Shown: positions 1 to 64,000 of the stretch, piece after piece
How positions within the stretch are numbered: the stretch's first letter is position 1
Layout of the letters: each line of letters opens with the position of its first letter
Assembly: GCF_044647545.1 (NCBI RefSeq)
Contig: NZ_CP172818.1
Strand: one strand, 5' to 3'
DNA: 64,000 bases
Origin: Escherichia coli
GTDB taxonomy: Bacteria > Pseudomonadota > Gammaproteobacteria > Enterobacterales > Enterobacteriaceae
The notes under the pieces: generated by a model
Database searches by the model: none
Told to the model about the DNA's origin: nothing
What the model saw: the letters and a program-made list of their open reading frames with translations, nothing else
Program-made: the position numbers and the translations under genes

Positions 1-615
1 GTTGCAACCGTGCCCCTTTTTACCCTGTGCTTCAGCCGCCTGTTTGGCATTAAAACGCGCAAACTGGAATGGGTGGGTATCGCCATTGGGCTTGCCGGAA
101 TCATCATGCTCAATAGCGGTGGAAACTTAAGCGGCAATCCATGGGGCGCGATTCTGATTTTAATCGGCTCGATTAGCTGGGCGTTTGGCTCAGTTTATGG
201 CTCGCGCATTACCTTACCTGTAGGGATGATGGCGGGTGCGATTGAGATGCTGGCGGCAGGCGTGGTGTTAATGATCGCGTCGATGATTGCGGGTGAAAAA
301 CTGACGGCGCTTCCTTCCCTTTCAGGCTTCCTTGCGGTCGGCTATCTGGCGCTGTTTGGTTCGATTATCGCCATCAACGCTTATATGTATTTAATCCGTA
401 ATGTCAGTCCGGCTCTCGCCACCAGCTACGCTTACGTTAACCCGGTGGTCGCGGTCTTGCTGGGTACGGGACTGGGCGGAGAGACGTTGTCGAAGATTGA
501 ATGGCTGGCGCTCGGCGTAATTGTCTTCGCGGTGGTACTGGTCACGTTGGGAAAATATCTCTTTCCGGCAAAACCCGTAGTTGCGCCAGTTATTCAGGAC
601 GCATCAAGCGAGTAA
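1..615 (+). CDS. eamA: EamA/DMT-family transporter, C-terminal part (gene starts upstream of window)
   Basis: ORF 10..615 is a polytopic hydrophobic protein; lies directly upstream of vsr-dcm as yedA does in E. coli. Confidence 0.65.
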   Translation, partial: VATVPLFTLCFSRLFGIKTRKLEWVGIAIGLAGIIMLNSGGNLSGNPWGAILILIGSISWAFGSVYGSRITLPVGMMAGAIEMLAAGVVLMIASMIAGEKLTALPSLSGFLAVGYLALFGSIIAINAYMYLIRNVSPALATSYAYVNPVVAVLLGTGLGGETLSKIEWLALGVIVFAVVLVTLGKYLFPAKPVVAPVIQDASSE

Positions 616-1074
616 ATGTATCCCCTGCGTGTCGATCTGCGCGCTGGCACCTTCGCCGCAGATCCACTCTTCCAGACGCTCGGTAAGCGCTTCATCCGTC
701 AGCTTCTCGCGCCCACGTAACGCGCACTCCCAGACAATCAATACGCGCCAGCCGAGTTCCTGCAAGCGACTGATATCGCGGCGATCGCGCTCAACATTTT
801 TACCTATCTTCTCCAGCCAGAACTCGGTTCGAGTCGCAGGCACTTTAAACAGATAGCAGTGATGATGATGCCAGAAGCAGCCATGGGTAAATATCACGCA
901 GCGATATTCATCAACGGCAAAATCCGGGCGTCCGGGCAGACTGGCGTCCTGAACGCGAAACGCAAGGCCCTGCCCAGTTAACAAACTGGCGAGGCGCTTC
1001 TCAATCGCCGTATCACGCGTGGCAATCGCGCGCATATTTTTGCTGCGGGTGGCCTTATCGTGAACGTCGACCAT
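604..1074 (-). CDS. vsr: Very-short-patch repair endonuclease Vsr
   Basis: Translation from internal start [21 protein letters not shown]...[10 protein letters not shown] matches Vsr; 5' end overlaps dcm 3' end. Confidence 0.85.
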
Positions 1075-2473
1075 GTTGTGCCTCTTGCTGACGCAACGCC
1101 ACCGCCTGTTTGATTTTTGGCTCAAGCAGTTTTGCCACCGCGGCAAAGACCGGCACGACCACCGAGTTACCGAACTGGCGATAAGCCTGAGTGTCCGAAA
1201 CCGGAATGCGGAATTTCGCTTCTCCCGGCGCTTCAAAACCCATTAAGCGCGCGCATTCCCGAGGCGTTAACCGACGTGGACGATGTTGCTGATTCAGCGG
1301 ATCGTCAAAGTCTTTTTCACCCGTGGCCATATCCCAGCCGCGATCGATTAAAATTTCCGCGCCATCTTTGTAATAACGCGCAGACAGCGTACGCGTGACG
1401 CTTTGCGGATTGTTCGGATAAACCATTCCATAACCGAAGCCATTACCGCGCGCCTGATGTTTTTTCGCATAACGATAGAGGTACTTCCACAGCACCGGCG
1501 TCAGGATATATTTCGCCTCGACCATCGGGTCCAGCAGCTGGGCCAGCGTCACTCGCTGCGCAGGGAAACATTCACTGATATCACGCAGGGTAAAATCGGC
1601 TTTCAGATTCAGATCGCGACGAAAACCCACCAGCACGATGCGTTCACGGTGCTGCGGCAGGAAATGTTTGCCATCGATGATTTTCGGATCGTCCGGCCCG
1701 TTATCTTCTGCATCAGCCACGTCATAGCCCAGTTCGTCCAGCGTCTGCATGATGATGCGGAACGTTTTACCCTGGTCGTGACTTTTCAGGTTTTTGACGT
1801 TTTCGAGCACAAACATCGCCGGACGACGCGCGTCGATAATGCGCACCACATCAAAGAACAGCGTGCCCTGGGTATCGCAGGCAAAACCGTGCGCCCGCCC
1901 GAGCGAGTTCTTTTTCGATACGCCAGCCAGCGAAAATGGCTGACAAGGAAAACCGGCCAGTAATACATCGTGTTCAGGAATGTGTTGACGAATATGTTCC
2001 GCCGCCGCCTCATCACTCACGCCTTCTTGATGGCTGAGGGTGATGTCGCGGATATCTTCATTAAAATGATGCGTCGCCGGGTCGCAATAATGATTGGCTT
2101 TATAAGTGCGTACCGCATGTTTGTTCCATTCGCTGGTAAACACGCACTGTCCACCAATCGATTCAAAACCGCGACGGATGCCGCCAATTCCGGCAAATAG
2201 ATCGATAAAGCGAAACGCATAATGCGGATGATGTGCCGGTGGTTTGGGTAACAACGTTTGCAGATGGGCGAACTCTTTCTCACTTAAACGGTGCCATGCC
2301 GAGTCATTCGCCAGTGCACGTTTTAAAATTGCCGCGCTCCAGTGATTCTCACCCACACCATTAAGCTGCGCCACCAGCGTTTTAACATCATAAATTTGCA
2401 GCAGTTTCTCCAGCATTGCCTGAACGGCATTCCCGGTGCTGTATGAATCGGTTACTGATATATTTTCCTGCAT
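1055..2473 (-). CDS. dcm: DNA-cytosine C5 methyltransferase Dcm
   Basis: 472-aa ORF with C5-MTase motifs ([17 protein letters not shown]); overlaps vsr. Confidence 0.9.
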
Positions 2474-2539
2474 AGATTTAACCGGCCATCTGAGATGGCC
2501 GACAGGTTAACATAATTACAGCCATTTAGGGCCACGCGC

Positions 2540-3235
2540 TCAGCCCGCGGGTGAAAACGCATCTATCACCTTGTGATCGACACCTTCATTCTCCCCCGCC
2601 AGTTCGGCACTGAGCTTCGCCATAAACTCGACTAAAAATTGCGCGTTGTGCTGCGCCAGCTGCTTGCCTCTTGCGGTTTGCATGGTTTGCGGTAATTTCA
2701 GTAACTTTGTCTGGAAATGATCCAGCGCGTAGCGTTTATCATCAAGCGGGCGATGCTGTGCGAACGGATCTTCGCCATCAAACAGCGCCACGCCCAATGC
2801 CCCTGAAACGGCAAACACGCGCGCCAGGCCAATCGCCCCCAGGGCTTCCAGCCGATCCGCATCCTGGACGATTTTAGCTTCCGTTGTTAAGGGGGCGATT
2901 TGCGCGCTGAAACTGTGAGCGGCAATGGCATGACAAACGGCCTCAATTTTCTCCGCCGGAAATTGCACGAACTCTTCACGGAGCAGGCGACGCGTCTCTT
3001 CTGCCGCCAGGATTGAAGAACGCTGCCGTTGCGGATGATTTTTCGCCAGGCTCACAATATCGTGAAAATAACAGGCGGTTAAAATCACCAGCATATCGAC
3101 GTCATCATCTGCCGCCAGCTTCTGTGCCGTAGCCCAGACGCGGCGAAAATGACACACGTCATGGGCCGCGTCCTGGTGCTGATGATGGTTTTTCAACCAG
3201 TTTTCGAACTCTGCCTGCCAGTGTTGTAAGTCCAT
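2540..3235 (-). CDS. yedJ: HD-domain phosphohydrolase
   Basis: 231-aa ORF with HD motif region (CYFHDIV); position matches yedJ. Confidence 0.7.
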
Positions 3236-3274
3236 ACGCGCTCCGTTGCCAAAGAGTCGCCACCTTAGCAGTTT

Positions 3275-3658
3275 TTATTCATAGCGTCTGCTACGTGCGG
3301 GACGAGGTCGGGTGTACCAGGCAATGCTGCCTAACAATGCCCCGACCAGAGCCATAAATAAAAATCCGACCAGTGCCCCTAACCACTTTCCCGCGGTAGA
3401 GCCTAAATCGCTTTCAAATCCCGACACGGGGGCATCGGGGATCCGGCTCATCACCCAGATGTAACGCGCCATTGCCCAGACGAAATAGCCACACCATGTA
3501 TAGAAAGCCCACAAAGCCAGTTTGCCACCAGGGCTGCGAGAGAGTCTCTCTTCCATCTTTGTCGAACCGTATTCCATTTTGAGATAACCCGGAAAATTCA
3601 GACTTAGTACTATTATGTGATAAAAATCACATTTTTCCACATTGAATGAGCCAGTCAA
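3275..3658 (-). CDS. yedR: Small inner-membrane protein; start codon uncertain (internal MEYGSTK start possible)
   Basis: 127-aa ORF with two hydrophobic segments; position matches yedR. Confidence 0.5.
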   Translation of the reverse strand: MTGSFNVEKCDFYHIIVLSLNFPGYLKMEYGSTKMEERLSRSPGGKLALWAFYTWCGYFVWAMARYIWVMSRIPDAPVSGFESDLGSTAGKWLGALVGFLFMALVGALLGSIAWYTRPRPARSRRYE

Positions 3659-3870
3659 GACTCAATCATTTTTTGAACAAATAGATAATTTTTGCGCAAC
3701 GGCAGTGAATACAAGAAAAATCGTTTTGAGCGATTTTATTTATCTTTGATATCGGCTTTATTAATTCATTCAATCAATATATTAGCACTGATTACAATTA
3801 TACCTTTTTATTATTCTGTGTCATGATGCCTCCGTTATTAGCCTTTTATCGTCTTGTTTATATTTTTTGG

Positions 3871-3896
3871 GCCGGCATGATGCCGGCTTTTTTTTA
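3871..3896 (+). terminator. Orphan intrinsic-terminator-like hairpin (GCCGGCAT-GA-TGCCGGC plus T8)
   Basis: Perfect 7-bp GC stem followed by T-run on plus strand; no plus-strand gene upstream. Confidence 0.4.
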
Positions 3897-4054
3897 TGCC
3901 TTCATTAATGTGCGCGTGATCACACCAGCCGTTTAGCGCAACGATCATTGATACTCCCTATCTTTCAGTTCAACTCATAACTTATTGATATACATTTATA
4001 ATCTTCATGAATGTTTATATTCAGAATTCATAATCCTGAATTATATTAAATAGA

Positions 4055-4105
4055 TTAGAAACATTTTGAAATCTTTTAAATACATTTGTTACATGTAATC
4101 CTTAA
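4055..4105 (+). promoter_or_regulatory. OmpR-box-like repeats in porin promoter region
   Basis: gaaacattttgaaatc / tacatttgttacatgt resemble the ompC/ompF OmpR-binding TTTACATTTTGAAACAT motifs; about 100-150 bp upstream of porin start. Confidence 0.3.
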
Positions 4106-4206
4106 AATAAAATGAACTTCATAGAATAGTATCCAAATGTGCTTTTTTTTGGATAACGGCACTTATTGATATATTCATGAAGATTATAATCACAAGGGAA
4201 TACATA

Positions 4207-5322
4207 ATGAAAAGAAAAGTTCTGGCAATGCTGGTCCCGGCGTTATTAGTTGCTGGCGCAGCAAATGCGGCTGAAATTTATAATAAAGATGGCAATAAAG
4301 TTGATTTCTACGGCAAGATGGTTGGCGAACGCATCTGGTCAAATACTGATGATAATAACAGCGAAAACGAAGATACCTCCTATGCTCGTTTCGGTGTTAA
4401 AGGTGAAACCCAAATCACCAGCGAACTGACTGGTTTTGGTCAGTTTGAATACAACCTCGACGCCAGCAAGCCCGAAGGTGAAAACCAGGAAAAAACCCGT
4501 TTAACCTTCGCCGGTTTGAAATATAACGAGTTAGGATCATTTGACTATGGCCGTAACTACGGTGTTGCTTATGATGCCGCAGCTTATACCGATATGTTAG
4601 TTGAATGGGGTGGCGATTCCTGGGCTTCCGCTGACAACTTCATGAATGGTCGTACCAACGGTGTTGCAACCTACCGTAACTATGATTTCTTTGGCCTGGT
4701 TGATGGTCTTGATTTTGCGATTCAGTACCAAGGCAAAAACAGCAACCGTAGCACTAAGAAACAAAATGGTGACGGCTATGCGTTGTCTGTAGACTATAAC
4801 ATCAATGGTTTTGGTATCGTTGGTGCATATAGCAAATCTGATCGCACCAACGATCAAGTTGCCGATGGAAACGGTTCAAATGCTGAACTGTGGTCATTGG
4901 CTGCAAAGTATGACGCGAACAATGTCTACGCAGCTGTAATGTACGGCGAAACTCGTAATATGACTCCGGGTTCTATTGATACAGGTGTTGCCGATCGAGA
5001 AGGCAATACAATAATGCGTGATCAACTTATCAATGAAACCCAGAACTTTGAAGCGGTTGTTCAGTATCAATTCGACTTTGGTCTGCGTCCGTCCTTAGGT
5101 TATGTGTACTCTAAAGGTAAAGATATCAAAGGGGTACCTGGACATAGATATGTTGACGCTGACCGTGTGAACTACATTGAAGTTGGTACCTGGTACTACT
5201 TTAATAAGAACATGAACGTTTATACTGCATACAAATTCAACATGCTGGATAAAGATGACGCCGCCATTACTGGCGCAGCAGCTGATGACCAGTTTGCAGT
5301 TGGTATCGTCTACCAGTTCTAA
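4207..5322 (+). CDS. yedS: OmpC-family general porin (intact here)
   Basis: ORF with signal peptide [31 protein letters not shown] start of mature porin, C-terminal ...VGIVYQF; track ORF starts 30 nt upstream. Confidence 0.8.
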
Positions 5323-5365
5323 TCAGCCAACTCGCTGCGGCGTGTTACTGTAAAACTTAACACTA

Positions 5366-5402
5366 GCCTGAGTTCGTCCCTCATCGAACTCAGGCTTTTT
5401 TA
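5366..5402 (+). terminator. Rho-independent terminator downstream of porin gene
   Basis: GCCTGAGTTCG-tccctca-CGAACTCAGGC perfect 11-bp stem followed by TTTTTTATT. Confidence 0.7.
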
Positions 5403-5913
5403 TTGGCATTTCATCTCCATCTGCGGCACACGCAATTGCCGAAGCATATCGATACAGCACCTTACCCTGCCCCTCCTGGCACAATAACATCAACCAGCTA
5501 CTCTTCAAGCTAACACCCAAATGCATTTCTTTATGAATTAATCCGTAACAAACACGCTTCCCATATAGAAATATTTGCAAAAATAGTGCATGAAATAAGC
5601 TTTTTCTCTACCAATCCGCGATATAAATATTCATCAGCACCACAATATTCCACAGCACTAAATCTCTCCCCGCCACCCCGTACCTCTGATAATGGTCTAA
5701 AATCATTGAGGCCACTTGCGACGACGTTACTCAATAAGGAAAATTTGGCGTGAATAATATTCAACACCAGTGCAGCATCATCATTACATACTTACACCCG
5801 CCGACTACCGCTTTCGATATATTGACTCAATTTTCCAGCCTGGTTAAAAATAGCGACCAGCTCAGTCGCAAATATAGTGACTACCCTAACTAAGCAACAA
5901 TAAGGAATACACT

Positions 5914-6765
5914 ATGACTGTTCAAACAAGTAAAAATCCGCAGGTCGATATTGCTGAAGATAATGCATTCTTCCCTTCAGAATATTCGCTTAGCCAATAT
6001 ACCAGTCCTGTCTCTGATCTTGATGGCGTGGACTATCCAAAACCGTATCGCGGTAAACATAAAATTCTGGTGATCGCCGCGGACGAACGTTATTTGCCGA
6101 CCGATAACGGAAAACTGTTCTCGACCGGTAACCATCCGATTGAAACGTTGCTGCCGTTGTATCATCTCCATGCTGCAGGTTTCGAATTCGAAGTGGCGAC
6201 CATTTCCGGCCTGTTGACCAAGTTTGAATACTGGGCTATGCCGCACAAAGATGAAAAAGTAATGCCATTCTTTGAGCAGCATAAATCGTTGTTCCGCAAT
6301 CCGAAGAAACTCGCGGATGTTGTCGCCAGCCTCAACGCTGATAGCGAATATGCAGCAATCTTTGTTCCTGGTGGTCATGGCGCACTTATTGGTTTACCTG
6401 AAAGCCAGGACGTAGCTGCCGCTTTACAGTGGGCAATCAAAAATGACCGTTTTGTTATCTCCCTTTGCCACGGCCCGGCGGCTTTTCTGGCGCTTCGCCA
6501 CGGCGATAACCCACTGAATGGTTATTCCATTTGCGCATTCCCAGACGCCGCAGACAAACAAACGCCAGAGATAGGCTATATGCCGGGTCATCTCACCTGG
6601 TACTTCGGCGAAGAGCTGAAGAAAATGGGCATGAACATTATTAATGACGACATCACCGGGCGAGTACATAAGGACCGTAAAGTTCTCACCGGCGACAGTC
6701 CTTTCGCAGCGAATGCGTTGGGTAAACTGGCGGCGCAGGAAATGCTGGCAGCTTACGCGGGTTAA
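5914..6765 (+). CDS. hchA: Hsp31 glyoxalase/chaperone (DJ-1/PfpI family)
   Basis: 283-aa ORF MTVQTSKNPQVDIAEDNAFFPSEYSLSQYTSPVSDLDGVDYPKPYRGKHKILVIAADE... matches HchA. Confidence 0.85.
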   Translation: MTVQTSKNPQVDIAEDNAFFPSEYSLSQYTSPVSDLDGVDYPKPYRGKHKILVIAADERYLPTDNGKLFSTGNHPIETLLPLYHLHAAGFEFEVATISGLLTKFEYWAMPHKDEKVMPFFEQHKSLFRNPKKLADVVASLNADSEYAAIFVPGGHGALIGLPESQDVAAALQWAIKNDRFVISLCHGPAAFLALRHGDNPLNGYSICAFPDAADKQTPEIGYMPGHLTWYFGEELKKMGMNIINDDITGRVHKDRKVLTGDSPFAANALGKLAAQEMLAAYAG

Positions 6766-6872
6766 TCCCTGTTACGTTTTAATGTAAGCGCATAATCAAT
6801 CGCAGCCGCGTTAGTATTCACGACGTGGCTGCGTTTTTTCACGGTTAATTTATGGCGTACTGAAGCCCTATG

Positions 6873-8231
6873 TTAATTTCTTTGCGGCAACGTAATCCGG
6901 AACACATTATGCTTATTGAGATAGTGATACGTAGCACTTCCCCCATGTAATTCGGCAATCGCTTTGACTAAAGAAAGGCCTAGTCCCTGACCTACGGAAT
7001 GACGCGAATTATCTCCCCGCCAAAATCTACGGAAGAGTTTTTCAGGCTCATTAATTTTCGTTCCAGGGCTGGCGATATCAATATTAATAGATCCGTTGGT
7101 ATCAAGAAAACTGGTTATATGAATACGCGATTTTTCTGGTGAATATCTAATGGCATTAACAATAAGATTCGATAACATTCGTTGCAGTAAAATTTTATCC
7201 GCAAAGATTTGCTGATTGCACTCGACATTAAAGCAAATCTCTTTCTCGTCTGAAAGATATTCAAGATAGTCCAACAAATTTTCGACTTCCTTATTGAGAG
7301 AAAGCGAGTCCAGTTTCACCAAAACATTGTTTTTATCTGCCCTGGCAAGAAACAGTATGTTCTCTGTTAACCGCGAAATATTTTCCAGCTCTTCAATGTT
7401 ACCGGCAATTGTTTTTTGATATTCAGCGATACTTCTGGTTTGACTGAGCGTAACCTGATTCTGACCCAGTAATGCATTAATTGGCGTTCTAAGTTCATGA
7501 GCGAGATCGTCAGCAAACTGACTTAGACGCTCAAAATCTTTGACTAAAGCATGATGCATTTTATTCAACGCCTGCCCAAGAGGTTTTAGTTCTCTCGGTA
7601 ATGTGCTAACCTCAACAGGCTCCCGGCTATCGTTATAATTCAGCGCTTCCGTTACACCACTCAACTTTTTGATCTCTCGTAACCCCGTTCGGATTAACAG
7701 CGGACTTAATACTGAGCACAGTATAATGGCGACAATGCAAATTATAATGCTATTGATTTTATACTGTTCAAGCATGTTATGTCTGGCTGAAGCCAATTTA
7801 GCCACAGTAACCGTTAATGATGGCGAAACTTCATCAATATTAATTCGTAAAGCATCAATCTCAGTGTCATTAATAATGCTTCTGTAAATGCCAGCTGCGC
7901 TGATTGTCTCACTAGCAGGTATGTTATTTAACATGTCATCACTGACATTTGTCCGGTTAACAATTTTATTGATGCCATCACCATGAATGATCAAGATATC
8001 CTGGCTAACATCCATCATCCGGTTAAAGTATACAGGTAACGTATCTGGATTTACCCCATCAATTAACAACTGCTTGATCTGCGCTGTCCGGTTAATGAGT
8101 GTTGTATCATCGCGCCATTTCAACTCACTTGCCAGGCCATTATAGAGAGTCCAGACAATTCCAGCGCCAGCAACAGACAGCAGCAATATAAAAAGCAAGG
8201 TTAAACGGACGGTTATAGATAATCTTTTCAT
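6873..8231 (-). CDS. hprS: Two-component sensor histidine kinase
   Basis: 452-aa ORF with N-terminal TM, HAMP, H-box (LAHELRTPI) and ATPase G-boxes; adjacent to its response regulator. Confidence 0.8.
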   Translation of the reverse strand: MKRLSITVRLTLLFILLLSVAGAGIVWTLYNGLASELKWRDDTTLINRTAQIKQLLIDGVNPDTLPVYFNRMMDVSQDILIIHGDGINKIVNRTNVSDDMLNNIPASETISAAGIYRSIINDTEIDALRINIDEVSPSLTVTVAKLASARHNMLEQYKINSIIICIVAIILCSVLSPLLIRTGLREIKKLSGVTEALNYNDSREPVEVSTLPRELKPLGQALNKMHHALVKDFERLSQFADDLAHELRTPINALLGQNQVTLSQTRSIAEYQKTIAGNIEELENISRLTENILFLARADKNNVLVKLDSLSLNKEVENLLDYLEYLSDEKEICFNVECNQQIFADKILLQRMLSNLIVNAIRYSPEKSRIHITSFLDTNGSINIDIASPGTKINEPEKLFRRFWRGDNSRHSVGQGLGLSLVKAIAELHGGSATYHYLNKHNVFRITLPQRN

Positions 8232-8902
8232 TATTTTTTTACCGCTACGAATGAATAGCCCATCCCCCGGATTGTGGCGATTAGCTTTTCAGGAAAAGGA
8301 TCATCAACTTTTGCGCGGAGCCTGCGAATGGCGACGTCCACCGTATTGGTATCACTATCAAAGTTGATTCCCCAAATTTCACTCGCAATAACCGTTCTGG
8401 GTATAATTTCGCCTGCTCTGGAGGCCAGTAGCCAAAGTAACTGAAACTCCTTGCGCGTCAGTGTAATACTGATATTGTCCCTGCTCACACTTTGACTAAC
8501 AGAGTCCATTCTTAAGCCGCTGATTTCTAATGTTGAATTCAAAGCGTGATGTTGCCTTAATTGTGCCCGAACCCTTGCCAGCAACTCAGAAAATGAAAAA
8601 GGTTTTACCAGATAATCATTTGCTCCACTGTCCAACCCTCTGACTCTGTCATCGACAGAATCCCTTGCAGTAAGGCAAATAACAGGGGTTTGCTTTGCCG
8701 TTCTTAACGTTTGTAAGATCTGCCAGCCATCCATACCCGGAAGCATAATATCCAGAATGATCAATGCATAATCATCCTTCAGCGCAAGATAAAGCCCATC
8801 TCTGCCATCAGAAACGGCATCGATGACATAACCCGCTTCGGAAAGCCCCTGCGTTACCCACTCCTGGGTCCTTTGATTATCTTCAATAAGTAAAATCTTC
8901 AT
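8231..8902 (-). CDS. hprR: OmpR-family response regulator
   Basis: Internal start MKILLIEDNQRTQEW...; receiver plus winged-helix domains; track ORF has non-native N-terminal extension. Confidence 0.8.
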   Translation of the reverse strand: MKILLIEDNQRTQEWVTQGLSEAGYVIDAVSDGRDGLYLALKDDYALIILDIMLPGMDGWQILQTLRTAKQTPVICLTARDSVDDRVRGLDSGANDYLVKPFSFSELLARVRAQLRQHHALNSTLEISGLRMDSVSQSVSRDNISITLTRKEFQLLWLLASRAGEIIPRTVIASEIWGINFDSDTNTVDVAIRRLRAKVDDPFPEKLIATIRGMGYSFVAVKK

Positions 8903-9034
8903 GAAAATAATATGCCATAAATCATATGTTATAGAAACAGCCTGGTTCATTACAAAATTGTAATGCTGCTGTAAGGTTACCCTGGACGTTTTTTCGCTAT
9001 CCTCAAAACTCATTCACATGACAAGGATATAAAC

Positions 9035-9448
9035 ATGTTAAAGCGTTATTTAGTACTCTCGGTAGCAACGGCAGCATTTTCATTACCTTCTTTGGTTAAT
9101 GCCGCACAACAAAACATTCTTAGCGTGCACATTTTGAACCAGCAAACAGGAAAACCCGCTGCTGACGTGACAGTCACTCTTGAAAAGAAGGCGGATAACG
9201 GCTGGTTACAACTTAATACCGCCAAAACAGATAAGGATGGACGAATTAAGGCACTGTGGCCCGAGCAAACTGCAACTACGGGCGATTACCGTGTCGTATT
9301 TAAAACCGGGGACTATTTCAAGAAACAAAATCTTGAAAGTTTCTTCCCTGAGATCCCCGTTGAATTTCATATTAATAAAGTGAACGAGCATTATCATGTG
9401 CCTTTATTACTTAGCCAATATGGGTATTCAACCTATCGTGGCAGTTAA
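9035..9448 (+). CDS. hiuH: 5-hydroxyisourate hydrolase (transthyretin-like), periplasmic
   Basis: 137-aa ORF with signal peptide and C-terminal YRGS motif typical of HIU hydrolases. Confidence 0.8.
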
Positions 9449-9550
9449 TGCATAAATATGTAAAAGCAGATCTCTGCTACTGTTAGGGAGGACACTCCCT
9501 GACAGATTAACAGTAAACGGCTCTTGCTGGCTAACGACAAAAAAGTGTGA

Positions 9551-10561
<1,011 letters not shown>

Positions 10562-11197
10562 ATGCGTCTGACAGCAAAACAGGTGACATGGCTGAAAGTT
10601 TGCCTGCATCTTGCCGGATTGTTGCCGTTTCTCTGGCTGGCCTGGGCGATCAATCACGGTGGACTGGGTGCCGATCCGGTGAAAGATATTCAGCATTTTA
10701 CCGGTCGCACTGCACTGAAATTTTTGCTGGCGACCTTGTTAATCACACCTCTGGCACGCTACGCAAAACAGCCGTTATTGATACGCACTCGCCGCCTGTT
10801 AGGCTTATGGTGCTTTGCCTGGGCGACACTGCATTTAACCAGTTACGCATTGCTGGAGCTGGGCGTGAATAATCTGGCGTTATTAGGTAAGGAGTTAATT
10901 ACCCGGCCTTATTTAACGTTAGGTATTATCAGCTGGGTAATTTTGCTTGCGTTAGCGTTCACTTCAACCCAGGCGATGCAGCGAAAACTCGGCAAACACT
11001 GGCAACAGTTGCATAACTTCGTCTATCTTGTCGCGATCCTGGCCCCAATACATTATTTGTGGTCAGTGAAGATTATTTCACCGCAGCCACTCATCTACGC
11101 TGGGCTGGCGGTACTGCTTTTAGCCTTACGGTATAAGAAGTTGCTTTCCCTTTTCAACCAGTTACGCAAGCAGGTTCACAACAAATTATCTCTATAA
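10562..11197 (+). CDS. msrQ: Heme-binding membrane subunit of MsrPQ
   Basis: 211-aa polytopic ORF immediately downstream, start overlapping msrP stop. Confidence 0.85.
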
Positions 11198-11229
11198 CTT
11201 CATATTGCCAACAAAGTACGCGTTATCCC

Positions 11230-11261
11230 GGCCGGATGCGGCGCGAGCGCCCTATCCGGCC
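11230..11261. repeat. REP (repetitive extragenic palindromic) element
   Basis: GCCGGATGCGGCG...CCTATCCGGCC matches REP consensus. Confidence 0.6.
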
Positions 11262-11396
11262 CACACAGATCGCATCAAGTTATGTTTCGTTTGTCATCAA
11301 CCTTTCATCACCAGAATAATTTATTTTATTTCAATAAGATAGGAAAATACACCTGAGAAAACTATGCTCTCGTTTCCTAAGAGTTATTGCATTTCG

Positions 11397-11420
11397 CCAT
11401 ATGTTACAATATAACATTAT
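11397..11420 (+). promoter_or_regulatory. Zur-box-like palindrome in zinT promoter
   Basis: ATGTTACAATATAACAT resembles Zur consensus GAAATGTTATAWTATAACATTTC; about 35 bp upstream of zinT start. Confidence 0.5.
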
Positions 11421-11453
11421 ACATCATGTACATTAACTCTGGAGGAAACTGTT

Positions 11454-12104
11454 TTGGCGATTCGTCTTCATAAACTGGCTGTTGCTTTAGGCGTCTTTAT
11501 TGTTAGCGCTCCTGCCTTTTCGCATGGTCATCACTCACACGGCAAACCCTTAACAGAGGTCGAACAAAAAGCTGCTAATGGTGTTTTTGATGATACCAAT
11601 GTACAAAACCGAACGCTCAGTGACTGGGATGGAGTCTGGCAATCCGTTTATCCTTTACTGCAAAGTGGCAAACTTGACCCCGTCTTTCAGAAGAAAGCGG
11701 ATGCAGATAAAACCAAAACATTTGCTGAAATTAAAGATTATTATCGCAAAGGTTATGTGACAGATATCGAGATGATTGGCATTGAGGACGGCATTGTTGA
11801 ATTCCATAGACATAATGAAACAACATCCTGTAAATATGATTACGATGGATACAAAATACTCACCTATAAATCAGGCAAGAAAGGCGTTCGTTACTTATTC
11901 GAATGTAAAGATCCTGAAAGCAAAGCCCCTAAATATATTCAATTTAGCGATCATATAATTGCACCACGAAAATCATCTCATTTTCACATTTTTATGGGTA
12001 ATGATACCCAACAGTCTTTATTGAATGAAATGGAAAACTGGCCAACGTATTATCCATATCAGTTGAGTAGCAAAGAAGTGGTCGAGGAGATGATGTCTCA
12101 TTGA
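11454..12104 (+). CDS. zinT: Periplasmic zinc/cadmium-binding protein
   Basis: 216-aa ORF with signal peptide and His-rich HGHHSHG motif. Confidence 0.85.
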
Positions 12105-12191
12105 TTTTTTGCGCTGACTTCAATTATTTAACAGAACAGTGCCTGGTAGTAACGACAATAATTTACCAAGACAAATAAATAAGACAAACTC

Positions 12192-12225
12192 AGACACGCT
12201 CATGCTTGAGACGTGTCTTTTTTAT
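12192..12225 (+). terminator. Rho-independent terminator after zinT
   Basis: AGACACG...CGTGTCT hairpin followed by TTTTTTATT. Confidence 0.6.
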
Positions 12226-29527: not shown

Positions 29528-30445
29528 TTAGCTCACCAATTGCCACTGCCTTTTTTCCATCACTGGAGAACTAATCACTGACATTAACAACTCTTTCACT
29601 GCCTGTGCCTGTGGCGATAAGTTCGCTCTGGCGGGTAAATTTAATGACAAAGAGAGACTCATGGAAGGCGTGGTAATGCGTGACATCCACCCATTTACTG
29701 CGCCACATAACGAACGCGCGGCCGATTCGGGTAATACTGCAACGCCCATGCCGCTGGCAATCGCTGCGGTAAGCGTAGCAATAGACTCAATTTCACCAAT
29801 GACTTTTGCCGTGAGCCGCCGTAGGGAAAACGCCTCATCAACACGAAGTCTAACAGCGCTGTAATCACTGGGGAGAAAAAGGTTCATTTGTGCAATAGCA
29901 TTAACATCAACGCTTTGCCCCGGGCAATCTTGAGTTCCTACCAGGAAAAGATCTTCTTTCAGCAAAGCCTGACTGGATACACCAGCCACAGGGGAATGCT
30001 CATAAATCACCGCCATATCGAGTTGTTGATTTATCAGTTTTTCGTTAAGCACTGCACCGCTATTTTCATGAAGATAGATAACGACCTCCGGGAATTCAGC
30101 GCGAACCGCCTGTAATAAGGGCATGGTGATGGATGACGCAGCGGTTCCTGGCGCAAAGCCAATCGAGACTTGCCCCGATAATGCCTGACCAACGTTATGC
30201 ACCGCCAGTTGGGCCTGCTCACACTGACGTAAAATGGCCCGCGCATGGGTATAGAGAATTTTTCCGGCGTCTGTTGGCGTAACGCCCCGTTTTGTGCGAA
30301 TCAAAAGTTGTTGATTTAACTCACCTTCGAGTGTGGCAACCTGCTGGCTGAGCGCTGGTTGTGCGATATGCAATACTTCAGCAGCCTGAGTCAGGCTACC
30401 AATATCTACAATTTTTACGAAGTATTTCAGGCGTCTGAAGTTCAT
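29528..30445 (-). CDS. nac: Nitrogen assimilation control protein (LysR family)
   Basis: Start MNFRRLKYFVKIVDIGSLTQAAEVLHIAQPALSQQ...; track ORF has 10-aa extension. Confidence 0.85.
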   Translation of the reverse strand: MNFRRLKYFVKIVDIGSLTQAAEVLHIAQPALSQQVATLEGELNQQLLIRTKRGVTPTDAGKILYTHARAILRQCEQAQLAVHNVGQALSGQVSIGFAPGTAASSITMPLLQAVRAEFPEVVIYLHENSGAVLNEKLINQQLDMAVIYEHSPVAGVSSQALLKEDLFLVGTQDCPGQSVDVNAIAQMNLFLPSDYSAVRLRVDEAFSLRRLTAKVIGEIESIATLTAAIASGMGVAVLPESAARSLCGAVNGWMSRITTPSMSLSLSLNLPARANLSPQAQAVKELLMSVISSPVMEKRQWQLVS

Positions 30446-30498
30446 GTTGCCTCCGGTTTTTGAGAATCGGCCCAAGTGCCGCCATTACTTACAACCAG

Positions 30499-30515
30499 AT
30501 TGCAAGATGCTTGCC
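30499..30515 (-). promoter_or_regulatory. Sigma-54 promoter (-24/-12) for nac
   Basis: Minus strand reads TGGCAAGCATCTTGCA, matching TGGCAC-N5-TTGCA about 55 bp upstream of nac start. Confidence 0.6.
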
Positions 30516-30770
30516 AGTTTTATTTTGGCGTTGATGTACAAGCTAACCAACTGTCAAATAAGAGATTATGATAGATTCGTCATTGGCTCTTTTCACCAGC
30601 AGTCGCGTTCCCCTGCCCTATAAAAGGAGGGTATGCACCACGATGGTTCATTACCAATAAGATTGAAATCTCATCACTTTGTTGAAATTGACAGCAAACA
30701 AACAAAAAAATGCATTTCACCCTTTGACATCACCATGCACTGCCATTAATATGCGCCCCGTTCACACGAT

Positions 30771-30846
30771 TCCTCTGTAGTTCAGTCGGTAGAACGGCGG
30801 ACTGTTAATCCGTATGTCACTGGTTCGAGTCCAGTCAGAGGAGCCA
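30771..30846 (+). tRNA. asnV: tRNA-Asn (GUU), canonical
   Basis: Exact 76-nt match to asnT sequence. Confidence 0.9.
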
Positions 30847-30901
30847 AATTCAAAAAAGCCTGCTTTCTAGCAGGCTTTTTGCTTTCTAATTACCAACGCT
30901 C

Positions 30902-31834
30902 TTAAAACATCTGTCTTGAACCAGAACTAATTTGCACAGGCATTCCCGATCGACGTTGCAACGCAGCATTTGCGCGATTCACATCAACTTCTTGCCCGTT
31001 GATAAACGCCCGCAAAGATGGGGTTACCGGCAATGGCACTTTTCGGTCAGACTCATATTCAGCACGATTGCGCGACAGCGGCTCATGAACTTCCAGCCAC
31101 TTTGAACCATCCGGTTCCGTTGTGTATTTCACTGGCTGATCAATAATTTGCACACGAGTACCTACAGGAACATTATCAAACAGATATTTGATATCGTCAT
31201 TGCGCAGACGAATACAGCCCTGACTTACCCGGAGCCCAATACCAAAATTGGCATTGGTACCGTGGATGGCATATAGCCTGCCAATATAAATCGCGTACAG
31301 CCCCATGGGATTATCGGGCCCCGCAGGAACAAATGCGGGCAAACTCTCCCCTCGTTTCGCATATTCGCGCCGGGTGTTCGGCGTTGGCGTCCAGGTTGGT
31401 GCTTCTTGTTTACGTTCAACGGTAGTCACCCAGTTACGCGGGGTTTCTCGCCCAGCCTGGCCGATACCAATAGGAAAGACTTCCACAGTATTACTGTCTG
31501 GTGGGTAGTAATAAAGACGCATCTCAGCGACGTTAACCACAATCCCTTTACGAACAGTGGCGGGCAAAATCAGTTGCTGCGGAATGGTGAGTTGCGAACC
31601 TGACTTCGGTAAGAAGACATCAGCGCCCGGATTCGCTTCCAGCATGTTACTTAACCCTTGCCCGTATTGTGCGGCAAAAGTCTCCAGCGGCTGGGTATTG
31701 TGATCAGGAACAGTTACAGTAAGCGACTGCCCCACTAAACGGCTACCCTCTGGAGGTAATGGATAAGTTACCGCCAGGCTAGTATGGCTGGCAAAAAGCA
31801 GAGCAAATGAGCAAAGAATATTTACACGACGCAT
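30902..31834 (-). CDS. ldtA: L,D-transpeptidase (YkuD domain)
   Basis: ORF with signal peptide and YkuD catalytic region; matches ErfK/LdtA. Confidence 0.8.
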
Positions 31835-31898
31835 CATGTCCCTTTCCTAAGTCGCGAAAGCTATCGGTTAAGTATAGCTTTTATCAGACTTTTCGTTT

Positions 31899-32978
31899 TT
31901 AACTGTTCAAATCAGAAGTCGTATTCCCCGGTAGAACAATTTTACTGGCAGCAAGTTCGCCCATGTTGTTGTATATCGCACAAGCAGCTTCGATGATGGG
32001 CATCGCCAGAGCTGCGCCACTCCCCTCACCTAAACGCATATCCATATTGAGAAAAGGCTCCAGCCCCAAATGCGACAGCGCTATACGCGCCCCTTTTTCT
32101 GCCGACAGGTGAGAAGGAATGAGATACGGTTTGATTGCAGGAGACATCTGGCAGGCTGCGAGCGCAGCAGCATAAGAAAGAAATCCATCCAGCAACACGG
32201 GTAAACCGCAGGAAGCAGCGCCTAACATCACGCCAGCCATTCCGACCAAATCAAATCCACCCACTTTTGCCAGAACATTAACGCCATCCTGCGGATTTGG
32301 CTGATTCAACGTAATCGCCCGGCGCACAACATCAATTTTATTAGCCAGTTTATCTGTCGGCAGGTTTGCGCCAATCCCAACCACTTCTTCAGGATCCCGG
32401 CCAGTGATTGTGCTGACTATTGCTGCTGCCGGTGTCGTGTTTGCCATCCCCAGTTCACCTACACCAAACAGCGTGACACCGTTTTTTGCCAGCTCCCGCG
32501 TATAACATATGACGTCCAAAAGTAACTTTTCAGCCTGACGGCGACTCATTGCCGGAGCTGAAGCAATATTGCCGCTACCTCGTGCGACACGCATGTTGAT
32601 AAGCCCGGGGATAGGCTCAGCAGTATCAATACCAACATCAATTACGTGGACGTTAGCGCCCGCTTGTGCTGCCAGCACACACACGCCGGTTGTTCCGCGG
32701 GTCATATTTTCAGCCTGAATGGCTGTCACTTCTTTTGGGGAAATAGCGACCCCTTCCTCCCAGACGCCGTGATCGGCACACATAACCAGTACCGCTTTTT
32801 TGCCCACATGCGGTATGCCATTCAACCCCGGCATTCCCGCCAGTTGTACGCCAAGCGCCTCCAGCCTTCCCAGGCTACCAACAGGTTTGAGTAACCCGTC
32901 AATATGCCGTTGTGCACGCGACATAGCGGCAGGATCGATGGCAGGGATCGTATTCAGTAAATTGGCAAGTGTTTGCAT
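31899..32978 (-). CDS. cobT: Nicotinate-nucleotide:dimethylbenzimidazole phosphoribosyltransferase
   Basis: 359-aa ORF matching CobT; first gene of convergent cobUST block. Confidence 0.85.
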
Positions 32979-32989
32979 GTCACGTCTCT

Positions 32990-33733
32990 TTATAGCAGTG
33001 CCAGCAGGAAGACCAGTTCACCAAGCTCTATGGCTGCTCCCAGCGTATCGCCGGTTTGCCCGCCCAGCGTACGTTTGAGAAGCTGACCGAGGATGAAAAT
33101 CGCCACCATCGTCACCACCATAGCAGCCACACCATGCATACCCGGCAATAATACGGCAGCAAAAATAGCGGCTAAGCCGAGTGTGACGCAGGTTTGTCGC
33201 CCATCAATTTTGCCAATGAACACATTGCCAAGCCCTTCTTCCCGGGCATAACGATGACGATACATCAATAATGCGGCAGTCCCGCGGCTGATCGCACATG
33301 CTGCCGCCAGCGATGCAAGGATCGGTTCGCCACGCAGAGCCAACTCGCTTAACACCAAAATCTTTGCCAGTACAACAAAAATCAATGCCAGACCGCCGTG
33401 GGTACCTAAACGGCTATCACGCATGATTTCCAACATGCGATCGCGGCTACGTGCAGAAAATACGCCATCACAGGTATCAGCGAGGCCGTCCAGATGGAAT
33501 CCCCCGGTCATCAGCACCAGCACAAGTACGCTAAACAGTGCCGCCAGTGGTGCGCCACACCATGCCTGCAGCACCATGAAGACCAGCCCGCTAATCGCGC
33601 CAAGCAATAATCCAATCAAAGGAAAAGTAATAATACCGCGAGAATAATGCTCGAAATCCAGTCCCTGGGACCAGCGACGCGGTACAGGCAGACGCGTAAT
33701 AAATGAGAGCATCGCCCAAAATAATTTACTCAT
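32990..33733 (-). CDS. cobS: Cobalamin 5'-phosphate synthase
   Basis: Polytopic ORF, internal start [16 protein letters not shown]... Confidence 0.85.
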
Positions 33734-34275
33734 TTGATTTTTACTCCAATACCCGAAACCACCAGCCATACTTCATTTGCCGCAGCGGCCAACTGCTGAT
33801 TTACCCGCCCGGCAATATCACGAAAATGTCGTGCCAGACGACTCTCCGGCACAATCCCCATTCCCACTTCGTTAGTCACTAATACAACCTTTGCGGGGCA
33901 ACGTTGGCAGGCAGCAATCAACGACTGAATCTCAGCATTAATCGCCTGTTCCATCGCCTGATAATCCCATTCATCAGGGTCTTTATCGCCGCCATAATCA
34001 AACAACAGATTAGTCACCATTGTGGTAACGCATTCAAGCAACACAACCTCATTCGGGTTAATGTCTGCATGAATTAATTCATCAAGATGTTGCCAGCGCT
34101 CCACTGTGCGCCAGTGCTCCGGGCGGCCTTGCCGATGATGTTCTATCCGTGCAGCCATCTCATCATCAAGGATTTGCGAGGTAGCGATATACAGAACCTG
34201 TGAAGAGTCCCCAATAAGCGCCTCTGCGTGGCGACTCTTCCCGCTCCGTGCGCCCCCCGTCACCAAAATCATCAT
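33730..34275 (-). CDS. cobU: Adenosylcobinamide kinase / adenosylcobinamide-phosphate guanylyltransferase
   Basis: 181-aa ORF with P-loop GGARSGKS. Confidence 0.85.
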
Positions 34276-35691
34276 ACCGACTCCTGATTCAAATGTATGA
34301 TGGTATTCATTGAACAGAACAATGGATCCCCCACCGTTGCTGACCGCAAAACATTTACGCGATTAATACTGCGCGTAATATAATTAAAAATCCAGCATTC
34401 TCAATCCATTACGAAATAAGATGGCATTACGGAATAGCCAGACTTTCTCGTGTTAACGTCCGACAAAATGCGTCATTGACAGCGGTTTCTGTGGATTGAC
34501 ACATTTCATTCAGATAATGAATTAATGCTACTGCCGGAACAACCAGCAAACGGGCATTGTGTTCTGAAATCCAGGCTATTGATTCAACGTCAGCGACAGA
34601 TCTGCGCTGTAAAAGAACTTGTAAAACAACGTAATAGAATTATCCGGAATGGTGGCCTAGAACACCACAATTTCGCTCTCTCGGTAAGGCACTGTCACAG
34701 CATTCAACAGAATGTGACTTGCCAGATTTATTAGCGCCACCAGATGTTTAACCGGGTAACCACGACCCAGTCGGGGATATATTCCATCTTCTCGCTGACA
34801 TCATCAAGAATAAAAAGGTTTATCACACTCAGAGCAACGTTCTTCAGCAGGCGGGATAATTCTTCAACATTTAGAAGATGTGTTATTAAAGGCATACAAA
34901 CTGGACGTATTGTATTTTCTTTTGGTGGTTGACCTAAGGTAGCAGTTTATCCTGATGCGCTGAGATTTCTGTAATATCTACGTCAACATTCTCCTCGAAT
35001 AGAAAATGCAGCCCCGGCAAGTGATTCACATTTTTTAACAAAACGTTGTTAGCGTGCCATTTTCAGAAGCTCTCCAAGAAAGCGAATTCTTTTCTCAAAT
35101 TCTGCATTCTCAGACACAGCTTTCTACTCCATGGTAATGGCCCAAATACGAAGTTGCTCAGGATCATTAGTGGTGCTGAGAAGTTAAATAACCATGCGGA
35201 GTACCACTCGTCATCACGTATTTATATATCATGAAGCTATTGTTGTGTTTTGTACATCAGTAGATATATTCTGATATACTCCTTTTGCTAGACATAACCT
35301 TTCACCTGCTTGCAAAGCTTCTGTGTTCTGACATTGCCAAATTGTTGCAATTCTGTATCCAGCCTTCTTTCAGTCATAGCTTCGGGCCGCGATAAGACTC
35401 ACTGATCTGACCCTGATTCCTCTTGCAGACTTTATAGACCAATTAAAATGCAGTTTCTGCAGGTCAACGTCTGACCATCATTGTCATCACTCTGGCCATT
35501 AGAGTAACCTTCTGCATTCATCCTTTTGTAAAAAGTTTATATTAGTATCAGCAATTAACCGGACCTGATACTGATATGAGTCTTACCGCATATACGGTCA
35601 ATTTCAGCAATTAATTACATTATCCACGCCAAAGTATTTGTCATCACAATGATGGTACCTTCTTTCAGACACCATTTTTTCAACTCCGTTT

Positions 35692-35732
35692 TCCACGGAC
35701 CGCACTCTTATGTCAAGAGTGCGGTCCGTGGA
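35692..35732. repeat. Perfect 18-bp inverted repeat with 5-nt spacer
   Basis: TCCACGGACCGCACTCTT-atgtc-AAGAGTGCGGTCCGTGGA; no T-run after it. Confidence 0.9.
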
Positions 35733-35883
35733 TACAACCAGAGACCGACTGACACGAGTCAGAGGAAACGACGGATATGTTCAGTCGTAAAATATCTATC
35801 AAAAAACATGATTAAGGTCAAAAATGTTTGATATTTACAATTTATGAAGATGACAATAATTATAGATATATGAGAACATAAAT

Positions 35884-35904
35884 GAAAATAATTATCATTA
35901 CAGC
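35884..35904 (+). promoter_or_regulatory. Fur-box-like sequence upstream of TonB-dependent receptor gene
   Basis: GAAAATAATTATCATTACAGC resembles Fur consensus GATAATGATAATCATTATC. Confidence 0.35.
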
Positions 35905-36254
35905 AATCATTTGTACTTTGTATTAATGAGGGATGAAATGTTATATAATATACCTTGTCGAATTTATATCCTTTCCACTCTGTCATTATGCATTTCTGGG
36001 ATAGTTTCTACTGCAACCGCAACTTCTTCAGAAACAAAAATCAGCAACGAAGAGACGCTCGTCGTGACCACGAATCGTTCGGCAAGCAACCTTTGGGAAA
36101 GCCCGGCGACTATACAGGTTATTGACCAACAAACATTGCAGAACTCCACCAATGCCTCCATAGCCGATAATTTGCAGGACATCCCCGGAGTAGAGATAAC
36201 AGACAACTCCTTGGCAGGCCGTAAACAAATCCGCATTCGTGGCTGGATTTGCCC

Positions 36255-37160
36255 CTATATTTCCAGACATCTGTTATCACTTAACCCATTACAAGCCCGC
36301 TGCCGCAGATATTCCCGTGGCGAGCGATAACCCAGCGCACTATGCGGATGCCATTCGTTATAATGCTCGAACGCCTCTGCAAGGTTCTTTGCTGCCGTTA
36401 ACCCGTCTGGTTTGGGCATGATACTGATGTAGTCACGCTTTATCGTTTTCACGAAGCTCTCTGCTATTCCGTTACTCTCCGGACTCCGCACCGCCGTGTT
36501 CTTCGGTTCAAGTCCCAACATCCGGGCGAACTGGCGTGTTTCATTAGCCCGGTAGCATGAACCATTATCCGTCAGCCACTCCACTGGAGACGACGGAAGA
36601 TCGTTGCCGAAGCGGCGTTCCACCGCTCCCAGCATGACGTCCTGTACTGTTTCACTGTTGAAGCCGCCGGTAGTGACCGCCCAGTGCAGTGCCTCACGAT
36701 CACAGCAGTCCAGCGCGAACGTGACACGCAGTCTCTCTCCGTTATCACAGCAGAACTCGAACCCGTCAGAGCACCATCGCTGATTGCTTTCTTTCACGGC
36801 CACTCTGCCTGTATGTGCCCGTTTCGATGGCGGTACAGCAGGTTTTCGCTCAAGCAACAGCGCATTCTGGCGCATGATCCGGTAAACACGTTTGGCATTG
36901 ATCGCAGGCATACCATCAAGTTCTGCCTGTCTGCGAAGCAGCGCCCATACCCGACGATAACCATACGTTGGCAGCTCTCCGATAACATGGTGTATACGGA
37001 GAAGCACATCCGTATCATCAGTGTGACGACTGCGGCGGCCATCCATCCAGTCATCGGTTCGTCTGAGAATGACGTGCAACTGCGCACGCGACACCCGGAG
37101 ACAACGGCTGACTAAGCTTACTCCCCATCCCCGGGCAATAAGGGCGCGTGCGCTATCCAC
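36255..37160 (-). CDS. insD: IS2 transposase OrfB (DDE integrase domain)
   Basis: 301-aa [33 protein letters not shown]... matches InsD. Confidence 0.9.
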
Positions 37161-37482
37161 TTTTTTGCCCGTCCATATTCAACGGCTTCTTTGAGGAGTT
37201 CATTTTCCATCGTTTTCTTGCCGAGCAGGCGCTGGAGTTCTTTAATCTGCTTCATGGCAGCAGCAAGTTCAGAGGCAGGAACGACCTGTTCTCCGCGGCG
37301 ACAGCAGTAAGACTTCCCCCCTGGATTGCTTGCGCCAGAGAAATAACTGGCTGGCTGCTACACCGTGTTGCCGGGCAACAAGGGAGGCCGTCATTCCCGG
37401 TTCAAAGCTCTGCTGAACAATAGCGCTCTTTTCCTGTGTAGTACGCCGTCTGCGTTTCTCCGGTCCCTAAGACATCAATCAT
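37118..37482 (-). pseudogene. insC: IS2 OrfA (InsC), out of frame in this copy
   Basis: ATG...TAA span is 365 nt (not a multiple of 3); MIDVLG then frame lost; later frames still encode [12 protein letters not shown]...LFLWRKQ and ...[45 protein letters not shown]. Confidence 0.65.
37160..37167 (-). promoter_or_regulatory. IS2 programmed -1 frameshift slippery site (A6G)
   Basis: Minus strand CAAAAAAG at the insC/insD overlap. Confidence 0.6.
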
Positions 37483-37804
37483 CTGTTCTCCAATGACTAA
37501 GTCAAAAACTAGAATATTAAGACTATCACTTATTTAAGTGATATTGGTTGTCTGGAGATTCTGGGGGCTAGTCTAGTGGCGAAGCATCCTCCCGTGTTTT
37601 AATTCTCATTGATGGTCAGGAGGTAACTTATCAGCGCGCCGGAGATAATTATGGTGTGGGACTGTTGATAGATGAGTCTGCGCTGGAGCGTGTTGAGATA
37701 GTGAAAGGTCCATATTCCGTACTGTACGGTTCACAGGCAATTGGCGGTATTGTTAACTTCATCACCAAAAAGGGTGAATCTCCAGACTCCCTATATCACT
37801 TAAA

Positions 37805-38515
37805 TTGATACAACTTTTTAGAGTAGTCATTAGTGAACAGATAATTGATAACTCAGAACCAGTAAAATGCAAAAGACGCACCACGCTGGGAAAATCGCTG
37901 CTATTCAGCAGAGTTTTGTATCGAGAATGGTGGCCAGCCACTTATTGCTCTCGCGTAAGCGGGTACCGTGACATTCTGCCCGAACTGGACCTGGTACTGT
38001 GGCTGATTAAAGCCGATGACCGTGCCCTGTCTGTGGATGAGTATTTCTGGCGACACATCCTGCACCGGGGACATCAGCGGGTACTGTTTGTGGTGATGCA
38101 GGCCGATAAAACGGAGCCCTGCCATGAATGGGATATGGCCGGTATTCAGCCTTCTCCCGCACAGGCACAGAACATTCGCGAAAAAACGGAGGCGGTATTC
38201 CGTCTGTTCCGGCCCGTACATCGGGTTGTTGCCGTATCGGCCCGCACCGGCTGGGAACTGGATACGCTGGTCAGTGCGCTCATGACAGCACTTCCCGACC
38301 ATGCCGCCAGTCCCCTGATGACCCGCCTGCAGGACGAGCTGCGCACGGAATCTGTCCGCGCTCAGGCCCGTGAACAGTTTACCGGTGCGGTGGACCGGAT
38401 ATTTGACACGGCGGAGAGCGCCTGTATTGCCTCTGTTGCACGCACGGTTCTGCGTGCCGTCCGTGACTCGGTGGTCTCTGTTGCCCGCGCGGTATGGAAC
38501 TGGATTTTCTTCTGA
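37805..38515 (+). pseudogene. yeeP: Prophage GTPase-like protein, N-terminally truncated (no P-loop)
   Basis: 236-aa ORF matches the C-terminal part of YeeP-type GTP-binding proteins; no GxxxxGK[ST] motif present. Confidence 0.55.
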
Positions 38516-38609
38516 ACCGGTGGTGACTGATGCCCTCCCTGACTCTGAGTCTGCTCACAAAAGCACTGTTTTCGTTACTGTCTCTCTTGTCCGTGCAATA
38601 GCTCAATAA

Positions 38610-38818
38610 TAGAATAAAACGATCAATATCTATTTTATCGATCGTTTATATCGATCGATAAGCTAATAATAACCTTTGTCAGTAACATGCACAGATACGT
38701 ACAGAAAGACATTCAGGGAACAACAGAACCACAATTCAGAAACTCCCACAGCCGGACCTCCGGCACTGTAACCCTTTACCTGCCGGTATCCACGTTTGTG
38801 GGTACCGGCTTTTTTATT
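38610..38818 (+). ncRNA. isrC: Small RNA IsrC region (5' leader upstream of flu); boundaries approximate
   Basis: Position between yeeP and flu; ends at intrinsic terminator CCGGTATCCAC-gttt-GTGGGTACCGG plus T6 (38780..38818). Confidence 0.4.
38621..38656 (+). promoter_or_regulatory. Three GATC sites (Dam/OxyR phase-variation switch of Ag43)
   Basis: GATC at 38621, 38640 and 38653 within aacGATCaatatctattttatcGATCgtttatatcGATCgataag, about 200 bp upstream of flu. Confidence 0.75.
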
Positions 38819-38842
38819 CACCCTCAATCTAAGGAAAAGCTG

Positions 38843-41800
38843 ATGAAACGACATCTGAATACCTGCTACAGGCTGGTATGGAATCACATGACGGGCGCTT
38901 TCGTGGTTGCCTCCGAACTGGCCCGCGCACGGGGTAAACGTGGCGGTGTGGCGGTTGCACTGTCTCTTGCCGCAGTCACGTCACTCCCGGTGCTGGCTGC
39001 TGACATCGTTGTGCACCCGGGAGAAACCGTGAACGGCGGAACACTGGCAAATCATGACAACCAGATTGTCTTCGGTACGACCAACGGAATGACCATCAGT
39101 ACCGGGCTGGAGTATGGGCCGGATAACGAGGCCAATACCGGCGGGCAATGGGTACAGGATGGCGGAACAGCCAACAAAACGACTGTCACCAGTGGTGGTC
39201 TTCAGAGAGTGAACCCCGGTGGAAGTGTCTCAGACACGGTTATCAGTGCCGGAGGCGGACAGAGCCTTCAGGGACGGGCTGTGAACACCACGCTGAATGG
39301 TGGCGAACAGTGGATGCATGAGGGGGCGATAGCCACAGGAACCGTCATTAATGATAAGGGCTGGCAGGTCGTCAAGCCCGGTACAGTGGCAACGGATACC
39401 GTTGTTAATACCGGGGCGGAAGGGGGACCGGATGCAGAAAACGGTGATACCGGGCAGTTTGTTCGCGGGGATGCCGTACGCACAACCATCAATAAAAACG
39501 GTCGCCAGATTGTGAGAGCTGAAGGAACGGCAAATACCACTGTGGTTTATGCCGGCGGCGACCAGACTGTACATGGTCACGCACTGGATACCACGCTGAA
39601 TGGGGGATACCAGTATGTGCACAACGGCGGTACAGCGTCTGACACTGTTGTGAACAGTGACGGCTGGCAGATTGTCAAAAACGGGGGTGTGGCCGGGAAT
39701 ACCACCGTTAATCAGAAGGGCAGACTGCAGGTGGACGCCGGTGGTACAGCCACGAATGTCACCCTGAAGCAGGGCGGCGCACTGGTTACCAGTACGGCTG
39801 CAACCGTTACCGGCATAAACCGCCTGGGAGCATTCTCTGTTGTGGAGGGTAAAGCTGATAATGTCGTACTGGAAAATGGCGGACGCCTGGATGTGCTGAC
39901 CGGACACACAGCCACTAATACCCGCGTGGATGATGGCGGAACGCTGGATGTCCGCAACGGTGGCACCGCCACCACCGTATCCATGGGAAATGGCGGTGTA
40001 CTGCTGGCCGATTCCGGTGCCGCTGTCAGTGGTACCCGGAGCGACGGAAAGGCATTCAGTATCGGAGGCGGTCAGGCGGATGCCCTGATGCTGGAAAAAG
40101 GCAGTTCATTCACGCTGAACGCCGGTGATACGGCCACGGATACCACGGTAAATGGCGGACTGTTCACCGCCAGGGGCGGCACACTGGCGGGCACCACCAC
40201 GCTGAATAACGGCGCCATACTTACCCTTTCCGGGAAGACGGTGAACAACGATACCCTGACCATCCGTGAAGGCGATGCACTCCTGCAGGGAGGCTCTCTC
40301 ACCGGTAACGGCAGCGTGGAAAAATCAGGAAGTGGCACACTCACTGTCAGCAACACCACACTCACCCAGAAAGCCGTCAACCTGAATGAAGGCACGCTGA
40401 CGCTGAACGACAGTACCGTCACCACGGATGTCATTGCTCAGCGCGGTACAGCCCTGAAGCTGACCGGCAGCACTGTGCTGAACGGTGCCATTGACCCCAC
40501 GAATGTCACTCTCGCCTCCGGTGCCACCTGGAATATCCCCGATAACGCCACGGTGCAGTCGGTGGTGGATGACCTCAGCCATGCCGGACAGATTCATTTC
40601 ACCTCCACCCGCACAGGGAAGTTCGTACCGGCAACCCTGAAAGTGAAAAACCTGAACGGACAGAATGGCACCATCAGCCTGCGTGTACGCCCGGATATGG
40701 CACAGAACAATGCTGACAGACTGGTCATTGACGGCGGCAGGGCAACCGGAAAAACCATCCTGAACCTGGTGAACGCCGGCAACAGTGCGTCGGGGCTGGC
40801 GACCAGCGGTAAGGGTATTCAGGTGGTGGAAGCCATTAACGGTGCCACCACGGAGGAAGGGGCCTTTGTCCAGGGGAACAGGCTGCAGGCCGGTGCCTTT
40901 AACTACTCCCTCAACCGGGACAGTGATGAGAGCTGGTATCTGCGCAGTGAAAATGCTTATCGTGCAGAAGTCCCCCTGTATGCCTCCATGCTGACACAGG
41001 CAATGGACTATGACCGGATTGTGGCAGGCTCCCGCAGCCATCAGACCGGTGTAAATGGTGAAAACAACAGCGTCCGTCTCAGCATTCAGGGCGGTCATCT
41101 CGGTCACGATAACAATGGCGGTATTGCCCGTGGGGCCACGCCGGAAAGCAGCGGCAGCTATGGATTCGTCCGTCTGGAGGGTGACCTGATGAGAACAGAG
41201 GTTGCCGGTATGTCTGTGACCGCGGGGGTATATGGTGCTGCTGGCCATTCTTCCGTTGATGTTAAGGATGATGACGGCTCCCGTGCCGGCACGGTCCGGG
41301 ATGATGCCGGCAGCCTGGGCGGATACCTGAATCTGGTACACACGTCCTCCGGCCTGTGGGCTGACATTGTGGCACAGGGAACCCGCCACAGCATGAAAGC
41401 GTCATCGGACAATAACGACTTCCGCGCCCGGGGCTGGGGCTGGCTGGGCTCACTGGAAACCGGTCTGCCCTTCAGTATCACTGACAACCTGATGCTGGAG
41501 CCACAACTGCAGTATACCTGGCAGGGACTTTCCCTGGATGACGGTAAGGACAACGCCGGTTATGTGAAGTTCGGGCATGGCAGTGCACAACATGTGCGTG
41601 CCGGTTTCCGTCTGGGCAGCCACAACGATATGACCTTTGGCGAAGGCACCTCATCCCGTGCCCCCCTGCGTGACAGTGCAAAACACAGTGTGAGTGAATT
41701 ACCGGTGAACTGGTGGGTACAGCCTTCTGTTATCCGCACCTTCAGCTCCCGGGGAGATATGCGTGTGGGGACTTCCACTGCAGGCAGCGGGATGACGTTC

Positions 41801-41962
41801 TCTCCCTCACAGAATGGCACATCACTGGACCTGCAGGCCGGACTGGAAGCCCGTGTCCGGGAAAATATCACCCTGGGCGTTCAGGCCGGTTATGCCCACA
41901 GCGTCAGCGGCAGCAGCGCTGAAGGGTATAACGGTCAGGCCACACTGAATGTGACCTTCTGA
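38843..41962 (+). CDS. flu: Antigen 43 self-associating autotransporter adhesin
   Basis: 1039-aa ORF from MKRHLNTCYRLVWNHMTGAFVVASELARARG (extended signal peptide), beta-helical passenger repeats, C-terminal beta-barrel ending ...QATLNVTF. Confidence 0.9.
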   Translation: MKRHLNTCYRLVWNHMTGAFVVASELARARGKRGGVAVALSLAAVTSLPVLAADIVVHPGETVNGGTLANHDNQIVFGTTNGMTISTGLEYGPDNEANTGGQWVQDGGTANKTTVTSGGLQRVNPGGSVSDTVISAGGGQSLQGRAVNTTLNGGEQWMHEGAIATGTVINDKGWQVVKPGTVATDTVVNTGAEGGPDAENGDTGQFVRGDAVRTTINKNGRQIVRAEGTANTTVVYAGGDQTVHGHALDTTLNGGYQYVHNGGTASDTVVNSDGWQIVKNGGVAGNTTVNQKGRLQVDAGGTATNVTLKQGGALVTSTAATVTGINRLGAFSVVEGKADNVVLENGGRLDVLTGHTATNTRVDDGGTLDVRNGGTATTVSMGNGGVLLADSGAAVSGTRSDGKAFSIGGGQADALMLEKGSSFTLNAGDTATDTTVNGGLFTARGGTLAGTTTLNNGAILTLSGKTVNNDTLTIREGDALLQGGSLTGNGSVEKSGSGTLTVSNTTLTQKAVNLNEGTLTLNDSTVTTDVIAQRGTALKLTGSTVLNGAIDPTNVTLASGATWNIPDNATVQSVVDDLSHAGQIHFTSTRTGKFVPATLKVKNLNGQNGTISLRVRPDMAQNNADRLVIDGGRATGKTILNLVNAGNSASGLATSGKGIQVVEAINGATTEEGAFVQGNRLQAGAFNYSLNRDSDESWYLRSENAYRAEVPLYASMLTQAMDYDRIVAGSRSHQTGVNGENNSVRLSIQGGHLGHDNNGGIARGATPESSGSYGFVRLEGDLMRTEVAGMSVTAGVYGAAGHSSVDVKDDDGSRAGTVRDDAGSLGGYLNLVHTSSGLWADIVAQGTRHSMKASSDNNDFRARGWGWLGSLETGLPFSITDNLMLEPQLQYTWQGLSLDDGKDNAGYVKFGHGSAQHVRAGFRLGSHNDMTFGEGTSSRAPLRDSAKHSVSELPVNWWVQPSVIRTFSSRGDMRVGTSTAGSGMTFSPSQNGTSLDLQAGLEARVRENITLGVQAGYAHSVSGSSAEGYNGQATLNVTF

Positions 41963-42076
41963 CAGAACCATCGCCTCTCTGTGGTCCCGGTCATCATGAC
42001 CGGGACCCGGACCGGCGCAACGGATCTTCAACGCCACATTCGCTGGCATTAACAATAACATGATATTCATCACGGA

Positions 42077-43615
42077 GTGACTATGTTACAGATAGTCGGC
42101 GCGCTGATCCTGCTGATCGCAGGATTTGCCATTCTTCGCCTTTTGTTCAGAGCATTAATCAGCACGGCTTCTGCGCTGGCAGGGCTCATATTGCTGTGTC
42201 TGTTCGGCCCGGCCTTACTGGCTGGCTATATCACCGAACGCATAACCCGGTTGTTCCATATTCGCTGGCTGGCAGGCGTATTTCTGACGATTGCCGGAAT
42301 GATCATCAGCTTCATGTGGGGACTTGATGGTAAACATATCGCGCTGGAGGCTCACACCTTTGACTCTGTGAAATTTATTCTGACCACCGCTCTCGCCGGT
42401 GGTCTGCTGGCTGTTCCCCTGCAGATCAAAAACATTCAGCAGAACGGGATCACACCAGAAGATATCAGCAAGGAAATTAACGGGTATTACTGCTGTTTTT
42501 ATACTGCCTTTTTCCTTATGGCGTGTTCTGCATGCGCACCATTGATCGCGTTACAGTACGATATTTCACCGTCACTGATGTGGTGGGGCGGGTTGTTGTA
42601 CTGGCTGGCTGCATTAGTGACGCTGCTATGGGCGGCCAGCCAGATCCAGGCGCTGAAAAAACTGACCTGTGCCATCAGCCAGACACTGGAAGAACAACCG
42701 GTGCTCAACAGTAAATCGTGGCTGACCAGTTTGCAAAACGATTACAGCCTTCCTGACTCACTGACGGAGCGCATCTGGCTGACGCTCATTTCTCAACGGA
42801 TTTCCCGGGGAGAGCTGAGGGAATTTGAACTGGCAGACGGAAACTGGTTACTGAACAATGCCTGGTATGAAAGAAACATGGCAGGGTTTAACGAACAGTT
42901 GAAAGAGAACCTGTCATTCACACCTGATGAACTGAAAACGCTCTTCCGGAACCGCCTGAATTTATCACCGGAAGCGAATGACGATTTTCTCGATCGTTGC
43001 CTGGACGGCGGTGACTGGTATCCCTTTTCAGAAGGTCGCCGTTTTGTATCATTCCATCACGTGGATGAGCTTCGTATCTGTGCCTCCTGCGGGCTGACAG
43101 AAGTACATCATGCCCCGGAAAATCATAAGCCGGATCCGGAATGGTACTGCTCCTCTCTTTGTCGCGAAACAGAAACACTGTGTCAGGAAATTTATGAACG
43201 CCCTTACAACAGCTTTATTTCCGATGCAACGGCGAATGGTCTGATTCTCATGAAACTGCCGGAAACCTGGAGTACAAATGAGAAAATGTTTGCTTCCGGA
43301 GGGCAGGGACATGGGTTTGCCGCTGAACGGGGAAACCATATTGTCGACAGAGTCCGTCTGAAAAACGCACGGATCCTCGGTGATAATAATGCCAGAAATG
43401 GAGCAGACAGACTGGTCAGCGGAACAGAAATCCAGACGAAATATTGTTCAACTGCAGCCCGTAGCGTCGGTGCGGCATTCGACGGACAAAACGGACAGTA
43501 TCGTTACATGGGAAATAATGGCCCCATGCAACTGGAAGTCCCCCGTGATCAGTATGCCGGCGCTGTTGAAACCATGAGGAATAAGATCCGCGAAGGTAAA
43601 GTAGAGGAGCGATGA
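42077..43615 (+). CDS. yeeR: Prophage inner-membrane protein of unknown function with Cys-rich C-terminal region
   Basis: 512-aa ORF; N-terminal TM helices; CASCG...CSSLC motif. Confidence 0.75.
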   Translation: MTMLQIVGALILLIAGFAILRLLFRALISTASALAGLILLCLFGPALLAGYITERITRLFHIRWLAGVFLTIAGMIISFMWGLDGKHIALEAHTFDSVKFILTTALAGGLLAVPLQIKNIQQNGITPEDISKEINGYYCCFYTAFFLMACSACAPLIALQYDISPSLMWWGGLLYWLAALVTLLWAASQIQALKKLTCAISQTLEEQPVLNSKSWLTSLQNDYSLPDSLTERIWLTLISQRISRGELREFELADGNWLLNNAWYERNMAGFNEQLKENLSFTPDELKTLFRNRLNLSPEANDDFLDRCLDGGDWYPFSEGRRFVSFHHVDELRICASCGLTEVHHAPENHKPDPEWYCSSLCRETETLCQEIYERPYNSFISDATANGLILMKLPETWSTNEKMFASGGQGHGFAAERGNHIVDRVRLKNARILGDNNARNGADRLVSGTEIQTKYCSTAARSVGAAFDGQNGQYRYMGNNGPMQLEVPRDQYAGAVETMRNKIREGKVEER

Positions 43616-44058
43616 CGCCCGGCGAGCGCAGTCTCATTCAGCGGGCCCTGAAAACCCTGGACCGCCATCTTCATGAACCCGGCGTGCCCTTCACCTCCAC
43701 CCGTGCGGCACGGGAATGGCTGATTCTGAACATGGCGGGACTGGAGCGTGAAGAATTCCGGGTGCTGTATCTGAATAACCAGAATCAGCTGATTGCCGGT
43801 GAAACCCTCTTCACCGGCACCATCAACCGCACGGAAGTCCATCCCCGGGAAGTGATTAAACGCGCCCTGTATCACAATGCCGCTGCCGTGGTGCTGGCAC
43901 ACAATCACCCGTCCGGTGAAGTCACACCCAGCAAGGCAGACTGCCTTATCACGGAACGTCTGGTACAGGCACTGGGCCTGGTGGATATCCGGGTGCCGGA
44001 CCATCTGATAGTCGGTGGCAACCAGGTTTTCTCCTTTGCCGAACATGGTCTGCTTTAA
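43612..44058 (+). CDS. yeeS: RadC-like JAMM-domain protein
   Basis: 148-aa ORF with HNHPSGE JAMM motif. Confidence 0.8.
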   Translation: MTPGERSLIQRALKTLDRHLHEPGVPFTSTRAAREWLILNMAGLEREEFRVLYLNNQNQLIAGETLFTGTINRTEVHPREVIKRALYHNAAAVVLAHNHPSGEVTPSKADCLITERLVQALGLVDIRVPDHLIVGGNQVFSFAEHGLL

Positions 44059-44120
44059 CCCGTCACAACCACATCACACCTGTTTTCACTTTTATCTTCT
44101 GTCTTCAGAGGTATCCCACT

Positions 44121-44342
44121 ATGAAAATTATCACCCGTGGCGAAGCCATGCGTATTCACCGTCAGCATCCGGCATCCCGTCTTTTTCCGTTCTGTACCGG
44201 CAAATACCGCTGGCACGGCAGTGCTGAAGCTTATACCGGTCGTGAAGTGCAGGATATTCCCGGTGTGCTGGCCGTGTTTGCCGAACGCCGTAAGGACAGT
44301 TTTGGTCCGTATGTCCGGCTGATGAGCGTCACCCTGAACTGA
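44121..44342 (+). CDS. yeeT: DUF987-family small protein
   Basis: 73-aa ORF MKIITRGEAMRIHRQHPASRLFPFCTGKYRWHGSAEAYTGREV... Confidence 0.75.
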   Translation: MKIITRGEAMRIHRQHPASRLFPFCTGKYRWHGSAEAYTGREVQDIPGVLAVFAERRKDSFGPYVRLMSVTLN

Positions 44343-44416
44343 AAGTGGGAATTCTGCTCATCAGAATTATCACCACTACCGAACCATTCTTACCGATTTT
44401 CTGTAAGGATTTTATC

Positions 44417-44785
44417 GTGTCAGACACACTCTCCGGGACAACACATCCCGACGACAATCACGACCACCCCTGGTGGGGACTACCCTGCACCGTGACGCCC
44501 TGTTTCGGCGCCCGTCTGGTGCAGGAGGGTAACCGCTTGCATTACCTTGCCGACCGCGCCGGTAACAGAGGCCTGTTCAGCGATGCAGATGCGTACCCCC
44601 TGGACCAGGCCTTTCCGCTGCTGATGAAACAACTGGAACTCATGCTCACCAGCGGTGAACTGAATCCCCGCCATCAGCATACCGTCACACTGTATGCGAA
44701 GGGGCTGACCTGTGAAGCTGACACCCTCGGCAGCTGTGGTTACGTTTATCTGGCTGTTTATCCGACGCCCGAAACGAAAAATTAA
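44417..44785 (+). CDS. cbeA: Type IV antitoxin (cytoskeleton bundling-enhancing factor)
   Basis: GTG start; VSDTLSGTTHPDDNHDHPWWGLPCTVTPCFGARLVQEGNRLHYLADRAG... matches CbeA/YeeU. Confidence 0.8.
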   Translation: MSDTLSGTTHPDDNHDHPWWGLPCTVTPCFGARLVQEGNRLHYLADRAGNRGLFSDADAYPLDQAFPLLMKQLELMLTSGELNPRHQHTVTLYAKGLTCEADTLGSCGYVYLAVYPTPETKN

Positions 44786-44873
44786 CCCACCGGAATAACC
44801 TTCTGCTCCGGCCTGGTGCTTTCACCACGCCACTTTTCCATTTTTATCTCTGCATATCAGGAAAATCTTCAGT

Positions 44874-45246
44874 ATGAAAACATTACCCGTATTACCCGGG
44901 CAGGCGGCGTTCTCGCCCGTCTCCTGTTACCATCTGGCAGATACTGCTCACCCGATTACTGGACCAGCACTACAGCCTTACGCTGAATGACACACCGTTC
45001 GCCGATGAACGCGTGATTGAGCAGCATATTGAGGCAGGCATTTCACTGTGTGATGCAGTGAACTTTCTCGTGGAAAAATACGTACTGGTACAACTGACCA
45101 GCCGGGATTCAGCGCCGGAACCCGTCTCAGTTAATCAACAGCATTGATATCCTCCGGGCTCGCCGGGCAACCGGTCTGATGACCCGCAGCAACTACAGAA
45201 CGGTAAATAACATTACCCTGGGTAAGTATCCGGAGGCGAAAAATGA
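44874..45246 (+). pseudogene. cbtA: Type IV toxin CbtA (YeeV), frameshifted at least twice
   Basis: [12 protein letters not shown] then frame lost; second frame [54 protein letters not shown]; third frame DILRARRATGLMTR.NYRTVNNITLGKYPEAK runs into yeeW. Confidence 0.7.
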
Positions 45247-45439
45247 AATGACGCTGGAAGCCGACAGCGTTAACGTACAGGCGCTGGATATGGGGCACAT
45301 TGTCGTTGACGTCGATGGTGTTAATCTCACTGAACTGATTAATAAAGCCGCTGAAAACGGTTATTCACTCCGCGTGGTGGATGACCGTGACACTACCGAA
45401 ACACCGGCAACTTCTGCCAGCCCTCATCAGTTGCCGTAA
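45247..45439 (+). CDS. yeeW: Small prophage protein
   Basis: MTLEADSVNVQALDMGHIVVDVDGVNLTELINKAAENGYSLRVVDDRD...; in this sequence its frame is continuous with the last cbtA fragment. Confidence 0.6.
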
Positions 45440-45479
45440 GACAATACAGTGATACAGAGTATAATGCCATTAGCCACAG

Positions 45480-45492
45480 AAAAAAAAAAAAA
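45480..45492. repeat. A13 homopolymer
   Basis: 13 consecutive A downstream of yeeW. Confidence 0.9.
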
Positions 45493-45605
45493 CAGCACTG
45501 TTGTCCTGTATTAAACAGGCAAGAGAAGATATCCATACCCTGCGCCATCTGCAGCTTCTGCACCAGAACCGGTGAATCTCACTCAACAGACTTCATTTCC
45601 CCTGA

Positions 45606-45637
45606 CGCCAGCCTGAATACAGCTGGCGTTTTCATTT
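45606..45637 (+). terminator. Intrinsic-terminator-like hairpin
   Basis: CGCCAGC-ctgaataca-GCTGGCG followed by TTTTCATTT. Confidence 0.45.
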
Positions 45638-45733
45638 ATATACAGAAAGGAAAACCGATAATAATGGAATGGACGCCCCGACCATGAAGCAACGGTAGGA
45701 TATTACTGATAAACCTTCCAGTGGAGGTGCGTT

Positions 45734-45813
45734 ATGGCCGTTTTAACGATTAGCATTGACCTGACAAAAAATGAATTCCAAATCCACGGTCTGGGTAGGA
45801 ACAGAAAAATCTA
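45734..45813 (+). pseudogene. N-terminal remnant of an IS110-family-like transposase (26 codons then stop)
   Basis: MAVLTISIDLTKNEFQIHGLGRNRKI resembles the xGIDxxKxxFQ.HG start of IS110-family transposases. Confidence 0.35.
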
Positions 45814-45889
45814 AGCTCAGAAAACGGATTAAAGTAAGCGTCAACGGAGCACCATATTGACGCTTATTTATTGGTGAGAACTACGTTCC

Positions 45890-46246
45890 ATGGCAGGAGT
45901 TCGTCAACACGGTTGGAGGGCCATTCCGGCAGTATGCTCAGAATATGGCGCAGATACGCTTCCGGATCGATACCGTTCAGACGGCAGGTGCCTGCTTTTC
46001 CGGCAACAAGCAGGAATCTCAGCGCTGAAGCAGGAATTAGAGGTAAAAACGCCCTACCGGGCCATGAATCACCCGGTCATTGGAGTAGTAACCAAAGCAG
46101 ATTTAGCCAGCATGGAACAAATATCTTTGGTGAAATGTTGGTTACGGGAAGCTGGAGCGCACAACGTGTTAGTAACCAGTGCGGTTAATAACAATGGAGT
46201 TACAGAACTTTTTGCCTTGCTGCATACAGAAGAAGGCTGCCGCTAA
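45890..46246 (+). pseudogene. yoeF: EutP/PduV-family GTPase C-terminal fragment
   Basis: 118-aa ORF ending ...HPVIGVVTKADLASMEQISLVKCWLREAGAHNVLVTSAVNNNGVTELFALL; lacks N-terminal P-loop. Confidence 0.55.
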
Positions 46247-46346
46247 TTTCGATAGGTTCTCAGATGAGAATGATGACGGTGATACACAGATAAGAATCAA
46301 TGAGCAATGAGGGTTGCCGGGCAACCCTCATTGAATAAAACAGGAA

Positions 46347-46676
46347 TTACTTCGCTTCGCCGTTTTTCATTTCGCCCATAGCTTTCAGCTTTTTGGAGAT
46401 ATCGCGGCGTTCTTTGGAGAGCTCGGCATTTTTGATGATGTAATCGTCAACGCGATCTTCATAGTCACCTTTCATGCTGGCGATGATGCCCTGGATTGCT
46501 TCAACGCTCATCCCTGGCTTGATGTAATCGCTCAGGTTGTCCAGCAACAGGACGCGCTTCTGGTTGTCACGGATCTTTTTCTCAACGTCCTGAATTTCAC
46601 GTTGCAGTTTGTTCTTACGACGGAACAGACGAACAAATTCCAGTACGTCCTGGAATGAAGGCTTGGTAGTTTCCAT
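46347..46676 (-). CDS. yeeX: DUF496-family protein
   Basis: Internal start [42 protein letters not shown]... Confidence 0.8.
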
Positions 46677-46847
46677 TTTTATACCCCTGATAATGTGAGA
46701 GTCGGATTCGTTTAAGCAACCGCTATTCGATAGGGCCAACATTACTCATAGCTGCCGCAGATGACAATGCTTTTATCCCTTTTCACTATCATACCCTTTA
46801 TCCTTGCTGAATCGAAGCAGCAGCAAGATGATTCTGAAGTTCAGGAA

Positions 46848-47906
46848 TTATTTGCGCAAGGCCCGGCAAATCAGATTCGATAGCAACTCAAGCTGATGCG
46901 CCGTTTCCATGTTCAGCCACACATAACCATAGATTGGTGTTTCCACAACCTTCAGGTCATGGTGGTTATTAAGCAACAGACGCAGCTCTTCCACAGCATC
47001 GTTCAATTTTTCCGTATTGGCAAAAACCGGCTGCGGATTACCTTCGTACAGCGCATGAACAAGGCTCAGCAGTATTTGCTGCATCATGTGCTGGGTATCA
47101 CGAAGTTTTTGCGCGTTCAATAACACGAAATGGCTGGGGCGCGTGGCCCAGTATGCATTGATTTGCAACTCCAGCATACAAACCAGATTGCGGTTAATGG
47201 TCTGGATACCTTCATATATCGATTTTGGAATACGGGTTTCTTTGCTGGCGGGCGCAATCAGCCCACGCATTTTCACGGCATCGGTCAGCAGTTTTTGTAG
47301 ATGGCTTTCCAGACGTGGGCGTTCGAGTAAGTTCGGTGAGAATGCAGATTGATAGACCCGATTATACTCGGTCAGACTTTTCGCCAGTTGAATGCGCCAG
47401 TGGATGAACGCCCGTTGTGGCCAGATACCGGTAAACAACATTGCCAGTAAAGAGCCGAGGATCACATCGCCGCTTCGCCATAACGCCGTATCAATTTCAC
47501 CTGTCGGGGAACCCACAACAATTGCCAGCGTCACCCCAATCAATAATCCTTGATACGGTTTCTTGCCCAGCGCCAGCCAACCGCAAAGAAACATCGCCGC
47601 CGCGCACCAGACTAACATCAGCGGTAACGAAATTAACTCCAGTTGCAGAGCGATAAGACCTAAAATCGAACCCAACACCGTACCGCCAATACGTTCGAAG
47701 GCACGAGGGACAACGTTCCCCCAGAACGAGATTGGCCCCATAATCACCACCATGGTGACCAGCGGCCAGGTGCTTTCCGGGATAGTAAACAGGCGGATAA
47801 TGAGAAAAGTGAGCAGGAATGCCAGCGCGACCCGAGTACCATGCACAATGCGGTAATGGCGGTATACCCGGATTTCAAACGGGCTTAATGACTTATCGGC
47901 ACGCAC
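46848..47906 (-). CDS. yeeA: FUSC-like inner-membrane protein
   Basis: 352-aa polytopic ORF matching YeeA. Confidence 0.8.
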   Translation of the reverse strand: MRADKSLSPFEIRVYRHYRIVHGTRVALAFLLTFLIIRLFTIPESTWPLVTMVVIMGPISFWGNVVPRAFERIGGTVLGSILGLIALQLELISLPLMLVWCAAAMFLCGWLALGKKPYQGLLIGVTLAIVVGSPTGEIDTALWRSGDVILGSLLAMLFTGIWPQRAFIHWRIQLAKSLTEYNRVYQSAFSPNLLERPRLESHLQKLLTDAVKMRGLIAPASKETRIPKSIYEGIQTINRNLVCMLELQINAYWATRPSHFVLLNAQKLRDTQHMMQQILLSLVHALYEGNPQPVFANTEKLNDAVEELRLLLNNHHDLKVVETPIYGYVWLNMETAHQLELLSNLICRALRK

Positions 47907-48103
47907 GCAGAAACTCCGTAATGAAGATTAAAAGCGCTCATAACACATCTGTCGGCCAGAAGGCGCGCCTCTGAGTTATCCGACGGACATACCGGGAACA
48001 GTGTAATTTCCCGGCAGGAGCGAAAAATTTGAAAGGCGCATCTTACTCTTTTCGCTTTCAAAAAAAGAGTGGTCTTCGCGTCAACACACCGCCCTGAGAT
48101 GAA

Positions 48104-48577
48104 TTAGTGATGTTTTGGCTGCACCGCAACATACATTTCGATATCCCAGTACCCATCTTCCGCGCCATTGTTCAAGTAAACCTCGAAGCAGGGCTTTGGT
48201 AACATTTCATAGGCACTGTCCTGCAAGAGGCTATTAAAGAACTGATACCAGGGTTTAGCAAAATCATCACCGACTACACGAGCCACCGCCACCGCATACT
48301 GACCACCTGAAATTTCTGTCAGAATGACGCCCTCACTGTTTTCGGGGAGCGTAAAGTTATTCGGCACCGTCACGACGGTGTCGCAGCGTAATTTTTCGGC
48401 GGGTGTTTCATCTGGATTGTCGTAATAGACAGCAACCCACTCCTTCGGCACAATATTTTTGCTATCTATCCACATCATCAACTGCTCAAAGCCTTTCTTT
48501 ACCGTCTGTTCCCACGGGCCAACGAGATGGAAACCTGCAACGGTACGTTTATCTTCCTGCTTAATCTCGTAGTTCAT
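48104..48577 (-). CDS. sbmC: DNA gyrase inhibitor (SOS-induced)
   Basis: 157-aa [50 protein letters not shown]...; LexA box upstream. Confidence 0.85.
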
Positions 48578-48591
48578 GACGCCCCCATTAA

Positions 48592-48611
48592 TACTGTTTT
48601 TATATACAGTA
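48592..48611. promoter_or_regulatory. LexA (SOS) box upstream of sbmC
   Basis: TACTGTTTTTATATACAGTA is a perfect palindromic CTGT-N8-ACAG LexA box. Confidence 0.75.
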
Positions 48612-48695
48612 TAGTTGCAATATTAAAACCACAAGGAATGAGTGTTGATTATGCGAGCAGACTCGCACTCCTGCCAGTCTGCTGCAAAAGAAAGG

Positions 48696-49868
48696 TCAGG
48701 CCTTATGGTGGAAATAATCACTCAGCCGGGAAAACATGCTGCCTTCCCCGACAGATTCCAGGGTAACCAGCGGCCAGTGCGCCACCTGTTTATCACGGTC
48801 GTAAAGTTCAATTTCCCCTACCCGCTGATGGGCGCTAATTGGCGCGGTGAGTTCTTTACCATCAAGGGTATATTTGGCTTTGATATGTGGAATTTCGGCT
48901 TTCGGTAGCACCATCCAGAACTCTTGTTCCGTTCCCAGGGCGATATTTTCTTTATCGCCATACCAGATGCGTTCCGTACCAACCTTTTTCCCACGGTGCA
49001 AAATTTGCACCGTAGTAAAGTTTTGTTGACCCCAACGCAGTAATTTTCTTGCCTCTTCCTCACGACCTTTTGCGCTGTCAGCCCCCATTACCACTGCAAT
49101 GAGACGACGCTGCCCATCTACAGCCGAAGCAATGAGATTAAACCCGGCACCAGAAGTATGACCCGTTTTCAGGCCGTCAACATTCATGGTTTTATCCCAC
49201 AATAACCCGTTACGGTTTTGCTGGGTGATACCGTTCCAGGTGAGGCTTTTCTCACTGTACATATGATAAAACTCGGGCTCGCCGTGGATGATAGCGCGAG
49301 AAAGCACAGCTAAATCATAAGCCGAGCTATGCTGGCCAGGTGCATCCAGACCATGCACTGTTTCAAAATGCGTATCCTTGAGATGCAGCTTCTCGGCATA
49401 GTTGTTCATCATTTCAACAAACTGCCGTTGCCCACCGGCAATATAGTCAGCCAGTGCAACACAAGCGTCATTTCCGGAATCCACAATTAAACCACGGCTT
49501 AAATCACGTACCGATACGCGATCGCCCTCTTTCAAAAACATCAGTGAAGAACCGACAAACACCGGATTATCTTTCGCCCACGCATCACGCCCCACGGTGA
49601 CAATATCGTCTGGCGTAATGCGATGACTATCGATAGCACGATCCACGACATAGCCCGTCATCAGCTTTGTCAGGCTGGCGGGATTGCGCTGTTGATGCTC
49701 ATTACCCGCGGTGAGAATCTGACCGGTGGTGTAATCCATCAATACCCAGGACCCGGCATGAATCTCTGGAGGCTGAGGTGAAAAAGGAATGTTTTCCGCC
49801 GCAAAACCAGACGATAAATTAAAAACGAACAAAGAAGCAGCAATAATAAGACGGCGTTTCAACAGCAA
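48696..49868 (-). CDS. dacD: D-alanyl-D-alanine carboxypeptidase (PBP6b)
   Basis: ORF with signal peptide, SxxK (SLTK), SGN and KTG motifs. Confidence 0.85.
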   Translation of the reverse strand: MLLKRRLIIAASLFVFNLSSGFAAENIPFSPQPPEIHAGSWVLMDYTTGQILTAGNEHQQRNPASLTKLMTGYVVDRAIDSHRITPDDIVTVGRDAWAKDNPVFVGSSLMFLKEGDRVSVRDLSRGLIVDSGNDACVALADYIAGGQRQFVEMMNNYAEKLHLKDTHFETVHGLDAPGQHSSAYDLAVLSRAIIHGEPEFYHMYSEKSLTWNGITQQNRNGLLWDKTMNVDGLKTGHTSGAGFNLIASAVDGQRRLIAVVMGADSAKGREEEARKLLRWGQQNFTTVQILHRGKKVGTERIWYGDKENIALGTEQEFWMVLPKAEIPHIKAKYTLDGKELTAPISAHQRVGEIELYDRDKQVAHWPLVTLESVGEGSMFSRLSDYFHHKA

Positions 49869-50070
49869 ACCCTCAGGTGTTTCAAATAGCTGTTCTTTTT
49901 ACGGAAATACTTATGAACTGGCTGGAATAAAGTGCAAGAAAATGTGACTACTATCTCATTTTTATCTGACATGATCTGTTGCCACTCGCTGCCAAATTGT
50001 CGCGCTAAAGCTGATTAGCACGGTGATATTTGATACTCTGGCAGACAGCAGAAATAACGGATTTAACCTA

Positions 50071-51498
50071 ATGATGAATGACGGTAAGCAACAACCTACC
50101 TTTTTCTTTCACGATTACGAAACCTTTGGAACGCACCCCGCGTTAGATCGCCCTGCACAGTTCGCAGCCATTCGCACTGATAACGAATTCAATGTCATCG
50201 GCGAACCCGAAGTCTTTTACTGCAAGCCCGCGGATGACTATTTACCCCAGCCTGGAGCAGTATTAATTACCGGTATTACCCCGCAGGAAGCACGGGCGAA
50301 AGGAGAAAACGAAGCCGCGTTTGCCGCCCGTATTCACTCGCTTTTTACCGTACCGAAGACCTGTATTCTGGGCTACAACAATGTGCGTTTCGACGATGAA
50401 GTCACACGCAACGTTTTTTATCGTAATTTCTACGATCCTTACGCCTGGAGCTGGCAGCATGATAACTCGCGCTGGGATTTACTGGATGTTATGCGTGCCT
50501 GTTATGCCCTGCGCCCGGAAGGAATAAACTGGCCTGAAAATGATGACGGTCTACCGAGCTTTCGCCTTGAGCATTTAACCAAAGCGAATGGTATTGAACA
50601 TAGCAACGCCCACGATGCGATGGCTGATGTGTACGCCACTATTGCGATGGCGAAACTGGTAAAAACGCGTCAGCCACGCCTGTTTGATTATCTCTTTACC
50701 CATCGTAATAAACACAAACTGATGGCGTTGATTGATGTTCCGCAGATGAAACCCCTGGTTCACGTTTCCGGAATGTTTGGGGCATGGCGTGGCAATACCA
50801 GCTGGGTGGCACCGCTGGCGTGGCATCCTGAAAATCGCAATGCCGTAATTATGGTGGATTTGGCAGGAGACATTTCACCATTACTGGAGCTGGATAGCGA
50901 CACATTGCGCGAGCGTTTATATACCGCAAAAGCCGATCTTGGCGATAACGCCGCCGTTCCGGTTAAGCTGGTGCATATCAATAAATGTCCGGTACTGGCC
51001 CAGGCGAATACGCTACGCCCGGAAGACGCTGAGCGTTTAGGGATTGCTCGTCAACACTGCCTGGATAACCTGAAAGTGTTGCGCGAAAACCCGCAAGTAC
51101 GCGACAAAGTTGTGGCAATTTTTGCAGAAGCTGAACCGTTTACACCATCAGATAATGTAGATGCACAGCTTTATAATGGCTTTTTTAGCGACGCCGATCG
51201 TGCAGCAATGAAAATCGTGCTGGAGACTGAACCGCGTAATTTACCGGCTCTGGATATCACCTTTGTTGATAAGCGTATCGAGAAACTCCTGTTCAACTAC
51301 CGCGCCCGCAACTTCCCCGGCACGTTAGATGACAACGAGCAGCAACGCTGGCTTGAGCACCGCCGCCAGGTCTTCACACCCGAGTTTTTACAAGGCTATG
51401 CAGAAGAGATTCAGATGCTGGCGCAGCTGTATGCCGACGATAAAGAAAAAGTGGCGCTGTTAAAAGCGCTTTGGCAGTACGCGGAAGAGATTGTCTAA
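50071..51498 (+). CDS. sbcB: Exodeoxyribonuclease I
   Basis: Internal start MMNDGKQQPTFFFHDYETFG... (DEDDh exonuclease); track ORF extended 16 aa upstream. Confidence 0.85.
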   Translation: MMNDGKQQPTFFFHDYETFGTHPALDRPAQFAAIRTDNEFNVIGEPEVFYCKPADDYLPQPGAVLITGITPQEARAKGENEAAFAARIHSLFTVPKTCILGYNNVRFDDEVTRNVFYRNFYDPYAWSWQHDNSRWDLLDVMRACYALRPEGINWPENDDGLPSFRLEHLTKANGIEHSNAHDAMADVYATIAMAKLVKTRQPRLFDYLFTHRNKHKLMALIDVPQMKPLVHVSGMFGAWRGNTSWVAPLAWHPENRNAVIMVDLAGDISPLLELDSDTLRERLYTAKADLGDNAAVPVKLVHINKCPVLAQANTLRPEDAERLGIARQHCLDNLKVLRENPQVRDKVVAIFAEAEPFTPSDNVDAQLYNGFFSDADRAAMKIVLETEPRNLPALDITFVDKRIEKLLFNYRARNFPGTLDDNEQQRWLEHRRQVFTPEFLQGYAEEIQMLAQLYADDKEKVALLKALWQYAEEIV

Positions 51499-51540
51499 TG
51501 TGAAGCCTCCGCCGCTGGTACGGCGGAGGACAATTTTGAG

Positions 51541-51768
51541 TCAGGCTTTTTGAACGGTGATGCTCCACGCTGCATCGCCAATCTGCTGATAATCGGTGAT
51601 GGCATGTCCTTCTTCTGCCGCCCACTGTGGGATTGCTTCAGTTGCCTGGGTGCAATCAAACTCAATTACCAACTCATCGCCGCTGGCCATTTCTGCCAGT
51701 GCTGCTTTTGCTTCTATGAGTGGAAACGGACAGACCTGCGTCACCACATCCAGCTTTTTAATCGCCAT
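51541..51768 (-). CDS. yeeD: TusA-like sulfurtransferase
   Basis: 75-aa ORF with CPFP motif (VCPFPLIEAK). Confidence 0.8.
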   Translation of the reverse strand: MAIKKLDVVTQVCPFPLIEAKAALAEMASGDELVIEFDCTQATEAIPQWAAEEGHAITDYQQIGDAAWSITVQKA

Positions 51769-51781
51769 CTTTACACCTTAC

Positions 51782-52840
51782 TTAATTTGCCGCAGCAGTT
51801 GCCAGTCGCGCCTTACGCTGCGGTCGAACATACACAAGCCAGGACGCAGTCCAGACTCCGAGAATCATAAATACAAGGCCAATCCAGCCCTGCCAGGTCA
51901 TCATTGCAGTCATGACCAGTCCATTACCGATAGAGCAACCACCTGCAATGCTGGCACCGAAGCCCATCAGTACACCACCTAACCCGCTACGTAATGTTGT
52001 TTGTGCATCAGCAGCGCGAACGCGGAACTCACGGCTCGCTTTGGCGGCAATAAATGACCCCACGAAGCTCCCTAACACCAGGAAAACGCCCCAGTTAATG
52101 TATTTCACGTCACCCGCGACCAGAAATTGCAGAATATTGGCCGTTGGGGAAGTGATGCCTAACCCAAACATACGTCCGGTTGCTTCACTCAGGGGCCAGG
52201 CTAAAAGCGCAATCAAACCGATGAGTACAGCTGTGACAAAGGGATGCCAGCGTTTTTCAAACAGAATATGAGCGATCCCGGTTCGGCGCGGCGGTAAGGT
52301 CGCGACTTTGAGTTTTGGCTTCTTCAACTCTTTCATCACCACCCAGAGCGTTATCACCAGCAAAACGGCAACCAACGGCCACACAGACAAATTAAAAGTA
52401 TCAGCAATAGAGTTATGTTCAGTAGTGTAGTGCTGCAAGGTTTGATTTAAACCACTGGCGTGTGGAGAACGCATCACCGCACTCATCACCATATAAGTGA
52501 AAAGCGCGATCCAACTGCCGATCAATCCCTCACCCGCGCGATACCAGGTCCCGGTGGCACATCCACCCGCCAGAACAATTCCCAGCCCGAAAAGATACCC
52601 ACCTATAACAGTACCAAGCCACGGGAACGCCCCGGCTTCGTAAGTCAGTAGGCCCGCCTGAATTAACGCAAAAACCCCCACGCTTTGTACCGAAATTGCA
52701 ATCAGCAAGGCGTAAAACATGCGATTATTTTTCGCGACATACATATCGCGAAAACCACCTGTCAGGCAAAAACGCCCACGCTGCATGACAAATCCCAGCA
52801 GAGCACCACAAATTAGCCCGCTTAATATCATTGAAAACAT
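51782..52840 (-). CDS. yeeE: YeeE/YedE-family thiosulfate-transporter-like membrane protein
   Basis: 352-aa polytopic ORF immediately upstream of yeeD (operon). Confidence 0.8.
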   Translation of the reverse strand: MFSMILSGLICGALLGFVMQRGRFCLTGGFRDMYVAKNNRMFYALLIAISVQSVGVFALIQAGLLTYEAGAFPWLGTVIGGYLFGLGIVLAGGCATGTWYRAGEGLIGSWIALFTYMVMSAVMRSPHASGLNQTLQHYTTEHNSIADTFNLSVWPLVAVLLVITLWVVMKELKKPKLKVATLPPRRTGIAHILFEKRWHPFVTAVLIGLIALLAWPLSEATGRMFGLGITSPTANILQFLVAGDVKYINWGVFLVLGSFVGSFIAAKASREFRVRAADAQTTLRSGLGGVLMGFGASIAGGCSIGNGLVMTAMMTWQGWIGLVFMILGVWTASWLVYVRPQRKARLATAAAN

Positions 52841-52963
52841 AAATTAATTAACCAGATGAATGTTAATAAGGAAATTATTCATGACTGGTGGAATGCAGAC
52901 CAATAACCAAATTCTCTAAATTAGAACAAATGGTTATTAATGAGGATTTCGATAAAAAAGAAT

Positions 52964-52998
52964 AAAAAAACCGGAGCCAAATATTCATTCGACTCCGG
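52964..52998 (-). terminator. Rho-independent terminator after plaP
   Basis: CCGGAG...CTCCGG hairpin with U-run on minus strand. Confidence 0.55.
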
Positions 52999-53018
52999 TT
53001 GATTATTAGAAAAGATGA

Positions 53019-54377
53019 TTATGCTACGTCTTCGTACTGCGGAACCGGGTTACGGAAGCTCTTGGTTACGCATGCCAGGTAAATCAGACCGATAGCAGCC
53101 CAGATCAGACCCAGAACCATTGAGCTTTCTTCCAGGTTAACCCACAGCGCACCAACGGTCAGCGCACCACACATCGGCAGGAACAGATACTGGAAGTGAT
53201 CTTTCAGCGTCTTGTTACGCTTCTCACGGATCCAGAACTGCGAGATGACCGACAGGTTAACGAAGGTGAACGCCACCAACGCACCAAAGTTAATCAGCGC
53301 CGTTGCCATTACCAGGTCAAAGTTGATTGCCAGCAGGGCAATCGCGCCAACCAGGATGATATTCATCGCCGGAGTACGCCATTTCGGGTGTACATAACCG
53401 AAGAAGCTTTTCGGGAACACGCCGTCACGACCCATTACGTACATCAGACGCGCAACGCCTGCGTGCGCCGCCATACCGGACGCCAGTACGGTAATGGTGG
53501 AGAAGATCAGCGCGCCAACCTGGAACGCTTTACCCGCAACGTACAGCATGATTTCAGGCTGTGACGCATCCGGATCTTTAAAGCGAGAGATATCCGGGAA
53601 GTACAGCTGCAGGAAGTAAGTTGCAAAGATGAAGATCATGCCGCCAATCAGCGCGGTCAGGAAAATCGCACGCGGGATCACGCGCTCTGCATCTTTGGTT
53701 TCTTCCGACAGGTTGCTGATGCCGTCAAAGCCGGTAAAGGAGAAGCACAGGATTGTCGCCCCGGTAATCATCGGGATAACATGCGCATCGCCAGACCAGA
53801 ACGGACGAGTGCTCGCCAGCGTACCCGCTCCTTCACCTTCAAATACGCCATAAACAACCATGCCCAGGATCACCGCGATCAGCACTACCTGCAACACGAC
53901 GATTACAGTGTTGAAGTTCGCTACGGATTTCAGACTACGCAGGTTAAAGGCGGTCATAAAGGCCACCAGCGCCACCACAAACATCCACGATGGAATGGAA
54001 GGCACCAGAGCTTCAAAATAGATTTTCGCCAGCAGAATGTTGATCATCGGCGCGAACAGATAGTCGAGCAGAGAAGACCAACCCACCATAAAGCCGACAG
54101 TCGGGCTAATGGATTTCTGGGCGTAAGTGTATGCAGAGCCAGCAGAAGGATAGCGGCGGACCAGCTTCCCGTAGCTCAGAGCCGTAAACAGGATCGCAAT
54201 CAATGCGAACGCATAGGCTGTCGGCACATGACCATCCGTGAGGCCTGAAACGATACCAAAAGTATCAAACAGCGTCATCGGCTGCATATAGGCAAGACCC
54301 ATCATTACAACCGGAACTAACGTAAGCGTTTTACGCAATTCCACGCGAGAGGTGTTTGGAGTAACGTTATGCGACAT
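53019..54377 (-). CDS. plaP: Putrescine importer (APC family)
   Basis: Start [20 protein letters not shown]...; 12-TM amino acid/polyamine permease. Confidence 0.85.
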
Positions 54378-54524
54378 GGTCATTCTCCTTTACGGTGATA
54401 ACCGTCGCGTAAGCAAAAAATTGCCCCATTTTTTTGGATTCCTCAGCGACAACAACTGTCGATTTTTAGTAAATATCTATCCGGTACGAAGCCCGGCCTC
54501 TTGGTATGAATGATTGGTTTGAAG

Positions 54525-54561
54525 CAAAAAATAACCGACGCTGATGAAACGTCGGTTTTTA
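54525..54561. terminator. Bidirectional terminator-like hairpin between plaP and yeeY
   Basis: A-run, ACCGACG-ctgatgaa-CGTCGGT, T-run. Confidence 0.5.
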
Positions 54562-54643
54562 GTCATTTTTTGACAGCGGCGCATTGTGCCTAAATGGGGG
54601 GGAAATGACAAGAGAATGAGAGGCTTGTCATAATAATTTTTCT

Positions 54644-55573
54644 TTAAATGGCTGATTTTCCGTCATCAGATTTTGCATAAACACCGGCGATCGCACTATT
54701 TGCTAAAATTTCATCCCGCCACCAGCCGCTGGCAAGCCCTGCGGTCTGTTCATTCCAGCCAATCCAGACGGGTTCAAAGAGAGTTTGGGCGACCACTTTC
54801 TTCTCGATTAACGCGCCACTATCGAGAAAACGTTGCGCCAGATAACGGGGTAAATAGCCGCAGCCGAGGCCGCTAATTTGCAGCTCCAGCTTGGTTTTAA
54901 AATCGAAAACGGTAATGGCTTCTTGTTCGTCGAGAAGTTGTGAGGCCGTAGAAGCGCCTGCCTGCGCAGTGTCCCCCACCACAATCGCCCGATATCGCTT
55001 AATGATACGACGGTTTAACGGCTCTTCTTCCTGGGCTAACGGATGATGAGGCGCGACCGCAAAGACTTGTTCCAGATCGCCCAACCGCGAGAAACCAAAT
55101 TCACTGGAAGATGGTGGCTCATGCATCGCGCCAACAATAATATCCGCTCGCCCCTGAGTCAGGGCATCCCAGGAACCACCGAGTACGCCATTGATAAACT
55201 TCAGGCGCGTCACGCTATGATGTTGATAAAAAGCTTCAATCAGTGGCGCAAGCAGAGAAAAAGGAAACGTGTCGTCCACGCCAATCACCAGCTCGTTTTC
55301 CCAGCCTTCATGCAGTTTGATCGCCTGCTTTTCCAGTTCCCGCACGGTATGCAGAACTTCCCGCCCTTTCTCTAATAACATTTTTCCGGTGCGGGTGAAT
55401 TTAGCGCGGTGACCGCTACGATCAAGCAATTGAATATTAAGGTCGCTTTCCAGCTTGTGAACGGTGTAACTCAGAGCGGACGGCGTCTTGTAGAGTTTGG
55501 CCGACGCCGCCGCAAAACTGCCTTCTTTTTCTAAGGCATCGAGGATCATCAACACATCCAGCAGTGGTTTCAT
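54644..55573 (-). CDS. yeeY: LysR-family transcriptional regulator
   Basis: Start MKPLLDVLMILDALEKEGSFAAASAKLYKTPSALSYTVHKLE... (HTH). Confidence 0.8.
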   Translation of the reverse strand: MKPLLDVLMILDALEKEGSFAAASAKLYKTPSALSYTVHKLESDLNIQLLDRSGHRAKFTRTGKMLLEKGREVLHTVRELEKQAIKLHEGWENELVIGVDDTFPFSLLAPLIEAFYQHHSVTRLKFINGVLGGSWDALTQGRADIIVGAMHEPPSSSEFGFSRLGDLEQVFAVAPHHPLAQEEEPLNRRIIKRYRAIVVGDTAQAGASTASQLLDEQEAITVFDFKTKLELQISGLGCGYLPRYLAQRFLDSGALIEKKVVAQTLFEPVWIGWNEQTAGLASGWWRDEILANSAIAGVYAKSDDGKSAI

Positions 55574-55618
55574 ACACGCCCCCTTGCAGTGCATGCGGCG
55601 TCCTGCTGGCGTGATCGT

Positions 55619-56443
55619 TTACTCCAGCGGCATTACCAGCGGATCGGGATACTGGTATTCAAACCCCAGTTCATTACAAATCCGACTGCCATCAATAATC
55701 TTACCTTTGCCGCTGTCCAGACTATTTCTGAACTGCGGAGGTTCCAGCCCCAGTAAACGGGCCATCTGCGGATAGAAAACATTACGCGCAGGGTGAGCTG
55801 GCGCACATATATTATAGATGTGTCCGCCTTTAGGTGCCTGTAACAACAGAGTGATAGCGCCAATAACATCTTCTAAATGGACTAAATTAACACCATGTTC
55901 ACCATCAGGCGCGGTTTTTCCGGCAAAGAAGCGTCCGGGATGACGTCCCGGTCCGACAAGGCCCGCAAGACGCAGAATATCGACCGAAGTACCGGGTAAA
56001 TTGTGCAGCCAGTCTTCGAGTTCTTCTAATACTCTTCCACTGTTGGTTACCGGATTACGCGGGGTAGTTTCTTTCACCGTGCCTTGCGCGTCGCCATAGA
56101 CAGACGTTGAGCTGGTGAAAATAATGCGGGGAATACGATGAGCCAGCGCGCTATCCACTAACTCTTGTACCGCTTGTAAATAGAACTCATCGCCGGGGCC
56201 GCTACGACGTGCCGGAAGCGTAATGACCAGCGCATCGGCATCCATCAGGGCATCCAGATCGTCAGAATCGCAAACTAACTCAGGCTCCATGCGAAGCAGA
56301 TAGCTATCAATGCCACTCATTCGGGCCGCTTCGACACCATCTTGTGTGGTTTTACTCCCGGTGACTTGCCAGCCTCGCGCTGAAAGTGACATCGCCAGCG
56401 GCATGCCTAACCACCCTAACCCGACAATTGCGACCTTTTTCAT
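55619..56443 (-). CDS. yeeZ: NAD-dependent epimerase/dehydratase-family protein
   Basis: 274-aa ORF with Rossmann GxxGxxG (VAIVGLGWLG). Confidence 0.8.
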   Translation of the reverse strand: MKKVAIVGLGWLGMPLAMSLSARGWQVTGSKTTQDGVEAARMSGIDSYLLRMEPELVCDSDDLDALMDADALVITLPARRSGPGDEFYLQAVQELVDSALAHRIPRIIFTSSTSVYGDAQGTVKETTPRNPVTNSGRVLEELEDWLHNLPGTSVDILRLAGLVGPGRHPGRFFAGKTAPDGEHGVNLVHLEDVIGAITLLLQAPKGGHIYNICAPAHPARNVFYPQMARLLGLEPPQFRNSLDSGKGKIIDGSRICNELGFEYQYPDPLVMPLE

Positions 56444-56582
56444 CCGTTATCTCCTGATACACCTAAGATCTATAAGGCTACGCTAGCGTATCAAAACTGA
56501 CAATTCATTCTATGAATGAGACGTTCATACCACACAAGAAAATTATGAGAGAAAGATCAATATTGAACTTTACCAACATTTG

Positions 56583-56618
56583 TAGACCAGATAAGGCATT
56601 CACGCCGCATCCGGCAGG
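56583..56618. repeat. REP element
   Basis: Reverse complement CCTGCCGGATGCGGCGTGAATGCCTTATCTGGTCTA matches REP consensus. Confidence 0.6.
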
Positions 56619-56861
56619 AACCAAAGCCCACTTTAGTTACAGAACACAATGTTCTTGAGGGTTTTAAAGACATATTTTCACGATTTCTTTTCTAACGTAG
56701 TCAAAACCACCTAACGCCAGTCACTCCAGGCCCCCTCCTTTCCCCGCTCATTCATTAAACAAATCCATTGCCATAAAATATATAAAAAAGCCCTTGCTTT
56801 CTAACGTGAAAGTGGTTTAGGTTAAAAGACATCAGTTGAATAAACATTCACAGAGACTTTT

Positions 56862-56912
56862 ATGACACGCGTTCAATTTAAACACCACCATCATCACCAT
56901 CATCCTGACTAG
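56862..56912 (+). CDS. hisL: his operon leader peptide (7 consecutive His codons)
   Basis: ATG ACA CGC GTT CAA TTT AAA CAC CAC CAT CAT CAC CAT CAT CCT GAC TAG = MTRVQFKHHHHHHHPD. Confidence 0.9.
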   Translation: MTRVQFKHHHHHHHPD

Positions 56913-56976
56913 TCTTTCAGGCGATGTGTGCTGGAAGACATTCAGATCTTCCAGTGGTGCATGAACGCATGAGAAA

Positions 56977-57010
56977 GCCCCCGGAAGATCACCTTCCGGG
57001 GGCTTTTTTA
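56977..57010 (+). terminator. his attenuator terminator
   Basis: GCCCCCGGAAG-atcacc-TTCCGGGGGC followed by TTTTTTATT. Confidence 0.85.
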
Positions 57011-57057
57011 TTGCGCGGTTGATAACGGTTCAGACAGGTTTAAAGAGGAATAACAAA

Positions 57058-57957
57058 ATGACAGACAACACTCGTTTACGCATAGCTATGCAGAAATCCG
57101 GCCGTTTAAGTGATGATTCACGCGAATTGCTGGCGCGCTGTGGCATTAAAATCAATCTTCACACCCAGCGCCTGATCGCGATGGCAGAAAACATGCCGAT
57201 TGATATTCTGCGCGTGCGTGACGACGACATTCCCGGTCTGGTAATGGATGGCGTGGTAGACCTTGGGATTATCGGCGAAAACGTGCTGGAAGAAGAGCTG
57301 CTTAACCGCCGCGCCCAGGGTGAAGATCCGCGCTACTTTACCCTGCGTCGTCTGGATTTTGGCGGCTGCCGACTTTCACTGGCAACGCCGGTTGATGAAG
57401 CCTGGGACGGCCCGCTCTCCTTAAACGGTAAACGTATCGCCACCTCTTATCCTCACCTGCTCAAGCGTTATCTCGACCAGAAAGGCATCTCTTTTAAATC
57501 CTGCTTACTGAACGGTTCTGTTGAAGTCGCCCCGCGTGCCGGACTGGCGGATGCGATTTGCGATCTGGTTTCCACCGGTGCCACGCTGGAAGCAAACGGC
57601 CTGCGCGAAGTCGAAGTTATCTACCGCTCGAAAGCTTGCCTGATCCAACGCGATGGCGAAATGGAAGAATCCAAACAGCAACTGATCGACAAACTGCTGA
57701 CCCGTATTCAGGGTGTGATCCAGGCGCGCGAATCAAAATACATCATGATGCACGCACCGACCGAACGTCTGGATGAAGTCATCGCCCTGCTGCCAGGTGC
57801 CGAACGCCCAACTATTCTGCCGCTGGCGGGTGATCAACAGCGCGTAGCGATGCACATGGTCAGCAGCGAAACCCTGTTCTGGGAAACCATGGAAAAACTG
57901 AAAGCGCTGGGTGCCAGTTCAATCCTGGTCCTGCCGATTGAGAAGATGATGGAGTGA
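57058..57957 (+). CDS. hisG: ATP phosphoribosyltransferase
   Basis: Start [34 protein letters not shown]...; 299 aa. Confidence 0.9.
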
Positions 57958-57962
57958 TCGCC

Positions 57963-60333
<2,371 letters not shown>

Positions 60334-60334
<1 letters not shown>

Positions 60335-61400
60335 TGAGTCAGAAGTATCTTTTTATCGATCGCGATGGAACCCTGATTAGCGAACCGCCGAGTGATTTTC
60401 AGGTGGACCGTTTTGACAAACTCGCCTTTGAACCGGGCGTGATCCCGGAACTGCTGAAGCTGCAAAAAGCGGGCTACAAACTGGTGATGATCACTAATCA
60501 GGATGGTCTGGGAACACAAAGTTTCCCGCAGGCGGATTTTGATGGACCGCACAACCTGATGATGCAGATCTTCACCTCGCAAGGCGTGCAGTTTGATGAA
60601 GTGCTGATTTGTCCGCACCTGCCCGCAGATGAGTGCGACTGCCGTAAACCGAAAGTAAAACTGGTGGAGCGTTATCTCGCTGAGCAAGCGATGGATCGTG
60701 CCAACAGTTATGTGATTGGCGATCGCGCGACCGATATTCAACTGGCGGAAAACATGGGTATTAATGGTTTACGCTACGACCGCGAAACCCTGAACTGGCC
60801 GATGATTGGCGAGCAACTCACTAAACGAGACCGTTACGCCCACGTAGTGCGCAACACCAAAGAGACGCAAATTGACGTCCAGGTGTGGCTGGATCGTGAA
60901 GGTGGCAGCAAGATTAACACCGGCGTTGGCTTCTTTGATCACATGCTGGATCAGATCGCCACCCACGGCGGTTTCCGCATGGAAATCAACGTCAAAGGCG
61001 ACCTCTATATCGACGATCACCACACCGTCGAAGATACCGGCCTGGCGCTGGGCGAAGCGTTAAAAATTGCCCTCGGCGATAAACGCGGTATTTGTCGCTT
61101 TGGTTTTGTGCTGCCGATGGACGAATGCCTTGCCCGCTGCGCGCTGGATATCTCTGGTCGCCCGCACCTGGAATATAAAGCCGAATTTACCTACCAGCGC
61201 GTGGGCGATCTCAGCACTGAAATGATCGAGCACTTCTTCCGTTCGCTCTCTTACACTATGGGCGTGACGCTACACCTGAAAACCAAAGGTAAAAACGATC
61301 ATCACCGTGTAGAGAGCCTGTTCAAAGCCTTTGGTCGCACCCTGCGCCAGGCCATCCGCGTGGAAGGCGACACCCTGCCCTCGTCAAAAGGAGTGCTGTA

Positions 61401-61401
<1 letters not shown>
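60334..61401 (+). CDS. hisB: Bifunctional histidinol-phosphatase / imidazoleglycerol-phosphate dehydratase
   Basis: [19 protein letters not shown]... (HAD phosphatase) plus IGPD domain. Confidence 0.9.
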
Positions 61402-63479
<2,078 letters not shown>

Positions 63480-63486
<7 letters not shown>

Positions 63487-64000
63487 CAGAACAACAACGT
63501 CGCGAACTGGACTGGGAAAAAACCGACGGACTTATGCCGGTGATTGTGCAACACGCGGTATCCGGCGAAGTGCTAATGCTGGGCTATATGAACCCGGAAG
63601 CCTTAGACAAAACCCTCGAAAGCGGCAAAGTCACCTTCTTCTCGCGCACTAAACAGCGACTGTGGACCAAAGGCGAAACGTCGGGCAATTTCCTCAACGT
63701 AGTGAGTATTGCCCCGGACTGCGACAACGACACGTTACTGGTGCTGGCGAATCCCATCGGGCCAACCTGCCACAAAGGCACCAGCAGCTGCTTCGGCGAC
63801 ACCGCTCACCAGTGGCTGTTCCTGTATCAACTGGAACAACTGCTCGCCGAACGTAAATCTGCCGACCCGGAAACCTCCTACACTGCCAAACTGTATGCCA
63901 GCGGCACCAAACGCATTGCGCAGAAAGTAGGCGAAGAAGGCGTGGAAACCGCGCTGGCCGCGACGGTACATGACCGCTTTGAGCTGACCAACGAGGCATC
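63480..64000 (+). CDS. hisI: Phosphoribosyl-AMP cyclohydrolase / phosphoribosyl-ATP pyrophosphatase, 5' part (runs off window)
   Basis: ATG at 63480 overlapping hisF stop; reads [42 protein letters not shown]... Confidence 0.85.

What the first reader, a model, noticed from the sequence alone, without database searches (positions are those of the whole stretch)
38610..38842. Ag43 phase-variation switch and leader terminator are intact
Three GATC sites (38621, 38640, 38653) lie in the flu regulatory region, consistent with the Dam-methylation/OxyR ON-OFF switch. An 11-bp stem terminator (38780..38818) ends about 25 nt before the flu ATG, consistent with the IsrC small RNA or leader attenuation. 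This is known biology but confirms the locus is poised for phase variation.
Basis: established knowledge. Interest (0 to 1): 0.3.

Follow-up and report, generated by a model that had tools for sequence, protein, structure and literature searches.

The report
Ag43 (flu) phase switch and IsrC leader
This is the well-studied on/off switch and terminated leader RNA (IsrC) in front of the E. coli adhesin gene flu/agn43, base-for-base identical to the laboratory strain K-12, so it is real but ordinary, already known biology.

Summary
GATC sites lie at 38621, 38640 and 38653. A strong terminator hairpin (38782-38809, 12 pairs, then T6 at 38810-38815) ends 27 nt before the flu ATG, which is at 38843. 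Everything from 38523 to 43609 is 100% identical to E. coli K-12 MG1655: promoter, switch, leader, flu and nearly all of yeeR. The K-12 annotated sRNA gene isrC (b4435, 195 nt) maps exactly to 38621-38815, from the G of the first GATC to the last T of the terminator tail. Rfam IS102 matches at 252.6 bits against a gathering score of 46. The two best OxyR-consensus matches in the whole 64-kb window overlap the GATC cluster. Across eight diverged Ag43/Cah alleles, the -10 box, the three GATCs, the terminator and the Shine-Dalgarno region stay almost unchanged while the middle of the leader does not. The GATCs lie inside the transcribed leader (+1, +20, +33). IsrC and "leader termination" are the same thing. 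No leader-peptide or antiterminator structure is visible. "Poised" depends on dam and oxyR, which are not in this window. One side observation: flu itself has no GATC over 3.4 kb, and this is conserved in other alleles.

The parts
37805..38515 (+). 3' remnant of the yeeP-type GTPase (pseudo)gene upstream of flu; its stop codon ends at 38515
   Evidence: ORF list. K-12 annotates the counterpart as 'GTPase family protein, incomplete' / yeeP pseudogene. This segment is about 3% diverged from K-12.
38587..38615 (+). sigma-70 promoter-like site: -35 TTGTCC (38587-38592), 17-bp spacer, -10 TAGAAT (38610-38615)
   Evidence: Consensus scan, 9 of 12 matches. The -10 box ends 5 nt before the IsrC 5' end. 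The -10 is nearly invariant in 8 alleles.
38621..38656 (.). Three Dam target sites: GATC-I 38621-38624, GATC-II 38640-38643, GATC-III 38653-38656 (+1, +20, +33 of the leader)
   Evidence: Invariant in all 8 diverged Ag43/Cah alleles. Identical to K-12.
38619..38677 (.). OxyR-binding region: the two best matches to the 37-bp OxyR consensus in the whole window (38619-38655 and 38641-38677, 14 of 20 specified positions each); the first spans all three GATCs
   Evidence: Consensus scan of all 64 kb on both strands. Overlapping dyad repeats at 38617-38647 and 38635-38661. From my memory of Wallecha 2002, the published DNase footprint is -16 to +42, which would be 38605-38662.
38621..38815 (+). IsrC (IS102) RNA, the terminated 195-nt flu leader transcript
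   Evidence: The sequence of K-12 ncRNA isrC b4435 (NC_000913.3 2071317..2071511) is found exactly here. Rfam RF00124 hit at 38619-38822, 252.6 bits, E = 6.6e-50, model positions 1-206 of 206.
38782..38815 (+). Intrinsic terminator: 12-pair stem (38782-38793 with 38798-38809), loop GTTT, T6 tail 38810-38815
   Evidence: -23.5 kcal/mol, z = -6.4. Pair probabilities are at least 0.99 in the full leader. The helix is 100% paired in 8 alleles; 11 of 12 pairs are invariant and one switches between U.G and U-A.
38831..38835 (+). Shine-Dalgarno AAGGA, 7 nt before the ATG
   Evidence: Read directly from the sequence. The TAAGGAAA block is invariant in 8 alleles.
38843..41962 (+). flu/agn43 CDS: Ag43 autotransporter adhesin, 1039 aa, intact
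   Evidence: The K-12 flu CDS (3120 nt) is found exactly at 38843. There are no internal stops. Annotated agn43/flu in K-12.

Best explanation
This is the K-12 allele of the flu (agn43) regulatory region, a heritable epigenetic ON/OFF switch followed by a terminating leader. Transcription starts from a sigma-70 promoter (-35 at 38587, -10 at 38610) at the G of the first GATC (38621). A single OxyR-binding region covers the start site and all three GATCs. In OFF cells OxyR binds the unmethylated site, represses the promoter and shields the GATCs from Dam. In ON cells Dam has methylated the three GATCs, OxyR cannot bind, and transcription proceeds. After each replication the hemimethylated DNA is competed for again, which gives rare switching. 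Transcripts made in ON cells meet a strong intrinsic terminator at +162 to +195. Those that stop there are the 195-nt IsrC RNA. Those that read through carry the Shine-Dalgarno site and flu, so the terminator sets the Ag43 output per ON cell. Shown here: sequence identity to K-12, the positions of all elements, the IsrC and Rfam match, the OxyR-consensus match, and cross-allele conservation. Taken from the literature: OxyR/Dam competition, switching rate, and termination/antitermination. Inferred: read-through is not governed by an alternative RNA fold or a leader peptide. It would instead reflect incomplete termination or a trans-acting factor.
For: Window 38523-43609 is 100% identical to K-12, and the exact K-12 isrC and flu sequences are found at 38621-38815 and 38843-41962. 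Rfam IS102 matches full length at 252.6 bits against a gathering score of 46. There is a promoter-like site and a terminator. The terminator folds at -23.5 kcal/mol, z = -6.4, and the whole leader has z = -4.3. The top two OxyR-consensus scores of the whole window fall on the GATC cluster. In 8 alleles that differ by up to about 27% in the CDS, the -10 box, the 3 GATCs, the terminator and the SD are essentially invariant, while the mid-leader is unalignable in cah alleles. About 1,890 of 5,426 complete E. coli genomes carry a full-length version of the 301-bp region, and about 900 records are at least 99% identical. Literature: the Dam/OxyR mechanism and three GATCs (PMC3764049, PMC4872104, PMC2909390, PMC13337833); IsrC antitermination controls flu (PMC5389530); isrC and flu levels move together (PMC5811629 and PMC13168525).
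Against: Nothing in the sequence argues against it. There are limits. Methylation state, OxyR binding, the transcription start and termination efficiency cannot be measured from sequence. dam and oxyR are not in the window. The primary papers (Wallecha 2002, Wallecha 2014, Kaminska 2010) were not available to read, so the start site and footprint coordinates rest on my memory plus the K-12 isrC annotation. The structure has no covariation support because the terminator is invariant. The GATC triple is not statistically unusual on its own.
Confidence: 0.95

Rival explanations
1. IsrC is primarily an independent trans-acting small RNA that base-pairs with other mRNAs. Its position in front of flu would be incidental, or the leader would have a dual function.
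For: Rfam classes IS102 as 'Gene; sRNA' and K-12 annotates it as ncRNA b4435. It ends in a stable hairpin plus U-tract, like many Hfq-dependent sRNAs. One paper predicts cyoD as a target using IntaRNA only (PMC13168525).
Against: It shares its promoter and 5' end with the flu mRNA, and its level moves with flu. The mid-leader, where a seed region would lie, is the least conserved part and is replaced entirely in cah alleles. No validated target was found in the papers read. That same paper calls its function unknown.
Confidence: 0.12
2. The hairpin mainly acts as an insulator. It stops read-through transcription coming from yeeP or IS2 upstream, so that flu expression depends only on the phase switch.
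For: It is a strong, orientation-specific intrinsic terminator lying between upstream genes on the same strand and flu. It is conserved in every allele regardless of upstream leader sequence.
Against: It lies downstream of the flu promoter, so it must also act on flu's own transcripts. The annotated IsrC starts at the flu start site, not upstream. This reading is compatible with the main explanation rather than exclusive of it.
Confidence: 0.15
3. The leader is a classical attenuator of the his/trp type. A translated leader peptide or a ligand-sensing alternative fold would decide between terminator and antiterminator.
For: The leader is long (222 nt) and structured (z = -4.3). Mechanical ORFs exist, starting at 38676 (TTG, 31 aa) and 38687 (ATG, in frame with flu).
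Against: No alternative fold competes. Terminator pair probabilities are at least 0.99, and forbidding the terminator costs about 20 kcal/mol. The leader ORFs have no Shine-Dalgarno, and 1-nt and 4-nt indels among alleles break their frames. The only Rfam family matched here is IS102.
Confidence: 0.03
4. The GATC cluster is a chance occurrence and the locus does not phase-vary in this strain.
For: GATC triples this tight arise about once per 64 kb in shuffles. The trans factors are not visible in the window.
Against: The cis region is identical to one shown experimentally to phase-vary. The three sites are invariant across diverged alleles and coincide with the window's best OxyR-consensus matches. 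To my knowledge dam and oxyR are present in essentially all wild-type E. coli.
Confidence: 0.02

Closest known systems
E. coli K-12 MG1655 flu (agn43, b2000) regulatory region with isrC (b4435) in cryptic prophage CP4-44
   Same: Identical base for base from 38523 to 43609: promoter, three GATCs, OxyR site, 195-nt IsrC, terminator, SD, the whole flu CDS and nearly all of yeeR. The gene order is the same (IS2, yeeP remnant, isrC, flu, yeeR).
   Different: Two substitutions lie just after the yeeP stop, at 38519 (G for T) and 38522 (G for C), 65-68 bp upstream of the -35 box. The flanking DNA (yeeP remnant, yeeS onward, chromosomal backbone) is 2-3.5% diverged from K-12, and the K-12 IS5 next to cobU is absent.
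Rfam RF00124 IS102 RNA
   Same: Full-length match (model positions 1-206), 252.6 bits against a gathering score of 46. The Rfam consensus hairpins are present, including the GATC-II/III hairpin and the terminator.
   Different: None of note. The Rfam model starts 2 nt upstream of, and ends 7 nt downstream of, the K-12 annotated ends.
Cah / other Ag43-family alleles (e.g. O157:H7 cah, UPEC F11 agn43)
   Same: They share the -10 box, the three GATCs with identical spacing, the terminator hairpin, the SD and the signal-peptide start. Their coding regions are also GATC-free.
   Different: The middle of the leader (window 38660-38775) carries indels in agn43 alleles and is unrelated in cah alleles. 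The passenger domains differ by 10-27% in nucleotides.
Other Dam-dependent phase switches: pap (Lrp/PapI), Salmonella gtr and opvAB (OxyR)
   Same: All use heritable competition between Dam methylation of GATCs and a DNA-binding protein. gtr and opvAB also use OxyR (PMC2909390, PMC4856963).
   Different: agn43 has a single OxyR site acting only as a repressor, placed over the transcription start. pap, gtr and opvAB use two alternative sites upstream of the promoter (PMC2909390). No terminating leader is mentioned for those systems in the passages I read.

Membership tests
agn43/flu Dam-OxyR phase-variation switch | Three GATC sites clustered within the OxyR-binding region at the promoter | tested here: met
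   GATC at 38621, 38640 and 38653. All three lie within the best OxyR-consensus match, 38619-38655.
agn43/flu Dam-OxyR phase-variation switch | OxyR-binding sequence overlapping the promoter and transcription start | tested here: met
   A scan with the 37-bp OxyR consensus gives 14 of 20 matches at 38619-38655 and at 38641-38677, the two highest scores in 64 kb on both strands. Actual binding was not tested.
agn43/flu Dam-OxyR phase-variation switch | Sequence identity to the experimentally characterised K-12 cis region | tested here: met
   100% identity from 38523 onward.
agn43/flu Dam-OxyR phase-variation switch | Differential methylation of the GATCs in ON and OFF cells, with heritable ON/OFF expression | not testable with these tools
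   Needs SMRT, nanopore or MboI/DpnI assays and reporter or aggregation assays. It is established for the identical K-12 sequence in the literature.
agn43/flu Dam-OxyR phase-variation switch | Functional dam and oxyR in the same genome | not testable with these tools
   Neither gene appears in the K-12 annotation of the syntenic yeeJ-to-hisIE stretch, which aligns to window 16742-63551. The first 16.7 kb of the window was not examined, and the rest of the genome is not available.
Rfam RF00124 IS102 / IsrC sRNA | Covariance-model score at or above the gathering threshold, full length | tested here: met
   252.6 bits against 46, model positions 1-206 of 206, E = 6.6e-50. Exact match to K-12 b4435.
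Intrinsic (Rho-independent) terminator | G+C-rich stem-loop immediately followed by a U-tract | tested here: met
   12-pair stem with 8 G-C pairs, 4-nt loop, T6 tail. Energy -23.5 kcal/mol, z = -6.4.
Intrinsic (Rho-independent) terminator | RNA 3' ends generated at the U-tract | not testable with these tools
   The K-12 annotation ends IsrC at the last T of the T6 run. The literature reports termination and antitermination.
Leader-peptide / alternative-hairpin attenuator (his, trp type) | Translated leader ORF and a competing antiterminator structure | tested here: not met
   No competing fold: terminator pair probability is at least 0.99, and the best alternative is 20 kcal/mol worse. The leader ORFs lack an SD and are frame-broken by indels in other alleles. 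For contrast, the window's true His leader is found by Rfam at 56888-57011.
Ag43 self-associating autotransporter | Intact CDS encoding Ag43 | tested here: met
   3120-nt CDS identical to K-12 flu, with no internal stops.

The most novel reading that the evidence does not exclude
The three switch GATCs sit in a conserved GATC desert. There is no GATC for 3,370 bp downstream, covering all of flu, against 8-10 expected under three null models. There are few or none in the GTPase gene upstream. Four other alleles 10-27% diverged in nucleotides show the same pattern. The most novel reading not excluded is that selection keeps this desert as part of the epigenetic switch. It could keep SeqA and processive Dam from interfering with the local OxyR/Dam competition. 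Alternatively, it could leave flu without nearby MutH nicking sites, especially in OFF cells where the only nearby GATCs are unmethylated, which would lower mismatch repair and favour diversification or recombination of the adhesin. GATC-free stretches in mobile elements are known in general (Henaut 1996; PMC4659465), but I found no paper linking one to agn43.
Probability: 0.2. Interest if true: 0.5.

Novelty: already known. Interest (0 to 1): 0.1.

Why it matters
It matters little beyond annotation. The result confirms that this genome carries an intact K-12-type flu locus whose cis elements are all present, so Ag43-mediated aggregation and biofilm phenotypes in this strain should vary between sibling colonies. 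That is a practical warning for phenotyping (PMC3764049). It also shows that 'IsrC' should be annotated as the terminated flu leader, not treated as an unrelated sRNA gene. The only part with research potential is the side observation that flu alleles are kept free of GATC around a GATC-based epigenetic switch.

Tried and rejected
- **Primary papers.** I tried to read Wallecha 2014 (PMC4135670), Wallecha 2002 (PMC135096) and Kaminska 2010 (PMC2838033). None is held, so their details are cited second-hand or from memory.
- **Literature search.** A search for 'IsrC' plus 'flu' with word-start matching returned only clinical trials and was wasted.
- **Covariation.** The test of the leader structure on 8 alleles was uninformative. 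The terminator is invariant, and overall scores do not exceed the shuffles.
- **Antiterminator or leader peptide.** I looked for both and found none.
- **Species scan.** A scan of one genome per species (genome contigs) with the switch pattern gave a single hit, a 1.5-kb contig binned as Collinsella that carries the exact switch pattern next to a segment 96% identical to E. coli yeeP. It gave no information on spread outside E. coli.
- **Viral scan.** A scan of viral contigs with the terminator pattern gave 0 hits.
- **GATC cluster significance.** I tested whether the cluster is significant on its own. It is not.
- **Upstream ATG.** I rejected the idea that the in-frame ATG at 38687 (a 1091-aa ORF) is the real start. 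It has no SD, indels break the frame in other alleles, and K-12 annotates the start at the position matching 38843.

Full report
**Observation**

GATC occurs at 38621, 38640 and 38653. A terminator-like hairpin follows. Its stem is 38782-38793 paired with 38798-38809, giving 12 pairs, of which 11 are Watson-Crick and one is U.G. The loop is GTTT, and the tail is T6 at 38810-38815. On its own the hairpin folds at -23.5 kcal/mol, z = -6.4 against shuffles. The flu start codon is at 38843, so 27 nt separate the T-run from the ATG.

There is one caveat on chance. Three GATCs within 33 bp is not unusual by itself. Dinucleotide-preserving shuffles of the window yield about one such triple per 64 kb, and the window has two. 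The case for function therefore rests on context, not on the count.

**What it is**

The 401 bp around the finding differ from E. coli K-12 at only two bases, 38519 and 38522. Both lie just after the stop codon of the upstream yeeP remnant and 65-68 bp before the -35 box. A base-by-base comparison with K-12 shows zero differences from 38523 to 43609.

The curated K-12 record NC_000913.3 annotates ncRNA isrC (b4435) at 2071317..2071511 and flu (b2000) from 2071539.
- The 195-nt isrC sequence is found exactly at window 38621-38815. That runs from the G of the first GATC to the last T of the terminator tail.
- The 3120-nt K-12 flu CDS is found exactly at 38843-41962.
- Rfam's IS102 model matches 38619-38822 over its full length at 252.6 bits, against a gathering score of 46.
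- A sigma-70-like promoter sits immediately upstream: TTGTCC at 38587, a 17-bp spacer, then TAGAAT ending at 38615.

I scanned the whole window on both strands with the 37-bp OxyR consensus ATAGnTnnnAnCTAT-n7-ATAGnTnnnAnCTAT. The two top scores, 14 of 20 specified positions, are at 38619-38655 and 38641-38677. The first of these contains all three GATCs.

**Comparative evidence**

About 1,890 of 5,426 complete E. coli genomes carry a full-length version of the 301-bp region, and about 900 records are at least 99% identical. A further roughly 2,200 genomes match only the terminator-proximal third.

I aligned the intergenic region of eight alleles: this window, 2011C-3911, Nissle, 1532WA, F11, 1410D004, O157:H7 cah and a cah-like allele. 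Two islands are almost invariant.
- The first island is the -10 box plus the three GATCs, with fixed spacing.
- The second island is the terminator hairpin, the U-tract, the Shine-Dalgarno site and the first codons.

The leader between these islands carries 1-nt and 4-nt indels among agn43 alleles and is unalignable in cah alleles.

The terminator helix is paired in all eight sequences. Eleven of its 12 pairs never vary, and one alternates between U.G and U-A. The loop varies (GTTT, ATTT, ATCT, TTTT). This is conservation, not covariation. The formal covariation measures do not exceed the controls.

**Mechanism**

The Dam/OxyR mechanism is established for the identical K-12 sequence.
- OxyR binds the unmethylated region, represses transcription and blocks Dam.
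- Methylation of the three GATCs prevents OxyR binding and gives the ON state.
- Replication reopens the competition.
- Switching occurs at about 1e-3 per generation (PMC3764049, PMC4872104, PMC2909390, PMC13337833).

From my own memory of Wallecha et al. 2002, which I could not read here, transcription starts at the G of the first GATC and OxyR protects -16 to +42. The K-12 isrC annotation start agrees with that start site. On that numbering the GATCs lie at +1, +20 and +33, the terminator at +162 to +195, and the 5' UTR is 222 nt.

[quoted passage not shown] Another paper lists 'IsrC sRNA (flu gene attenuation)' with isrC and flu changing together (PMC5811629). isrC and flu are also co-regulated in PMC13168525.

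My own folding found no alternative structure that could act as an antiterminator. Terminator pair probabilities are at least 0.99, and forbidding the terminator costs about 20 kcal/mol. The small ORFs in the leader lack ribosome-binding sites and are not frame-conserved. I therefore infer that read-through reflects incomplete termination or a trans-acting factor, not a his/trp-type attenuator. This step is inference.

Four refinements apply.
- The GATCs are inside the transcribed leader.
- IsrC and leader termination are one and the same feature.
- The stem has 12 pairs if the U.G pair is counted.
- 'Poised for phase variation' additionally needs dam and oxyR. They are not in this window, and methylation cannot be read from sequence.

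**Rivals**

- A trans-acting role for IsrC cannot be excluded. It has only an in-silico target prediction behind it, and the least conserved part of the RNA is where a seed region would lie.
- An insulator role against upstream read-through is compatible with the main model rather than exclusive of it.
- Classical attenuation and pure chance are both poorly supported.

**Side observations**

- **GATC desert.** After the third switch GATC the next GATC is at 42023. This 3,370-bp gap is the longest in the window.
  - The flu CDS has 0 GATC under three null models. Dinucleotide shuffles expect 9.7 +/- 2.9, and 0 of 1000 reach zero. Synonymous codon permutation expects 8.5 +/- 2.2. A second-order Markov estimate expects 8.2.
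  - The depletion holds in diverged alleles. Observed GATC counts, with synonymous-permutation expectations, are: O157 cah 0 (6.4), F11 0 (8.5), 1532WA 0 (9.5) and 1410D004 2 (10.3).
  - GATC ranks 1-3 of 256 tetramers by depletion in each allele. The neighbouring gene yeeR has 12 GATCs.
  - GATC-free stretches in mobile elements are known in general (PMC4659465, PMC6602927). I found no link to agn43 in the searchable literature.
- **Mosaic identity to K-12.** The window is syntenic with K-12 from yeeJ to hisF, but identity is patchy.
  - The identical blocks are 16742 to about 18500, about 33500 to 37258, and 38523 to 43609.
  - The stretches between and beyond them are 2-3.5% diverged.
  - The backbone at 22000-30000 is 100% identical to non-K-12 strains such as FDAARGOS_497, MS6198 and ECONIH1.
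  - The IS2 insertion next to yeeP is shared with K-12, while K-12's IS5 is absent.

**Novelty and score**

This is already known biology in its best-studied allele, so interest is low. The only open thread is whether the conserved GATC desert around the switch is functional.

Noticed in passing
window 38657-42022 (flu CDS 38843-41962); also 36904-38620 upstream: GATC desert. There is no GATC for 3,370 bp after the switch, the longest gap in the window. The flu CDS has 0 GATC against 8-10 expected under three null models. Four alleles 10-27% diverged in nucleotides show the same depletion (0, 0, 0 and 2), and GATC ranks among the 1-3 most depleted of 256 tetramers in each. The neighbouring gene yeeR has 12 GATCs. 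GATC-free regions in mobile elements are known in general, but I found no link to agn43.
   Followed up: partly
window 16742-63551: Mosaic relationship to K-12. Blocks of 100% identity (16742 to about 18500, about 33500 to 37258, 38523 to 43609) alternate with 2-3.5% divergence. One breakpoint lies 65 bp upstream of the flu -35 box (38522/38523) and another at the end of yeeR (43610). The backbone at 22000-30000 is 100% identical to non-K-12 strains (FDAARGOS_497, MS6198, ECONIH1). This suggests recombination or gene conversion among paralogous CP4-type islands.
   Followed up: partly
window about 36255-37570 and junction at 34656: An IS2 copy sits at the same place next to the yeeP remnant as in K-12. 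Its last roughly 300 bp (37259-37570) differ from the K-12 copy by 21 substitutions and indels. The IS5 that K-12 carries beside cobU is absent here.
   Followed up: no
window 38687-41962: A mechanical 1091-aa ORF arises because an ATG at 38687 in the leader is in frame with flu and no stop intervenes. It has no Shine-Dalgarno, and indels in other alleles break the frame, so it is an artefact and not an N-terminal extension.
   Followed up: yes
window 38617-38661: Two overlapping DNA dyads are built from the CGATCG units: 38617-38647, which the terminator scan reports as a minus-strand 'terminator', and 38635-38661, which is the first hairpin of the Rfam IS102 model. Only the self-complementary CGATCG cores are invariant across alleles. 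The RNA hairpin may therefore be a by-product of the OxyR and Dam sites.
   Followed up: partly
window 60892-60954: This is another dense GATC cluster, with four sites within 63 bp (starts span 60892-60954). By synteny it lies inside the his operon, at about hisB. It shows that tight GATC clusters occur without a known switch.
   Followed up: no
L016 (JAIJJM010000733.1, 1560 bp): The only species-representative genome contig matching the switch pattern is labelled 'MAG: Collinsella sp.'. It carries the exact GATC switch pattern plus a segment 96% identical to the window's yeeP. It is probably an E. coli contig mis-binned into that MAG.
   Followed up: partly
window 3805-3894, 54524-54598, 56888-57011, 12734-30843: Other Rfam hits in the window: rseX sRNA, STnc240, the His operon leader, and five tRNA hits. 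Three of these (26535, 28356, 30771) line up with the K-12 tRNA-Asn genes. All are as expected for this chromosomal region.
   Followed up: no

Follow-up and report, generated by a model that had tools for sequence, protein, structure and literature searches.

The segment of this Escherichia coli chromosome that carries the cbeA-cbtA-yeeW toxin-antitoxin module (roughly 43.6-45.66 kb of the window, by which we mean the whole 64-kb stretch of DNA that was analysed) is very likely a consensus built from the reads of two paralogous CP4-type modules and not one real allele. In the deposited sequence an open antitoxin gene, cbeA (yeeU), stands beside a toxin gene, cbtA (yeeV), that is broken by several frameshifts. 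That these lesions exist in the deposited sequence is confirmed; their presence in the organism is a separate question, and the answer appears to differ from lesion to lesion, one being a common natural deletion and the others falling where the two modules differ in length or are densely mismatched.

The window is E. coli chromosomal DNA that is collinear with K-12 between yedA and the his operon, and the locus lies in the right end of the CP4-44 island, where it corresponds to the cbeA-cbtA-yeeW module. A sequence-only reading that preceded this work had placed it in a CP4-44-like island, and the gene order bears this out: flu (38687-41962), yeeR (42077-43615), yeeS (43612-44058) and yeeT (44121-44342, plus strand) lie upstream, followed by cbeA, the cbtA remnant and yeeW and then by tmaR, yeeA, sbmC, dacD and sbcB, again collinear with K-12. 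According to the ORF list yeeT (DUF987, 73 aa) is intact, and its exact protein occurs on at least 1000 contigs. Immediately around the module the sequence is unremarkable, with zero differences from SMS-3-5 at 43641-44118 and at 45642-50000 and three SNPs in the approximately 10.8 kb from 45700 to 56519. These flanks are also essentially identical to those of E. coli MS6198, and on the left side no difference from K-12 was found over 41304-43600. We therefore rejected generally poor sequence quality as an explanation, since unique DNA is near-identical to SMS-3-5 and no damage is seen in sbcB, dacD, plaP or the his genes of the window.

A number of other features of the window were recorded along the way. 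Position 34656 lacks the IS5 copy (IS5H/insH6) by which CP4-44 is interrupted in K-12; otherwise the left and middle parts of the island are 99.3-100% identical to K-12, compared with only 95-99% for the chromosomal backbone. A yeeP-like GTPase segment (37805-38526) matches the GTPase gene of the SMS-3-5 island, which is intact there, at 99.8% identity, compared with about 20 differences from yeeP of K-12. As this segment is SMS-like and not K-12-like, the left part of the island is a patchwork of K-12-type and SMS-type sequence with long tracts, which looks natural. In the yeeZ-hisL intergenic region (56519-56718) about 60 nt of SMS-3-5 are swapped for a shorter unrelated stretch, with a 20-nt insertion, agtcaaaaccacctaacgcc, at 56699-56718 and a few 1-nt indels relative to SMS-3-5; this is probably REP-element or intergenic variation. 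The 3' part of a yeeJ-like adhesin gene (18936-20630) is only 93% identical to K-12 and is followed by about 60 nt without a K-12 counterpart, including a C10 homopolymer (20621-20630).

The antitoxin gene was correctly described earlier as full-length from a GTG at 44417. This GTG is homologous to the annotated K-12 start, and from it the gene runs for 122 codons without indels to a stop at 44785 (44417-44785, plus strand). The product matches Pfam PF06154 with E = 5.5e-53 over model positions 1-100 of 101 and is classed in the source as a YeeU family antitoxin, and its gene directly precedes one of the cbtA family in a CP4-type island, with the order and spacing of K-12 CP4-44. The position from which the feature had been drawn, 44345, is not the start of cbeA; it is a mere in-frame upstream GTG of a 146-aa ORF. 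Antitoxins of this kind are of type IV and counter CbtA by bundling MreB and FtsZ filaments. Among approximately 15 billion proteins the exact CbeA of this locus (WP_400165261.1) occurs on one contig only, of 4,499,902 bp, and so does the exact YeeW (WP_400165328.1; DUF5983, 63 aa), which is encoded at 45248-45439 (plus strand) with the ATG at 45248 as its true start.

The cbtA remnant (44874-45241, plus strand) begins with an ATG at 44874 and, read from its alignment to K-12 together with three-frame translation, consists of four pieces spread over three frames: two in frame 0 (44874-44908 and 45091-45123), one in frame +1 (44909-45090) and one in frame +2 (45124-45241). Much of this had been noticed from the letters alone. 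The frame is indeed lost near codon 12, through a 2-bp deletion (CA, codon 12/13) at 44908-44909, and CbtA sequence does resume in a second frame, frame +1, which reads SRPSPV... from 44909 to 45090. The later shift is also present, but it comprises two further 1-bp deletions and not one: delG at 45090-45091 and the loss of a C at 45124 (45123-45125), with the consequence that a 33-nt piece is put back in frame 0 before the frame +2 tail begins. Finally, the third frame runs into yeeW as described, because a 4-nt insertion (45242-45248) destroys the TGA stop of cbtA and fuses the CbtA tail to YeeW in an 86-aa ORF (45179-45439). When the four pieces are stitched together they give a full-length match to PF06755 (2.1e-54, model positions 1-112 of 112). 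As deposited, however, an uninterrupted cbtA ORF of about 124 codons is absent and the ORF that starts at the ATG stops after 38 codons; the codons for R15 and F65 are in frame +1 only. CbtA stops division and elongation via FtsZ (F65) and MreB (R15) (PMC5624674).

Relative to SMS-3-5, the densely chimeric zone (44119-45641, plus strand) contains about 90 substitutions and six novel indel events, and the substitutions and indels stand against both K-12 and SMS-3-5. We searched 5,426 complete E. coli genomes for a natural counterpart of the interval and found that the best of 13,570 homologous places reaches 93.1% identity. Among more than 10,000 copies, the best match to a 521-bp sub-segment reaches 96.0% and that to a 281-bp sub-segment only 92.6%, and on this basis simple gene conversion from a single known paralogue was rejected. 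The paralogous modules of K-12 are YkfI/YafW and YpjF/YfjZ (PMC5371832). Aligning the locus to its paralogues, as had been suggested, put K-12 ykfI and ypjF at only about 70% identity, which also speaks against such conversion. The 2-bp lesion in cbtA is equally without a counterpart: a 40-mer carrying it on a pure class-A background (see below) had no match in the 5,426 complete genomes, and the deleted 30-mer had none in metagenome contigs, 28 of which contained the wild-type 32-mer used as a control.

Two classes of sequence account for the composition of the segment. Class A is the resident CP4-44 allele, which is SMS-3-5-like, and class C is a second CP4-type island module (loci L011-L016), defined from the DNA of those members of a 90%-identity CbeA cluster that share the window's unusual residues. 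The class-C module encodes RadC, a DUF987 protein, a 37-aa ORF, a CbeA of 122 aa, an intact CbtA of 125 aa and a DUF5983 protein, and it is the source of every non-A state in the window; no class-C module was found within the 64 kb. It also differs from class A in having extra segments, namely 51 and 36 nt before cbeA, 12 nt at the cbtA/yeeW junction and about 86 nt after yeeW, of which only stubs are present in the window. The 37-aa ORF, which in L011-L016 lies between yeeT and cbeA, overlaps the yeeT stop (ATGA) and falls in the 51 + 36 nt missing from CP4-44; it had no Pfam match.

By BLAST of the window and of SMS-3-5 against L016, L011 and L014, with per-site tables, the block of A-C homology was delimited to 43606-45662 (plus strand). 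Class-C states in the window begin at 43610 and end at 45641, and are thus within this block. From cbeA to yeeW, A and C are 85.4% identical to each other, while the window's identity is 93.3% to A and 92.5% to C, which places it midway between its parents. Between 44100 and 45660 there are 205 informative substitution sites, 117 of A type and 88 of C type, and reading along them one switches parent 75 times, the median length of a tract being 2.5 bp. The ratio of A to C is 73:73 in the cbeA-yeeW core, with 55 switches, and the best pair of parents among all those tried for the core was SMS-3-5 and L016. Private substitutions are essentially lacking, and their number falls to zero once L011 is admitted as a parent. 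Given that there are no private substitutions and that the segment sits exactly at the midpoint between A and C, we rejected the possibility that it represents an independent, anciently diverged class of allele. The mixing is uneven along the block, since the switches are fewer than expected for a random ordering (75 versus 100 +/- 7), that is, somewhat clustered, and since yeeS (43641-44021) is uniformly A-type at its approximately seven informative sites. The encoded proteins reflect this composition. CbeA is an A/C hybrid in which S6, H10, H17, N50, P60, E99 and T120 are of the class-C type, and residues of CbtA such as VTIWQ..LLTRLL are of the class-C type as well.

The positions of the novel indels point in the same direction. 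There are six of these (+AA at 44343, -1 at 44392, -2 at 44908, -1 at 45124, +4 at 45242-48 and +A10 at 45480-89), and all six are at A/C length differences or at places with at least 5 mismatches per 12 nt. Since 15% of the region consists of positions of this type, the probability of this arising by chance is approximately 1e-5. None of the six takes either parental form. Both the -2 and the 45124 deletions are in dense clusters of A/C mismatches, and several of the remaining indels have the appearance of stubs, with AA in place of the 51 nt of class C, four of its 12 nt, and A10 in place of its approximately 86 nt. At the cbtA/yeeW junction, where class C has the 12 extra nt, class A reads GCGAAATGA followed by TGACA, class C reads GCGAAACAATGAAACTGGCCCTGACG and the window reads GCGAAAAATGAAATGACG. 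The A13 run at 45480-45492 (plus strand) corresponds to A3 in class A and coincides with the approximately 86-nt insertion of class C. Indels of this kind are therefore not peculiar to cbtA, as they also occur in spacers and at the A13 run. In the yeeT-cbeA spacer (44343-44392, plus strand) AA is added at 44343-44, where class C has 51 more nt, and one nt is lost at 44392. A hairpin loop in this spacer (44357-61) has class-C sequence on class-A stems; we considered a small inversion (GATGAGC to GCTCATC) and rejected it, as the loop is plain class-C sequence. By comparison, cbeA is free of indels and its A and C versions are equal in length, and it is only because of this equality that the chimeric gene stays in frame. 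We also considered hypermutation by a reverse transcriptase or a DGR-like system leaving a poly(A) tail, in view of the all-A insertions and the A13 run. This was rejected because the substitutions show a transition bias (60:27), lack specificity for adenine and all correspond to parental states, and because the A13 run is at the site of the 86-nt insertion of class C.

The module is not the only scrambled repeat in the window. A copy of IS2 (36239-37569, minus strand) is identical to K-12 except at its left end, in insC (37259-37569, minus strand), where comparison with K-12 IS2F shows 15 substitutions and indels at 7 positions and where insC is broken up into two ORFs, of 45 and 41 aa. In a search of complete genomes the best of 23,291 IS2 places matched this left end at 95.8%. 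Its variable sites blend K-12-type and 1919D3-type alleles and are accompanied by novel indels, one of which is a deletion that coincides precisely with a site of G/T variation.

We consider it very likely that these features are a consequence of read mixing during assembly or polishing. Parent A would be the resident SMS-3-5-like yeeS-yeeT-cbeA-cbtA-yeeW module, already carrying delG, and parent C an L016-like module with an intact 125-aa cbtA, situated elsewhere in the genome or missing from the assembly. If reads of both were piled onto one locus, either through a collapsed repeat or through mis-polishing, the consensus would have taken the A or the C state at each substitution difference with a frequency close to 50:50, and alignment of the reads across length differences and dense mismatches would have produced small spurious indels; these would include the -2, -1 and +4 changes in cbtA, the +AA and -1 changes upstream of cbeA and the A13 run. 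The earlier suggestion that paralogous copies had confused the assembly is thereby favoured, by the per-site blend of A and C and by the placement of indels at A/C differences, with the cause itself being something that we infer, in contrast to the two-parent mosaic, the placement of the indels and the natural standing of delG, which are shown. Consistent with this idea, we found that: (i) the variants are all A or C; (ii) the novel indels are at A/C differences and (iii) IS2 is affected in the same window in which unique DNA is clean. The 50:50 blend, the lack of private changes, the stub-like indels, the confinement to the homology block, the occurrence of the sequence as a singleton and the scrambled IS2 together make up the signature of a mixed consensus. 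Points that weigh against this reading are the natural recombination of the family, the shortfall of switches relative to a random ordering and the uniformly A-type yeeS.

A second scenario is that the mosaic is real and that recombination or gene conversion in vivo, with patchy repair of heteroduplex, gave rise to a hybrid cbeA and a multiply frameshifted cbtA. We consider this unlikely, even though members of this family do swap tracts naturally (300709, VE-V11-M, L020 and L038 have class-C-type states in blocks) and although both the restriction of class-C states to the homology block and the partial clustering of switches would fit such exchange. In a panel of 17 sequences, natural alleles have class-C-type states in blocks at 0-34 of 152 sites, and the window is a clear outlier. 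VE-V11-M and two metagenome alleles have 23-31 A/C switches, which indicates that some mosaicism is real in the gene pool; the metagenome alleles (L020 and L038), which are among the three most mosaic, have 20-23 private substitutions and VE-V11-M only 3. The VE-V11-M allele (L005; NZ_AP027978.1, 1821859-1824543), at the same chromosomal locus, has 34 class-C states at the 152 sites and 31 switches, and its cbeA has a 1-bp deletion and is labelled 'frameshifted' in RefSeq; natural recombination may have given rise to this allele, or it may be affected, less severely, by the kind of consensus error proposed for the window. For the window, a real mosaic would need 55-75 switches in 1.1-1.5 kb, in tracts with a median of 2.5 bp and with an even 50:50 composition. 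MutHLS repair in E. coli is long-patch, so that neighbouring mismatches are co-corrected, recombination at approximately 15% divergence is strongly suppressed and unrepaired heteroduplex segregates into pure parental strands, and all three of these properties oppose a real mosaic. Moreover, recombination does not make non-parental lengths such as 4 of 12 nt or A10 for 86 nt. The lack of private substitutions and the SMS-3-5-identical flanks imply that the event would have been very recent, the sequence is a singleton, and IS2 in the same window is scrambled too. We accordingly regard as very unlikely a true cellular mosaic produced by very recent, extremely fine-grained exchange between CP4-type modules, in which the hybrid antitoxin stayed in frame and the toxin was destroyed. 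If it were true, it would point to an unusual short-patch or template-switching form of recombination acting on paralogous islands and IS copies.

The 45090-45091 deletion, delG, has to be set apart from the other lesions. It removes one G (GGTGC[G]TACC, at about codon 73), it is identical to the deletion in the class-A allele of SMS-3-5, and the same alignment column is gapped in SMS-3-5, 789 and 300709. Of 5,426 complete E. coli genomes, 1,487 (approximately 27%) have exactly this 81-bp delG allele, and in genomes with delG RefSeq labels cbtA as 'frameshifted' while cbeA next to it is intact. At CP4-44 a cbtA with a frameshift and an undamaged cbeA are thus commonly found together, a state that is already known and annotated; a search of the literature on cbtA pseudogenes brought up no work on natural frameshift alleles of the gene. 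The product of the SMS-3-5-type delG cbtA is garbled after about residue 73 and ends soon after, with R15 and F65 still included. In the window's cbtA, delG looks to be the only inherited lesion, the others not being genuine in appearance, and the true resident allele is most likely of the SMS-3-5 type, with cbeA (WP_001285585-type) and yeeW intact and cbtA altered by delG only. The conclusion of the sequence-only reading that the toxin has been inactivated is therefore upheld in part: the strain probably does combine a broken toxin with an intact antitoxin, by way of one common, inherited 1-bp deletion, but the existence of several independent frameshifts is unsupported, as those other than delG are at A/C differences.

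That delG is a genuine natural mutation could be taken to favor a history of stepwise decay, in which a diverged but genuine cbtA allele accumulated several independent frameshifts and left an orphan antitoxin. The lesions are present in the sequence, and loss of the toxin with retention of the antitoxin is a familiar fate of chromosomal toxin-antitoxin modules. Such decay would be expected to leave private substitutions, however, and there are essentially none, every variant being A or C. The extra indels coincide with structural differences between A and C to a degree not expected by chance, similar indels are found outside cbtA, and the 7% divergence of the interval is irreconcilable with flanks that are identical to SMS-3-5. 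We regard this history as highly improbable. Scarcely credible, in our view, is a mixed culture in which a second strain had the class-C module at the same site, since, while blending of two strains in the consensus would yield the same 50:50 mixture per site and the same aberrant indels, a second strain at approximately 50% should also have blended core SNPs, and the 10.8 kb downstream has three differences and no blending, with the anomalies being restricted to multi-copy DNA (the island module and IS2).

There is consequently little biological news in the locus, a frameshifted cbtA with an intact cbeA being already annotated in about 27% of complete genomes. Of more practical concern, the deposited 'intact' CbeA (WP_400165261.1), the YeeW protein (WP_400165328.1) and the 86-aa fusion ORF are probably chimeras present in no cell. 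Until checked against the reads, multi-copy island and IS sequences from this source are unfit for allele typing, for counts of pseudogenes or for studies of the evolution of toxin-antitoxin modules.

With regard to known systems, the CP4-44 module of K-12 shares with the window the GTG start and length of cbeA and the Pfam families PF06154 and PF06755, and differs from it in having an intact cbtA of 124 codons; in the window cbtA is interrupted, and divergence from K-12 across the interval amounts to 7%. Another likeness is found in the delG pseudogene allele at CP4-44 of SMS-3-5, MS6198, 789, 300709 and O157:H7 PV15-279, where yeeW is also intact. Genomes with this allele have the single lesion and no class-C states, to which the window adds about 90 substitutions and six indel events. 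Judged by sequence alone, the window also resembles the consensus of a collapsed or mis-polished repeat, in which alleles are mixed site by site, small indels appear at length differences and errors are found in multi-copy DNA while unique DNA is clean, as is the case here for two repeats in the same window.

Follow-up and report, generated by a model that had tools for sequence, protein, structure and literature searches.

Elements of the IS1111 type encode a DEDD transposase together with a guide RNA, called seekRNA or bridge RNA, that comes from their long right end (PMC11187229; PMC11208160). We took the definitions of the IS1111 group and family from these two papers (PMC11187229; PMC11208160), including a transposase of 330–350 aa with the motif GL-P----S(t)G and subterminal inverted repeats of ∼7–17 bp. 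The IS621/IS110 group belongs to the same DEDD recombinase superfamily, and its choice of target and donor is likewise RNA-guided (PMC11208160). The window analyzed here, a 64-kb stretch of Escherichia coli DNA, holds the truncated end of one such element in the interval between yeeW and yoeF.

At the right edge of a CP4-44-like island, the yeeW–yoeF interval consists of unremarkable genomic debris. Taken jointly, its features are very probably stacked inert relics: a broken DUF957 gene with an A13 tract, a terminator hairpin, and two dead insertion sequence ends, one of IS1111/IS110 type and one of IS66 type. The relics are essentially already annotated, and the remnants in the window are capable of neither transposition nor guided recombination. 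The left neighbor, yeeW (45245–45439, plus strand), is the N-terminal remnant of a DUF5983 gene according to RefSeq annotation of the aligned loci in K-12 and FDAARGOS_497; intact DUF5983 genes are 489 bp. A short allele, the type in the window, occurs in 3,142 of 5,426 complete E. coli genomes and a long allele in 698 of them (∼13%). The window is collinear with a long-allele locus (L003) at 45300–45833 (L003 4669–5192) and again at 45993–46400 (L003 6504–6911). Between these segments, 159 bp of the window stand where L003 has 1,311 bp.

The original prediction had combined a 13-A homopolymer, a hairpin, and a 26-codon ORF into the remains of a second insertion element at the right edge of the island. 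All three features exist where they were placed, and an IS110-family stub is indeed present a few hundred bases inside the edge, but the three do not form one element. The A13 tract (45480–45492) lies within a DUF957 pseudogene remnant (45464–45575, plus strand), annotated by PGAP at the aligned position as "DUF957 domain-containing protein, incomplete," and is not part of an insertion element. The remnant is an internal-deletion allele in which an N-terminus MPL(A/T)TE.. is joined to ..LLSCIKQAREDIHTLRHLQLLHQNR and a stop codon, the N-terminal fusion being read from comparison with the sequence of L005, an island free of insertion sequences. From 45493 onward, the window is 90.6% identical to the intact DUF957 gene of L005; the K-12 sequence matches it from that position apart from the A-run and a few SNPs. 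The tract corresponds to the A3 of K-12 and FDAARGOS_497 plus 10 A, which may have been gained by slippage, and additionally frameshifts a pseudogene that was already internally deleted. It is the sole A/T run longer than 8 within the window, and ∼0.003 runs of the A13 type are expected from base composition. Among the matches listed, the top full-length ones from E. coli all span 1041 bases against the 1051-base query.

The A13 tract could be an artifact of sequencing or assembly rather than a real allele. None of the sequences searched (5,426 complete E. coli genomes, GTDB species representatives, and JGI metagenome contigs) has more than A3 here, and the tract belongs to a paralogous part of the island present in multiple copies (median of three places per genome), where assemblies can be unreliable. 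Neither a run of A5 or longer with the flanks of A13 nor the A13 haplotype of the window was found in JGI metagenome contigs, and GTDB species representatives yielded one match at the site, an A3 on a probably contaminated MAG contig. However, homopolymer errors usually involve one or two bases, not 10, and expansion within a pseudogene carries no cost. The surrounding 1.3 kb also reads as a coherent, natural-looking divergent allele, unlike noise. Left of 45642, substitutions favor synonymous and third-codon positions, a bias for which we rejected random noise as the source of divergence, and the ratio of transitions to transversions is ∼2. We therefore consider an artifact possible but doubtful. 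As an allele, A13 has no evident function and matters at most as a possible warning about the quality of the source assembly.

An intrinsic-terminator-like hairpin with a T tract (45604–45637, plus strand) begins 28 nt past the DUF957 stop codon. Its stem, GACGCCAGC/GCUGGCGU(U), spans 45604–45630 with eight G/C-rich pairs and a closing G-U, and is followed by UUUUCAUUU to 45637. The fold has an energy of −16.1 kcal/mol (z = −5.6), and 0 of 200 shuffled sequences are as stable. This hairpin had been described as an orphan terminator, a label that does not hold: it separates DUF957 from DUF4942 in intact islands that have no insertion sequence (L005 and L006; −18.9 and −20.8 kcal/mol, with variation in the loop and stem top) and is thus neither orphan nor part of an insertion sequence but native to the island. 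At the level of sequence, it has the G+C-rich stem-loop, U-rich tract, and position downstream of a gene that characterize rho-independent terminators. A consensus terminator scan did not list 45604–45637, presumably because the simple stem has a 9-nt loop and the scan allows 3–8. If active at all, the hairpin is most likely an intrinsic terminator, as predicted from its sequence, acting after the yeeW/DUF957 transcript.

To the right of the hairpin, the window stays homologous to the uninterrupted islands L005 and L006 only as far as the left half of an insertion target (45645–45662, plus strand), which consists of a remnant of the DUF4942 RBS (GAAAGGAAAACCGAT) and a left core copy, AAT (45660–45662). 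The window then retains 171 bp of an IS1111-type element (45663–45833). The first 71 nt (45663–45733, plus strand) are the noncoding left end of an IS1111-type member of the IS110 family, delimited by ends from six Providencia stuartii copies. Within it, the left subterminal inverted repeat (45669–45680; ATGGACGCCCCG) matches ATGGTCGCTCCT at 9 of 12 positions. The remainder (45734–45833, plus strand) is the 33-codon 5′ stub of a transposase pseudogene with a +1 frameshift in an A5 run (45805–45809), identified by DNA identity with the long allele and by alignment to P0001, an intact 344-aa IS110-family transposase.

The 26-codon ORF at the start of this stub (45734–45814; MAVLTISIDLTKNEFQIHGLGRNRKI) had been likened to the N-terminus of IS110-family transposases. 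A short ORF may match by chance, and the 33-aa stub alone scores 12.1 bits on NF033542 (E 0.08, profile positions 1–27), whose curated cut-off is 140 bits; a Pfam search of the stub gave no match, and the window lacks the PF01548 and PF02371 pair required of the family. Three lines of evidence nevertheless refute a chance match, to which we assign a vanishingly small probability. Across 192 bp, 45642–45833 is 99.5% identical to the start of pseudogenes from strains 13P484A and 23CRST022. These carry the annotation "IS110 family (RNA-guided) transposase" and represent the 1,029-bp frameshifted gene that the long allele has at this locus. When rebuilt, the long-allele product scores 227.3 bits on NF033542 (E 2.7e-67, positions 2–342 of 343). 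Read through the +1 frameshift, the stub is identical to the N-terminus of P0001 at 23 of 33 residues (70%; pairwise E 8e-13), and the surviving ∼33 codons include the aspartate of ..IDL... In addition, the upstream 71 nt can be aligned to left ends of intact elements in five further genera, among them Salmonella, Providencia, and Photorhabdus. The likeness to IS110-family transposases, on which the original prediction staked itself, is thereby borne out through the same-locus pseudogene and P0001. Because the stub is weak alone against the family profile, we base the assignment to the IS110 family on its DNA continuity with the long allele. The window holds a fragment of an IS110-family member, not a member.

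The same ORF could be read as a genuine small-protein gene encoding a domesticated N-terminal transposase peptide. Its ATG is preceded by GGAGGTG, a promoter-like TTTATA-16-GATAAT lies just upstream, and 3,877 E. coli records share 45640–45870 at 99% identity or more. Yet this level of identity equals that of the adjoining noncoding relics and the flanking chromosome (100% to FDAARGOS_497 from 45643 onward), which indicates recent common descent and not selection, and promoter-like sites are no commoner in the region than in shuffled sequence. Compared with intact relatives, the ORF is cut short by the +1 frameshift, and many more frameshifts and stops are found in the long allele. K-12 RefSeq has no annotation for the stub at 45663–45833. 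A small-protein gene is hence very unlikely.

The copies in E. coli cannot define the ends of the element because all matches to the deleted 1,311 bp are at this one locus, some of them further broken by an IS3-family element or IS100. The ends came instead from intact relatives in other genera. The closest are in P. stuartii (P0005), Salmonella enterica (P0002), Photorhabdus (P0003), and a Logan contig (P0001). These elements are ∼1.38 kb and encode 344-aa proteins with 68–76% identity to the relic over 100% of its length. A widespread plasmid-borne relative, which we take to be IS5075/IS4321, is ∼63% identical to the Providencia protein and is annotated without a name. Intact relatives possess both PF01548 and PF02371; the long-allele product has PF02371 (E 1.3e-12) and a PF01548 match (E 9e-6) of 25.9 bits, below the cut-off of 29. 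Six P. stuartii copies in different flanks fix the ends as AATGGAATGG... to ...GCGACCATGTAT, with TAT on each side. Intact relatives have TAT at both junctions, whereas the left core copy in the window is AAT.

The organization of the long allele and its relatives is that of IS1111-like elements, and this subtype, rather than IS110 proper, is the one to which the element belongs. Subtype had not been part of the original prediction. The left end is 71–79 nt and the right end ∼272 nt (L003 6122–6393; Providencia 3536–3806). Subterminal repeats are 12 bp, within the IS1111 range, and covary between Providencia (ATGGTCGCTCCT left, AGGAGCGACCAT right) and Salmonella (ATGGTCGCCCCT left, AGGGGCGACCAT right), a compensatory change; the window keeps the left copy only. 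The relatives' transposases, at 344 aa, carry GLVPRQYSSG or GLVP.QHSSG at residue 249. The copy of this motif in the relic long allele is degenerate (GLVPRQCFSVG), and the region is missing from the window. An overlap of ∼20 bp in homology between the left and right flanks was considered as a long target duplication and rejected: the overlap is the right end of the element itself (..AGGAGCGACCATGTAT), a sequence that looks like an RBS and ATG.

The right end contains a conserved, predicted RNA module, with eight compensatory pairs in seven sequences in support of a shared fold, whose layout agrees at sequence level with the description of IS1111-family seekRNAs (PMC11187229; PMC11208160). The segment complementary to the top strand is ATTTAACAT in six of six relatives, and their targets are ATGTTAAAT-like. 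In the module, ATTTAACAT, the complement of ATGTTAAAT, lies 5′ of CATTATG, which has the same sequence as the left target plus core on the top strand. The corresponding segment of the E. coli relic, ATCTGACAT, is the exact complement of its own flank, ATGTCAGAT, at the start of DUF4942. The long allele still holds this guide–target pair, and the window holds the left junction only. The segment of the relic that matches the bottom strand, CATCATG, fits its left flank, GATAATG, less well than in the relatives, so the guide–target argument depends on a single segment carrying two changes specific to the relic. With about equal chance either way, the complementarity may mark the dead element as a natural case of a reprogrammed IS1111-type guide, changed from ATTTAACAT to ATCTGACAT at two positions and homing onto the DUF4942 start (T-ATG-TCA-GAT) of CP4-type islands. 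If so, this would be an insertion sequence specialized on the gene start of another mobile element. The fossil guide–target pair of the long allele, outside the window, is possibly a natural data point on RNA-guided retargeting and is mildly interesting as such.

A functional guide RNA might also be sought in the window itself, in the hairpin or the sequence upstream of the stub ORF. Elements of the IS110 group such as IS621 produce a bridge RNA from the left end, ahead of the recombinase gene (PMC11208160), and the hairpin is only ∼100 nt upstream of the ATG. But the hairpin of IS-free islands occupies the same intergenic position, the hairpin of the window is outside the element, whose left end begins at 45663, and the structured, target-matching module of this clade is in the right end, which has been deleted from the window. 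These three observations already largely refute a retained bridge RNA or seekRNA. An Rfam scan of 45300–46300 in E-value mode found nothing credible, with three chance-level matches (snoRNA, viral UTR, and IRES) at E of at least 0.8 and far under gathering scores. We regard a guide RNA still encoded in the window as highly improbable.

A second insertion sequence relic, absent from the original prediction, probably truncated the first. It is the right-end remnant of an IS66-family element (K-12 yoeD, b4642; 45834–45992, minus strand), supported by PF13817 and by K-12 and PGAP annotation. The sequence from 45834 to 45890 onward thus belongs to a different, minus-strand element. The terminal repeat of the IS66 remnant begins with GTAAGCGTCAACGG at 45834, directly abutting the IS1111-type stub, and the end folds into a hairpin (45832–45869). 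Of its transposase, the final 42 codons are left, running from 45992 to 45867, with the stop at 45866–45864. PF13817, the profile for the IS66 C-terminal element, is matched at 58.8 bits (cut-off 30; E 5.8e-16), which places this 159-bp sequence in the family as a fragment only. It is 98.7–99.4% identical to plasmid copies of the IS66 family, and flanks diverge exactly at GTAAGCG, a boundary confirmed against a plasmid copy; IS66 repeats start with GTAA. Insertion sequence entries in PLSDB and PGAP carry family names only. PGAP names for partial matches include ISEc23 and the ISEc43 family.

To the right of the IS66 remnant, collinearity with the long allele resumes at L003 6504 within a 5′ remnant of DUF4942 that ends the island (45993–46068, plus strand; ∼76% identity to intact paralogues). 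Homology to DUF4942 runs to ∼L003 6579, and the CP4-44 feature of K-12 ends at the equivalent of ∼46063. What follows is a chromosomal remnant, the C-terminal third of a PduV/EutP-type GTPase gene (46069–46246, plus strand; PF10662, TIGR02528), for which the PF10662 match (E 1.7e-12) covers profile positions 86–142 of 143 only. In window coordinates, K-12 yoeD is 45864–45992 on the minus strand and yoeF (b4538) is 45890–46246. yoeF is a three-part chimera of antisense IS66, the 5′ end of DUF4942, and the C-terminus of PduV/EutP. yoeD, which has no product in K-12 RefSeq, is here an IS66-family C-terminus. A literature search on yoeD and yoeF returned nothing useful.

The homologies, junctions, element ends, and guide–target complementarity are direct observations, and from them we infer a course of events. 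The original island order would have been ...cbeA-cbtA-DUF5983(yeeW)-DUF957-[terminator hairpin]-DUF4942, and a deletion would have fused a shortened DUF957 to the beginning of DUF5983. In the lineage of the window, A3 in the DUF957 remnant may have become A13, shifting the frame. An IS1111-type element is predicted to have entered the island at a specific site, the T-ATG where DUF4942 starts (target ..CGAT-TAT-GTCAGAT..), and then to have decayed by frameshifts and stop codons. An IS66-family element would next have entered codon 34 of the dead transposase gene, an insertion expected to have an 8-bp duplication of GGATTAAA. Finally, a deletion from within IS66 into the DUF4942 remnant would have removed most of IS66 along with 1,311 bp. 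That 1,311-bp segment contained the remainder of the transposase gene, the right junction and the 272-nt right end encoding the guide RNA, and the initial 110 bp of the DUF4942 remnant.

The significance of these findings is small and lies in cleaning up the annotation of one E. coli locus in three respects: they identify yoeD as a C-terminal fragment of the IS66 family and yoeF as a chimera, and they add an unannotated 171-bp IS1111-type left end with its stub. This last relic, between yeeW and yoeD, is in most E. coli genomes, including K-12.

The long allele and its relatives share with the IS1111 family (e.g., ISEc11, ISKpn4, ISPa11, and IS4321/IS5075) a 344-aa DEDD transposase with the GL-P----SG motif, a short left end, a long downstream noncoding region, and 12-bp subterminal inverted repeats. 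Insertion is site-specific with a core repeat of 2–3 nt, and in the sequence of the predicted right-end RNA, the match to the top strand is 5′ of the match to the bottom strand, the two overlapping at the core. In contrast, the window has only the first 171 bp, that is, a degenerate left repeat and 33 codons, without a right end, guide RNA, or intact catalytic domain. The IS110 group is arranged the other way round from the present clade: its left end holds the long noncoding region and the bridge RNA, and its subterminal repeats are only 2–3 bp. Elements of Providencia, Salmonella, Photorhabdus, and the Logan contig have left and right ends and a core nearly as in the E. coli relic. However, they are intact, and multi-copy in Providencia, whereas the E. 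coli element is single-copy, dead, and confined to this locus. The relatives use the guide ATTTAACAT and target sites like ATTAT followed by GTTAAAT, whereas the E. coli relic, with the guide ATCTGACAT, is at GAT(T/A)AT followed by GTCAGAT.

At the right edge of a CP4-44-like island, the 26-codon ORF at 45734..45814 is the N-terminal stub of an IS110-family transposase, and both the identity and the position given in the original prediction are borne out. In a search with 45640-45870 (231 bp), the first 192 bp are 99.5% identical to the start of pseudogenes at the same locus (e.g., 13P484A and 23CRST022) annotated as "IS110 family (RNA-guided) transposase" and "frameshifted; internal stop". 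The stub aligns at 23/33 positions (E 8e-13) with the N-terminal residues of the most similar intact protein and alone matches profile NF033542 weakly (E 0.08); the stop codon that ends the 26-codon reading results from a +1 frameshift in an A5 run (45805-45809). Among 5,426 complete E. coli genomes, 3,142 have the short allele of the window and K-12 and 698 have a long allele (reference locus L003), every copy of which is at this one locus. The product of the long allele, rebuilt across its frameshifts before profile searches, matches NF033542 over its full length (227 bits, E 2.7e-67) and also PF02371 and PF01548. RefSeq already has an annotation for the long allele, and the kind of element is known; what is new is small, namely an IS1111-type assignment, exact ends, a decomposition of yoeD and yoeF, and a fossil match between guide and target.

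The two alleles are collinear on either side of a replaced segment. Window positions 45300-45833 correspond to L003 4669-5192 and 45993-46400 to L003 6504-6911, and between them 159 bp in the window stand in place of 1,311 bp in L003. The 159 bp are an IS66 remnant, equivalent to K-12 yoeD, that begins at 45834 with GTAAGCGTCAACGGAGCACC... and was missed by the original prediction, whose second insertion element holds for the IS110-family stub only. The minus strand at 45992-45867 encodes GTCRLNGIDPEAYLRHILSILPEWPSNRVDELLPWNVVLTNK followed by a stop, a peptide that matches PF13817, the C-terminal element of IS66 (E 5.8e-16). Identity to IS66-family copies on plasmids is 98.7-99.4%, and the flanks of these copies part exactly at GTAAGCG. 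In the simplest history, an IS66 element would have inserted into codon 34 of the dead transposase gene, and a single deletion would then have removed sequence from within IS66 up to L003 6503. A second strong hairpin (45832-45869; -16.9 and -15.8 kcal/mol on the two strands) covers the IS66 terminal repeat and the transposase stop codon; on the plus strand it is followed by TTATTTATT and could pass wrongly for a terminator.

The pieces found to the right of 45834 indicate that yoeF (45890-46246) is a three-part chimeric ORF assembled from unrelated sequences. These are the antisense of the IS66 remnant, a 5' fragment of DUF4942 (45993 to ~46068; ~76% identical to paralogues), and the C-terminal third of a PduV/EutP GTPase (~46069-46246; PF10662, profile positions 86-142 of 143). 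The locus is also an insertion hot spot in other strains (L007 3680-5660, L008, and L009 3659-5000). Some have an IS100 (IS21 family) or an IS3-family element in or beside the right end of the IS1111-type relic, and in one, IS1203 replaces the left part of the island. In a different island near kpsF, a partial "IS110 family transposase" gene is downstream of an intact DUF4942 gene (L005 4191-4373).

The other features originally predicted between yeeW and yoeF are present as described, and the sequence at 45440-45890 is confirmed, but the hairpin and the A13 tract were wrongly attributed to an IS. The terminator-like hairpin at 45604-45630, followed by TTTTCATTT, starts 28 nt 3' of the DUF957 stop codon (45573-45575) and has a folding energy of -16.1 kcal/mol (z = -5.6; 0 of 200 shuffles were equally stable). 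It is not listed by a simple terminator scan, presumably because of the 9-nt loop left by its plain stem. The same hairpin, with a conserved stem and a variable loop, is in the 84-bp DUF957-DUF4942 spacer of sister islands (-18.9 and -20.8 kcal/mol). Its presence in intact sister islands shows that it is not an orphan and belongs to the island rather than to an IS. We infer its activity as a putative terminator from form alone.

The A13 homopolymer (45480-45492) lies in what is left of DUF957, an allele with an internal deletion of its own. Translations of L003 and the window, read with the intact gene of sister island L005, show that N-terminal codons M/V-P-L-T-T-E-T-A are joined to C-terminal ..LLSCIKQARED..LHQNR and a stop. 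The site reads A3 in K-12 and FDAARGOS_497; the window has an additional 10 A that shift the frame of the remnant. No other A/T run in the 64 kb exceeds eight, and ~0.003 runs like this tract are expected from base composition; the second-longest run in the window is a C10 homopolymer at 20621-20630. The expansion is absent from the other sequences compared. All top full-length matches listed among the 5,426 genomes have 1041 bases versus 1051 in the window, the single match in a search of species representatives has the A3 form, and two metagenome scans, one for a run of A5 or longer at the site and one for the window's haplotype of this region, gave no match. The A13 tract may be either a real allele or an assembly error. 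A metagenome-assembled genome labelled "Segatella copri" includes a 2.5-kb contig (L027 1954-1987) with E. coli island sequence in the A3 form, probably through binning contamination.

This stretch forms the right end of a CP4-44-type island, where the annotated gene order in K-12 is yeeW, yoeD (a minus-strand pseudogene), yoeF, and tmaR, and the CP4-44 feature stops at a position equivalent to ~46063. In a close relative, PGAP annotates an additional incomplete DUF957 gene just 3' of yeeW and names the yoeD equivalent "transposase domain-containing protein". Intact sister islands have the order DUF5983, DUF957, DUF4942. The sequence to the right, starting at 45643, has 100% identity to that of E. 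coli FDAARGOS_497, SMS-3-5, and others (to these two over 4.6 kb, 45643-50300), and across 44300-45641 (cbeA, cbtA, yeeW, and the DUF957 remnant) the best identity among the 5,426 genomes is 92.8%. Substitutions in the latter segment have a Ts/Tv of ~2 and an excess at third-codon and synonymous positions, and these differences look natural; its other indels are ordinary allele differences. The divergence ends ~20 bp short of the point where sister islands cease to be paralogous; a boundary at this position suggests a past exchange with a paralogous island, by recombination or gene conversion. Within this segment, cbtA (the CbtA toxin gene, 44874-45147) is split by frameshifts and is also frameshifted in FDAARGOS_497, and the ORF of its antitoxin, cbeA (within 44345-44785), appears intact. 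Directly after the yeeW stop, 45438-45465 resembles a promoter by consensus match only (AAGACA-16-TATAAT, 10/12); its -10 is perfect solely through a G-to-A change at 45464 that is specific to the window, with TATAGT in other strains.

Ends of the element were defined from six Providencia stuartii copies in unrelated flanks. The Providencia element starts AATGGAATGGTCGCTCCT.., has its ATG after 76 nt, and has a right end of 271 nt that terminates ..TTGGCAAACAGGAGCGACCATGTAT; TAT is at both junctions and targets are CATTAT|GTTAAAT-like. In the window, the left core copy AAT is at 45660-45662, the left end at 45663-45733, and the left subterminal repeat, with 9/12 matches, at 45669-45680. The subterminal repeats are 12 bp and covary between Providencia and Salmonella. 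A promoter formed at the junction of ends is typical of this IS family, and right end joined to left end in the Providencia sequences would give TTGGCA-16 nt-TATAAT, consistent with this. Intact relatives in Salmonella, Providencia, Photorhabdus, Vibrio, and metagenomes have proteins of 344 aa (68-76% identical) with the motif GLVPRQYSSG. The IS1111 group is defined by a short left end, a long right end, and long subterminal repeats, with a transposase of 330-350 aa that has GL-P----SG (PMC11208160; PMC11187229). The relatives agree with this group in end layout, subterminal repeats, transposase length, and motif, and by these features the relic and its relatives are classed as IS1111-type.

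As judged from uninterrupted islands, the element inserted at ..AAAGGAA(A/T)A(T/C)CGAT-TAT-GTCAGAT.., the ribosome-binding site and T-ATG start (M-S-D-I..) of DUF4942. Right ends of seven relatives share a conserved fold with 8 compensatory pairs, and this structured RNA module is in the long allele, outside the window (L003 6164-6393). The guide segments and right end are within the 1,311 bp absent from the window. No functional mobile element is left in the window, which lacks the transposase body, right repeat, and guide RNA. In 6/6 relatives, the guide-like segment ATTTAACAT complements top strand ATGTTAAAT, and targets are ATGTTAAAT-like. Only in the relic is this segment ATCTGACAT, which complements exactly the ATGTCAGAT of the relic's right flank at the start of DUF4942. 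Two relic-specific changes that both match the target are unlikely through decay alone (~1e-3 by rough estimate). The second segment of the relic, CATCATG, is a poor fit to left flank GATAATG; in the relatives, the CATTATG after ATTTAACAT is identical to the left target and core as read on the top strand. This order of segments in the right ends of the relatives, top then bottom and overlapping, is like that of IS1111-family seekRNAs.

What the first reader, a model, noticed from the sequence alone, without database searches (positions are those of the whole stretch)
56444..56861. No yefM-yoeB toxin-antitoxin ORFs between yeeZ and hisL
From memory, K-12 carries the yefM-yoeB TA pair between yeeZ and the his leader. 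Here that interval is about 420 bp with a REP element and no ORF resembling YefM or YoeB. Together with the broken cbtA, this strain appears depleted in functional TA toxins in this region. I cannot verify the K-12 arrangement without a database.
Basis: established knowledge. Interest (0 to 1): 0.25.

Follow-up and report, generated by a model that had tools for sequence, protein, structure and literature searches.

The report
Common TA-free yeeZ–hisL spacer allele
This E. coli strain has no yefM-yoeB toxin-antitoxin genes between yeeZ and the histidine operon, but that is an ordinary, already published variant carried by about one in five E. coli genomes and it looks like the original state of the site, not a loss.

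Summary
The yeeZ–hisL spacer here is 418 bp (56444-56861). It holds one REP element and nothing resembling YefM or YoeB. K-12 has yoeB-yefM at exactly this site, in an 867-bp spacer.

A 659-bp K-12 cassette (yoeB, yefM and its promoter) is replaced here by 210 bp of unrelated sequence. That sequence is homologous to the spacer of E. albertii, two other Escherichia lineages and 1192 of 5426 complete E. coli genomes, including BL21-type, O157:H7 and MS6198. The cassette is in 4218 of 5426 genomes, once each, and the two counts add up to almost all genomes. None of 75 non-Escherichia Enterobacteriaceae loci has a TA next to yeeZ; where hisL could be located their spacers are about 155-179 bp. So the window carries the ancestral-type allele, not a deletion scar. 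Iguchi et al. 2011 already reported it for O157 Sakai.

cbtA, 11 kb away, is indeed a pseudogene, but that is an independent and common state.

One odd point remains. Against near-identical relatives, every difference falls in 56520-56718: one REP and its flanks are replaced by 36 orphan nt, and 20 nt are inserted. Whether this is real or an assembly error is unresolved.

Interest is low.

The parts
55619..56443 (-). yeeZ (SDR-family epimerase-like gene); protein identical to K-12 YeeZ
   Evidence: ORF list; 0 amino-acid differences from K-12 and BLR(DE3).
56444..56519 (.). Left part of the spacer, shared by all alleles. It holds strongly conserved sequence upstream of yeeZ, with a possible yeeZ promoter (TTGTCA-N17-TAGCCT on the - strand) and the palindrome ATTCATTCTATGAAT.
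   Evidence: 98.7% identical to K-12 spacer 1-76. Conserved as far as Salmonella and Citrobacter. The promoter reading is my inference; the simple scan did not flag it.
56520..56555 (.). 36 orphan nucleotides private to this genome. They replace 63 nt of the common TA-free allele: the left REP of the REP pair plus its flanks.
   Evidence: Alignment to near-identical relatives L097-L099 and MS6198. No match in 5426 E. coli genomes or in JGI metagenome contigs. Only chance hits in plasmids and phages. No more similar to the replaced sequence than shuffled versions are.
56556..56729 (.). Escherichia-specific spacer segment, homologous to the TA-free allele of E. coli, E. albertii and other Escherichia. 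In K-12-type strains this segment and the one before it are replaced by the yefM-yoeB cassette.
   Evidence: Alignments. Window 53017-60434 aligns in one piece with E. albertii, E1V33 and 'E69' at 92-94%.
56582..56615 (-). REP (repetitive extragenic palindromic) element, the only one left of the REP pair seen in relatives
   Evidence: Exact match to the pattern GCCGGATGCGGCGTNNNNGCCTTATCYGGYCTAC, 0 expected by chance. I wrote that pattern from memory of the REP consensus while reading this element, so the exact match here is not fully independent. The one other window copy (11231-11264, 3 mismatches) is an independent instance. Folds as a hairpin, -17.2 kcal/mol, z = -1.57. Weak Rfam naRNA4 (REP-derived) hit at 56585-56621, below threshold.
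56699..56718 (.). Private 20-nt insertion, AGTCAAAACCACCTAACGCC as placed by the alignment (or the equivalent CAAAACCACCTAACGCCAGT, since the flanking AGTCA repeat makes the placement ambiguous). It imperfectly repeats the flanking CTAACG..AGTCA motif.
   Evidence: Absent from L097-L099, MS6198, BLR(DE3), O157:H7, E. albertii and the other Escherichia. No exact match in metagenome contigs.
56730..56861 (+). Right part of the spacer, shared by all alleles. It holds the his operon promoter region (-35 TTGCTT at 56794-56799, -10 TAGGTT at 56818-56823, with an A/T-rich stretch upstream).
   Evidence: 100% identical to K-12 spacer 736-867. The core is conserved in Salmonella and Citrobacter. The hexamer assignment comes from established knowledge of the his promoter and was not tested here.
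56862..56912 (+). hisL leader peptide (MTRVQFKHHHHHHHPD)
   Evidence: Sequence read directly; same as the annotated hisL in K-12 and relatives.
56888..57011 (+). His leader / attenuator RNA
   Evidence: Rfam RF00514, 131.6 bits against a gathering score of 49, E = 1.7e-23.
44874..45241 (+). cbtA pseudogene (type IV TA toxin of a CP4-44-like cryptic prophage). The upstream antitoxin gene cbeA (44417-44782) is intact.
   Evidence: tblastn splits CbtA across two reading frames. The nucleotide alignment shows deletions of 2, 1 and 1 nt relative to K-12, with a stop after about 37 codons.

Best explanation
The interval is an ordinary divergent-promoter spacer between yeeZ and the his operon, in the TA-free allelic form. 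Shown: Enterobacteriaceae outside Escherichia have a spacer of roughly 155-179 bp with no REP and no TA. Escherichia gained about 263 bp containing a pair of inverted REPs. In most E. coli and in E. whittamii, about 217 bp of that addition was later replaced by a 659-bp module made of the yefM promoter/operator, yefM and yoeB. Inferred: the module landed between the yeeZ and his promoters without touching either. The window's lineage (MS6198-like backbone) carries the form without the module. At this locus there is therefore no YoeB ribosome-dependent mRNase, no YefM autorepressor, and no read-through from the yefM promoter into yeeZ (inferred). The his promoter, hisL and the attenuator are intact and identical to K-12. 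On top of this, the window has a private, unexplained local rearrangement inside the spacer that removed one of the two REPs.
For: K-12 gene order. Junctions of the replacement. 1192 of 5426 E. coli genomes have the TA-free spacer and 4218 of 5426 have the cassette, once per genome and never on plasmids, summing to 5410. The spacer aligns with E. albertii, E1V33 and MOD1-EC7003; 'E69' is collinear with the window across the spacer in a single blastn alignment. Salmonella and Citrobacter spacers are 162 bp. 0 of 75 non-Escherichia loci have YefM or YoeB beside yeeZ, with spacers of 155-179 bp wherever hisL was located. E. whittamii has the cassette at the same junctions, 96.7% identical in nucleotides. 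His_leader is intact. The backbone is identical to MS6198, which has the same TA-free arrangement. Published precedent for Sakai and for REP indels in yeeZ-hisL: PMC3158064. TA modules as horizontally acquired promoter-plus-ORF units next to core genes: PMC5120126. No TA system conserved across four reference E. coli strains: PMC7167474.
Against: Both alleles carry unique sequence, so the polarity (TA replacing the REP pair rather than the reverse) rests on outgroups, not on a target-site signature. E. whittamii also carries the cassette, so the insertion could predate E. coli, and the TA-free E. coli alleles could have been regained by recombination. The effects on yeeZ transcription are inferred, not measured. 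The private 36-nt and 20-nt pieces have no identified origin.
Confidence: 0.85

Rival explanations
1. Secondary loss. The window's lineage once had yefM-yoeB and lost it, either by deletion or by allelic replacement through homologous recombination in the recombination-prone his-rfb neighbourhood. It would therefore be genuinely 'depleted'.
For: K-12 and the window share stretches of 100% identity, including the CP4-44 prophage with IS2 in yoeA. Yet they differ at this locus, so the two alleles have been exchanged among close relatives. The immediate flanks of the spacer are 98.7-100% identical to K-12. E. whittamii carries the cassette, so the cassette is old.
Against: There is no deletion scar. 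The 210 bp present here are homologous to the spacer of TA-free Escherichia species, which a simple deletion cannot produce. Allelic replacement by a TA-free donor allele remains possible, but that is exchange of an old polymorphism rather than decay. The window's backbone across 46-64 kb is identical to MS6198, not to K-12.
Confidence: 0.12
2. Assembly or sequencing artefact: the TA pair is really present in the strain and was dropped or garbled in the assembly.
For: The spacer carries private indels and 36 orphan nt found nowhere else. Another small private garbled patch with a run of C lies at 20611-20628. There are two private clustered SNPs in sbcB. The source appears to be a single 4,499,902-bp contig with otherwise unseen protein variants.
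Against: The TA-free architecture itself is shared with 1192 complete genomes and with the three contigs read (L097-L099) that are otherwise identical to this part of the window. Errors could account for the private details only, not for the absence of yefM-yoeB.
Confidence: 0.03

Closest known systems
TA-free yeeZ-hisL spacer of E. coli O157:H7 Sakai, BL21/BLR(DE3), MS6198 and about 22% of complete E. coli genomes
   Same: Same gene order (yeeZ, REP-bearing spacer, hisL), same junctions, homologous sequence, no yefM-yoeB (PMC3158064).
   Different: Those spacers are 424-426 bp with two inverted REPs. The window's is 418 bp with one REP, 36 orphan nt, a 20-nt insertion and a few small changes. 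The best identity to any complete genome is only 93.3%.
yefM-yoeB type II toxin-antitoxin locus of E. coli K-12 (b2017/b4539)
   Same: Same chromosomal site and same flanking 76 bp and 132 bp.
   Different: The 659-bp module (promoter/operator, yefM, yoeB) is entirely absent, with no remnant at DNA or protein level.
Salmonella / Citrobacter yeeZ-hisL spacer
   Same: Shares the conserved sequence upstream of yeeZ and the his promoter core.
   Different: Only 162 bp (155-179 bp in the other genera measured). It lacks the Escherichia-specific addition of about 263 bp with its REPs.
Other presence/absence polymorphisms of chromosomal TA modules in E. coli (for example ccdO157 between folA and apaH, Mine et al. 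2009, cited in PMC7167474; recalled from memory, not tested here)
   Same: A small TA module sits in an intergenic region of the core genome in some strains, while other strains have a short TA-free spacer.
   Different: Different locus and TA family. Here the TA-free form holds its own REP-bearing sequence rather than a bare junction.

Membership tests
YefM-YoeB type II toxin-antitoxin system | ORF encoding a YoeB/RelE-fold toxin (Pfam PF06769) | tested here: not met
   tblastn of K-12 YoeB against the whole window: best E = 1.0, scattered chance hits. Spacer ORFs have no Pfam hit, while the K-12 control scores 2.8e-43.
YefM-YoeB type II toxin-antitoxin system | Upstream overlapping ORF encoding a Phd/YefM antitoxin (Pfam PF02604) | tested here: not met
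   tblastn of K-12 YefM: best E = 0.31, inside hisD. No Pfam hit among spacer ORFs; the control scores 6.1e-28.
YefM-YoeB type II toxin-antitoxin system | yefM promoter/operator DNA upstream of the pair | tested here: not met
   blastn (word size 7) of the K-12 spacer: positions 77-735 have no counterpart in 56520-56729.
REP / BIME repeats of enterobacteria | Imperfect palindrome of about 35 nt matching the REP consensus, in an extragenic position | tested here: met
   56582-56615 (-) matches the degenerate pattern exactly, 0 expected by chance. The pattern was written from memory of the consensus while reading this element. The position is between yeeZ and hisL. Iguchi et al. list a REP in yeeZ-hisL.
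REP / BIME repeats of enterobacteria | BIME arrangement: two REPs in inverted orientation separated by a short linker | tested here: not met
   Only one REP is present in the window. Relatives (BLR(DE3), O157:H7, L097-L099, E. albertii) have the second REP (TGCCTGATGCGCTCCGCTTATCAGTCCTAC) about 40 nt to the left.
REP / BIME repeats of enterobacteria | Stable stem-loop when transcribed | tested here: inconclusive
   The - strand folds at -17.2 kcal/mol, z = -1.57; 16 of 200 shuffles fold as well.
His operon leader / attenuator | Leader peptide with a run of His codons, followed by the attenuator RNA structure | tested here: met
   hisL has 7 consecutive His codons. Rfam RF00514 scores 131.6 bits over the full model.
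CbtA-CbeA type IV toxin-antitoxin system (CP4-44) | Intact toxin ORF downstream of the antitoxin ORF | tested here: not met
   cbeA is intact (122 aa, 92.6% identical to K-12). cbtA carries three frameshifting deletions with an early stop.

The most novel reading that the evidence does not exclude
The private changes confined to 56520-56718 could be a real, very recent rearrangement at a REP pair, caught in a single genome. They comprise loss of one REP of the pair with 36 nt of filler DNA of unknown origin, a 20-nt imperfect local duplication, and a few point changes. They sit in a background that has only one other difference in 7.3 kb. If real, this would be a snapshot of how REP elements are lost or remodelled, for example by hairpin-provoked replication error or REP-directed cleavage and sloppy repair.
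Probability: 0.3. Interest if true: 0.25.

Novelty: already known. Interest (0 to 1): 0.1.

Why it matters
It matters little. The result confirms that K-12's yefM-yoeB is an accessory insertion. About 78% of complete E. coli genomes have it and about 22% have an older-type REP-bearing spacer instead. Its absence therefore should not be read as TA decay in a given strain. It also cautions against using K-12 as the default when scoring 'missing' genes. The only open point is whether the private rearrangement of the REP pair in this genome is real.

Tried and rejected
1. I looked for any YefM or YoeB remnant by tblastn at E up to 100 with word size 2, and by blastn with word size 7. Nothing turned up.

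2. I looked for the origin of the 36 orphan nt. There was no match in E. coli genomes and no exact match in metagenome contigs. Plasmids and phages gave only chance-level hits. Nothing matched elsewhere in the window or in any fetched locus. A 13-nt match to Yokenella and RIT691 turned out to be their hisL ribosome-binding and start region, so I treated it as chance.

3. I tested whether the 36 nt are a degraded form of the replaced REP-bearing 63 nt. The global alignment score is no better than shuffles; 233 of 500 shuffles reach it.

4. I considered a template-switch origin from the inverted repeat 56524-56547 / 56645-56668, which is 71% complementary over 24 nt. I rejected it as unconvincing because the match is not exact and does not extend.

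5. I tried to recover the source genome. The exact YeeY and HisD sequences are too common and led to relatives only. The exact SbcB has no gene position on record, although the protein exists as WP_400165262.1 on one 4,499,902-bp contig. A whole-genome TA census of the strain was therefore not possible.

6. I considered Shigella or a non-coli Escherichia as the source because no complete E. coli genome matches 24-25 kb stretches above 97.7%. I rejected this: the backbone is 100% identical to E. coli MS6198 over 12 kb and more. The low figures come from mosaic islands.

7. The genome contigs locus labelled 'E. coli E69' (L007) is only 94% identical to the window and is not E. coli proper.

8. 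The simple promoter and terminator scan found nothing in the spacer. It is too strict for the known his promoter.

Full report
**What is in the window.** yeeY (54644-55573, -) and yeeZ (55619-56443, -) are followed by a 418-bp spacer (56444-56861). After the spacer come hisL (56862-56912, +), the His leader RNA and hisG (from 57058). Rfam finds the His leader at 56888-57011 with 131.6 bits.

**Check against K-12.** The MG1655 record has yeeZ (b2016), yoeB (b4539), yefM (b2017) and hisL (b2018) in that order, with 867 bp between yeeZ and hisL.
- blastn of the K-12 spacer against the window matches only its ends. K-12 1-76 matches window 56444-56519 at 98.7%. K-12 736-867 matches window 56730-56861 at 100%.
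- The intervening 659 bp of K-12 run from 6 bp past the yoeB stop codon to 150 bp upstream of the yefM start codon. In the window they are replaced by 210 bp with no similarity to them.
- tblastn with K-12 YefM and YoeB against the whole 64 kb gives nothing below E = 0.3.
- The five small ORFs in the spacer hit no Pfam family, while the K-12 proteins hit PF02604 and PF06769 strongly.
- A REP element lies at 56582-56615 on the minus strand. I wrote the search pattern from memory of the REP consensus while reading this element, so the exact match is not fully independent.

**How common the two alleles are.**
- Among 5426 complete E. coli genomes, 1192 cover at least 80% of the window's spacer and have no annotated feature there. 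They include BLR(DE3), O157:H7 and MS6198.
- The 659-bp K-12 cassette is found in 4218 genomes. It occurs at one place per genome (median), never on a plasmid, at 95-100% identity.
- The two counts sum to 5410. The population therefore splits almost cleanly into a TA-bearing allele (about 78%) and a TA-free allele (about 22%). TA-free strains do not carry this cassette elsewhere at megablast sensitivity.
- A few genomes have further changes, for example an IS4-family element between yefM and hisL in strain CUPF12.

**Which state is older.** A scan of species-representative genomes with YeeZ returned 80 loci.
- None of the 75 non-Escherichia loci encodes YefM or YoeB near yeeZ. These loci include Salmonella, Citrobacter, Enterobacter, Klebsiella, Kluyvera, Raoultella and Lelliottia. 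The yeeZ-hisG distance in them is uniformly about 365-385 bp.
- Where hisL could be located, the yeeZ-hisL spacer is 155-179 bp: 162 bp in Salmonella and Citrobacter amalonaticus.
- E. albertii, Escherichia sp. E1V33 and MOD1-EC7003 have a TA-free spacer of 424-425 bp. It aligns along its whole length with the E. coli TA-free allele and with the window. The mislabelled 'E69' is also TA-free and is collinear with the window across the spacer.
- Relative to Salmonella, the Escherichia spacer has gained about 263 bp, including two inverted REPs.
- Only E. whittamii has the cassette. It sits at the same junctions, with YefM and YoeB proteins identical to K-12. The nucleotide identity is 96.7%, against 89-96% in the flanks.

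The simplest history has three steps: a short ancestral spacer, then an Escherichia-specific REP-bearing addition, then replacement of about 217 bp of that addition by the yefM-yoeB module in part of Escherichia. The window carries the second state. It is not a deletion scar. What cannot be excluded is that this lineage regained the TA-free allele by homologous recombination. K-12 and the window share stretches of perfect identity nearby, so the alleles have clearly been shuffled among relatives.

**Published knowledge.**
- Iguchi et al. [quoted passage not shown] They also report REP-associated insertions and deletions in the yeeZ-hisL spacer.
- Fraikin et al. 2020 (PMC7167474) note that no type II TA system is conserved across four reference E. 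coli strains. They cite work on uneven phylogroup distribution and horizontal transfer of chromosomal TAs.
- Ramisetty et al. 2016 (PMC5120126) describe chromosomal TA modules as horizontally acquired promoter-plus-ORF units next to core genes. They list yeeZ as probably co-transcribed with yefM-yoeB.

The finding is therefore already known.

**Function.** The left 76 bp and the right 132 bp of the spacer are common to all alleles.
- The right part holds the his promoter (assigned from established knowledge) and is identical to K-12.
- The left part holds sequence conserved across genera upstream of yeeZ. I read this as the yeeZ promoter, which is an inference.
- The module was therefore inserted between two divergent promoters without disturbing them.
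- Without it, the strain has no YoeB mRNase and no YefM repressor from this locus. Presumably it also has no read-through from the yefM promoter into yeeZ.
- None of these consequences was measured here.

**The cbtA side claim.** The CP4-44-like prophage in the window has an intact cbeA (44417-44782) and a cbtA with deletions of 2, 1 and 1 nt and an early stop. The close relative MS6198 also has a frameshifted cbtA, in a different prophage variant. Two inactive or absent toxins within 12 kb is a true description. The two have separate causes, and one of them is not a loss. Nothing can be said about the rest of the genome.

**An unexplained detail inside the interval.**
- Contigs carrying the window's exact HisD (L097-L099) and the complete genome MS6198 are essentially identical to the window from about 46 kb to 64 kb. 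There is 1 SNP in 7.3 kb against L099, and 2 SNPs in 10.9 kb plus 0 outside the spacer against MS6198.
- All remaining differences cluster in 56520-56718:
  - 63 nt including the left REP are replaced by 36 nt of orphan sequence;
  - an AT is lost near 56559;
  - a few bases change at 56568-56573;
  - a C is added at 56621;
  - 20 nt are inserted at 56699-56718.
- No complete E. coli genome has this form; the best spacer identity is 93.3%.
- The orphan pieces were not found in E. coli genomes, metagenome contigs, plasmids, phages or the rest of the window.
- They are not recognisably derived from the replaced sequence.

Two other small private patches exist. One is a garbled stretch with a run of C at 20611-20628. 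The other is two non-synonymous SNPs 11 nt apart in sbcB, S9P and L12F. The corresponding protein, WP_400165262.1, is recorded from a single 4,499,902-bp contig. That contig is presumably the source genome and is not in the searchable collections.

These patches could be real private mutations, with the one in the spacer being a rearrangement at a REP pair. They could equally be local assembly errors. I cannot tell which without reads. Either way they do not affect the main conclusion, because the TA-free architecture is shared with over a thousand genomes.

**Verdict.** The feature is a known, common, ancestral-type allele. Interest is low.

Noticed in passing
window 56520-56718: In a background otherwise identical to MS6198 and to contigs L097-L099, the spacer carries a private burst of changes. 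63 nt with one REP are replaced by 36 orphan nt. There is also an AT deletion, 3-4 substitutions, an added C and a 20-nt insertion. No source was found for the orphan sequence.
   Followed up: yes
window 50095 and 50106 (sbcB codons 9 and 12): Two private non-synonymous changes 11 nt apart (S9P, L12F). They are the only differences from MS6198 in 45642-56519. The resulting SbcB (WP_400165262.1) is recorded from a single 4,499,902-bp contig.
   Followed up: partly
window 20611-20628: A small private garbled patch with a run of about 10 C replaces GTGCTATTTACCAAACAGTTCC of MS6198. It lies at the 3' remnant of yeeJ, just before the yeeL-like glycosyltransferase gene. It could be an assembly error or a homopolymer tract.
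   Followed up: partly
window 44874-45241 (cbtA) and 44417-44782 (cbeA): cbtA is a pseudogene with three frameshifting deletions while cbeA is intact. The 44.3-45.6 kb stretch differs from both K-12 and MS6198 at about 100 positions. Exchange with paralogous cryptic-prophage copies could explain this but was not tested.
   Followed up: partly
window 1-64000 compared with K-12 and MS6198: The window is a mosaic. The backbone is 100% identical to MS6198 at 18.5-36.2 kb and 46-64 kb. It has K-12's gene order: no yersiniabactin island, and a CP4-44-like prophage with IS2 in yoeA. Stretches at 15-17, 34-36 and 39-42 kb are 100% identical to K-12. K-12's IS5H copy is absent.
   Followed up: partly
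window 12104-12284: About 1 kb of K-12 between zinT and serU, including yodB (a cytochrome b561 homologue), has no counterpart here. Only about 180 bp occupy the site.
   Followed up: no
window 56663-56698 compared with 56798-56832: The Escherichia-specific part of the spacer contains near-copies of two pieces of the his promoter: TTTAAAGACAT resembling the -10/start region and TTTCTAACGT resembling the -35 region. They are in swapped order, which hints that the addition arose partly by duplication of promoter sequence.
   Followed up: no
window 56470-56519: Sequence upstream of yeeZ is conserved across genera (GGCTACGCYAGC ... CTGACAATTCAT), with the palindrome ATTCATTCTATGAAT, which has a T-N11-A shape. 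It could be the yeeZ promoter and an operator for the LysR-type regulator YeeY encoded just downstream.
   Followed up: no
loci L087, L090, L094, L096 (relatives): tsuA/tsuB (yeeE/yeeD) between plaP and sbcB are present in some E. coli and absent in others. The window has them. One relative (L092) has an IS200-type transposase gene there. This agrees with Iguchi et al. 2011.
   Followed up: no
locus L005 (E. coli CUPF12): An IS4-family element (IS421) is inserted between yefM and hisL in a TA-bearing strain, so the spacer is also a target for IS insertion.
   Followed up: no
locus L007 (CP089930.1, labelled E. coli strain E69): This record is only about 94% identical to the window across yeeY-hisD, similar to the other non-coli Escherichia loci retrieved (92-94%), so it is probably not E. 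coli in the strict sense. No E. coli representative was returned by the genome-contig scan.
   Followed up: no
window 4000-6000: This stretch is highly divergent from K-12 or not aligned to it (134 mismatches in 718 aligned bases, about 600 bases unaligned). Its position relative to the K-12 record was not worked out. Not examined.
   Followed up: no
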